The notes under the pieces: generated by a model | Seen by the model: the letters and a program-made list of their open reading frames with translations, nothing else | Told to the model about the DNA's origin: nothing | Databases searched by the model: none | Made by a program: the position numbers and the translations under genes | Shown: piece by piece, positions 1 through 64,000 of the stretch | Position numbering within the stretch: position 1 is the stretch's first letter | How the letters are laid out: every line of letters begins with the position of its first letter | Assembly: GCA_023213395.1 (NCBI GenBank) | Contig: CM041465.1 | Coordinates: 204,173,741 to 204,237,740 of the forward strand | Length of the DNA stretch: 64,000 nucleotides | Direction of reading: 5' to 3' | From: Cycas panzhihuaensis | Taxonomy: Eukaryota > Plantae > Cycadophyta

Positions 1-1012
1 TGTCATATTTAGCTTTTGTATTCTTATACTTAGTTACTAGTAAAAACTAAGAGAAATACCACCATGATAAAGGGGGTTTTGATGGTGAAATGATATTTCA
101 TGGCTTCGACTCTTATTAATGGGATATGATATTTTCTATGATAAATCAACTCATGTATAAGTATTATTATTAAAAGCTATAAAATTTTAACTAAACTATA
201 TTATGCATCTAATAAAAAGCATCTACTAACATAAGTAAAAACAACCTAACACAACAAGCCATTAAAAAATAAATAAATTTAATTTAATATTGCATTATAT
301 TTTGTCACATTCTATTGCATTATATACAAGAAGAAAGAATTTACAACAATTATTTGCTATGTTTACACCATACATTATAATATATTTGGAATAAGTGAGC
401 ATAATTCAAAGAACCCTATGATAGATCGGATAAATAACATAGTATAATGTAATGTAATGTAATGGATTGAATTTAGGGATTTCCATCCTTTTAATCCATT
501 CTTAAGCATTGAAAACATCTTATGTCCTCATTAAAGACTAGAATATCCATTTTGTATAAAGCTCTCAAGTACCCCACATACCTCTCAAAATATGTATAAT
601 TTTAAAAGTAAGTAATTTCATTAATAATAATCAAAATTATATTCTAATATATAGAGAGAGTATCTCAAGATGATCTATGTCGTTATGTAGACATAATGGC
701 CATTTGCCTCTTCATTCTTGGCTAGTCAAAGGAAGTTGGGCCACAACTCACACTTGGTTTACTAGTTGCCACCATCTGATAGACCTTTGACTCTTGCTCC
801 TTGAGACAAATATTCACGAAATCTGAAACTTTTGTACCACAACTTATTTCCAACTCAAGAAACACCTTCAAACAAATGTTGTTATTTTTAGTGCTTTGCA
901 TGTAAAAGATTGGGTTATCAAATCCTTGTGACTTAATGGGCACTTCACCCAATTGTATTACATTTGATTTCCTAATTTAATGATAACCATTTTTATTTAT
1001 TTTTTAAATAAA

Positions 1013-1037
1013 ATATATATATATATATATATATATA
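1013..1037. repeat. (AT)n microsatellite
   Basis: Directly visible. Confidence 0.95.
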
Positions 1038-2216
1038 ATGATAAAATTGTTTTCGTTTTAACTAAAAATGTTGTTTTTATATTATCATTAAAAAAAATAG
1101 CGTAAAAAATTCTATATAAACTTTTGAATATCTGACAAATTTCTATTACAAATATTTAGGTCATATTTTGTCAAAATTTTATAATATCATATACGATTTT
1201 AAGGTAGTTCAATTTAATCTACCTACTTAGATAGATACAATTAAAAAAATCTAATATTTTTTGATATGAAATGATAAATTTTTAATAGAGCCCTTGAAAA
1301 AGCAAGGCCAGTGCCTATACCACTTGAAGCAAATATTGATATGATTTACTTTATAAGATTGCAACATGGTCAAATCCTATCTTAATTCATTTAAAATATC
1401 CAAACATAATAGAAAATGAACCATTTATAAAAGATACTTGATATTAATCATTCAACCATATATATACTATAAATATAAATATCATAAAATTGAAATACTA
1501 ACTTCCCGCCTAAGTAAAGCTAAGTATAGCCCCAAAGCATTTATTATCGTACTTATATATACAAGAAAGTAAATAGGTCATAGACTAAAAAGGATTTATA
1601 CAAAATGGGCCTAATTTATAAATAAAAAAGAATCGCATGACTATCTAATCAAATCTTTTAAATTGAATAAAGAAAATTTGATATATGAATTAGTGCAATA
1701 TTAAACATGCTTATATATAACCAAAGAATCTATACCTAATAAAAGCTCCTATATATCCAATGTAATGGTCTTAAATTCATCCAATTTTCCTTCTATTTAT
1801 AATATTATATCATATAAAGTTAATTTATAGTATTGGTTTTGAAGCAAGAATGTGGAGCCATTGTCAAGCATTGCCTAGTACTAAAATTTATCAATATTAT
1901 ATAAGATCAAGGCCTTGGGTGTATGCCAAAGATGGCAAGACTCTTAAATGTAACCATAATGATCATATAATACACATGTTCTTTAATTATGTTTCCCTTA
2001 AAGGAGGTAATAATAAAAAAAACCATATGCCCAAATGATTTTTAAAAAATACATTACCAACATACATGCTTAAGTGTCTTACTTTTGCCATATTTAGGGA
2101 AAGCATTATTAATAAGATATATATTTTAAAGTCTTTCTTTTATATGGTGGAGGAGTAATCATGGATGAAATTAAACCTTAGAGGAGATATTCATCTCTAT
2201 ATTATAAAGAATCTTC

Positions 2217-2465
2217 TGATGAAATTAAAGGACAAACACAAGAGAGCAAGCAATAGGGAAAACCAATAATCTGTAAGGAAGGCGGTATTGATGAATACTA
2301 AGGTCTTCAGACCTTATGTAGATATAGCAAGACTAAGAGGATTTGGCTCCCCTCTCAAAGTCCACCACCGCTTAGCATTGACAAATGCTTGACAATGTGG
2401 TGCCATAAGATATGAGTAATTACCTCAATGTGGGCAATCGCCCCAATATGGGCATTATTTTAATA
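2217..2465 (-). repeat. Copia-1 3' LTR
   Basis: Aligns end to end with 19678-19922; adjacent PPT (plus strand TTTCTCCCCT). Confidence 0.92.
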
Positions 2466-2479
2466 TTTCTCCCCTATAA

Positions 2480-5413
2480 TACCTATTTGGGGGGACTCAA
2501 AGATAATCTTTGAATTTCATAAACTTTATTTTGCCAAATGCCTACCATTTGATCCTCTTTGCTACAATAAATCAACTCTAATTCACCTTATTGCATTAAT
2601 TCTTTAATGAAGTGTTGTTCTGTTTCAATATTTTTTTTTTCACCATGAAACATTAGATTCGTAGTCATTTGGATTGTACTCTGATTATTACAAAATAACT
2701 ATATAAGACCAATTTGTTCTTCTTATAAATCCTAAAGTAATTTCCTAAGCCAAACTATCTCACAAGCTCTTGTTCCAACTGCTTTGTATTCTGCTTCTAT
2801 AGTAAAGAGAGATATTATTGCCTATTTCTTTAAGCTCCATGCTATTGCTATTGAGCCCAAACTAAATGCATAACCTAAAGTAGATTTCCTATCATTTACA
2901 TGACTTGCCTAGTCCGAGTCTATATAACTAATCAACTTGTAACCCCCTCATAACCTGTAATGCAAACCATACCCAATAGTACCTCTAAGATACCTGACAA
3001 TCCTTTTGGTTGCCTATTAATGTTTTACCTTAGGCTCGTGCATAAACTTTGAAACCATACTGACTCCATACATAATGTTTGGTCAAGTTGAAGTTAAGTA
3101 CATAAGGTTCCTAATCAACTACCTATAAAGAGTAAGATCAACTAATTCAGACTCCTCAAACTTAGATAATTTTAGCCCAACCTCTACTAGTATTGTAGGT
3201 GGCTTCTAACTATCCTTGTTGAATTTGTATAACATATCTAATGTGTATTTTCTCTGTGACACAAATATCCCCTTCTTAAGAAATAATGTATAAATCCCAA
3301 GTCTATCATCTCAAATTCTTTGCACATATCTTTCTTAAACTTTTGGGATAAGTAATCATAATTCCTAGTATATACTAAGTCATCCACATATAAGCTGACA
3401 ATTAATATTGAGCTTCTTTCCAATTTTATATATAACTTGGGATTTAATTAGCTCCTTAAAAATTCTTTATTCTTAAAATATTTATCAATCATAGAGTGCC
3501 ATGCTCTAGGTGCTTATTTAAGTCCATATAAGGCCTTTTTGAGTTTGTAGATATTGTCTTACTTTTCTTTTACTTCAAAACCTTTAGGTTGTTGGGCATA
3601 TATCTCCTCATCTACATATCTATTAAGGAAGGCACTCTTCACATCCGTTTGATGGACTATCCAACCTTGTTATGTCATTAAATTCATGATTAATCTAACT
3701 ATTTCCAACCTTGCAACATGTGCAAATATTTCATTGTAGTCTATGCTTTCAATTTGAGCATAGTACCTTATAACTAATTGCACATTGTATTTGTCAATAT
3801 ACCCATCTAACTTATACTTGGTTTTATAGACCCATTTTCTCCCAATGACATTCTTTTTAGGTGGCAAATTAACTAATTCCTATATATCATTCTTCACTAA
3901 AGCATTATATTCTTCCTTCATTGCATTTCTCCATTCTACTTAGTTATTTATCTCTTCAAAGTTTTGAGGCTCATTTGACTCCATATCTTGAGTCATAAGT
4001 ATAAAATTTACCCTTTAAGATATTGTTATTCTTCTCTCAAAGTTTGTGTCTAAAATTTTTAAGAATCGTGAGTCCTTTGTACCTATTTTAGAACCTTTTG
4101 GCTTGAAGTAAATGGTCCTACTTCACTTGCACTAGGCACATTTCTATCACTTGAGTTAGAGTCCACTTCAATCACAATGATTTTACATTTTCATTTTTCA
4201 ATAACTTCCTCTTGATAGAATTCATCTTCCTAAAGATAACATCTCTACTCATAATGGTTCTATTACTCTTAGGGTCATATAATTTATAGGATCTTGATGA
4301 GTTACTATATCTTATAAATATGCACTTAGTGCTTTTATCATTTAATATTATCTTTCTTTATTTTGGAATATGTGCATAGGCTATACACCAAAAAATCTTA
4401 AGTATTTGATGCTTGTTTTATGATCTATCTAAGCCTCCTCAAGTGTACGCCATCTCACTACCTTAGTTATATATTTGTTGAATAAAAAAATAGTTGCATG
4501 TATAACTTTTGCCTAATATTCATTGCCAAGATGCTTATCCTTAAGCATTCTCTTAGCCATCTTAATAATGGTCATGTTCTTTCTTTCTATAACCCCATTT
4601 TGTTAAGGGGTGTAGGGATTTGTAAGCTGCTTCTTTATCCTAAAATATTTGTAACAATCCTTGATTTCATTTGAAATGAATTCTCTCAATTATTTGATCT
4701 AAGAGTTAATATGTTATGTTCACTATGCCTTTCAATCGTGACTTTGAAATTAATAAAATATTGAAGTGCATTTGACTTGTACTTAAGAAAATGAACCTAA
4801 GTCATCCTTATAAGTCATTAATGAAAGTTATAAAGTGTTTAGTTCCTCTAAGTAAAGCTACATATATTGGTCCATATGTATACTAGCTAAAGAGGCCTAT
4901 TTGCCTTATAACTGTCATTAGGAAATCCTTCCCTTTGTTGTTTACCTAGTATACAACCTTCATATACTTTTTTTCCATGTTTAATGTCAAATAGGCCAAT
5001 TACCATTTCCATCTTGTTTATGAATGCCAAGATGTTATTGTTTACATAACTAAGTATTTTATACTAAGCCTTACTATCCAAATTAATTGATAACTTCAAG
5101 GTGTAATAATCTATTAGGAGAATGACTAGTTTAAATAATCTATCACTAGTCATTTAACCCTTAGCAAGTATTGCTTTATTCCTTAACTTGTCCTTAATTG
5201 TACACTCACCATTATCAAAGGTAACCTTATACTTTTGCTTCATCATTTATCCTATTAATAACAAGTTTTTCTTAAATGTAGGGACATGGAATACATCAAT
5301 AATACATCTAGATTCTCTAAAGTCTATTTGGATGGCTACATTTTGTTTACCAATTGCAGCTTGAGTGGGATTATCTCCAAATATTAATTTACCTTTTTTA
5401 GTGTTGTCTAACT
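2480..5413 (-). pseudogene. Copia-1 pol remnant (protease C-part, integrase, RT, RNase H)
   Basis: ORF fragments 3238-3423 (LYVDDLVY..FEMIDLGFIHYFL) and 3670-3867 (VIGRKWVYKTK..IDYNEIFA); many stops. Confidence 0.9.
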
Positions 5414-5751
5414 TATTAGAATATAATGTCTAATCATTTTGTATATTAATCATACGTATTATAACATGTGTCATTATTCTATGTATCGGTTACAAAGTAG
5501 TTCTAGAAGGTTATAAACCCTAATTATCTTTTTAACCATACTGGTGTACAGACATGTCTATGCAATCGTACGTAAATGCTTCTCCATACAAGATTTAGAC
5601 CTAAAATGGCTCTGATACCATGTAGGATTGATGCTACAATGGCAAATGAAGAATACTTGATGATCTTATATATATATATATATAAGATCATCAAGTATTA
5701 TATATATATAATACTTGATGATCTTATATATATATATATAAGATCATCAAG

Positions 5752-5802
<51 letters not shown>

Positions 5803-5811
5803 ATCATCAAG

Positions 5812-5856
<45 letters not shown>

Positions 5857-5865
5857 ATCATCAAG

Positions 5866-5918
<53 letters not shown>

Positions 5919-6089
5919 CTCAATAAGATCATCAAGTATTCTTCATTTGCCATTGTAGCATCAATCCTACATGGTATCAGAGCTATTTTAGGTCTAAATC
6001 TATATATATATATATATATATACATATACACACACTCTTAATAAGATCATTAAGTATTCTTCATTTGCCATTGTAGCATCAATCCTACA
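5414..6089 (+). repeat. Copia-2 5' LTR, rearranged (inverted and direct duplications of U5-PBS, (TA)n-spaced 16-mers)
   Basis: 5414-5527 matches the start of the 3' LTR; 5526-5668 is the reverse complement of U5-PBS-leader; two direct U5-PBS copies end at 5971 and 6089. Confidence 0.93.
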
Positions 6090-6802
6090 TGGTATCAGAG
6101 CTATTTTAGGTCTAAATCTTGTCCGGAGAAATATTTACGTACGATTGCACAGACATGTCTGTACACGAGTATGGTAAAAAATATTTTGTCTTAAAATTTG
6201 ATGAAATTTCACCTAGAGAAGTGCCTCGACCTGCTTTTTACTTCTCTCTAAAGGATCAAACTCAAATTTTATTGTTTTGATGCCCTAAAGACTCCCTGAA
6301 GTTGTATAATTGTCATTGGAGTTTTCTACTTATTTCTCACTATATGAACATCTATACTAGGAAAACCTAGTATCAATAGAAAGCCCTCAGTATAAGATTT
6401 CCATTGATATATGACTTGAAGGCCTTCTCCTTCAATTCCATAAGAAATCAATAAAATCGTGAAAAAACCCTAGCCACCTATTGGAGTTTTATCTAGATTT
6501 TTCTCCTTACTGAGAGGTCCATTCAAAAAAATAGTTCCAGATCAGGAATCTACACATTAAGGCCATTCTTTTGACATCTCTTTCAGAGAATTTTAAGAAA
6601 GTTAATTTTTGACTCATTTATTGTATAGTATCGCCACCCGTACGGTTGTCAGCAGCAGTTTTTAATCTTAGGAAAACACTAAAAAAACCTCCTTGCAGTA
6701 TTTTCTTATTTTAACTGAGTATTATAGTCTCTTTCATTTCTTTTAAAAATATATATTAAAAAGAGAGATATATTTGTTGCACTTGCCTTCTTCTTCTCCC
6801 AT

Positions 6803-7196
6803 GGGTAGATAACATTGTTTGGCAGCTACTCATTCCCAGCCTTAGAGACCCTGTTCTAGGGGTCTATAAAAATCATGTTAAACCTGTCATTCTTGGCTAA
6901 GCATATTGGGAGTTTAGAACCATCATGTGAAGCAAGAGGAATTGAAAGGACCCAATACCTAAGCCTCAGATAGAACTCACTCATGAATTTGAGGCTCCAC
7001 GTACCAAAAGGTATATAGAAGGACCCTATAGGACCTTGAGCCCAACCTAGCTTAGGGAGCTTAACCGACTGCCAAAGCCTCGTAGTATATTTAGTGGTTA
7101 GCGCCATGAAGCCACTTGTCTCGAATCTCTATTAGAGGTTTATCGACAAGCCTACGAGTCCAAGTAATCCTGTGTCTAGACTTGATAGAATTACTC
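6803..7196 (+). promoter_or_regulatory. Conserved structured leader module (candidate IRES-like RNA), copy in Copia-2
   Basis: Colinear homology to the minus strand of 45442-45817; conserved stems with variable loops; predicted pseudoknot; ends 8 nt before the gag ATG. Homology is seen directly; function is inferred. Confidence 0.6.
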
Positions 7197-7204
7197 ACCT
7201 TCTC

Positions 7205-10200
7205 ATGGCTTCCTCTCTTTAATTTTTCGAGTCTAAAAAACTCACCAATGATAACTATGAATCATGGAAGACCAAGATGAGATCAATTTTAGTCGCTTAG
7301 GGTGCATGGGACCAGATGGGCAGTGCCAAACATGAGCCTGCAAACACTGTTGAAAAGAAGGTGCACATGGAACAAAAAGGTGTTGCACTTGCCTCCATAA
7401 CTATGTCAGTTGCATACTCCATCCTACCTCACATAGCAAGCACCACCACTCCTCATGAAGCTTGGACCACATTGAAGACCTTATATACCTAGAAAAACAT
7501 AGCTTGTGTCATGGCACTCAAAAGCCAAATGGCTACCCTAAGGATGTCTGAATTAGAAGACTTCACCTCCTTTCTTGAACGATTCAAGCTTCTTCATGAA
7601 AACCTGATGTTAATTGGAATGAGTTATTTAGATGGTCACCTCATTGATCTTATTATACACAAACTTCCTGCCTGATTCTAGAACTTTGTTACATCTTACA
7701 AGTTGACAATAGAAATTGTACAACCCTTATTCACTATTATTTATGGCCAACTTCTACATCATGAGCAGACTGAAACCAATCTTGAGAATGAATTAGAAAA
7801 TGCATTTTCATCTTGAGTAAGTATACGAAGCAGGGGCACCACCAACAAAGGAGCTTTTCGTGCATTAGACCGAGGGAGAAGATGACCCACAAACTATACT
7901 CCTAGTAGAGGATAATCTTCTCCCTGTACTCACTCGATCTAATACTCGGGAGGATGACTCAGTCACCAAATCATCTGATATTATTATAAAAAACCTGGTC
8001 ACTACACCATCGGCTGTCGTCACCACAAAGCTAACATAGAAAGGGGGATCATAGCCTCAGGTAGCTACTTAGGACAACTTGACAGAAAGGAGTTAATTAA
8101 AGAAGAAGAAGAAGAAGAAGAGACTATGTTTGTAATAACTCTTTCCTCAGCAGTAAAGAACAAAAATCATGATAATTGGTTTATAGACTCTAGAGCTTCT
8201 AGACACATGATCAGTAAGCGAGCATGGTTCAACAGCATAAGCCCTTCTTAAAATTGCAGCTTAGTCGAACTTGGAGATGATAGCATCCATCCAATACAAG
8301 GGCATAGAATAATGCCTATTACCTTATCAGATGGAAACACTAAAAAAATTGGCCATGTGCTCTATGTACTAGGGATGACAAAAAACATGTTATCTATATC
8401 TCAACTGATAGACAACAAGCTCCGGGTCCTATTTGATAGTGATGGATGTGTCATTTTTGATAAGTACAAAGGGAACAAAGTAATTTGTGAGGGCATTAAA
8501 ACTAATAGATTGTACAAATTTCTTGCCACACCAGTTCACATTGCCCTTCATATAACTAAAAATTTTGATAATGGAAAACTTTGGAATTTATGCTATGGTC
8601 ATTTGTCTTATGATGCTTCATCCTTATTAAGCAAACATGATATAGTGCATGGCCTTCCATGGATAAAAAACTCTACCTCTATTTGTAACACATACATGAT
8701 GGGCAAATAATGTAAACTGTAATTCTCTGCCAACGCTACCAGAGCACATTACAAATTGCAACTAATTCACAATGATCTCTATAGTCCATTCACTCCCCCA
8801 TCCTTATAAAGGGCATGCTACTATTTGACCTTCATAGACAATTGCACCAAAAAGATCTCGATCTATTTTCTTAAATTAAAATTTGATATATTTGACACCT
8901 TTCTTAAATTTAAAGCCAAAGTTGAAAAAGAAAGTGAATGCAACATCAGATACTTGAGGACTGATAATGGTGGGGAATTCACATCCAATGAATTCACACA
9001 ATACTACAAGAAAAATGGTATACAAAGACAATTTACAACTCCTCACTCTCCACAATCCAATAGAGTGGCTGAGAGGAAAAATAAGACATAACAGGGATGA
9101 CTTATTCCTTGCTAACAAAAAGGGGTAGGCAACAAATATTAAGTTGAAGTAGTAAATACAGTTATATACATTCTCAACAAGAGTCCAATTAAAGCTTTAG
9201 AGAACATAACCCCTGAAGAAGCATGGTCAGAGCAGAAGCCAGATGTCTCACACCTTTGAGTCTTTGGATCAACCATCTACATGCACATTCTTGCTGAAAA
9301 GAGAAAGAAATTAGATGATAAAAGCAAGAGATGCATTCTTGTGGGATACGGTGAAGTATCCAAAGCATATCAATGCCTAGATCCTCTAACGAATAAGATC
9401 TATCCCAGTAGGGATGTGCACTTTGACAAATCAACTAATGAAGACCCCATTGATGGGAAAATTGTACCTACTTAGTCAGTTGACATCATCATACCAAGTT
9501 AGACTCAATCTCACTCTCAGATAGATCAAGGTGAACAACAAGGAATAAAAAATACACTAACACCGATTGTCAGCACAAGTGTCTTTGATGAAGGATCACA
9601 CTCATCTAAACAGAACAGGGCTGTCAACAACTCAATTCAACCACAAAATCTCTCACAAAAAAATGTTTTAAAATGGTACCTGAAAACAATGGAGGAATCT
9701 AAAGTAAATCCAAATCTCATTCAACAAGGGAAAAGAACCATAAGTCAAATGCATCACGGGCTTGCTACTCAATATAATATATCATATCAACAAGCCCAAA
9801 ATGATCCTCATTGGAAAGAAGCAATGAATAAATAAATGGAATCAATCTACAGTAATAAAACTTGGGAACTCACTACTCCTCCTCAAGGAAAACCCATCAT
9901 TGGATGTAGATGGTTGCATAAAATCAAGGAAAAATATGATGGATCAATTAAGAAATACAAGGCTCAACTTATTGCAAAAGGCTATTCTCAAACTCAAGGA
10001 ATAGATTATGATGAAACATTTGCTTCTATCAGTAAAATAACAACCATTAGGACAGTAATTGCCCTAGTTACACAAAATAATTAGCCAATATATCAAATGG
10101 ATGTTAAAGAAGTCTTTCTTAATGGAGATCTTCATGAGGAAGTATACATGGAATAACCACTAGGATACATCACACAAGGACAAGAACACCTTGTCTACAA

Positions 10201-11310
10201 ACTTAACAAGCCTCTTTATGGACCAAAACAAGCTCCTAAGGCTTGGTATGCAAAGATGGACTCCTACCTACGAAGTCTTGGAATAAAGCGATTAGAAGTT
10301 GACTCTAGCCTTTACATTCACACTGATAAGAATGACAAAGTCATAATTCTTATATTGAATGGTGATGATCTGATACTCACTCATAATAACACCAACTGGA
10401 TCAACTCTTTATGACTTCAGTTGTCCAAAATCTTCAAAATAATAGATATAGGAGAAATCCACTACTACCTAGGAATAGAAATTCATAAGCTAAAGGGTGG
10501 AATCTTCATACATCAAAGTAAGTATACAACACGCATATTAAAAGACTTTAGTATGATAGACTAAAAACCATCTCTTACACCCATGTACTCTAAAACCAAG
10601 TTCATTGTTGATCCTGATGGGGAACTAGTAAATGAAACTCATTACAAGAAACTAGTTGGAAATCTCATATATCTCACTTCAACTAGACCAGACATTGCAT
10701 TTGCAGTAGGACTAATCTCAAGGTACATGTCTGCCCTAAAGGTATCACATTAGAAAGCAACCAAGCATATTCTTCGTTACCTGCAAGGATCAAAGACATA
10801 TAATATTTACTACAGTAATCAAGGATCAAATCCATTAATCAGGTACACAGACTCAGACTGGGCATGAGACATTAATAGTTAGAAATCTACCTCTCGATAC
10901 TGTTTTGATGTAGGAAACGGTATTATATCTTGGAGAACGAAGAAATAATCTATTGTATCATTATCTGCATCTGAAGTAAAATACTAAGAAGTAGTTCAAT
11001 CCTCCTATGGGGCTATTTGGCTAAGACATCTCTTGGATGAACTACAGTTTTCTCAAAAGGCTACAACCGTAATCAATTGTAACAATCAGAGCACCATTTA
11101 AATGACAAAAAACCCAGTTTTTCATGCCTGAATGAAACATATTGAAGTTCATCATCACTTCATTTGATAGAAAGTAGACAGAGGGGAAGTCAAATTATCC
11201 TATTATCCAAGTTCAAAACAATTAGCTGACATCTTCACAAAACCTCTTCCCAAGAAGAAGTTCATGTACCTCAGAGATAAGATCAGCATGAAGGAAAAGG
11301 ATATGACATT
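7205..11310 (+). pseudogene. Copia-2 gag-pol remnant
   Basis: MASSLIFESKKLTNDNYESWKTKMRSIL; WFIDSRASRHM; ORFs 8312-8710, 8825-9091, 9281-9475, 9836-10084; RNase H KHIEVHHHF. Confidence 0.93.
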
Positions 11311-11319
11311 AAGAGGGGA

Positions 11320-11505
11320 TGTTAGAATATAATGTCTAATCCTTTTGTATATTAATGACACGTGTTATAACACATGTCATTATTCTGTGTATCGGTTACA
11401 AAGTAGTTCCAGAAGGTTACAAACCCTAATTATATATATATACTCTTATACTCTCAATAAGATCATCAAGTATTTTTTATTTGCCATTGTAGAATGAATC
11501 CTACA
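11320..11505 (+). repeat. Copia-2 3' LTR (186 bp)
   Basis: TG...CA termini, follows PPT, followed by TSD. Confidence 0.95.
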
Positions 11506-12146
11506 TAACTCCTTAAACCATTCTTTTCTATGTATCATATGAGTGGAACGTCCTGAGTTAATATACTAACTATCCTCCTCTTTATTTACTATTAGGCTTG
11601 ATAAGAAAAGTCTCTAATTTTTCTTTAGTTCTTTAACTATTGTATTAGCTATTTCTTTTGCATATTGGACTTTTTTGTGAAACAATTTATTTCTAAGTGT
11701 CTACTTCTATGACAATATGAATATTGCATTATTCCTCTACCTCTATGACTCTTTTCTCTTTGGCCTTAATTCCTTTCCCTTGGATTTTATCCTCTACCTC
11801 TTCCTTGAGGTGTAAAGCCTTGTCTTTGAAAGTATTATCTTTGCCCTTGACCTTGCCCTTGATAGAATTAATCTTGGCTTTAATGGAATTAGCCTTGGCT
11901 TTGATAGTAAGATCCTTACCTTTAACCTTAATAAGATTAATCTTGTTTTTGATGAAATTGCCCTTCATTTATGAGGTTTTATCCTCTTCCTATAAGAGAT
12001 TGTTATCTTTTCCTAGAACTTTGGCCTTCAAAGGTAGGCCTAATCTTTGCCTTAGTGCTAAATGCATGTTCTAATGAATCACTACCCCCATTTTTTTCTT
12101 CAATAGCAAGTAATATTGTACTAAGATGATCAATCTTGAATGTAGC
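11506..12146 (-). pseudogene. Copia-1 gag C-terminus (Q/G-rich segment, RG repeats, CCHC knuckle) and protease N-part
   Basis: Manual translation: LEHAFSTKAK...GQGQGQ...GRGRG...YSYCHRSRHLEINC, then *YINSGRSTHM (degenerate WYIDSGCSTHM). Confidence 0.85.
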
Positions 12147-15100
12147 TTTTTTTTATGGTTTAAATAAATAAGGGAATTTAAAAGGGGACCCCAACTCCTA
12201 TATAAAATTTGCTATATCGGCTACAAAAGATCTGTCATGATAAGCCCACGACCTAGCTAACCAAAACAACCCCTCCTAACAAGAAGTATCCCACCCTATC
12301 CACGACAAGCCCAGTGGCTAACTAAGAAATCTACTGGCACTAACAAATAATATCCAACTTAGAGCTCTGCTAGAACCTGTTCCTTCCAAGTCTTTCCTGA
12401 TCACACCCATAATATCCTCATGGAAATCATCCCTCTACACTTTGGCCCTTCTAAACTATACCCCCCAGTTCGCCAGTCTATCGGCAACCCTGTTTTCCTC
12501 CCTATAAATGTGAGTCATCTAAGCACTTTTTCTATTTTGGAGAAGCTCATTTGTGTTATTAATCATGGCCTTGAGATTCCAATCTGGCTCTGCTTCACCT
12601 CTAATCAATCTTATCGTATTTAGGGAGTCCCCTTCTATAATGACCCTCTAGATCCCCTATTGGGATATCATATCTACTGCTTTACACATCACACTGATCT
12701 TAGCTCAGTGGTTTGTTTGGGTATTATAGTACTTGGCAAAAGCCCAGAGCACGTTGCCATCCTTGTACCTACATAACCGTCTGCCCCCAGCCTCCCCTAG
12801 ATTGCCTTTTGAAGCTCCATCAAAATTTACTTTAAGCCAATTCTCCAGAGGGGGGTGCCAGTAAACTTATCTCTTTATTTCCACATTAAGGTTAGTGTCG
12901 TTATATCCCAGTTTGCCAAAATCCTCCTTTCCTCAAAAGAAATGTAACTATCTTCATTGCCCTTTAAGGTCTCTTTTAGGGCAATATTAATCATCTTAAA
13001 TAACTTAGATTCACCATATTTTTATCTTGGAAAATACGCTCATTGCTTTCTTTCCACATATTCCATACCGACATAGGCAAGGATGTCATCCATAAAAATC
13101 TCAAGGTTCTGCTTCTGAAAGGACATGACCAAGCCAATTCCATATCCTTTATTGACCTAGGTAAGACCCAGGCAACCCTATAACTGCTCCAAAGCTTTAC
13201 CCAAACCTCGCTAGTATAGGGACACTACAACGCTATATGATCTAATGACTTCTCTCGAAGATAGAGAGCACCTGTTCACCAGTGAGAAACCTCTTTTCCT
13301 AAGGTTGTCAATGGTTAGAATATTATTCTTAAGGCATAGCCACCAGAAGAAGGTAACCTTGGGAATTAGATCCATATTCCAAACACCCCCTAGCATACTA
13401 TTTTTATTTAGACCATTTCTAGAGATTAAAAATAAATATCCTAATTTTACAGAATAGTCCCCCAATGTGGATCTAGGCCAAACCAAAGAATCTTCTTTAG
13501 GGAATCTGGGAATATATATTTTGTTTATCTCATTCTTAAGACCTTCTGCATAGGTAAGGGGGATTTCAACAAAATGTATCTATTTCTTTTTGCCCTCCTA
13601 ATCCTTCCATTAGTTCTCCACCTTTTTACCATAGAGGTTTTAACATATGCCCTAGAAAGGAGAGAGAACAGGGCTCTTGCTCATATGGGTGTGGCTGCAT
13701 CAAATATCCTCCCAGAAATCAATTGGATTCTTATTCCCTAAGCACTAGTTAGCCCTCACCGCCAACATCTTCCTTACATATACAAGGGTCCTCCATATAG
13801 CAGATCCATGGTTATGAAGGAGGTTTTGTTTCATGTATTGATTATCTCTGAGATATTTTTATGTAATTATCTTGTACCAAAGCTTCTCCTCTTTTTTCGC
13901 CAGCCTCCAACCTAATTTGGCAACTAAAGCTCTGTTAAAACATGTAATATCCTTGACATTTAGGCCCCTGATCCATTTAGGAGTATAAATTTTCTTCTAG
14001 GATACTAAGTGAATTATGTTCCTATCCTCAACCCCAAACCATAGGAACCTTTTTTTAATGGACTTAAGAGCCTTAATAACCTTCCCCGGACACCTGAACA
14101 AGGATATGATATAAGTCAAATGCTCTAGAGAGATGCCACCAGTAATTGTAGTTTGCTAGCTTGACTGAGTAAGGCCCCTTTCTAGCCCGTTAGTTTTGCT
14201 TAGATTCAATTGATAATTGGATTCTAGAGATCCTTCCCTATTCTACCCACGAATAGGGGCATACCAAGATACATGGTAGGAAGACTCCTAAAGGGCATTT
14301 CCAAGATCTTACTGATATTTCTTTGAGTCCACTCCAAAGTATTTAGAAAATAAATATTGCTCTTATTGAGGTTAACCTTTTGATTAGTAGCCACTTCAAA
14401 CCTCTCAAGCACCACTTTTATAGATCTAACATCCAGCGTGGCTATCCTCCTCAGTAAGATAGTGTCATCCACAAAGTGATGGTGAACCACATTATCTACT
14501 CCTGAAGTGGGATTTAAGCCCATAATCTCTTGGGTAATCCTAGCCCCCTTAATAGCTCTACCTAACAACTCAACCGTAATAATAAACATGTAAGGAGCTA
14601 TGGGGTCACCTTGTCTTAAACCCATATAACCTGGATAAAAAGCTATAAAAGTTCCATTAATAATCATGGAAAAACTTGGTTTAGAAATACCACTTTCTAT
14701 CCATTTCCTCTATCTTTCACTGAACCTAAAAGCTCCAATATATTCTATCAAGCAGCTCCACGAAAGTCTATTGTAGGCCTTTAAAAGATCAATCTTGACG
14801 ATCATGCTAGGATCCTTCCTCTATGTAGTCGAGTGAATTGTTTTATGAACTACAATGATTTTATCTGGAATTTGTCTACCCTTAACAAACTCATCATGAC
14901 TAGGGGTTGTTATCATAGGGAGAATATCCTTTAATCTATTTGCTAGGATCTTTATCAGGATTTTGTATTTCACGTTACACATGCTGATAGGCCTAAAATC
15001 CTCCATACTCTTTGCATCCCCTTTCTTCGGGATGAGGATAAAAAAGGTGGCCTGCCATTCTCCATGAATCTTTTCATTCTCAAAGAATTCCACCACTGCT

Positions 15101-16676
15101 TTGAAGAGATCCTCTTTAATGATATCCCAATATTCCTGATAAAAACTAGGAGGAAAGCCATCAAGACCAGGAGCCTTCTCTCTCTTCATACTAAAAACTG
15201 CTTTTCTCATCTCATCCATTGAGAAGGGAGCTTCTAAGGCTATATTTATTTCATTCCCAAACTTGTTGGGGATCATAGCCAATAAATCTCTTCTGGTTTC
15301 CTCATCCACACAGCCAGGTTCATTAAATAACTCTTTAAAGTAATCCACAACTACATCCTTTATAGATTTATGCTCTATTATTAACTCCCCATCCTTATTA
15401 ACCAGAATTTTTATTTGATTACATGATCTATGTTTTAGAGTTGTCATATGAAAAACTTTTGTGTTTCTATCACCTTCAGCAAGCCACAAAGCCCTAGATT
15501 TTTATCTCCAGAAAATTTCCTCCTTGGCCAAACTCCCTCTGGATTGGATAGGAGTCTGCTCTCGGACTAATGTAGGAGTAAAGACCTTCCTTCTACCTGG
15601 AATTTTCCCTCTAGAACCTTTAGTTTCTCTAAAATTTGATCCTTTAATACAAAAATATTACCATGGGTTCCCTTATTCCAATCTTTTACCTGATGCTTCA
15701 CTCAGTTCAATTTTTTCGAGAATCTGAGCATCGCATAGCCCTATATGGGGATCTTCCGCTGCTCTAAGATTAGATTTCAGAGTCCTGAGTCCTTCATCCA
15801 TATTAATTCGAAGCAGAAGAGGGCTCCCATATGGCCTTTGTTTTCGTCGAATCCCAACATTAGGGGAGAATGGTCTGAGACCATCTTCGACAGAGCTTTT
15901 AGAGTAATGTTAATGTGCCTATTAGCCCAAGCATAGTTGATAAGCACTCTATCTAGTCTTATCTAGACATGATTAGCTCACAATCTTCTATTTGACCAGT
16001 ATACTTGGGACCCTTCAGAAAAATATCCATAAGAGCTCACTTCTGCATGAACTCCCCCAAATCCTCCATGCTTCTTGTCCACCCAAGCTTACCATCTTTC
16101 TTCTCCTAAGGGGACATGGTTATGTTAAAATCAATCGTGATCAACCAGGGCCCCTTCCACTCCTTGTGGACTTCCAACATCCTAGCCCATAAATAATTCC
16201 TTCCCTCATGTGTTAAGGGGGTGTATACATTAGAAACCAACTGCTTACTATTTGATTTCCTGCATGTTAGGCAACTGGAGATAAAGTGTTCCTCGATATG
16301 GTAGACCTCCCTCGCCCAACCTCTGGGATTCCACATGGTGGCTATTCCACTTGATCCCTTATAACCATTTGAAACTATCCACTCAAATCCCCTCCGTATT
16401 TTGTTCTTAATTTTTTCCCTATTCTCAACTACCAATTTGGTCTCTTAGAGGAGAAGGATATCCAACTTCATATGAGCACATAACTCTTTTACCATCCTGT
16501 ACTTTGATGGGGCATTTATACCCCTTATGTTCTAGGAGGTAAACTTCATGTTCCCCTCCTCCTTATTGGGATTCAACATCTTTTACTTCTAGTTTTGGGG
16601 CCTTGGCCTCCACCCTTGTCTCTTCGGGTTCTTTGAGTCCCCAGATCTATTTGTAATGCTACCTCATTTTCACGCA
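12147..16676 (-). mobile_element. LINE-a: 5'-truncated L1-clade LINE with RNase H, inserted in Copia-1 gag
   Basis: Poly(A) seen as the T-run at 12147-12154; degenerate TSD CAATCTTGAATGTAGCT (12131-12147) / CAACCTAGTGTAGTT (16677-16691); host gag resumes on both sides. Confidence 0.92.
12340..16549 (-). pseudogene. LINE-a ORF2 (APE endonuclease, RT, zf-RVT, RNase H); 3' end approximate
   Basis: MKFTS*NIRGINAP start; WLAEGDRNTKVFH, KAPGLDGF, GLRQGDP, FVDD, WLKVNFDGASKGN. Confidence 0.92.
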
Positions 16677-17228
16677 CAACCTAGTGTAGTTAAGTCTTTG
16701 AAGACTTCAATACTTATGACTACTATTTCAAATCTTTTGATGCCATTAATACATCTTATGATCTTTTCTACCACCCTTTATTTACTAATAAATTCTCCTA
16801 AGACCCTCATTTGATTGACTAGGCCTTATAACTTAATTATAAAATAGTTTATCTCTTCATTGTTATTCATCCTATAATTTTTAAACTTGCTCCTTAGTAT
16901 TTGGAGTTTTGATGTAATAGATCTTTCATTGGTAGTCTTCAAAGCATCCCACACCTCCTTTGATATAGCCACCTCATTGACTCTTGGAAAGATATGGTTC
17001 TCTAATGTACAAAAGATGAATACCAAGGCTTCATTATCTTATTTTTTTATTTTCCTTATAGGTCTTCTTTTAATTTTTAGTAGCATTAGGATCAAGTGCC
17101 TTATAACATATCTCAATTAAGCCCCACATACCTTTTGATACAAAGACAGGTTTCATCCTATGACTCTAATTTAAGAAATTAGTACTATCAAATTTAGGTA
17201 CCATTACATTGTTTATGCTAGAGGCCAT
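16677..17228 (-). pseudogene. Copia-1 gag N-terminal part
   Basis: ATG at 17228, MASSINNVMVPKFDSTNF; ORF 16826-17026 (IFPRVNEVAISKEVWDALK). Confidence 0.88.
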
Positions 17229-19677
17229 GATAAAGAAATTCTTTTAAAAATAAATTGCTTTGAAAATATAAGTGCTTAAATGAAATATTAAAATGCACTT
17301 AAATAAGGCAATGAAAGGCATTCAAGAAACATAAGCCAAACTATCCCCTTTCAACACTAAGACATGTATAAGTGTCTTAATTAGGACTCAACCTCCTCCA
17401 AAATAAAAATTCGTATTAATTATGATTACAAGATGAGGTTTTACTAAGTTTGTTCAAGGGTCAACTCGTAAGAAATCCATAAATCAGTATCAACTCGTAA
17501 GCATAAAAATAATATATTAAATGATATCAAAAGTACTTAAAAGACACTTGATTCTAACTTTTTAATACTGAGTTAAACTTTAAATAGTACAAATAGGTTA
17601 AATAATAATAAAGAGCCATATATAAACTACAAAGAAAAATTTCATTAACTTTTAATCATTAAATGAATTACCAAATGCAAACCCAACATAGGAGTATGGC
17701 CACTCATTTCATTTGAGTGGAAATAAAGAATGCTTTAGAGTTGATAGATCTAAAAATAAGCCCCACTAGTGACAGGTATCCTTGTTGAAGTAGTCACATG
17801 TACACAATATGAGGTAGTCTCCTTAAAAAAGTAGTTAATCCCTTTTAAAAGATGATCATTTTAGTCACTTTGTTGCTCTATATGACTTGCAAGCTTAGTG
17901 ACTAATGCTTCAAGGCAATGGAATTCACAGAAATATGAAATATGATTAAATACAGTTAATTTTACTAGATTATCTTTGTTATCTTCACACTCACCTTTCA
18001 AAATTAAGACTACCTCCAAAAACAAATGACCTACCAAGGTTATGCAAGCAAAGTAACATTATAAAAAAATATATGTATGTGACTAGGGTGAGCAATCAAA
18101 TAATCCCACAATGCAGTTATATAACCAACTAATCACATAAATAACTTTGTTAATGACTATTAGATAACATAATACACCATAGATAAGCAAGTAAGAATCT
18201 ATGCCATTAATTGGACTCTCCGATTAAACAAAAAAAGGAAGCAATTATGTGGGCTACTATTGTATAAAAATGGCAACTTGGCCTGAGACTACCTTTGTTC
18301 CTTGAAGACTAGTTTGATGGAGAATCACAAGATCAAATGTTAATTAGTAGATGTCCCATTTTGATCTAGTCGGTGCAATGAATTCCTTATTATGATGTTG
18401 ATTAGTGAATATAGAGAGCTAAGCCTTTGGCCATAATATTGAGATGATCACTTAATGACTTCACAAAATCATGAATGATAATCAACTTTAAGAGAAGCAT
18501 GTGAGGTGAATCAAGGAATCGATTAATCCTTACACAAGACAATGATGCAACTTGCTTGAAGTGATGCTCCATGTGAGGAAGGACATGATGTTGAAGCACT
18601 TGATATGATGTTAAGACAGTCCAATGAGAAAGGAAGGTGAATTTAGGTGCCCTATATGTAACTGAATTTAGGTGCTCAATTATAAATCTGTGAATTGACT
18701 GGTTAAATGATAGACAAATGGCTACAAAAAAGTGAGATAGATAGACTACTATGAAGATAATGATGCATGGTACAAATAAAAGGCTCAAATGAACATGTAA
18801 GGATGTGAGCACTAAATCATAAGTGCCATTGATTTAAGTAATGATGTTAATATATTTATGAAGACTAGGCATGTTGGAGACCATTATGTGAGATGTGAAT
18901 ACCTAGAGATGGATCTAGTTCCCTTAGTAATCTCCATAAGCAACTTGAGGTCAATACATTTATATGTAATGCAAGTGTGTACATAGGCTAGGCCAACACT
19001 TATTCGATGGAGATACACTACTCAACAAGTAGTAGGACAATTGTTGCAAACTATTGTTAAAGATGATGCGTATATATAGATATAGGTAACTTTTATGCAA
19101 GGACTTAAATATCATATATAAATACAAAGTGTACTATGTGAGCAATTACGGGCACCCTGTGTGGAGTATGGAACATAAGCGAGTGGTGTAAATATACGGA
19201 CTATGCAGATGATAGATAATAACTAATAAGATAAAAAAAACTAGATGCGTAAAGCCATGAATATCATTGAAACCAGCCTAAGGACTAAGCCACTAAAGAG
19301 TACTACAAGATGTTACATAATGGTAGATGATGGATATAAAGACATATATTAATATACATTGAGATATGGTTTTGCCCAAAATTTTGATGGAGACGTGGAG
19401 CGAGATGTGTATGTGTGTAGAATAAACTTCAATACTAAGACATAGATCATTAAGAAAAATATATATATATAAAGTGCCCAGGCAAATAGATATAATATAT
19501 GGAACTAATATAGTAATAATAATGCTTGAATGTAATGTGTGGAGTAATATACTAATAGTAATGCTCATACACAATCACAGTAAGACAAGATATTAACTTA
19601 AATACAAATATTCATGTAAATAGAAGAGTTCTTATTAGACTAACAAGAGGAGGCAAGATCAAAGCTTTGATACCAAA

Positions 19678-19922
19678 TGATAGAATTAGAGGACAAATAC
19701 AAGAGAGCAGGCAATAGGGAAAACCAACAATTTATAAGGAAGGTGGTGTTGATAAACACCAAGGTCTTTAGACCCCATGTAGATATAGGTAGGACTTAAA
19801 GGATTTGGCACACCTCTTAAGGTCCACCACCACCTGGTGTTGACAAACGCCTGGCAATGTATTGCCACAAGATATTTACCCAAGATATGGGTGATTACCC
19901 CAATGTGGGTATTATTCCAACA
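19678..19922 (-). repeat. Copia-1 5' LTR
   Basis: TG...CA termini, adjacent PBS, TSD TCTTC. Confidence 0.93.
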
Positions 19923-22127
19923 TCTTCTGTGCTATAATGGATAGTCTAAATTAACCTCTTTCCAACCATTTGGCTTTTTAATAAGGGAATCCTTCGTTAG
20001 AATCTTAGTGTAGAAAGACTTAATATTCAATTTGAAAAATAAATTACCATTAAAACCAAACTAGTATTTCCAAATTTTATGTTTGATTTATTATTAAGAA
20101 TGAACATTCTCTTTTTGGTTAATAAATGGTTAGAGTTTTATAACAACAAATTTGTCCTATTATTAGAGGTTAATTTAGCTTTAATTATATGCTAATACAA
20201 CTAAATTATGCCTTAAATTATCTCATAATCTAACTTGATTGCTAATTCCTTTCATTCTCAACTTATACCTTAAGTTTAAGTTAATAACCTATAACAATTA
20301 ACCATATTCCTTAGAAAAGGGAAATCTCCCTCAAGACGTACTACTTGATAGTCCTTAGGAATTGACACTCTTCCTTGGAAAGACAAAAATCACCACTAAG
20401 ATTGGTTATTAAATGATAAACCTCTTCTTAGATCCTTAAGACCCTAAATTACATAATTAATAAGATTTATTTAAGCTTCCTAAATTTCGCATACTAATGG
20501 AGATCTTTTATTTTTAAAGACCTTGAGATTTAAAGTCACATCTTGTCTAATTCACAAGTGATTCTAATAGTGAATGAGACCATAACTCCATCATAGAAAA
20601 CCTTACCCTTTTGAAGATATACCTCATATGATTAGTTGGCCTAAGCCAAAATAAAAGACTTCAAGTCATAAGTAAATACATTGATCACATTTATATAATA
20701 TTTTCCATTTTAAGTAATTTCATCCACAAGCTAGACATAAATCCATACATACTAGTTTTTACAAAATAGTACATATGATAAGAATATAAAATATCCATAT
20801 TAAAACTTCTACACTAAATCCTAATGAAATAACATATAAAGTGCCTCCTTTAAATACCTATCCTCATGACTAATGGATAATAATAAAAACATATAGACAT
20901 TATAAAATCTATTTTATTGTATATTATATTAAAATGCCATTACGTTATATATATATGCTTCTTTTCCTTAAATTATGATTTTGTCATAAATTAGTATTTC
21001 TTTAATAAAATATTTGCACCACTTAAACTATGTGTATACATCTTAAGGAAACATTTCACAATCAATAAAATTTAGCACACTTTCTGCTATAATATTCTTT
21101 TGGCATATAATCCAAATGAATAATGTTTCATCTACAAACACATTTATTACTCGTAGATCCGTAAGGTATAGCCCATATGCTAAAGGTCATTCCTTTCATC
21201 AAGTTTATATATGTTGAGATGATATATGGGTATACTCAACTTAGAGGCTACTTATGTAATAGGGAAGAGACATATTAGGCATATTGGGTACTTTTATAAT
21301 AGAAGTTAGGCCATAAGATTCAAAATTCCTATAATCTTGAATGCTATAAAATTCACTATCATAGCCTTCATTATTAAGAAAAAACATCATCATATGTAGA
21401 GCCATTCATATTGATTTAATCACATGATTCATAACAAGATTCTCTTAAATATCTATTTAGCAACTTTAAGACTATAATTTGAATTTAACCCATTTTAGGT
21501 ATTTTATTTGCCATGCAATAAAATTTGGCATTATTACTATCATGTTTGATTTAAATCAAATATGATTCTACTCTTATTCAATGTTGTCTTCATGTTACTT
21601 CTAATTGAAAATTAACTCTAATTTGGGTCATGTAATCAACATCAAATTTATTCATACCATTTATAATATGATTAAATTTGACTCAAATGTCGTCAGTATC
21701 ATGTTTGATCCTCATGATTTAAATATGATTCTATACATATTTTACTTTATTTTAAAGTGTTAAATCTAATTAAAAATTTTCTACACTTGTTTCTTATTAG
21801 CTGAAGATGAATGTGTTAATTAAAAAAATATAAAGTTATAATTAATAAAATTTAGGCATCTTCTTGGTCATATAATCAAGATCAACTCTAATATAATGCC
21901 ATCATAAGATGTGGCAAAATTAATTATAGCTCTACTTTTATTTCATAATGTTTCGAAATCTGATATGATACCAAAACATACCATGTCTTTTTTAATTTTT
22001 TCATGATAATTATATCAATTATAAAACATTATATCATAGATAAAATTATTAATAACGCTAGTTACACAGATGTAACATAGGAGGATAAGAATATAGGATT
22101 TCATAGAAATCTTAGTTAGACCATAAC

Positions 22128-22628
22128 TATTAGATATGTTGAACACTTTGCAAGTGTTACATAGGTATAAGCATTATGCATGAGCCCCTTTACAGGGTCT
22201 GGGGCCCATTATAGGGCCCTTAGCTAAGGGGTCTAAGGGACCAGTGACCCCCCAGGCAGGGGTTCGAAGGCAAGAGCCCCCGAGAAAAATTTTTGGGTGT
22301 CTTATGGGGGTCTTTGTTGTCCCATGGTTTATGCCTATTATATTGTAAAACCGCAAGGCAGTGTCTTATAATATTGTGTCTATATATTCTTATGTGATGA
22401 CACATGTATAAAACAAGTTGGATGAGTCTTTGATGAGTTGATAAGAAGAGTTGGGGTTTATTCATCTCTGTAATTCTTTAACTGTTGCTTAGATTAATAG
22501 AAGGTCTATGCTTAGATCTAAATCTCTTAGTGTTCTTTATTGAGTGTTTAGCTTGTTTATGCTATTTTGATCTTTACATGGTTTATAGCTCTGCTAGCAT
22601 TGCTTCTGCAATTATATTTTTCTTATCA
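22128..22628 (+). repeat. Copia-3 5' LTR (501 bp)
   Basis: Aligns to 26735-27158 with ~77 bp of extra GC-rich sequence. Confidence 0.93.
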
Positions 22629-22712
22629 TTTGGTATCAAAGTAAGGTTTTAGTTTTATGGGAAGCCATTTGGTAAGTAGGAACCTTGTTCGGTGAACTTG
22701 AGTGTGAAGATC

Positions 22713-25700
22713 ATGGAAAGCACTACAAAGATGGAGATTGAAAAGTTCAATGGCTAAAACTTTGAGTTATGGAAGTTAAATATGGAAGATATCCTCATCG
22801 AGAAGGATCAATGGATCATTGTAGCAGGAACAAAGCCTATAACTATGGGTGATGAAGACTAGAAGAAACTTGATTGAAAAGTAAACAGTTTGATAAGGTT
22901 ATTCCTTTCAAATATAATATTGTTGAATGTTGTCAAAGAGTCTATAGCTAAAGATCTGTGGAAAAAATTAGAGACTTTGTATTAGATTAAGTCCCTGGTT
23001 AATAAGTTATTTATTTAAAAAAAGATGTATTCACTTAAGATGAGTGATGGAGATGTAGTTGAAAATCATCTCACTATATTTAACACCATGGTAAGCCAAC
23101 TTGTTTTAGTTGGGATAACAATGTCTGAAGAGGACATGTGTATTACCCTATTATGTTCACTTCCTGATTATTAGGATAATCTTATGATGATGATTAGTAA
23201 CATGACTTCTCTTACCTTAAAATTTGATGATGTTGTTACCATTCTGCTATGAAGAGAGACAAGGTAAAAATCTTCTAAAGATTATTTAAAAGAAACATTA
23301 GAGGTGAGAGGTCAAACATTGGATCACAACCAACAAAGGCCTAGGGACAAATAGCCAAAATCTAGAGCAAAATCTAAATCTCCAAGCAAAGGCCCCTTGG
23401 TATTCTAGATATGTAGAAAGGTGGGCTATATGAAGAGCCAATGTCAAGTCAAGGTTGATAAGGGAAAGTCACTTGAAGCTATTTCTTCCATGGTAGCAAA
23501 AGACTTTAATGAAACTAATGGCAATGTTTATTTGGCAACCTCAGGTAAATTGTTAAATGTTGAGTCTTGGTTAATTGACTATAATGATTCACTTCATATT
23601 ACTCCCCATATGGAGTGGTTTTGTAAATACACAAGTATTGATGGAGGTAAAGTATTTCTTAGGGATCATTACCCATATAAAATTATAGGTTATGGAAGGG
23701 TGAAGGTCCGGTTTGGGGATGGAAGGGTTAAAATTATCCCTAATATGAGTCATATTCCTGGTTTGGCTATCAGTATGTTGTCTATCGGTCAATTGAGTGA
23801 TGCAGGAATAGAAGTGATTTTCAATAAAAATAGTTGTAGAATAGTTTGAGAAGCATTGGGTTTTAGTAAGAGGGGTCCGATTTGGAATACTATTTAAGCT
23901 TGATGCAAGTATGATGTGTGCTAGAAATTGCAGTCCAACTATTATAGAAAATAGCAATAATGCAGGAGGGACTTAAATATGACTTACTAGTAAAACTATG
24001 TTGTAGCATCAGAGATTGGCCCATATTAGAGAGAAAGGCCTACATGATTTATTCTCGAAAGGTATGATAGAAGACATCTCTAGAATTAATGGCTCCTTTG
24101 ATTTTGATTTTTGTGAGCATTGTGTGCATAGAAAACAAAATCAGTCAATTTTCCTTCAAGCTTGAAAAGAGCAAAGGGTATTATATAATTAGTACACAGT
24201 GATGTTTTTAGACCTATTGATGTGCCCTCATTAGGTGGGTACAAATACTTTGTCTTATTCATAGATAATTTCTCAAGAAAGATATGGTTATACTTTCTTA
24301 GATAAAAATCTGAAGTCTTAAGTAAATTTAAAGAATTTAAGGCATTGGTCAAGAATTAGAGTGATAGGCAGATCAAGGTATTGAGGACTGATAATAGAGG
24401 TGATTTTTTCTCAAAAGAGTTTGATCAATTCTATAAGCAGTGTGGGATAGCAATGCAAAAGATAATTTCGTATACACCACAACAGAACAGATTTGTTGAA
24501 ATAATGAATAGGAGCTTACTGGAGAGATCAGGGAGTATGCTCAGTGCTACTAGATTATAGAAGAAATTCCAGGCTAAGGCTATGATAACTACAAGCTACC
24601 TAATAAATAGATCACCAACAACTACCTTAGTATATAAAACACTTGAAAAAGTGTGGTATGGTAAGAAACCATCTATTGGTTATCTTAGAGTTTTTAGTTA
24701 TAAAGCTTATATGCATGTTCCTAAACAGTAGAGGACTAAGCTTGATTTCAAAGCACAAAAGACTATTTTCATTGGCTATGGTGATGGTGTTAAAGGGTAT
24801 AAGCTTTATAACCTTAAAATAAAAAAGGTTATGTATACCTATGATGTTGTCTTTAGAGAGGATCTCAAGTCTCTAAACCAGGATAAAGAACTAAAGGAGA
24901 AAGACTCTAAGAAGGTATAATTTGAGTTAAGGGATGAAGATCCTACATCAAAATATGAGTCAGTTGAAGAGGAAGGACCAACTATAGAGGTAACTCAACC
25001 TTAAAAACCCTACATCTTGAGGAGATCAACTCATGAAAGAAGACATCATGATAAGTATATTCCTAAAGACTTTCGTTGCACCTCTTTTATTTTATCTACT
25101 ATAGATGATAATCTAGGTACTATTCGAGAGGCTTTCGAGTCAAAAGAGAGCCAACTCTGGATGAAGGCCACGCAAGAAGAAATAATTGGCTTGGATAAAA
25201 ATAACACATGGGATTTAGTGGATTTACCCGATGGTAGGAAACCTGTTGATAACAAATGGATCTTTAAGAAGAAGTTTTAGGCAGATAGTATTATGGAAAA
25301 GTATAAGGCTCACTTGGTAGCAAAGGGCTATTCCCAGGTCAAGGGAATAGATTTTAGTGAGGTATTTTCTCATGTTATAAAAGTTGCTTCAATTAGATTT
25401 TTATTGGTTGTAATAACTTCCTATGACCTTGAGGTGGATTAAATGGATGTGAAGACTACATTTCTTCATAATGACCTCAAGGAAGAAATTTATATGTTAT
25501 AGCTTGAGGGGTTTAAAGTTGCATAGAAGGAGAATATGGTGTGCAGGTTAAAGAAGTCATTATATATTTTGAAACAATCACCAAGGATGTGGTATCAGAA
25601 GTTCAATTTACATATGTTGGTAGATGGCTTTGTGCATAGCAAAGTAGATCATTGTATTTATTATAAGCAGTTTGGTGATCATTTTGTTATTCTAACTTTA

Positions 25701-26690
25701 TATGTTATTGACATCCTTTTAGTTGGTAACAACAAATAAATGATCCAACTTGTGAGAGGCTAACTTGCATCTTATTTTGAGATGAAAGACCTTGGTTCTG
25801 TACATTTTATTTTGGGTATTAAGATTAAAAGAAATAGGAGAAACATAAAGATTTGGCTTAGCTAAAGATGACACATTGAGATAATATTACAACAGTTCAG
25901 GTTGAAGGATAGTAAACTAATTAATGTTCCTTTTCCTATTAGTTTAAAATTATTAGATGAATAATGCTCGAAGACTCACCAAGAAGTTGAAGGCATTCCA
26001 TTTGTCCCTTATTCTAGTGTTATTGGTAGCTTGATGTATGTGATGATTTGCATTTGACCAAACATTTCCCATGCAGTGGAAGTAGTTAGTAGGTATATGT
26101 CAAACCTAGGCAGGGAACATTGGGTGGCTATGAAAAGGATTTTCAAGCATCTACGAGGTACATCATACTATGGAATTTGCTATCAAGGAGATCCCATGAA
26201 GAGTGGAATAATAAAATTGAGAGGTTTTATTGATGTTGATTGGGTTGGAGATCTTGACAGTAGAAGATCTACAAGTAGGTATGTTTTTACCCTTTGTGAT
26301 GGCGCAATTAGTTGGATGAGCAAAAGAAAGTAAGTTGTGGTCCTTTGTAGCACAAAAGTAGAGTATATAGCAACTACTCATGTGTGCAAGGAAGCAATTT
26401 GGTTATAGAGATTATGCACAAATATTATCTTCAACCAAGATGCTATGAGGATAGATTGTGATAGTCAAAGTGTAATCTACTTAGCAAAGAATCCCATTTT
26501 TCATGCTTGGTTGAAGCATACTGATGTGTAGTTCTATTTTATGAGAGAAATGGTTCAATATCATAAGGTGGATTTGTAGAAGATTACTATATAAGAGAAT
26601 ATTGTAGACTTATTGACCAAGATTATTAGATTAGAAAATTTTAGATGGTGTAGAAATATAATGGGTATTTGTGATCTTGGTATTAAGTAG
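22713..26690 (+). pseudogene. Copia-3 gag-pol remnant
   Basis: ORFs 23421-23849 (PR), 25017-25280, 25536-25739 (RLKKSLY.LKQSPRMWY), 26076-26333 (DVDWVGDLDSRRSTS). Confidence 0.93.
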
Positions 26691-26734
26691 TTGTGTATGC
26701 ATGTTTCCTATAAAGTGTTTAACAAGTAGGAGAT

Positions 26735-27158
26735 TGTTAGATATGTTTAACACTTTGCAAGTGTTACATGGGTAACAGCCCCCCAGGTAGGGGTTTGGGG
26801 GCAAGAGCCGCTAAGAAAAAATTTTGGGTGTCTTATGGAGGTCTTTGTCGACCCATAGTTTATGTCCATTGTATTGTAAAACCATAAGGCGATATCTTAT
26901 AATGTTGTGTCTATATATTGTTATGTAACGATACATGTAAAAACAAGTTGGATGAGTCTTTGATGAGTTGATGAGAAGAGTTGGGGTTTATTTATCTCTG
27001 TAATTCTTTAGTTATTACTCAAATTAATAAAAGGTGTATGCTTAGACCTGAATCTCTTGGTGTTCTTTATGGAGTGCTTGGCTTGTTTATGCTATTTTAT
27101 TCTTTGTATGGTTTATAGTTTTGTTAGCATTGCTTCTAGGGTTATATTTTTCTCTTCA
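26735..27158 (+). repeat. Copia-3 3' LTR (424 bp)
   Basis: TG...CA termini, followed by TSD. Confidence 0.93.
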
Positions 27159-28222
27159 ATAACTAGTTAAATATGTACTTCTTGTTACATGACCTGCATA
27201 TCTAAGCCTTTTGGTTATTTTATAACCATTCATATTTTATAAACTATAACTTTTGAGTAATAAAGATTTGTACTACCCTTTCAGATAGTAGCTAATATAT
27301 CTTCTCCTATAATTGCTCATTCTTAACATTTAAAAGATTACTCTATTTCATCTATTAGTCTAGTATATCATATTTCCTAACATCTAGTAAGCAATAATGA
27401 TATGAAAGAGAGCTCATAACTTCATCCTTGAAATGCATAATAAGGTGAGGACTTCAGACCCAATTCCCCTATTTTTATTTGTAATATTAAGTAACTTAGT
27501 TATGCATCATTAAAATTTTAGTTTCATATCTTATTTAAGTACTTTGCTAGCTATCTATATGTGCTTAGGCAAGGGATAAGGACACTTTAGAAAAATTTGG
27601 ATTAAAAAGATTAAGATTTAAAAATACTACGAAGGATTTTTAGGCTGTTATTTTTAAATCCTCAAAGGCCTCTAACTAAAGGCTTAAAAGAGGACTTTTA
27701 CTTATAAGAGAAACCTTATTATCTTTCATAGATGGTCTTTAGGATGTTGCAATGTGTTCATTTCCTATCTTTGGTAATTTATTTGTAATTGGTCATTTGT
27801 GAATTTTGTTTTACAAAGCATAAGTTAGGTAATTTATGTTAAGTAAGGGTTATGCAAACAATTTGTAAATATCTTTTATATAACAGGGATGACATGATAA
27901 AATTCCCTTTATTTATGTAATTTATTTTGAAGAAGTTAGTTGTGCCCCTTTTTATATTATTATTCATGGACATTGAAGGGATCAACTCTAGATTTGCAAG
28001 CTTCTAGGCCTAATCTTAGGCTTGCTTATTTCAAAGGGTATCCTTGTGTGAGATGCTCTAGCAAACATGGATAAATGTCTATGTCTTTTGGGGGGTGGTT
28101 TATGGTTTAAAATCAACAAATTTTAAGTCTCCTTATGGCTTGAGATAAGCTTTACTAAGGATGTTATAAGGAGGCTTTATGTGAGTTATCAAAGATAGTA
28201 GGTTGAGATTCTAACTTATTTT

Positions 28223-31200
28223 TGTTGGTTCTTGAGTAGCCCAATGTTCAAATGCTAAGAAGACAATGGAGAAAGTAATACTCAAATAATAATAAATTTG
28301 ATGGAAGTATAATGCTTTTGAATACCAGGGTCAACAACCCTATATAACAATTAAGTAAGATTATGAGGGTGCTAGCACACACTTCAAAATCAATTATCAA
28401 CAAAGTTATATACAATAAAAGGTAAGATTGGCTATAGGCCTAAGATGGGCATTATCTCAATATTTCTCCACCATAATGCCTATTCAAGGAGACTCCAAGT
28501 TTATTTTTGAATTTACTAAAATTTACCTTACTCAATACCTGAGTAAATATGTTTCCTACCTGTTCATCTGTTTTATAGTAGATCAACTTAATTTCACCTT
28601 ACTACACTAGTTCTCTAATGAAGTGATATCATGTTTCAATATACTTTATTCTACCATGAAATATTAAATTCTTAGTTATTTGAATTATATTATGATTATC
28701 ACATAATAACTATATAAGTCTAATGTGTTCTTCTTATAAATCTTATAGGACCCTTCTAAGCCAAGCTATCTCATAAGCACCTACAATAGCTACCTTATAT
28801 TTTGCTTCTATAATGGAGAGTAGTATTGTAGACTATTTTTTCAAACACTGAGTGACTATTGATAAACTAAAATTGAAATCATAACTTGATATAGACTTCT
28901 AATTATCTATGTAACCTCCCTAATCTTGGTCTATATAGTCAATCAACCTATAAGAATCTAGTGACCTATAATGAATCTAATATCTAATTATGTTGTTGAG
29001 ATACTTAAGAATTCTTTTTGTTAGTTGCTAATGTATCATATTAGACTTATGTGTAAACCTAGAAATTAAACAAACAACATATATTATATATGGTTGAGTC
29101 AAAGTTAAGTATATAAGCCTTCCAATCAACTACCTCTATAAAGTAAGATCAACTAATTCCAAGTCCACATGCTTAGACAACTTTAACTTGACTTCTACAA
29201 GTGTTATAAGTAGTTTAAAACTATCCATATTGAATTTGTACAATATGTCTAAGGTGAATTTCTTTTTTAATAAGAAAAATATAATTGATCAACCTTCATT
29301 GTGTTGAGGTCCTCAAATACTTCTATACTAGTAGTTACTATCCTAAATTTCCTAAGTTCTCTTATACTTCTTAATATACTTTCTATAAGTCTTTGCTTAA
29401 CAATATCTTTTCCTAAAGCCCCTATTTGATTAACTGGCCCTTGGATTTTGGTGATGTAGTTGTTAACTCCTTCATTTATTTAAAAATTCTTAAAGTTCAT
29501 CCATAATATTTGTAACTTCATCATCATAGCTCCTTTATATGCTATCTTTAATGCATCCTAAGCTTTTATAGAAGTCATCACTTTACTAACTCATTTAAGG
29601 ATGTGGTCCTCTAAAGTATACATGATGAAGGTAAGTTCTTTATTATCATTCTTTTCATTCTCCTTGAAGAGTTTAATTTCTCCTATAGAAGCATTGTGGG
29701 TTGTTGGACTATAGCCATTACAAATTATATCCTAAATATCCTTAGAGACGACTATAAGTTTTATTTACCTACTCTAATTCATATGGTTTGAACCATCAAT
29801 TTTTGGCACCATAACATTATTTATGATTGAGGACATGATAAGAATTACCTTGAAAATTAAGAAAAGCCATGAAAAAAGAGGAGAAATATGAGTGAATACA
29901 CCAAAAAAGACACTAGAAAAATACTTAAACACACCACAAATTATCCCACTTCAACTCCAAGACATGTATACATGTCCAAACTAAGACTCTACCACCTCCA
30001 TATAGTAAAATTTCTATTATTTTCCAATTTTTAATGAGAAAATTTTTGTAATACTTTGTGTTTAGCTTATCTCATAAAAAACTTGTAAAATATGCATCAA
30101 ATTTAGTGGGATATGACTATCCTATTTTTCTTATACACATAATAGTTAATGAAGAAATAAGAAAATGAAACACTTATATTATCAAATAAAAACTAAACAC
30201 AAAGTTAAAGATCACTAAGAGCATAAATGGAGATCAAATAATATAGAAGTATTAATCTCTTAAGAGAAAATAATTACACAGCAACCTTCCTTTATAATTT
30301 CAGGTCTTTAAGTAGACAAAAGAGGGCATTTTCCTTATAATCCTATTGGCATGCCAAACAACCTTATATTTCATTGGTTGCCTTAATGGCCCACACAAAA
30401 ATGGTAATGAATAGCACTTAGTCTCCTAGTGCCTTAACCATGAGTGTTAATATCTAAGTTTTATTAGCTATATGTGGTCATGTAACAAGTCCTCTCCCCT
30501 GAGATGTTGAGCACCCAAAGTAAAAGAGATGTGGATGTTGCTTGACTAAGTTTGCTAATTCCCAAGTCACCTCTTCTTGTTTGCAATCAGCTAACTATAC
30601 TAAATATCTAGTAATTATCCTATTTTGGAGACGGCATTGTCTACTACTAATATGTGGTCAAGGGAGACAGTGAGGATTTTCTCTTCATCTAGGATAGGTA
30701 AGATGGTTTGTGAGGTCATACCCTTGCTAAGATATTTTTTGAGGTAGGAAACACAGAAGACATTATAAATCTTAGTATTAGGTGGGAATTCTAAAGCATA
30801 ATATACTTCACTAACAAGCTAGACGACTCTATATAAGGGCCATAATAGCGAGGATTGAGCTTATGATTCCCATGATATTTAAGTGATTATTATTTGGATA
30901 GTTGAAGGTATAGGGACACAAGATCAGCAATGTCAAAGGAGCAATCCAAATAGTGGTAGTCTACTAATTGGTTCATGTGATTTTAAGCTATAGTTAGGTT
31001 TTACTTCAGGGTATTTAGAATCTAGTTTATATGTTATCGTTTTTGTTGTATTCCCATATAGTGTGAAGTTTGGTTATTAGTGTATGGTGGGATAATGGTG
31101 GGTACCCATAAAGGACCATGAATTGGGGTATCCTTATAGCTAAGTGGTTAGAGGAATTATACTAATATTCTGTCAAGACTAGCCATGATGACCATCTTGT

Positions 31201-34200
31201 ATAGTGTTTAAAATCATAACAATATAGATAAGTTTCAAGTGTTTTGTTAAGAACTTCAAATTGGTTGTTTATTTGGGGGTGGTGGGTAGAACTCATGTTG
31301 AATGATGTACCTGAGGATTGAAATAGCTCTTGCTAAAAGGATTCAGGGAATTTTAGATCTTGATCACATACTATTATTGATGGAAATCCATATAAATAGA
31401 ATATTATTTGAATATGGAGATTTATAATGCAATACGCTTTATGCGAAGTGTAGATTGGCAAAAAGTGTGTATATTTTTTCAATCAATTAATGACCACTAA
31501 TATGGAGTCATACCGAATAGATAAAAGGAGAACCATAATAAAGTCCATGGAAATATCTTACTATTTCCCTTACAGAATGTGTAGTGGGTGTAACAGCGTG
31601 AGTTGGGCTTTGGTGTCGACTTTACTATGTTGATATGTATCACATTCTAAAATAAATATTAAATATATATTTTTATGTATAGCTAGAATAAATTAGAACA
31701 AATTCATTGGTAGTTTTTGTCAAACTTGGAATAGCCTCCTAATGGAGTAGAGTAGTATTTTACTAATATTTGAGGAATAAATTTAGAAGTTGGATGGACG
31801 AATATATGATTTCTATATAGAAAGAGATAGTTTTAAATGGATTATTTTTTCTTAGTGAGAACTTTGTTGGCCCATTTATCATAACATAGTTGGCACTCAT
31901 TCACTTGAGCTAGGTCTTGTGCCCATATAAGATGTGGAGTGGACATGACATGAATGGAGGATTCATGTGAGGGAATAAGAGATAAGTTAATAGGAAGGTA
32001 GGAAAGAGCATCTACCACTATATTATCTTCACCTTTGTTATAAGTTATTATAAAATCAAAAACTTGGAGGTGCTCCACCCATTTGGATTATTCTTCAAAT
32101 AGATTTGGTTGGTCTAATAGGTGATGAAGGTTATTATGATTAATTAGGATGGTGAGCTTAGATCTAATGAGATATTATCATCATTTCTCGATGGCATATA
32201 GAATGACCTTCATTTCTTTTTAGTATGTGGACAACTTATACTTATGGTCTTTAAATTTTTGTCTTTTTAAAAGCAATGGGGTGTAGGTTTTACATAAGGA
32301 CCACACCCAAGCTAAAGCCTAATGCATTATATTCTAGTTAGAATGGTTATAATAAGTTTGGAGTGGCCAAGACCAAAGAAGAGGATATGACTTCTTTGAG
32401 ATGGATAAAGGCATCATTAGTGATGGGTGATTACTAGAAAGAATCTTTCTAGAGTAAATTGCTTAATGGTGCCATTAAGGTTGTATAATTTTAGATGAAT
32501 CACTTATAAAATGCTATGAGTCCTAAGAAGATGCACAACTAGGTAAGGTCTTTTGGGATTGGCTAGTTTGTAACAACTACTATCATATCTAGATCAACTC
32601 GAACACCTTCTATAGAGATAATGTAGCCAAGGTATTGAAGTTCAGACTTACCAAACTCACATTTGGAGAGCTTAGTATATAATTAGTATTTAGCTAAAGT
32701 TTTTAGGATGGCCTCTAAATGGTGACTGTGAATGGCTATGCCTATGTTATAGATGAGAATATTATCAAAGAAAATAATAATAAATTTCCTAAGGTAAGGA
32801 GCAAATATCTTGTTCATGAGGAATTAAAATGTGGCTAGGGCATTGTATAAGTTGAAAAGCATAACATGGAATTCAAAATGGCTATGGTATATATCAAAGC
32901 TAATTTTGTACCAATCCTTTAGTATGATTGGGATTTGATAGTATCTAGATTAAAGATCCAACTTAGTAAAGACTGTGGCACTATGGATCTCATCTAATAT
33001 TTCATTGATTCTAAGGTAGGGAACTTATTTTTTATGGTTATTTTATTAAGTTTTTGATAATTGATATATAGCCTAAATAAGTCATCTTTTTTTTGAACTA
33101 ATACAATATTAGAAATATATGGGCTCTTACTATGTTGCATTATCTCCATATCCATTAGCTCATTGGTAATCTTTTTAATCTCATTCTTTTTAAAGTAGTA
33201 ATTTCTATAAGGTCAAAGACTAATAAGGTCATGGGGAGTTTTTTAATTCAATGGTGTAGTAACACCTATGATCTAATAGGGGGAAACTAACAGATGGGGA
33301 ATAACTTAATATTTATTAAGGATATGTTAAATATTGGGGTAGATATCTATTGGGGATTGGATGTTGTTGATGCATACAATGTAACCTACTTAGTTACTTA
33401 ATTATATCCTCATTTAATTTTGGAAAATTGGTTTATTAGGGGAGGTTGTATTCCATGGAGCTTGTGGGTTTGTCCCATCTAGTCCTTAAATGAAATGAAT
33501 AGGTTGGTGGAGGGGTTATTTCTATTATATGTACCTCATGTTTAGAGCTAATGGACTCTAAAAATAATGTCTAATTTGCTAATAGATAGGGCATAAAAAT
33601 CAAAGGTTAACCTGTAATTACCAATTTAGACCATGAGGTTCTTGATTATTCTAGCATAATGAAGTTTATAATGGCTAGGTAGGAAACATAAGAATTTAGT
33701 TTTTGGGATAATAAAAAGATTTAATTGTCTATCCAAAGAAATATTTATGAAGTTTAGTGACATACCACCATCAACTAGAATAATAATTGATGTTTTCTTA
33801 AATATTCTTTTTATGCGTAGTGATTCGGGGCATGAATATGATGCTACTATAGATAAAGAGGCTTTGAGTTTTGACATTGAGAAGAGGTGTGTAATACTTT
33901 ATTTTGATCAGCATTAAGATGATAGATATTTCAATAATATCAGAAGCACTTCAATATAAATAACATAATCCTATACCAAGACCTAGATAAATATGCACAT
34001 ATGTAATTATAGATACTCCTCCTTTGCAATTGAATAATATGACTTATGTCTACAAAAATAATATCACATATGTATATAGATCACATATATGATCTAGAAA
34101 ATAAATATTCACTTTGGAAAAAAATATGTGATTAATAAACACAAATACATGAACCTCTAAGAGAGATGTTAGTTTTATTTGAACACAAATGCAAGATAGG

Positions 34201-34681
34201 AATTTATATTGTTTAAGACTCAGGAACAATGAGATTTAAATGCTAGTCTAAAATATAAATACCATTAGAAAGATCATAAATGCAAAGACTCAAAGATCAA
34301 GGACACAAATTTATAATATAATGATGAAATATAAGTAAGATCAAAGAGGTAGTTCCAAAGTGAGTAGAATCATCCATATAATAAACCCCCTCTAACCATA
34401 AGCTTCCTATATAATAAAATGTGGCTCTAATATCAATTGTTGGTGCCTAAGGATCACCATGTTTAAATACTAAGAAGACAAAAAAGAAAGGAAGACTTAA
34501 ATAGTAACATATTTGATAAAGGTATGGTGTTTATGAACAATAGGATCAACAACCTTATAGAATAGAGAGGTGAGACAATGAGAATCTTACCACACACCTC
34601 AAAGTCAACTTTTAATAGAGTTGCATATATAAAAAAAAAAGTGAGATTGGGTATAAGATTAATATGGATATTATCCCAATA
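28223..34681 (-). mobile_element. Copia-4: older, internally deleted relative of Copia-1
   Basis: Diverged LTR pair 28223-28462 / 34438-34681; decayed PBS 34424-34435; TSD ATTTT/TTTTT (4 of 5); RT-RH 28470-29270 joined directly to gag 29300-29836 (MSSIINNVMVPKIDG). Confidence 0.85.
30107..33880 (-). mobile_element. Gypsy-1: 5'-truncated chromovirus (Reina-like), PR-RT-RH-INT-chromodomain plus 3' LTR 30107-30487
   Basis: Colinear with Gypsy-2; protease ILVDGG (33626-33877); FDFIITYNKGEDNIVVDALS (31842-32078); PPT 30488-30501; LTR TGGGAT...TGTAACA. Confidence 0.88.
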
Positions 34682-35094
34682 TTTTTTTAAAGGTTTAAAT
34701 GAAGAGTTTTGGATTATGGTAGTGGAAAGAGACTAAAGGAGTTGTGTTGGAATTTTTTATATGAATCCTTCATAATAACTAATTTATATTGATTAATCAT
34801 TTAAGCTTTAGTTGATATCTATAGGGTTTCTCCTATGAAACCTATTATCTATGACAAATTTTATGATCCTTTTAGACTAAGGGATATTGAACTTTGTTGG
34901 GTTCTGATCCATTTGACGATTCATTTTAAGTTTCCATGTGGAGTTATTGAACCTATTCTTTTGGAGGTTTTTTATAGTTTTCATTTCCCATAGGGATAGT
35001 ATTATGAATTGTAGGGGTCATTAACCCTTATATAATTAAATAACGATGTATGATGGTGAGGATTCAGGCATTTGGGAGCTTTCTAAGTCTAAAC

Positions 35095-36723
35095 TAGAGA
35101 ATAAAAATAAAACTAAAGGAGCATATTAATTTATTTACCCAAATTTAGGCCTCTTGTACTCAATCATATATGATTCTTCTCTCTTTTATTAGATATGCAT
35201 AAGATACTTGTCATTTGTCTTATGTTACATTTGATTTCTTACATTTTCTTATCAGCTCACTTTATTTTGTATCTTGACTAAGCATTTGCTTATTTTTTCC
35301 TTTACATATTATATTGTCTACCTTTTAATGATGGAAATAGGATTTGTTCTTCTATAACACCCATGTTATAAAGGCACAACTTTGGAGGTAGAGTCAACAC
35401 TATGACAGTCACTATAGTATATTTCTTCTATGGCAGTATCTTTTTACTTTATCTTGCACTCTCTTTTGGCTCCTTTAAATGACCATATTGAGTTGACATA
35501 AGCTTGCACTCCTTTGAGTTAACTTAGATTAGTTAAATATAGGTTAATTACTTGTTTGGGTTAGCTATTATATAAGTTAAATATGAGTTAACACCCCTTC
35601 GAGTAATTTGTTTGCATCAACATGAGTATTTGTTTTCTATTTTTTCCTACATTATACCTTTTTTTGCCTTTTTGACATGAGTTTAAATGCAATTAATTAT
35701 TCTACATAGTTTATATGTAGATCTCCTAAGCACATACAAAATAAGTAGTCATAGGCTAAAACAAATACTATATAAGGAAGCTATGCCCATATTAAGTTTT
35801 TATCCTCTCCTATTACCAATTTTGCAACTCTCAAGGCTAGCTTTTTTACTAGAAAAGGCCTTAAAAATACACAAATCTTACTCATTGGTCTCTAAAATCA
35901 ACTTTATGATGAATTTAGAGATTTGTTCTCCTTACACTCTCTTTATTCCACTATAAATATCTCTCATAAATTTTCATTTTAGCAATCTTCACAAGTTTCA
36001 CTCATTTTCCTATGCTTAAGCAATGCCCTTCATATATACCCTACTTGCTTATGCTAGAGTAAGGTGCTCTTTATATGAGATTTTGATAATCATTTATGGA
36101 TTCAACATTGTCTTTCAATTATAATTTGATCACTTCTCTCTCTTATAACTATTTCTTTAGTTTAATTACTTATCTCTTATATTATTTATTTTTTGTTCAT
36201 AGTTCCTTCTTGCTTGATTATTATATTGGAAGATATGTTAAGTGTTTGTCTACTTGCACTCACACATAGCCCTATTCTTGTTTTGAGACAATCTTCTTTC
36301 ATTCTCATATAAGTTCTCTTTTGAGATTTCTCATGTTAATAATTAATGTTTATTTAGTAGTTTTTTTCCTTATAATATTATTTAGTAGGAAGAAGATTAG
36401 TAAGGAGTCTCACATATATATACACATTAATAAGGACTTGTTATTAAGCAATAAGCTAGATAAGAGCTACTCATATGCTTTGTTTGATTTACTTTTGTGT
36501 AAAAGAAGAAACATGTCAATTTATTTTGGGGAAATATATAAAGTAAATTTATGTGATAAAAGAATCCTAGAAACTCATACTAAGAGACAATTTATTATAT
36601 ACATACAAGTAACTTTAATCATATATAGGGATAATGTTCCTTATAAGAGTGAATTTTATTCCTCACTTCTCGGATAAATCTCAACTTTAGATATTATACT
36701 AAATTCGATGAATAAAGCCCCTT
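35095..36723 (+). repeat. Unclassified ancient AT-rich repeat, copy X
   Basis: Homologous to 51000-51699 + 57183-57640 and to 47636-47751 + 50238-50413. Confidence 0.75.
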
Positions 36724-39184
36724 TATTAATAAATCATTTAGACAATCATACTAGGGATTTGCTTGCTTCCTTATTTTGTTTACCCTAGTTTCACCTCTTA
36801 AAACATTTCATTTCATATAAAAATTTTAAAATAAAAAACTTACATAGAATAGTAAAATAATTTTTTTAAAAAATGTTATAACCCTTACAATGTAATGTAA
36901 ACAAACCAACATGGTTCATATACATTGTAACTTCATTTGAGAGTTCCCTTCATATCTCTATTAGGTTTCTTCAATTAAGATGGTCCCCACATAAGGTCTT
37001 CAGATCTTTATTAGCTATGCATTTCCTCTTTAAGCTCTTTGTGAGCCACACTTACCTCTCTTAAGACAATCTGCTCTTGCTTAATTCAATGGCATATAAA
37101 CTCCATTCATCCATATATGTTCTACTTCTAATGATGTTGTTTTTTATGTTTTCTTATATTTTTTAGGGTATGTATCTAATGCCAATTGAAATCTATCCTT
37201 AGACATAAGATCACAACTCTAAATCTATTAGTCTTTGGCTTATAACTCCTCATAAGTTCACCCTTTATGATTGACACTATCTACTAATCTATTGGCATTT
37301 TCTCATTAATTTAATTGCTAAAATATTTAATTTCTCATACTTGTGGGGGTTTCTCATTATTAGAGCTTCAGATTTAGCCCCAAATATGAGATCATAGCCT
37401 TAGATTTCTTGATACTTCATTCACGCTCTCATCAAAATCTATTGTTTATCTTTATGCATTCTTCATGGGTAGGATAATGATAGAATTAATTTATTTTAAT
37501 ATCTTTTAAATTAGGTTTTGAAGAATTTATCAATTATGAATCACCTAAAATCTCTCTCAAAATTATAGCTAAACACTCATAGGTTGATAATTAATGAAAA
37601 CACATAAACAATAAAATTTTGATTTAAAATTAAAATTTTTATAAAGGTTTATTTAAATATTAAACTAGATTTAATAAAATTTTAAATTTTCCTAACCCTC
37701 AAATGCTCAACCTCTAGTTATATGATCAATTCATGTGATCATGGCATAAACATAAAAGATGATAAATATGATTTACACCTTAAACTCATTTTTTTAATGA
37801 CACACCTTCATTATTTCACATATAAATTTTACGTGTAATGTCAAAATTTAATTATGTATAAACCATTAGAAATTAGATTCAAACAACTTCAAAATAATTG
37901 GTCATATAAACCCCTTTGACACTAGGAAATATAATTAATTTTACAATGAAGACCAAAATTGATTCTACCATAATGTGGTGGTAATCATACTAGGAGTTTG
38001 TCTTTCCAGTCTCTCTTTGAAATAGACACTCTATTATTTCCTTTGCCATTGGATTCTAATTTCCTCTAATCTTTATTTTCATATTTTCTTTATCTTTACA
38101 TAACCAAACTTCTCTTTTATGGTGTGACTTTTATAAAATCCTAAAACTCCTCTTGAATTCCCTTCCATAGATAGTATTGATCCTCCATTGATAAGGTTAT
38201 TATAGAAGATATTCTTGAGAAAAAACATGTGCTATCTTGTACTACTTTATCTTTACTAAAAGTTGAAGTTACTTTGCTCTCTCTTTAGCCTCTTTCATAG
38301 TTTATACATATGATAGATAAGGACTTGTGTGATCTTTAAACTTCCACTTCTAAGTCACACTTTATCTCATCCACATAAGTTATCAGTTATAACCCTCTCA
38401 TATAATCATTGAGAACTATTTCATCTATCTCTCTCCCTCTTATGTAACCATTGCTATGTTCTCTAACTCTCTCATAAAATATTAAGAACCCACTTATAGG
38501 TCCCTTACAATAATCCTCTACTTTCTTTGATTAGGCTTCTATCACTCCCATATTATAAGCTTTAGAATGAACACTCTTAGTTCTACCAAACTTAGTTGGC
38601 CCTATTCTTATTCATACCTCCTAAATAGTATTATTGCCTTTTCCTCTTGCTTAATAAGCTCAAAAATGAATATAGATGTTGATATTAAGCCTAAAACTCA
38701 TATAATAAAAACCTAAAATTAATGTTGGTGGACATGCATAGATCATGACATCAACTTTAATCAACATTAATGTATTTGCATAGAGTTTAACATTAATATT
38801 TTGTGTTTCAAAGACTTAAGAAAAATGAGTAATATAAGAAGTTTAAGTTGCTTCATTTAATCCTATGGAGGCATATACTACATAGCCTCTTTCTCATGTG
38901 GATTATCCTTTTAGCTTATAGCCTTGATGAATCCCTCAAGTATGACATCAAGCCAGTCCTACTTCTATACCTACACTCAACTAATATTTGAATCTTCTTA
39001 TGCAAGATGTTTAACTTGGATAGCCTAACATGAGTGTTTCACAACTTATTCGTGATTATTAGCTCCCCCTACCATAATACCAAATTATTCTTGGTTAATA
39101 GTTGGAACCTCCTACACCATATATTCCACAATTTAAGATCCCTCAATATGGAGGAAGTACTTCATTTCCCACCATTAGAACATC

Positions 39185-39296
39185 AACTATGTAATGAGTA
39201 TAAGCTATGACCCACTCTATAATGAGTATAAACTATAGCTCACTAGGTAATAAGTATAGACTATGACTCACTCTGCAATGAGGATAAACTACAACT
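39185..39296. repeat. Minisatellite, 4 x 28 bp (consensus CACTCTGTAATGAGTATAAACTATGACT)
   Basis: Units start at 39185, 39213, 39241 and 39269. Confidence 0.85.
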
Positions 39297-39948
39297 CTAA
39301 AAATTTTAACTAATAAAGACCATAAACTATGGTAAGTCACACACATACTCCAATGCAAGTATAAAATGTCTTATATTTATATGCAAACCACAAAAAAAAA
39401 CTCACACATGCCAAAACAAAATATTTTAACAACCATACAATAGTCACACTCAAATAAATTTACATATGATTTGATCCAACCCCATATTTCTCTAAGTTAA
39501 CTCTCACTTAGGTGGAATATGAGTTAGAGCTCCAATGAGTAATACTCTTCAACAAGTATAAACTTAGAATATATACATTCTTATTTTCATATCATTTGCC
39601 CCTTATCTCTCATGCATTCATTGGTATGATCTTTTATGATCCTAATAGCATAAGATGACCTAAACTACTCAACTATATCCTATTATCCCCTTCACACACA
39701 CTCCCTTGTATCAATATCCTCGACCAAAGTTAGGAATCTTTATCTAATTATCACATTCTTAAATTCCTATAGTTTAGATTAATAGAGTAGCTATTTAGGG
39801 CATTATTAGGTTCATATTATGTTAAATATATACATAGCCAATATATTCACAAGGGTAAACATCCTTAAGTGGATTGATTTATCCTCACTCATACTCAAAG
39901 GTAATGTTTATTTAACACTCTTACAACAAGTTTATGAATAGGTTTAAT

Positions 39949-40363
39949 TGGGATGTTTATTCTGACCAACACTCTTTGAGATAATAAAAAATGACAATAG
40001 CAACCACGTTGTTTTATCCAATAGGGCAAACAAATTAACCAAGAACTTCACAAGAACACGAGAGAGCTAAATGATCACCAAAATAGAGAGCACCGCAGCA
40101 TAATCTTTATAAGAAGGCACATGAAGATAACCATCATTTACAATTTATGACCTTTATATAGATAAAAGAGGGTCTTCTACATGTAATCCTATTGGTGGAC
40201 TAAGCGGCCTTACATTCCATTAGACGACAAAGCGGCCTTGCATATCATTAGCCAGCTTGTTAGCTCATGTACAAAGTTCTATAATTACCCTTATCTTATA
40301 ACATGTTGATAACTCTTCGAATAATAGTGGTTTGTATAACTTAGCGAGATATATTATGTAATA
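39949..40363 (-). repeat. Gypsy-2 3' LTR
   Basis: Aligns with 46155-46569. Confidence 0.95.
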
Positions 40364-40379
40364 GGTCTCCTCCCTTAAG

Positions 40380-43300
40380 ATCTTCAGTTCTCGAGGCATG
40401 TGAGATGTAGGTGCTTTCTGATAAAATCATCAGACTCCCAAGTTGCTTCATTAGAGTTGTAACCTATCCACTGTATCAAATATTCTGAAATGGAACGATT
40501 CTAGAGATAGCATTATCTGGTAGCCAATATACATTCTGGAGGTATGAACAAGGTTTGCACTTCATCTAAAATTGGAATGGTTATCTGGGAAATATGGAAT
40601 TTGCTTAGACTCTTCCGAAGATAGGAGATATGAAAAACATTATGGATGTTTGTGGTGGGGGAAAGGTTGAAAGCATATGCAACCTCACCAATATATTTAA
40701 GGACTTTATAGGGGCCATAATATCGAGGGCTAAGTTTGTGGTTCTTATGATGGCGAAGGGATTGTTACTTATAAGGTTGGAGATGAAGGAATATAAGATC
40801 ACCAATATTGAAGGAACAATAAGAATGGTGGTGGTGTGCTAATTGTTTCATTCAATTATGGGCCATAGAGAGGTTTTATTTAAGGGTGTGAAGAATTTGG
40901 TCTATATATTACAATTTTTGTTGTACTACTGCCGTGCGGAGGTTGGTAGCCAAGGTGTGGTGGGATGGTGGGGGATACCTATATAGAGCCAAAAATTAGG
41001 ATATTCCAATGGCTGAATAGTGTGAAGAGTTGTACCAATACTCAGCTAGGGCTAGCCATGATATCCATTTATATTGGTGGTCAGATGCAAAGCAACATGA
41101 GTAAGTCTCTAAAGTTTGGTTAAGGACCTCAGATTAGCCATCGGTCTATGGATGGTATACCTGACTCATGTTGAATGATATTCCTGATGCACGGAATAGC
41201 TCCTACCAGAAGGAACTAGTGAATTTAGGGTCGCGATCACATACGATAGTGGATGGAAAACCATATAAATGAAATATTATCTGGATGTAAATGTTAGCGA
41301 TACATGGAGCTTTATAGGTCATGTAGACAGGTAAGAAATGGGCATATTTTGTCAATCTATGTATGACTACTAAAATGGAGTCAAACCTGATAGATAGTGG
41401 TAAGCCTGCTATAAAGTCCATGGTAATATCTTACCATTTACCTTGTGGGATGTACAATTGTTGAAGGAGGCCTAGTTGGGGTTTTGTATCAACTTTGTTA
41501 CGTTGGCATGTGTCACATTCTGAGACAAAGGTAAGGATGGTAGATTTTATTTCTTGCGAAAAGAAATTAGAATGTATCATATAATAAGTTTTATCAAAAC
41601 TAGAATAACCACCAAGAGGGGAACAATGATATTCTGATAAAATTCATGAGATAAAAGCTGAGTGGGGGTGTACGAATATGTGATTTTGGTATAAGAGAAG
41701 ATTATTATGGATGGACCAATCCTTATGAGTGTGGACCTTATCATCCCAATATGCAAAATCAGGTTAGGTTTGGTGACTCATGGCTAAATCTTATATCCAT
41801 GTTAGTTGTGGGGAAGAAATGGCATAAATGGTGGGGTCCTCAATATGATCAGTGTTATCGTCAAGTGTAGGTGAATGTAGCCTCAAGAGAGCATCTTCCA
41901 CAATGTTATCTTTCCTCTTTTTATATGTGATTGTAAAATAAAAAATGTGGAGGCAGTCGACCCATTTAGCCTGCTCTTCCGAGAGGACTGGTTGATCTAG
42001 TAAGTCGTGAAGGCTATGATGATCAATGAGGATAGTAAATTTAGAACCAAGTACATGCTGTTGCCATTTGTCAACAACATGGAGGATGGCTCACATTTCT
42101 TTTTTATAGGTAGATAGTCTACACTCATGATCTTTGAGTTTTTGACTTTTGAAGGCAATGGGGTAGAAGTCATGTATTAAGACTGCACCTAACCCAAACT
42201 CGGAGGCATCGCATTCTAATTAGAAAGGCCGAGAAAAGTCGAGAGAGGCCAAAACTAGGGTGGTTTTTATGACTTCCTTTAGATGGAGGAAGGCCTCATT
42301 AGCTGAGGGAGACCATTGGAAGGAATCCTTCCAAAGTTAGTGGGTTAAGGCGGTGGTTAGTGTGGCATAATTTCAGACGAATCGACGATAAAATCTAGTA
42401 AGTCTTTAAAAAGCCCATAATTGGGTTAGGGTTTTTGGGGTTGGCTAATTAGTAATGACAAAGATGTTATTGGGATCCACTCAAACCCATACAAAGGATA
42501 TAATATGACCAAGGTATTATAGTTCAGATTTACCAAACTCACATTTGGAGAGTTTAGCATACAATTTATTCTCAGCTAGGATTTAAAGAACTATTTCTAG
42601 ATGCATGATATGAGCAGTATGTTTGAGCTATAGATAAGAATACTGTCAAAGAAGACGATGATTAATTTTCACAGGTATAGGGAAAAGATCTTGTTCATGA
42701 GCGTCTGAAAGGTGGATTGAGCATTACATAGGCCAAAGGGCATGACCTAGAACTTAAAGTGGCCATGGTGGTTTCAGAAAGCCATTTTATATTGATCCTT
42801 TAGCAAGATAGGGATTTGGTAATATTCTGACTCTAAATTGAGTTTAGTGAAAATTACAACACCATGGATTTTATCTAACATATTATCGATTCATGGTGTG
42901 AGAAACTTATTTTTTATGGTGATTTTATTGAGCACATGATAGTCAACGCAAAGTCAGAAAGAGCCATCCCTTTTGTAAACTAAAATGATGGGTGCCATGT
43001 ATGAGATTTTACTAGGTTAGATAATACCCATGTCCAACAATTTCCTCATGATTTTTTCAATTTTATTTTTTTGGAAATAGGAGTTCCTATATGGTTGAAG
43101 GCTAAACGAGTCATGTGAACTTTGTAACTCAATAGTATGATAACAACCTTGATCGAGCAAGGGGCTGGTAGGTAACAGAGCAAATATAGATTGGTATTGA
43201 TCTACTACTTGATGGATATCAAGGTGAATACCCGAAGGGGCCTAGATATGGTTAAGATGAATAATATATCCTATGTTACCATTGAGTTGTTGGCATATTC

Positions 43301-44887
43301 GAGTGGGTTAGATTACTTTATTTGGGGGGGCTTACATCCCATAAAGTTTATATGAGTGGCCCATGTGATCTTTGAATATAATGAATGGTGCCATGGGTGA
43401 GTTATTGGTGTTATAAGTTCCTAGAGTCTGGAGCCATTGTACACTAAGAATTGTATATGACCTACCTATGGGCGAAGTAGAAAAATCAGAGACAGGGGTA
43501 TATGAGCCAATGTAGATCGTAGGTTTTTTATTGTTCCAGTACAATGGAGGATGTGATGACCAGGTAAGGAGCAAGTAAATCTTATTTTAGGTTCTATGTA
43601 AAGATTCAACTATCGAGCAATAGAGATATCAATGAAATTTACTAATGTGCCACCATTGATTAAAATGGTAATTGGGGTTTTCTAAAGTATTCCTTTAACT
43701 CGAAGCAGTTCAGGATGTGTAGTGGAGGTAACAACTAATAAGGAAACTTCAAGTTCAGGGTTTGGGGATAACTCATCAATAGGGTGGTCTTGGGATTCAT
43801 CAGTATATTTGTGCTCAGTCTTAGGGTCATCTTTCAAAGATAAGTCTAGATCAATTTTGAAGACCATCTTCCTAGCTTTATAGATTCTATTGTGACCAGA
43901 GGTCCATTTTTCAGAACATTACATACATAAACCAGCTTCCCGATGACGTTGTGTCTCTATTGGAGTGATGTGTATGGACTTCAAAGATGGTTCCTTAGTG
44001 CATTGCTCAAGATATGTAGATGGGATGTCCTTTAGTCATGGGTGTGATCATTAGTAGTCAATTGGACATGGTTTTTGGTACCAGGCAGTATCAGCTTGTC
44101 TGGATCGTGAAAGCCAAGTGGAGTCTCATATGAATGGAGGAGGCCTTTCTGTGGCAAATTTTGCTTCTACTGCTTTAGCCATACTAATTACATCTTCAGG
44201 CGTATTTAGATACGTTCTTTAAGCCCAAACACATACACATCTATCTCTATCTATTTATTACGTTATTGATCAACCTGATTAAAGATTAGAACTCATCAGT
44301 GTAAACTTTGATAGAGGATACTTGCTTCAATCATGTTAGTTATGTGAAAAAATATTAATTCCAAGTGTCTTTATACTACTTGAAAAAATAGGTAGATAAG
44401 TGTGCCCAAGACCGACTAGAAGGGTACTCTTGCTTCCACCATTGGAACCAATGATGTGCCTTCCCATCTAAGTGGATGGAAGCAAATGTAAGTTGTTCAT
44501 TTACTGACATTGGGTTGAGTGTAAAGTAGGACTCTAGTTTACCAATGCAACTTCATGCACTATCCTTGTTGAGATCTAGATCAAATGTGGGTATGTTGAT
44601 GTTATAATAAAATGGTTGTTACTGATGTGGAGGCAGAGGCATAGTTTGTTACTATATAGATTTGATTGGCAGTGAGGAGAGAAGTTGTTCAACCTCTGAA
44701 TTACATTTTGGATATCAGTATGGGATGCTAGGTCTGACAATTTTGAGGTAAATTATGTCCATATGATATCTACTTCATTTTTAACCTCCTTGTGTATGTG
44801 GTCTAAATCTTCCTTAATTTTTTTCTAAATATTGGTGACTTAGGTCTTGAGTACCAAGATTTTATCACTATTGCTTTGAGGAGCCAT
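40380..44887 (-). pseudogene. Gypsy-2 gag-pol remnant
   Basis: ATG 44887 (MAPQSNSDKIL); gag Zn motif (EAGLCMYCSEKWTSGHN-like); RT FFDSILIYS; INT; chromodomain ~40410-40545. Confidence 0.9.
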
Positions 44888-45441
44888 GGAGAAAGGGTGT
44901 AAAGAGGCGAGAATAAGTAGAAAGAAGGGGAATGAATGAAGTGGGAAAGATCAAGAGAGAACGGGACGTAAGAAAAAGGTGTTGTTAAGGGAAAGAGAAG
45001 GGGGCAAATAAAGAGATTGTTGGGTGTCTATAACCTATTGTTCCTAAAGAATTTACATAAAAAAGATATTAAGTTCTCTCAAATAAGTGCGAAAAGCTCA
45101 TTCAAATGGTGTATATGAAGTGTAGGGGGGTTGGGGGTGGTGGGACCCTCCAATGACCATATATTAAAAAATGTAAAAAATTTTTGTATGTACCAACCTA
45201 GTATAAACTGACTAGTACGATATGCTAATCGAAATGAGGTATAGTTATAAGGGTAATTTATTTTTTTATGTTTTGCTTCCCTTTTCTCTTTTTTATTTCT
45301 TTTTCTTTTTTCTTATTCTTTTTTTTTTTTCCTGTAGTGAGTCTAACTACGCTGACAGGTTCCGAGTTTAAGGAGTAAAAGGAACTTCTTTTTTTCAAAA
45401 TATGAGATGACTTATAGTCTGAACCTGGAATATGTATACCA

Positions 45442-45871
45442 GAGTATTCTACCAACCACTAGATAAGGTGTGCTCGGTCTTATAGGCCTACTAATAAACT
45501 GTAGAAGTTCAGGGCAAGTACCTTCGTGGCGCTAAATGCTAACCACTGCACTACAAGACTTCAGTGGTCGATAGTTGCCTATGCTATGGAGGGATTGATG
45601 GGTCATCTTATATACCCAAAGGTACATGGAGGCACACTTCCGTCACTAGGTTCTGTCTAGGGCTTGATTCAGGAGTGTTAAATCCAGTCCTTCATGCAAA
45701 AGACGGAAGAGCCTCGATGCGATTAACTAGAATGATAGATCCCTATGATATTTAAAGACCCCTGGTATAGGGTCTCTACCTAACTACTTGGGTAGTTACC
45801 CAACGGTGTTATCTACCTAGGAAAGTAGGTGGAAGGGAGAAAGGGTAGTTGCCCAACGATGTTTTCTACCC
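45442..45871 (-). promoter_or_regulatory. Conserved structured leader module (candidate IRES-like RNA), copy in Gypsy-2
   Basis: Homologous to 6803-7196; the first hairpin is present twice (45790-45817, 45843-45870). Confidence 0.6.
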
Positions 45872-46154
45872 TTGAGATATAATTCAATGCAAAAATTGAA
45901 ATACAAAAATGAAATTAAAACTAGATGAAAAATAAAAGGATAAGGTATTGGCATTACCTGGGAAAAAAATTCTCCTTTTTCTCCTAACTCTTAGACTGTC
46001 CTAGTACCGTTCCTCAATCTCGGTGGAGAGAGTACTAAGCAAAGGTCTTTCCTCGATCTCTACTAGGGTAGAGAGAGTACTCAATTTGATAGAAAAAAAA
46101 AAAATTGATCTTTCAGGCAGCTTCCCACATTCACAATGCAAATATGATACCACT

Positions 46155-46569
46155 TGGGACATTTCTTCTGACCAACACTCTTTGAGATAGAAGAAAATGA
46201 CAATCGCAACCACGTTGTTCTATCCAATAGGGTGAATAAATTAACTAAGAACTTTACAAGAACACTAGAATGCTAAATGATCACCAAAATAAAGAGCACT
46301 GCAGCATAATCTTTATAAGAAGTTACATCAAGATAACCATCAGTTACAATTTGTGACCCTTATATAGATAAAAGAGGGTCTTCTACATGTAAACCTATTG
46401 GTGGCCTAAGTGGCCTTACATTCTATTGGACGATAAAGTAGCCTTACATACCATTAGCCAACTTGTTAGCTCATACACGAATTTCCATGATTACCCTTAT
46501 CTTATAACATGCTGATAACTCTCCGTATAATAGTGGTTTACATAACTTAGTGAGATAAGTTATGTAACA
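46155..46569 (-). repeat. Gypsy-2 5' LTR
   Basis: TG...CA termini, PBS adjacent, TSD TTAAT. Confidence 0.95.
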
Positions 46570-47596
46570 TTAATGGTGACCAATTCTTAAGCTTCATTCA
46601 TCATTTATTAAAATGTAGACTTTAGTTGTTATATACAAACTATATTGTAGATATTTGATATGGCTCACCATAAAAAGATTATAAATTTTGCCAAAAAATG
46701 AGAAATAAAAAAATTAAGAAAAACACTCATGCATACACATCAACATATTAATGAGTTTAATGGTGACCAGCTTATAAGTCTTACAACATTATTCATTGGA
46801 TTGTAGACCTTCGAGTGACCATATATACATTAACCTAACTAACAAGTTTAATGATGGATAGTTTATAGCCTTACACTATCATTCACTAAACTATAAGCTT
46901 GATCAATATGCATTTTTATGAATGATTATTATTATAGCTAGATGGTATGAGCTAAAGAAATCACTACTTTTGGATGCCTTGCTCTAAAGAGATCTAGTCA
47001 AAAAATTGAGATTCTATATCTCTAAATGATTCCCCTTGTCAACTAATTTTTGTAGACTCCTATATCTATAAGATTGTATTTCCTAATATAAGTCTTAAAT
47101 TATTACTACATTCCCTATTACATTCTTCATTTATACATATGAAGGAAGCCAAGGAAATTTCAATCCTTTTACTACCTCTTTAATTGTTCAAAATCACACT
47201 GGTCATGTTGAATATAGTGTAGGGTCATTCATCCTTACTTATATAGTTAGGATATTATTTATTAAATTTTTTATTGCTACTATTATTCGCATACCTTAAG
47301 AGTAAAATTCTAAAGTATCTGTTACTCAACCTTATACTAGTATAATACCATTTGCATACTTACAAAATTATAAAATTATATATTATGCATTCCTAGTATG
47401 ACACACTCACATAGATCCATAGTAAGATATAGAATTTTGCCAATGTTGTATGTATAAACAAAAGATAAGATATTATCTATGTTTATTCTTTATTATGCTA
47501 ACTCCACAAAACTCATTTGCCAAAGGGATAAATGTTTCCATGATTTTGGGCCTTTTCTTTTAATTACATATCATTTATATGATACCTAACTAGGTA

Positions 47597-47599
<3 letters not shown>

Positions 47600-47634
<35 letters not shown>
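47600..47634. repeat. (TA)n microsatellite
   Basis: Directly visible. Confidence 0.97.
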
Positions 47635-47636
<2 letters not shown>

Positions 47637-47751
47637 ACGAGGACTCATCATCAAGTAATAAATTAAGATCCACTCATTTGCCTTATTTAATTTACTTTAG
47701 GGTAAAAGAAGAACAATATCAATTTATTTTAGAAAAATATACAGCATAAAT

Positions 47752-47838
47752 TATTATGATCCTCTACCATATGAGGTTACTCTTATTGTAATGATCCCAT
47801 ATGCATAAGTTTAAGAGATGGGTATCCTTAATAGCCCC

Positions 47839-47872
<34 letters not shown>

Positions 47873-48162
47873 ATACATATATATATATACATACATATAC
47901 ATATATATACATATATATATACATATATATACATATATATATACATATATATGCATATATATATACATATATATACATATATATATACATATATATATGT
48001 ATATATGTATATATATGTATATATATGTATACATAACTCTATATATATATATATACATATATATACATATATATACATATATATATACATATATATACAT
48101 ATATATACATATATATACATATATACATACATATATACATACATATATACATATATATATAG

Positions 48163-48195
<33 letters not shown>

Positions 48196-48260
48196 CATAT
48201 ATATATACATATATATACATATATACATACATATATATACATATATATATATACATATAT

Positions 48261-48312
<52 letters not shown>

Positions 48313-48336
48313 ATATATATATATATATATATACAT

Positions 48337-48418
<82 letters not shown>

Positions 48419-50232
48419 TATTTCTATTTCTTTATGTTGTATGGTTACAAGAATAGGTTCATACCAATTGGTATCAAAACAATGATATGGAAGGTGTCAT
48501 CAAGGGTTTGAAAGCATATTCAAGAAAATAAACATTGAAATTTCTAAAAATTAATAGTGAATTTGAGACAAAATGCCTTGTTTTGTAAATTTTGAGTGGT
48601 CGTAGTATATATTTTGGGGTGAAAATACAAAAATTATAGTAGAATTAATTTTGGCCTACCTTTTTTGTCACTATATTTCTGTAACATACCTGCTACCTCA
48701 ACTTCAAAGAGTCATAACTTTGGCTACAAGTATTTAAATGACCTCATTTTTTTTATTATATGCATTTTTTAATTTACTTTCCAATGGAAGTGGTTAAGGT
48801 TAATCAAAGTTCAGAGTAGAAAGTTATTTACATTTTACTAGTGAGTATTATTGTAGTCTCTAGAAACCTTAGTAGTGAATTTCTTAAAAATGTTATAACT
48901 TTTGATCTAGATATCAGAATTTAATTTCATCTAAACCATTGGAATTGCATTTCAAAGGCCATCATTTTAATCTATATTTTATTTAGTTTTGAACTATATT
49001 TTTTAGAGATAAAATTTTTTAATTTGAGGGTTTCATATCATACTTTTCTTAGTCATTCAAACTTTGGTCACAAAACCATTGTTCTTTAGGTATAATCTAT
49101 ATTTTTGTATCAAAATTAGGGGATAGTAGGTGTAGACACCCTTAATCTCTCTTACATCCATATTATCATGGGTACATAAAGGCCTATACTACATATCTTT
49201 AATACAAATAAGACTCTTTCTATAAATGATTGGGTTGAAGACATGGACGCTTATTTAAAATCACTTAATGATGACTATATGGGCAATAAAAGGATGACTA
49301 AAGTAGCTTTATTGTATCTACAATGGGAAGCTTATCTTTGGTTTAAGCAGTGGTATAACACGTATAATTATTTTAATTCATTTTTATGGTTAAAAGCAAC
49401 TATTTATCTTAAATATAATGCTTCTTGGTGGAAAGAGATGTAAAACCTTGAACAAGATAAACAAGAAATTTGTCAAATACTTGAGAGGTATAATAGAAAG
49501 GTGGGACAAGGAATTCTCTCCATTCCACAAAATTAAGAACAAAAGAAAGATGATGAGAAAGAAAATAAATATGAAGAGCAAGTAACAGAAGTTGTTTGTC
49601 ATCCCACACCACCAACTGCACCTAAGAACAAGGAAGATAAGGTATCACCAATGGTTAAAAGAAACTAAAGTGCTACCATATTATCATATGTATTATTAAG
49701 AGGCCTAATGCAACAAAACTTATCAAGCAAGACACTCATCAACTACAAATACCAGGTAAGCATAACATGTGAGCTAAAGATTTTAATATTATATATATCT
49801 AGAGTATATTAGAGGACATCTAGGATATATCAAAATCAACTTGGTATGGATAGATCCATATTCCATATGCAACTTTTTTAATGACCTTTGCAAGAGCTAT
49901 CGATTAGATAATAATAAAAAGATGTGGTCATATGTATCAATAAATCAGGATGCTTCGAGGTAAAAGTATTTTAGAAGGGAGGGTATGTTATAATCTTCTA
50001 CTATATAAGGTTACTCTTATTGTAAATATCCCACATGCATAAGTCTAAGAGATAGGTATCCTTAATAACCCCATATATATGTATGTAATGTATAAGTTGG
50101 ATCACCATTGTGTATTTGTAATCTTATGTTAATGAATGTTCTTTGGAACTTCATCTCCTTCTTTACCTTTTCTATATCATTTTCTATTTCTAATTTTCTA
50201 TGTTTTTTGATTACAGGAATAAGTTCATTATA
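47752..50232 (+). mobile_element. Non-autonomous LTR retroelement (Gypsy-derived, gag relic only)
   Basis: TSD TAAAT (47747-47751, 50233-50237); LTRs 47752-48466 and 49986-50232; PBS 48469-48480; PPT AGAAGGGAGGG before 49986; gag-like WVEDMDAYL..ALLYLQWEAYLWF (49231-49443); empty-site paralog near 36545. Confidence 0.9.
47839..48416. repeat. Compound (TA)n/(TG)n/(TACA)n/(CA)n microsatellite inside the 5' LTR
   Basis: Directly visible, ~580 bp. Confidence 0.98.
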
Positions 50233-50237
50233 TAAAT

Positions 50238-51699
50238 TGATGAAATAAAAGAATCCTAAAAACCCTTACTAAGAGGCAATTTATTATACAGACATAAATA
50301 CTTTTTATCACATATAGGGATAATGTTTCTTGTAAGAGCAAGTTTTATTCCTATCTTATAGGATAAATTTTGGCTTTAGATATTAGCATAGATTGGGTGA
50401 ATGAAGCCCCCTTCCCAAGAAATTATGATTTGATTAAAAACTATTAATTTGTAAAGCAAATAAAAGCCTAAATAGAGATTAAGTTGGGTAAAGAGCATAA
50501 AATTAAAGACATCAAAGATTTATCAAGAAAGGGTTTAGTATATAAATTTTAATTTATGGCCTAATTTAAATGCAATTAAATCTTAGAGTAATTCAAATTG
50601 GCTTCATTTAGTCTATGGAGAACTAGAAAGACTATTTATATCAAGAGGTTTTTTTGTGGTTCTGTTCAAAAATCTTGAGGATAGAGAGAATATTTTTAAA
50701 TCTAAGCCATGATTTATGGTTTATAACACAATATACATAAGAAATTGGGTTGTTTCCTTTGACCCAACTAAACAAATATTTAATACAATCCTAGTTAGGA
50801 TCAAATCATTATGCTTTCGTCTTTTATTTTGAAAAGAAGATAGTTTCAAATACATAGGAAATAAATTAGGTTCTTACATTAAGATAGTCAAAATAACACC
50901 AAAATAAACTTGTATTCTTTACTAAAATTTGTGTAGAAGTTTATATAATAGATAAACTTACAAAATCAATTATTTTATCCCTTTGAGGGTAAAAATAGAA
51001 ATTGTTTCTTTAATTTTAGGCCTTCCCTCTAAATCTAGGAATCCCAAGTATAATTTCACTTTCATTAGTTTGATATGTATTTGTTACTTATCATTTACCT
51101 AACATTGCATTTGATTGCCCATATTTATTTATTATTTTATCTTTTACTACATCATTATTGATCATTTTCTTAGTTTTCTTATACATATTACACATCTCCA
51201 TCGCTAAGGATGGAAAATAGATTTGGTTTTTGTAACACCCATTTCGTTATGGGGGTATAGCTTTATAGGTTGAGTCATATGATAACCACTAATCTCTATT
51301 TGTTTTACATATATTGTTATTATTTTTCACACTTTACTATTGTTTCTCTCTCTCTCTTGGCTCCTATGAGTGCCTATTTTGATTTGACACAAGCTTGTCC
51401 TCTTTTCAGTAATGCATCTTAGTCAACATAAATGTTTTTTATGGTTTCTCAATCATAGTTATCTTATTTTTTATTTTTTACCTTCATATTGAATGAAATT
51501 ATTGGTCATACATATAACATTATGTGGATATGCCCAACTACATATGAATCAAGTGGTCATGGGTTGGAAATAAATAATGTATAAGGAAGTTATGTCCTTT
51601 TTATAATTCTATCTTCTCCCATTGCTTTAGACCTGTGGCACTCAAGGCCAATTACATAATATCCTTAAAAAATAGTATATTTAATATTCATTAGTCTAA
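50238..51699 (+). repeat. Unclassified ancient AT-rich repeat, copy Y (continues 47636-47751 and 57183-57750)
   Basis: By-eye alignment to 35095-36723; interrupted by the non-autonomous LTR element and LINE-b. Confidence 0.72.
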
Positions 51700-52860
51700 C
51701 ATACTCCTAAGGGTGCCTTGGATACTTGGTAAAAAGGCCTTAACTCTTGGAAAATGGCATAGGGATTTCAATCCTTCTGTTCCCAAAATCAGGCAAGCAC
51801 CCAGATGGATTCAACTACCAGATCTCCCTTTACATCATTGGAACCCCGAAGTGCTAAAAGGAATCGCAAAAGCCGTGGGACCTCTTTTAGCAGTAGACTC
51901 GGCGACCAAGAATAGAAGTAGACTTATAAACGCTAGGTTCTGTGCCCTGGTTAGGATCGATAAACCTCTTTTAGATGACTTATGGATAGACACGGTGGAT
52001 GGGTGTTAGGCACAACCATTGGTATATGAAATGGAGCATTTCAGATGCTCATCTTGCAGAAACCTAGGCCACTTACCCCAGAAATGTCTAGGTGTAAAGA
52101 ACCTAATGGAAGGGAAGCAAGAGGTCACTAACGAGCTAAAAACTCAAGAGGTGACATAGCCCATAGATATAAGGATGGAAGGGCAAACACAAGAGATTCA
52201 AGGGAACACTTTGGCCCCTAAAGTTACAAAGGACCGAGATGGGCCCACTATAGAACTGTAAAGTATCCCACCCTTGCATCTTAGCTTTGATCCTAATGAG
52301 GAGGACACTCTCTCAGAGGAAGGGGAGCAGGTAGCTTGAGATTTTGAGGTCCCGGCCTGCCAGGAAGGGGCTGGTGGCCTTGGGGCTCTCTCTTCAGTCG
52401 GGCATGGGTCGTCGACTCCATATACGACTGAGTCCCACACAGTGGCCTTGGACGTGGCCATTGAGAAGTAGGTGGGTAAGCCCCCTTGAATGAGGAGAAC
52501 TCTCTCTCAGGTGCAGGGGTGCAGGTTTCTCAGGAATCAGAGGCTCCGGTGCACCCGGAAGGGGTTGGAGGCCTAGGGGTTTTCACTCCAGTTAGACCTA
52601 GGTCATCGGCCCAATATGCCCTAGCACATATGGTAGAGCCCCAGAAGAAGACACTGGACGTGGGCACCAGGAAGCGGGTGGGCAGTCCCCCCCTGAAACT
52701 ACTTAGAGAAAGAGAGGTAGTTGCCGAGGTAGATCAAGGTAGCCAGAAAACTCTAAATGATGCCTTTCTTGAAGGGCCTATTCTCAGATCTAGAACAAAA
52801 GGAAGAGACCCACCGAAAGGTGAAACTATAGAAGTCTGGAAGCAAAGAAGAAAGAGATGA
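51700..52860 (+). pseudogene. LINE-b ORF1 remnant (DUF4283-type region and zinc knuckle)
   Basis: PWILGKKALTLGKW..WIQLPDLPLHHW..ARFCALV; CSSCRNLGHLPQKC. Confidence 0.9.
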
Positions 52861-55800
52861 AAATAATATCGTGGAACGTTACAGGACTTAATGCCCCCTC
52901 AAAATAGAGAATTGTTAGGGATATGAGGGACAGACACCACCCAAATTTAATGTTTTTATAGGAAACAAAGCTAAGTGAGGAGAATGGTCCAAGGATCAAA
53001 AATAAAATATAGAGGAAAGCGGAGGGCATAGATGTAGGCTATACCCAAGGAGCTGGGGGTCTAATGGTGCTATGGGATTCGAATGTTTGGTCCGGAGAAA
53101 TTTATTTAGCAGAGGAATCCTTTGTCTCTCTGTAGCTAAGGCACATAAGTAACAATCTTAGATGGCTAGCCACTAATGTCTATGTCCCAAACCTTCAAAA
53201 GGCTAGGAATAGGGTATGGGACAGAATATTGGAAGTCCACAGGGACTGCGGAGCCCCTTAGCTTTTGGCAGGATAATTTAATTCGATATTATGCCCAGGT
53301 GATAAAAGATGGGGTACAGATGGTTGGACCAGTACTATGAATGAGTTTTGGGACTTCCTGCAACATGGGGGTTTTGAGGACGTGAAGCTTAGGGGGGCAT
53401 CATACACTTGGTCCAATAAGCGTCTTGGGGATTGTCTAATCCAAATCAGACTAAACAGGATGTTGGTCAATTATGACTGGCTAAGATGCTTTAAGGACTT
53501 TACACTGGAGGCTCTGCCGAGAATAAGCTCTGATCACTCTCCACTTCTGTTCCAATTTTTGGATTTGGGAAAATATAATGGGTCTCCTTTCAGGTTTAAA
53601 ATGATGTGGCTTAGACACCCTGACTTCCGTAATAAGATTGAGGAATTGTGGGGTGTTCAAATACGTGGCCATGCCATGTATAGATTCTCAAAGAAATTAG
53701 ACTAGGTAAAAAGGCAAGTAAAAGTATGGAATAAGGAAGTTTTTCAAAACATCCAGGTACTTAAGGATAAAACCATCATGGACCTGAAAGAGATGGAGGA
53801 TAGGATACAGCGGGAGGGCAAATCCATAGATCTCAACAAGACTGAGGAGGAATTGTTCGGAAGCTTGGAGGAGATCCTCATTAGAGAGGAAATACAATGG
53901 AGGCAAAAATCCAGGGCATTATGGTTGGCCGAAGCTAATAGAAACATTAAATTCTTCCACATGATTACTGCAAAGCATAGAGCGAGCAACATAATAACTA
54001 ACCTTCAAAGAGAAGACGGCTCCATAGTAAACTCCACAGAAGACATGAAGGAACTTGCTAGAGATTACTTTAAGGATTTATTTACAAAGTCGTAGGATGG
54101 TGATAAGGATAGAAGGAAGGACTTCTTAAATAATATTCCCAGATTGGTGAACGATTCTCAAAATGCAAGGTTGACAGCTGCTTTTACACAGGATGAGGTT
54201 AGAAAGGCTCTCTTTGATATGAAGAGAGACAAAGCTCCGGGCCTCGAAGGATTTCCTCTGAGTTTCTTTCAGGAGTTTTAGGATATCATAAAGAGTGACC
54301 TCATGGAGGCTCTGCAAGAATTCTATGTAAATCATAAGATTCTTCAGGAATGGCAGGCTATATTCCTTATTCTTATCCCTAAAAAAGAAGGGGTAAAGAG
54401 AATGGAGGAGTACCGACCCATTAGTCTCTGCAATATTAAATATAAGATTCTAACCAAGGTTCTGGCGAATATATTATAGAAGATCATCCCGAATATTATC
54501 TCTCAGAACTAGGATGGTTTCCTTCAGGGAAGACAGATCTATGACGGCTTCATAGTGATCCATGAAACAATCCATTCGGTCAAGGAAAGGAAGGAACTGT
54601 GATGCTCATTAAGATCGACCTCACTAAGGCTTTTGATATGGTCTCTTGGGATTGCCTCTTAGAATGTCTAGAGGCGTTTGGCTTTGGGGATTTATGGCGG
54701 ACTTGGATCAAGCTCTACATAGGTAGCCCACAGTACTCAATTATTATTAATGGATCCTCTTCTAGGTTTTTCCCAGGTTTTAGGGGTTTGAGACAAGGCG
54801 ATCCTCTCTCCCCCTTTCTGTACATAACTATGGCTAAAATGTTGGGCAGAACTATGGAGGCTGCCAGAAGAGAAAGGATTATTAAAGGTATAAAACCAAC
54901 AACAGGGGTGGATAACGTTGTCCACCATCAGTTCGTCGATGATAATATCTTCTTAGGGAAGGTAGCCATTAAAGAGGCATATAAATTTAAGGAGATCTTG
55001 GGACATTTTGAGAGGGCTACGAATCAAAAGATTAGCTTGAACAAAAGTAACGTCTACTTTATAAACACCTCGGGAGGTACCCAGGGTAGGATAAGCAGGA
55101 TCTTAGAGATGGGCATTAAGAAGCTTCCCACAACTTATCTTGGTTTGTCCCTCTTCGATAGTAAAATGTCCAAGGAAATGTGGAACCCCCTTATCGATAG
55201 GACACAAAGGAAACTGGATGGTTGGAAGGAAGGTCTTCTAAGTCTAATGGGGAAGCTACAATTTGTGGCTTCTATGCTTCAGAGTATTCCAGTATACTGG
55301 ATGACTATTTTCAGACTGCCACCTGGAATCTCGTCTATTATAGAAACCATCTAGAAGAGATTCCTATGGTTTGGGACATAGGACAAAGATAGGATACACT
55401 TGATGAGCTGGAATAAAGTCTGTACTCCAAAATGGGCCGGTGGCCTTAATTTGAGAAGGATTCCAGCTTTTAATCTTGCTCTCAAGGCTAAATTGGGTTG
55501 CCATCTTGTCAAAGGAGGAGAAAGACTGTGGGAGAATATTCTCAAACAGAAATATCTTTAAGATGGCTCTCTTATTGAAAACCATCCTTCCCCGATCGGC
55601 TCAACCATATGGAGAAGCATCCTTAAAGCATGGAATGCTGTCAGAGAAGGGCTAAAATAGAGATTGAGAGACATAAACACCATTAAGTTCTGGGAAGATG
55701 CGTGGTGCTGCGACAAGGCCTTAAAGCTACTCCTTGATCTAGTCCCTATCCAAGACCCCTGTGTGAGGATATATGGTTCCTTAGTGAAAGATTATTGGAC

Positions 55801-57009
55801 GGGGACAGGGAGAGAAAGAAGCTGGAGAAACTTTGAGGAATTTTAGAGGGAACAACTTCTTCAGGATGGCCTCTCCAAAATCAAAAGGATTCTGGGTAAA
55901 AGTTATATTCCTAAGATGACCTCCCCGGACACTGTCGTATGGCCCTTAAACCCATCTGGGGAGTATGCTGCCAAATAGGGTTACCACTTCTTATGCTTGG
56001 TAAGAGGAGACTAAAACAATGAATTATTAGAAGGCGTATGGAAGCTCTCACTTATCCCTAAGATTGCAGTTTTTTGGTGGATCTGTTTAAGGAATAAAAT
56101 TCTTACTTTGGATAACCTAAAAAAGAGAGGTTTCCATATGACTAATAGATGTATTCTATGCTGCAAAGGTGAAGAATCCTTGGACCACATCCTACTTGGG
56201 TGCCCATATTTGAGGGAGGTATAGAGGATGCTATTGGACAAACTAGAGGTGTGCTGGACCTTTTTTGAAAAGGTAGTCGATCAATGGCCCGCTTGGCAAA
56301 GCTCGTTCAGAAGCAAAGTCTTAAGCTGTATTTGGAAGAGTGCATTTCCGATATTATCGTGGAACATATGGAAGAAAAGAAACAAAAGAATCTTCCAGGG
56401 GAGCCTGATGGACCAGTATGCTATAGTGGGGAGAAACATACCACCTTGACAGAAAATAGGATTCTGCTAAAGTGGGGCATAGAGCCAGTATATGAGGCCA
56501 CCAAGGTAAGATTTAGTCATTGGCTGCCTCCTGAGGGATCTTGACTAAAAATCAATTTTGACGGTGCTTCAAAAGGGAACCCCGAAGAAGTTGGGGGAGG
56601 GGGTATATATAGAGATAACCTTGGAAACCCTATATGGGCCTTCGTGGATTATTATGACCACCAAACGAACCACTTTGTGGAAATGTATGCTATGCTTAAA
56701 GCCATTGACTTAGCCCTAGTTGGAGGTTCCAGGCAATTGGTAATTGAGGGGGACTCTGAGATGGTTATAAATTCGCTGAAAGGCTCAACCCTCCCAGATT
56801 GGAGATTTCAGTCCATGATCAATGGTGTGAACTAGAGTCTTAAGGGGTTGGTAGATGTCCGCATAAAGCACACGTTAAGAGAGGGAAAGAAAGCGGCCGA
56901 CTTTTTGGTAAACTAGGGGGTTAGGCAAAAGGAAGACACCATTTGGAGGTATGATTTCCATGAGGATCTCATGGTTCTGGTTGAGAAGGATAGGGTTCGA
57001 GATAGCTAG
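52857..57009 (+). pseudogene. LINE-b ORF2 remnant (APE, RT, zf-RVT, RNase H)
   Basis: MKIISWNVTGLN; SDHSP; KIDLTKAFD; GLRQGDPLSP; FVDD; KINFDGASKGNP..IEGDS..REGKKAAD. Confidence 0.94.
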
Positions 57010-58153
57010 CCATGGGGCTTGTCCTGGCGAAATTATTTCCTTACCTAAACTATGGGGATGTCACGGTCATCTATGACTGGGAAGCCTAAAGATTATTGAT
57101 GTACTAGGTTGTGGGACCTTGTTTCAAACCCACTTATAATTCTTTTTTACCTTATAAAAAAAAAAAATATTCATTAGTCTAAAAACCTAACTTTATAATA
57201 TATTTTGATATTCTTTTTTAACTTAATCTTCTTTATTCTTGTTATATATACTCTAATTACCTTCAATTCTTATAAATAATTCTTAATCATATATGGATAA
57301 AATGACCTCATGTTGTCACCATCCCTTACTTACTCATATTTATATAAGGTGTATTTGGATCTTATTATTGTGGAATTAAAATTAATTTGTTCAATTTAAT
57401 TTCTCTCTTATATATTTTTTTAGTTTATTTAGTTGCTTACATATTTCATTTCATTTACTTTCTATCTTCTTGCTTGCTTGATTTATTACTTTGAGGTGAT
57501 TGTGAAGCATACTCACATAGCCTTATCCTAATCTTAAGGCAACCTTCATATCCCCTTTTCATTTGATTTTGTTTAATGATTAATAGATACTTAGAAGTTT
57601 TCTCTTTTGAAGTTATTTTATAGGTAGGAGGAAGGGAAGGAATTATAAGTATAATAAAAAGGATTTATCGTTCAGTGAAAGTAGTACATCTTTAATATTA
57701 AATTTGGTAAGAGACCTTTTTGTGCCCTATTTAATTTATTTTTATCAAAATAATAGAAGTGGCATAAGTATATGTTGTGATTTAAGAACTCTTCCTAATT
57801 AAAATTCATATACATATTAATATACTTTAGCATAAGTGGCTATAAATTTGATCCTAAAATATAATAAACCAAAATGAATTATAACATAAATTTTTACATA
57901 TAATTTGTCTACGTTTAAAACTGTCTTTTATTCATTTAGAATGATCCAATATGCTATGTGGAAACTAATATACTCATATATATAAGTAAGAATACTAATG
58001 GTCCAAAATCAATCTATAACCGCCTTAACATATGTCATATATCTATTAAAGGTTCAATGTAGTTCCTAAACAAGTGTCACTAAACTAGTGATGACCCTAT
58101 GACTCACCAAAGATTCTAATTGACTATGAAAGTAAGTAAACATTAATATTAGT

Positions 58154-60710
58154 ACTCCCCTTTAATGTTTACATTATTAACTTTAGTGTTGATACAAAAT
58201 TTAAATCCATTAAATTTGTCCCTAGCTAATGGTTTGGTAAAGATATTTGCTAGTTATTCTTAAGTAGGTTAAAATAGGAGCTTAACTTCTCTATTTTGGA
58301 TATGCTCTTGTACGAAATGATGATGCACCTTAATATTTTTGGTATAAGTTTAGATAACTAGATTCTTAGTAATCTTTAAATTACTTTAATTATCATAGTA
58401 TAAAGTAGTCATCTCATCTTGATAAAATCCCAAATCACAAAGGACCTGTCTTAACTAGATGGCCTTATAAGTTTCTGTAATTGCATACTTATATTAGTAG
58501 ATAATAGTACAATATTTAGTTACTAATTGCTACTCTTGGCAAAAACAACAAAATCCAAACTAAAGGAATACCCTAAAGTAGACTTGCTACAATCAATACA
58601 TCTAGTCCAATTATAATATGAATACCCTTCTAGCTAAAAATTATTATTATAGTTAAACTCTAATCTATAACATAACATACCATGAAAATATCTAAGCATC
58701 CTCTTTATAGGTTTTCAATGATTCTACTTTGGTTCTTCCATAAACCTTAATACCATACCAACTACAAAGGATATCTTGGGTATAGTTATAATCAAATAGA
58801 TCAAGTTACTAATTAGTTATTTATGCATCATGCCATCCATTTAGTCTCCACCATCTAGAGCTATCAATTTTGAACTTACCTCTATAGGAGCTAACATAGG
58901 TTTATAATCTTCTACTAAATTCTTTTAAAAAATTCCATGATAACGAGCTTATAAAATAAAGAATTTTCTAAGCTTATGCCTTCTTCTAGTCCTAAAAAAT
59001 AGTGGAGTAATCTGAGATCTATCATTTTAAATGTTTTCTTGAGATTATTCTTTAGGCCTTTAATCTTTGAGATATTATTACCTATAATCATAAGATCTTC
59101 TATATAACTATATATATAATTGAATAATTATTTTTTATTTTAATATATAAGTTTTGTTCAGTTCGTGACCTCTCAAACTCATTATCTAGAAAATATTGAT
59201 TGATCTTAGAATACCAAGTTCTTAGAGCCTACTTTATACCATATAAAGCCTTCTTCAAGAGATATAGACCTCCTCCTCAAGATCTCCATTTAGGAAAGTA
59301 CTTTTGACATCAAGTTGGTGGAAGTTCCATTTAAACTAAGTAGCTAGTGCCAATATTAGTCTGATTGTCACCATATTAGCTAGTACAGTAAATGTCTCCT
59401 AGTAATCAATGCCTTCTATCTACTTGAATCTTTTTGTTTCTAATTTTACTTTACATTTATCACCTGAGATATTAAATTAAAATTTGATCTCATAGATCTA
59501 TTTACATCCAATCACTTATCTACTTCTTGGTAAATCAACTAGGTCCCAAGTTTTATTTTATTTAAGAATATAGATTTCAATATCTATTACTACTCTTTAT
59601 TTTTACTCCTAGTGTGCCTCCTTAAAACTTAAAGGATCTTTAGCATTCAATACATTAACCATTAGAGCAAGATTAATTATATCAGTTCTCATCCTCAACT
59701 TACATTTCTCTTTAGACTCAAATAGTTTGACTTCTACTATGGTCTTTAAATACCATTTAGAGAGTTTCTTAGAAAGTAGAGCAACCTTAGGTTGTACTTT
59801 ATGTTGTGACTCTTAAGCATCTTAGTACTCCTCCTCCTCACCTTCATTTTCTTCTTCTTGCTTTTACTCAGCCTTAGGTTTAATAAGTTGATATCTCAAA
59901 GAACTAGATTCTAATTATTTCTTGATTTATTCCTTTTATCTTTCTATATCTTTAAAGTGTCCAAGTCTATATCCTATTTATTGACTTGTTTAAAGATAAT
60001 ATCCCAAGTTATATGTATCTTTTTAGTTACCAACTTATATACCCAATATACTTTACTTTCTTTATTGTACCCAATGAGGATACACTTGAAGCTTTTATCA
60101 TCAATTTTTTAGTATTTCTCCTTTAGAACATGTATATACATATCACTTCTAAAGTTTTCAAGATGGATCACTACAGGTTTTCTACTTGGCCATGCTTCTT
60201 CTAGTATCATGTTTAAAATAACCTTCATATCACTCTTATTGGTCAAATATGTTGTTATAAAAATAACTTTAACCTACAAATTTTCTAAGAGATTTGTTAC
60301 TTTTATTATTAAATTGGGTTTTTTAACTAAAGTCCTATTCACTTTGTCAATAATACCATTTTGATATAGTGTACTTATTCTCATTAATTGCTTCTTGATT
60401 TCATGGCTATTATAAAACTTCATAAAGGCATTACAGGAGTATTCTCCTCCATTATATAATCTAAGGATTTTTAATCATTAACCACTTTTACCTTGAAATC
60501 CTTAAAAATATCAAAGGTTTAGGATTTCTCCTTTATGGGATAAACCCAGATTTTCCTAAAAAACCATGAATTAATATAAAGGAATATCTTATACCTCTAA
60601 GTGAAGTAGTTTACATTGGACTATAGATGTCTAATAGACAAAGTTTAGCTTTTTCATTGCTCTTCAAGCTTTACTTTTTAGAAACTTCTCCTTACTAGCT
60701 TAAGTTTTAG
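58154..60710 (-). mobile_element. Copia-5: heavily decayed INT-RT-RH fragment related to Copia-2; its 3' LTR lies left of 58154 (left boundary unresolved)
   Basis: PPT 58155-58163; DVKSTFLNGDL motif; KWYLKT linker motif shared with Copia-2. Confidence 0.82.
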
Positions 60711-60873
60711 AAGGCCATATACCATATTTAATTTATACAATAGATGGAGATAGGGGTAGTGTAAATGATCCATTATTTAATAATATAATTAAACTTTATA
60801 TAATACATTAGTGACCCATCCTCCTTATTTACTTAGGTATTTATTGAAAGAACTACTTTGCTTAGACCTAGTC

Positions 60874-63800
60874 TATTAGGATAACATCTATCTTGGTGTA
60901 ATTCCCAAATATTTGTGTGTTAGATAATTTAATATTTATTAATGCTAAGTAGTGGTAGACTTTAAGGCGTGTGCCAACGTTTCATTTATATCTTCATGAG
61001 GTCTTTGGACCCTAATGTTAATCATCATTGCTACTCTATCATATTATAATTTATCCTTTCTTACTTTGTGTTTGTGATTATTTATATTTGTACCCTAAGA
61101 TACTAATATTTAGTATTAGAGACATTGTGCTCATCTCAGCCTCTAGAGGTCCATGAACTTGTCTTGTCTTGTCCTTCATGTTTTTTTTTCTTCATGCCAA
61201 CAAATATATTCCTTCAACTAGTATCTAATTAATGCCTTGGTGGCTCTCGGCCTAGTAACGTGCCAATCTAAGCCTGGTTGTACATGTCTTACACATAGCA
61301 ATGATGTATTAAATATAATTGTTCCTTATTTTATGTCTTAGTTGAGCATTCACCTAAGCTTTAGGAGCCTCTTCTCATCATGCATTAGCTTCATAAGAAG
61401 TCCCTGTCAGTGGATATGCTTGTATTTTGAGACATAACTATTACATTTTTATTTTTTAAATACCATTTTTTGATTTGACAGCATGGCATTTACATCCATA
61501 CAATGTGTATTTTTATTGAAATACATAGACATAATTGTCTCTAGCATATACATCTAAGAGATAAGGTTTGAATTAGAGAAGTGAAGGTAATAGGCAAGAG
61601 TATAAAGTTCAAATTTGACAAGTACTTGATAAGCATTTAGATTTGATTTAATAAGTGATTAATATTTTTAGTAAGTAGACACATCTCTCTCTACCTAATC
61701 ACATCAAGCTTTTTATAGCAAGTTGATCAATGCACACTTCCCAAGGTAATCTAATTTTTAAGATAATTTAAAAGGCTTAAAAAAAAAATTAAGGGGTATT
61801 TTGGGCTTGTAATGACCCTACTTGAATACTATGAATATCTTTTTTTTTTTCACTATATATCTTCCAATATACATATCTTATTCATTGTAGATCTCTTAAA
61901 TTGCTCACTATTTAACAAGCACTTTTTAAAACTCATTTGTAAAGATTAACATGTTTTTAAAGTAGTGTTGATCACTTAAAGAGATATAACTTGCACACTT
62001 TAAGCTATTTTTTAATGCCGTCAATTTTATTGGGTTCTTCATTTTCACTCAGTCAAAACAACTGGCTATACTCACATATTGGGCTTGCTTTTTAAAGTGC
62101 ATTTACTGTTTTAAAGTTATAAGAATTTTGCCATAACAAATTATGTATTAAAGATGATTTAGACCTTCTTGTATTGTTTAGCCCATAACTTTATCATAAA
62201 GTGTCAAATTTAGGTCTCGTTTAAGGCATAAGATTTCTAATTTAATTATCTATAAAGTAAGTAGTTATTTTAGCATATTTTATGTATCTTTTTATGTTTA
62301 AAGTTGATGTAAGCTTTTAAGGCTTCTTACGAATTAACCCTATAAACAAAACTTTACACAAACTCCTCTTTATAATATCAAATTAATATAAAAATATTTA
62401 TTTTGGAAGTGGTTAAGTCATAATTAGGACACTTGTTCATGTCCCAAAGTTGAAAAGGGACTATTTATCTTAAGCTTAAGTGATCTTTTATCCCCATTTA
62501 ATGCCTCTTACTCCATTTTATTTCAAGCACACTTACCCCTTTATCATTAAGCACCTTTACACTTTTAACTAGTTTATTTTCTTCATCATGACTTCTAGTG
62601 TCAACAATGTAATGGTGCCTAATTTTAATGGCATTAATTTTAAAAATTAGACTAGAAGAATGAATCTAACCTTTATATTCAAAGATATATGGGATTTAAT
62701 TATAAATACCTATAGTCCACTTGATCCTAATATTATTACAAATGAGAAGAATATCTTATAAGAGAATAAAAAGAAGGATAATGAGGCTTTGGCATTCATC
62801 TTCTATACTTTGGAGGACTATGTCTTCCTAAGTATAATTGAGGCAACTATACCAAAGGAGGCATAAGACTTATTAAAGACTACCTACAAAGGACATGCTA
62901 CAAGGAAACTACAAACTATGAGAAGAAGATTCAAAATCTATTACATAAATAATAATAAAGGGGCTAATAATTTCATAACCAAAATATAAGATCTAGTTAA
63001 TCAAATGATGTCCTTATGAGAAGATCTTAATGAATAAAGAGTTGTGGAAAAGATTCTAAGAAGTGTAGGTGAAATTATGAGATTTAAAATGGTAGTCTCT
63101 ATCATTGAAGTTTCTAACGACCTTACTATACTTAAGGTACATTAACTTAGTGGCATATTGTTAATTATTGAAGAAAAGAAAAATAGCAATAAGTCCTTGG
63201 AGCATACATTTGTCACTAAAATAAATATTAGGATATTTTATGAAGGGCAAAGTTCTACAAAAAGAGGTCAATCCCTAGAGGTTTAAAACAATATGGTAGG
63301 GACAAAACTATAGGAACTAAGGATAATTTCATTAAGGACAAGCTTATGGAGATCAAGGCTAATTTAATCAAGGGTAGGGATGAAGTTTTACAAATCAAAG
63401 GCAAGATTATAAACCTTAAAACTATAAAGGTAAAGGATAAAGTCTAAGAGTGAGAAACTAAGGACAAAGAGGAATAGGCCCTAGAAGAGAGGAAGAGGAA
63501 GAGGAATAACATAATGTTCTTTTTATAATATAAGTGGATACTTAGAAAATAATTACTTTTTAAAAAAGTTGAACATGCAAAACAGAGCTATAAATATAAT
63601 AATTAAAGAACCAAGAGAAAAAAAAAATATTAATTCTAATGGCTAATAAAGAAGAAGATAGCATAATGACTCAAGTTACTCTACACACATGACTTATAGG
63701 AAAGAATAGCTTAAGGAGTTGGACAATCCTCAAACAAGCAAAATAATATTTGGAGATAATACTACTCAAATAGTAATAGATAAAGGGGATGTACCTATGC

Positions 63801-64000
63801 AAATAGAATTTAAAGAAACTAAGTACATCAATGATGTACTTTATGTCCTCGCACTGAAAAATAACTTGCTATTAATTGGATAAATTATGGAATAAAAATA
63901 TAAAATTATCTTTGATGATAGGGGGTACATAATTAGGGATAAGTTAAAAAATGAAGTAATAATTACTAAGGGTTAAATGACAAGCAACAGGTTGTTCAAG
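60874..64000 (+). mobile_element. Copia-6: 5' part of a Copia-1-family element (LTR, long leader, gag, protease), running off the window
   Basis: 60874-61108 aligns to the Copia-1 LTR; decayed PBS TAGTATTAGAG 61111-61121; gag ATG 62588 (MTSSVNNVMVPNFNG). Confidence 0.87.

Follow-up and report, generated by a model that had tools for sequence, protein, structure and literature searches.

A non-coding leader segment of common origin in a Copia and a Gypsy retrotransposon of Cycas panzhihuaensis

The window analysed here, a stretch of 64,000 nucleotides of Cycas panzhihuaensis DNA, contains two complete LTR retrotransposons of different superfamilies, a Ty1/Copia element (Copia-2) and a chromovirus-type Ty3/Gypsy element (Gypsy-2), which carry related sequence in their leaders (Table 1). 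Copia-2 is flanked by the TSD TAACT (5409-5413 and 11506-11510), has short, (TA)n-expanded LTRs and the PBS TGGTATCAGAGC at 5972 and 6090, and encodes the Pfam domains Retrotran_gag_2, gag_pre-integrs, rve and RVT_2. Its 1.1-kb leader (6102-7204) runs up to the gag ATG at 7205, a start corroborated by the Retrotran_gag_2 match just downstream and by tblastn of P0025. Gypsy-2 is flanked by the TSD ATTAA (46574-46570 and 39948-39944), has LTRs of 414 bp that are 88% identical and a sequence unusual for a PBS, TGGTATCATATT, at 46152-46141, and encodes Retrotrans_gag, RT_RNaseH and SH3_Tf2-1; its best gag start is the ATG at 44887-44885, from which the frame reaches the capsid domain (Retrotrans_gag/Ty3_capsid, 44552-44379) with only three stops. 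In another Copia element of the window (22248-27153) the leader measures about 250 nt at most, which argues that the leaders of 1.1-1.25 kb of Copia-2 and Gypsy-2 contain acquired extras.

Table 1. Positions in the window of the two retrotransposons, the shared leader module and its substructures
Feature	Position	Strand	Basis
Copia-2, complete element	5414-11505	+	LTRs, TSD, PBS, Pfam
Module copy in the Copia-2 leader, with CT-rich 5' edge	6787-7196	+	nhmmer envelope 6787-7191, E 5e-28, plus alignments
Direct repeat (10/11 nt) flanking the Copia-2 module, CTTCTCCCATGG / CTTCTCATGG	6793-6804 / 7199-7208	+	Repeat comparison
Hairpin 1 (GGTAG...CTAC)	6804-6830; Gypsy-2 ~45817-45791	+ (Copia-2)	RNAalifold helix 1; 4/5 pairs invariant, one changed one-sidedly
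Hairpin 2 (AGACCCT / AGGGGTCT), loop differs	6846-6865; Gypsy-2 45775-45756	+ (Copia-2)	RNAalifold helix 3; 7 invariant pairs
Hairpin 3 (GTACC-N4-GGTAT), then TATA-like GGTATATA	7001-7014; Gypsy-2 45625-45612	+ (Copia-2)	RNAalifold helix 9; 5 invariant pairs
3' sub-domain with 7-bp closing stem and A-box-like motif	7081-7160	+	RNAalifold helices 12-15
Gypsy-2, complete chromovirus-type element	39949-46569	-	TSD, LTR pair, PBS, Pfam
Module copy in the Gypsy-2 leader	45442-45831	-	nhmmer 45831-45446, E 6.6e-28
Tandem partial copy of the module 5' block (GGTAGAAAAC...CTACC), then CT-rich spacer	45843-45877	-	nhmmer E 5.9e-05; repeat search, 89%
Second PBS-like 13-mer TGGTATaCATATT, abutting the module 3' end	45429-45441	-	Single match in the window, 0.05 expected

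The shared block, hereafter the module, is colinear between the two leaders over about 390-405 nt with 62% identity (232 of 373 aligned positions), and the homology is real, far beyond chance. The original prediction had put forward a colinear homology in element-sense orientation on the strength of a set of matching sequence blocks; these blocks are present as written, and both the homology (nhmmer E ~6e-28) and the orientation were borne out. Each copy is non-coding and lies between a tRNA-iMet-type PBS and gag, and the window holds two copies in all, plus the 35-nt tandem copy of the 5' block in Gypsy-2, an arrangement also found in a public contig (joint 6835>6804). The similarity is confined to the module, the remaining parts of the leaders (46140-45878, 45428-44888 and 6102-6790) being mutually dissimilar. 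Within it, the longest identical run is 11 nt, as expected by chance at 62% identity, and identity is clustered along the alignment in a marginally non-random way (p 0.02-0.05). Allowing for decay private to each copy, we estimate an inter-lineage identity of about 70%, so that any exchange would be old. Pattern scans of metagenome and viral contigs with two conserved blocks gave chance matches or phage tRNA genes only; as protein queries, an N-terminal piece of gag gave no candidates for further copies, and a Copia protease/pre-integrase piece gave distant relatives only (at most 39% identity).

The position of the module relative to gag differs between the two elements. In Copia-2 it ends 8 nt upstream of the gag ATG, as predicted, and the flanking direct repeat extends over this junction, its second copy (CTTCTCATGG) containing the ATG itself; the repeat is CT-rich, a CT tract also precedes the Gypsy-2 module, and the resemblance may reflect chance or a common motif. 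In Gypsy-2 the module begins about 310 nt past the PBS, and 555 nt separate its end from the gag ATG at 44887, which refutes the earlier view of the ATA at 45433 as a decayed start codon; the distance to the start codon is thus not constant between the two copies (8 nt vs 555 nt). What directly follows the Gypsy-2 module is, instead of a gag ATG, the 13-mer TGGTATaCATATT, which equals the element's own PBS plus 1 nt, so that a PBS copy stands on either side of the block 46140-45442; an A/G-rich tract of 70 nt lies about 110 nt 3' of the module, before the gag AUG. We rejected the idea that Gypsy-2 had adopted a whole Copia-type leader from PBS to ATG, given that the 263 nt between its first PBS and the module are dissimilar to the upstream leader of Copia-2.

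We then considered the abundance of these sequences in contigs of four public runs from three organisms, retained at 80% identity or more to the window. The stretch 6000-7800 was fully covered, with 6,100-7,300 contigs per run, and the entire leader of the Copia, together with module and gag, is present at high copy number in at least three related organisms. Both the upstream border (6698-6903) and the border between module and gag (7140-7316) are spanned by diverged contigs, and thus the module belongs to that Copia family and is no one-off insertion. In the same contigs a second version of the module, resembling that of Gypsy-2, is abundant as well: the consensus of loose ends before 6843 and behind 6877/7086 follows the wording of Gypsy-2, not that of Copia-2, and for six of the eleven majority variants within the module the base is that of Gypsy-2. 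Indirectly, this suggests that the Gypsy copy, too, may be family-level. The hairpin 2 block is also retained in many diverged contigs (loose ends 6843/6877). Taken together, the highly significant homology, the complete TSD-flanked hosts and the family-level occurrence in Copia support that part of the original prediction by which a Ty1/Copia and a Ty3/Gypsy element carry non-coding leader sequence descended from one source.

The conserved features of the module are three short perfect inverted repeats, which are possible leader hairpins, and a TATA-like box only. That the inverted repeats are genuinely conserved is shown by the RNAalifold consensus energy of -46.5, compared with -27.9 ± 4.5 for column shuffles, none of which (0/300) was as low. 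The conserved hairpins show no variation between the two copies, and the notion that stems are conserved while loops differ holds for these three short hairpins; over the module as a whole it is weak, given the marginal clustering of identity. Compensatory pairs amounted to 12 of 64, against 10.4 ± 2.9 in 300 column shuffles (101 of which reached 12), a count based on two sequences, and nine of the twelve are double transitions of the CpG-decay type. The covariation check proposed with the original prediction gave no significant excess over the shuffle null, as far as two copies allow; together with the varying distance to the start codon, this makes two of the outcomes that had been named as speaking against that prediction. 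An excess seen when the RNAalifold structure was compared with its built-in controls was discarded as circular, and was gone against column-shuffled alignments. The hairpin signal was nearly as strong in antisense (z -4.1 against -3.2), with no convincing strand specificity, and single-sequence folding gave modest z-scores (-1.9 and -2.7); the self-complementary CCAUGG at both ends could close the Copia-2 module into one domain. The search of Rfam 15 that had been proposed matched no family at the gathering score over the whole window, and for each of the two copies gave only noise when hits up to E 10 were allowed.

On the basis of these sequence comparisons, we propose with moderate confidence that the module is non-coding 5' leader sequence which one LTR-retrotransposon lineage captured from, or exchanged with, a co-resident lineage of another superfamily, and which each of the two has since passed on with its copies. 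Both copies lie in the PBS-gag interval, in sense, within a TSD-flanked host, and since the hosts are complete, each with its own 5-bp TSD, LTR pair and PBS, the module was inside the transposing unit in both. The most likely route would be recombination during reverse transcription, by template switching between co-packaged RNAs, in which the tRNA-iMet PBS common to both elements could act as crossover point; the duplicated PBS that brackets the Gypsy-2 block suggests this, being the trace expected of a crossover at a sequence shared by both superfamilies. The module would now be copied with each host element within its genomic RNA. This proposal is tempered by the number of copies read, which is two, and by the difference between the segment from the first PBS to the module in Gypsy-2 and the upstream leader of Copia-2. 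Moreover, the flanking repeat of Copia-2 and the A-box-like motif could also stem from a small retroposon that entered a master copy long ago; as to function, covariation stays within the null and the antisense strand gives a hairpin signal of almost equal strength.

Recombinant elements are known from several families, among them BARE-1/WIS-2, Ty1/Ty2 and CRM1. The complex elements of Triticeae, likewise, are mosaic or recombinant LTR retrotransposons that arose via template switching or inter-element recombination (PMC1950507). The module resembles such mosaics in that a non-coding part would have moved into another element and then been propagated, and in that homology stops abruptly at the block borders, with a junction at a short common sequence, here the PBS duplicate. 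In contrast, the known cases join related families of one superfamily, whereas here a Copia and a chromovirus-type Gypsy element are involved, which share as potential junction only the 12-nt PBS.

A possible, though unlikely, alternative to exchange is that a separate small mobile element inserted independently and long ago into the leaders of a Copia and a Gypsy master copy and was then propagated with each host. This element might have been a SINE related to a tRNA, or it might derive from a third LTR family, as a solo LTR or an R-U5 end. The leader is the one internal site where an autonomous element tolerates insertion, and the unlike position of the module in the two leaders would be explained in this way. 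The 3' sub-domain, a unit of about 80 nt with its 7-bp closing stem, contains about 290 nt into the module the A-box-like 11-mer TAGTGCAGTGG, which agrees at 10 of 11 positions with the Pol III A-box consensus; in the Gypsy copy the motif is part of the 17-mer GTAGTGCAGTGGTTAGC (45554-45538), also present inside a real, phage tRNA-Glu gene. The B box, however, is weak and not the same in the two copies, and no tRNA-like gene was detected by ARAGORN at default or relaxed (85%) thresholds or by the Rfam tRNA model at E up to 10. The Copia-2 copy, besides its 10/11-nt direct repeat, has the ends TG (6802) ... CA (7197), but its flanking 5-mers differ, and neither TG...CA ends nor a 4-6 bp TSD is present at the Gypsy-2 module; there, the PBS-like 13-mer follows directly, as it would after a 5' LTR. 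About 170 nt ahead of its end, the module has a TATA-like box. The Copia-2 module end has no A or T tail, and the A/G-rich tract of Gypsy-2 lies 110 nt beyond the homology. Distinct contigs carrying the module slightly outnumber those carrying its flanks, which favours this alternative, but standalone or paired LTR-like copies are absent from the 64 kb, and neither contig-end pile-up nor heterogeneous flanks were seen at the module borders in the contigs of the four runs. Retroelements derived in part from small RNAs include TRIMp3 elements such as Helenus, which have a tRNA-like sequence in the LTR (PMC10886601). Like these and tRNA-related SINEs, the module has an A-box-like motif similar to a tRNA 5' half within repeated retroelement sequence; unlike them, it is tailless, does not fold detectably as a tRNA and does not show a clear B box in both copies, and it is internal to autonomous elements rather than part of the LTR of a miniature element.

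The module, if functional, is more likely a generic, position-tolerant leader element, involved in the handling of genomic RNA, such as dimerisation or packaging, or in regulation at the DNA level, than a ribosome-placing device; the data agree equally well with a neutral passenger. A stronger version of the exchange proposal, which we regard as doubtful, is that the three invariant hairpins are the core of a transferable cis-acting leader cassette dependent on host machinery, exchanged between Copia and Gypsy at the common tRNA-iMet PBS and selected in both, for instance for packaging/dimerisation or for portable translation/export. It appears improbable that the module is specifically a cis-acting dimerisation/packaging RNA that lets one family ride in the particles of the other, a packaging-signal mimicry as in non-autonomous/autonomous partners. 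The leader location and sense orientation of both copies, the invariance of three short hairpins inside sequence of 62% identity and the tRNA-iMet-type PBS of both elements would accord with such a signal, and co-packaging would also account for recombination. However, the Gag proteins of Copia and Gypsy are unrelated in sequence, each element encodes its own gag, we know of no case of cross-superfamily packaging, and the inverted repeats show neither a covariation excess nor sense specificity. A parallel among autonomous and non-autonomous partners, the BARE-1/BARE-2 pair (BARE leader, PMC3735527), likewise has a PBS-proximal leader conserved between elements sharing replication machinery, but these partners belong to one lineage, whereas here both elements are of autonomous type and from different superfamilies.

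We consider it very improbable that the module is a fragment of a host transcript, from a gene or a non-coding RNA, captured into the leaders independently, or once and then passed on. LTR retrotransposons do transduce host fragments between PBS and gag, and the 70-nt A/G-rich tract of Gypsy-2 could be the remnant of a poly(A) tail. This tract is missing from the Copia copy, however, and besides the negative Rfam result, the six frames of both copies contain no shared ORF beyond the expectation from nucleotide identity and the longest module ORF yielded no protein relative.

Least probable of all is the IRES-like or ribosome-shunt RNA, placing the ribosome on the gag AUG and swapped between superfamilies, that had originally been envisaged: it would accord with the long leaders, with the 8-nt junction of Copia-2, which is retained in the diverged contig 7140-7316, and with a fold that the terminal CCAUGG can close, but is unsupported in view of the Gypsy gag AUG far downstream and past the A/G-rich tract, the mostly CpG-decay-type compensatory pairs within the shuffled range, the nearly equal antisense signal, the lack of a match to an Rfam IRES or other family, and upstream AUGs that are not common to the two copies, several being CpG-decay products (CACG to CATG). 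With leaders of translation control (HCV-like IRES; Drosophila gypsy and Idefix; caulimovirus shunt leaders, PMC5902531) the module has in common a long leader with local hairpins upstream of gag and, in one copy, a block that abuts the AUG; it differs from them in having neither conserved spacing nor a pseudoknot or domain architecture supported by covariation, in matching no Rfam family and in lacking a conserved short uORF before the structure, and there is nothing to connect it with them by descent.

The exchange of a leader segment between co-resident lineages thus remains the reading we prefer. That retrotransposons recombine and evolve as mosaics within their families is well established. 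A non-coding block of about 400 nt at high copy in both Copia and Gypsy lineages would show that non-coding parts also cross the superfamily boundary, perhaps via the shared PBS. If functional, the block would represent a portable cis-element of a kind rare among plant retroelement RNAs; if a passenger, it would still matter for annotation, as such shared blocks mislead repeat classifiers.

The leaders (PBS-to-gag intervals, PBS being the tRNA-iMet primer-binding site) of Copia-2 and Gypsy-2, two LTR retrotransposons of the Ty1/Copia and Ty3/Gypsy superfamilies, share a non-coding segment, the module. With both stretches read and aligned, 6787-7191 (+) and 45831-45446 (-) are colinearly similar over ~390-405 nt, with 232 of 373 positions identical (62%; 78 transitions, 63 transversions) and nhmmer E-values of 6.6e-28 one way and 5e-28 the other. 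No similarity was found between the leader segments flanking the module in the two elements, and these dissimilar flanks, together with two significant scores, thus establish a real, sharp-edged homology well beyond chance. Identity is clustered in blocks only marginally (p 0.02-0.05), the longest identical run (11) is the chance expectation, and a two-sequence profile found no further copy across the 64 kb save a partial tandem in Gypsy-2. The original prediction was largely right here: the cross-superfamily sharing is real and, as stated, both copies run in element sense; both sit between PBS and gag. Such sharing is moderately unusual, since known mosaics join related families (PMC1950507).

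Coordinates of the host elements and of features in and around the module
Feature	Position	Strand	Remarks
Copia-2, complete element	5414-11505		TSD TAACT; short LTRs expanded by (TA)n
Copia-2 canonical tRNA-iMet PBS, TGGTATCAGAGC	5972 and 6090	+	present twice
Copia-2 leader	6102-7204		1.1 kb
Copia-2 gag start	7205		ATG
Gypsy-2	39949-46569	-	TSD ATTAA; 414-bp LTRs, 88% identical
Gypsy-2 PBS, TGGTATCATATT	46152-46141	-
Tandem copy of module 5' block	45877-45843	-	35 nt; two-sequence profile and repeat search
PBS-like 13-mer, TGGTATaCATATT	45441-45429	-	directly abuts Gypsy-2 module 3' end
CpG-containing outer stem of 3' sub-domain			CTCGTAG / CTACGAG

Stop-free pieces of Copia-2 matched the Pfam domains Retrotran_gag_2, Pol_BBD/gag_pre-integrs, rve and RVT_2, and residue 22 of P0025, a distant full-length Copia protein used for tblastn, aligns at 7250, in agreement with the gag ATG. 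The Copia-2 PBS is doubled because of a local duplication; the 5' LTR/PBS region (5526-6185) is rearranged, with the LTR end folding back around long (TA)n runs, and holds three exact PBS copies, the two in the table and one at 5609-5620 (-). Copia-2 appears nested within an older ~17.7-kb minus-strand element bounded by an LTR-like pair (2217-2480 / 19678-19938, 78% identical; PBS-like TGGTATCAAAGC at 19675-19664 (-)). Gypsy-2 has a PPT, Retrotrans_gag/Ty3_capsid and RT_RNaseH domains, a Tf2-type SH3/chromodomain region and an unusual PBS that differs from that of Copia-2. A third near-copy of this PBS, TGGTATCATATC, lies at 21973-21962 (-), and a large imperfect palindromic (TA/TG)n array (47600-48450; arms ~270 nt, ~80% complementary) adjoins the Gypsy-2 region. 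Gypsy-1 (28222-34684, -), whose pol is 67% identical to that of Gypsy-2 over 2.4 kb, has only ~610 nt from a PBS-like site (34435-34424) to the region homologous to Gypsy-2 43696, so that most of gag is missing and there is no module; it looks like a deleted or non-autonomous relative. Each host element has its own TSD, so the module travelled inside each at insertion.

We give about even chances to the module being a leader segment exchanged by recombination or captured, inherited within each family and possibly without function. The 13-mer abutting it in Gypsy-2 is that element's own PBS plus one extra base and the sole match in the window (0.05 expected); the 699-nt block 46140-45442 thus has a PBS copy at each end. 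This duplicate would fit a crossover at the PBS, the one sequence common to both superfamilies, possibly by minus-strand synthesis that copied the Gypsy PBS and then ran along another co-packaged RNA as far as the PBS of the latter. It could equally reflect descent of the module from an LTR's U5 end, natively abutting a PBS. The Copia-2 module is flanked by CT-rich CTTCTCCCATGG and CTTCTCATGG, the two copies of a direct repeat of 10/11 nt, CTTCTC(C)CATGG (6793-6804 / 7199-7208), whose upstream copy opens a 3-codon uORF (ATG GGT AGA TAA); a CT-rich tract also precedes the Gypsy-2 module, so the repeat could belong to the module itself.

A rather unlikely source is a small element derived from a SINE or LTR that long ago inserted independently into master copies. 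The 17-mer GTAGTGCAGTGGTTAGC (45554-45538) looks like a Pol III A box and like a tRNA 5' strand with D arm, and it recurs in a phage tRNA-Glu gene. A 7-bp stem closes the ~80-nt unit that holds it. This is a lead towards possible tRNA or SINE ancestry for part of the module; ARAGORN gave no match at thresholds down to 85%.

The original prediction also proposed selection on RNA structure; conserved short palindromic hairpins do exist in the module. Folded singly, the copies beat dinucleotide shuffles by a modest margin (z -1.88 and -2.74). The RNAalifold consensus has 64 pairs, 12 of them changed on both sides; the tool's built-in controls were impressive yet circular, because the structure is chosen on the same alignment. 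Against 300 re-folded column-shuffled alignments the 12 compensatory pairs are ordinary (10.4 +/- 2.9; 101/300 reach 12); the consensus energy of -46.5 lies below all shuffles (-27.9 +/- 4.5; 0/300 as low), a signal due to invariant inverted repeats (GGTAG...CTAC, AGACCCT/AGGGGTCT, GTACC/GGTAT). The reverse complement nearly equals the sense strand (z -3.2 vs -4.1), and double transitions make up nine of the 12 'compensatory' pairs; methyl-C decay on both strands readily yields these where inverted-repeat arms contain CpG, such as in the tabulated outer stem. Tests on the two copies gave no evidence of a covarying, sense-specific RNA architecture or of the proposed pseudoknot, and we regard a shared packaging or dimerisation signal as improbable. 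Since CCATGG is self-complementary, the two Copia-2 flanking repeats pair in the MFE fold, enclosing the module as one domain.

The Rfam scan proposed with the original prediction returned only noise (Rfam 15, E up to 10), with no match at gathering score. Neither an ORF shared between the two copies nor a protein relative of the longest module ORF was found, and a captured host transcript seems very improbable.

Least probable is an IRES or shunt module, and the proposed IRES-like placement of the ribosome at the gag start fails the tests applied. The predicted 8-nt spacing to the start codon holds in Copia-2, but the Gypsy-2 module ends 555 nt before the likely gag start. It is followed by the PBS-like 13-mer, ~110 nt, a 70-nt A/G-rich tract, ~375 nt that look non-coding and CTTTCTCCATGGCT at 44887, from whose ATG a frame with only three stops over ~105 codons and a coiled-coil-like N-terminus runs into the capsid domain (44552-44379); Gypsy-2 gag quite probably starts at this ATG. 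The ATA at 45433, previously read as a decayed ATG, begins a frame that meets a stop after 12 codons. The A/G tract (45262-45332, -) is nearly pure and may be what is left of the poly(A) of a retro-copied insert, or else an internal polypurine tract. At 44879-44898 (-) and 45827-45846 (-), ACCCTTTCTCC lies 5' of the Gypsy-2 gag ATG and of the module 5' block, respectively, and around the gag start, too, Copia-2 and Gypsy-2 are similar (CT-rich tract and ATGGCT). In another Copia, 22248-27153 (+; 376-bp LTRs 86% identical, PBS TGGTATCAAAGT at 22631), the leader measures at most ~250 nt up to the gag domain, so the module-bearing elements, with 1.1-1.25 kb, have atypical leaders here.

Whether the module belongs to the family as a whole was examined with Logan contigs from four public DNA runs of three organisms, placed on 6000-7800 at >= 80% identity. 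All 30 bins were covered in every run, by 6,100-7,300 contigs per run, with transitions to transversions at ~4:1 in the Copia family. One contig has the module 5' block twice, together with a CT-rich spacer, just as Gypsy-2 does. Inside the module lie the best-supported loose contig ends (before 6843; behind 6875-6877, 7060 and 7086), with a consensus closer to the Gypsy-2 version than to Copia-2, and 6/11 majority variants in the module match the Gypsy-2 base, so that a second, Gypsy-2-like subfamily of the module is also abundant among the contigs. Diverged contigs bridge both the upstream (6698-6903) and the module/gag border (7140-7316), and no pile-up of contig ends was found at the borders in the four runs; with full coverage, this makes the module an inherent part of a high-copy Copia family that related species share. 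After allowing for private decay of both copies, between-lineage identity is estimated at ~70%, so any exchange was not recent.
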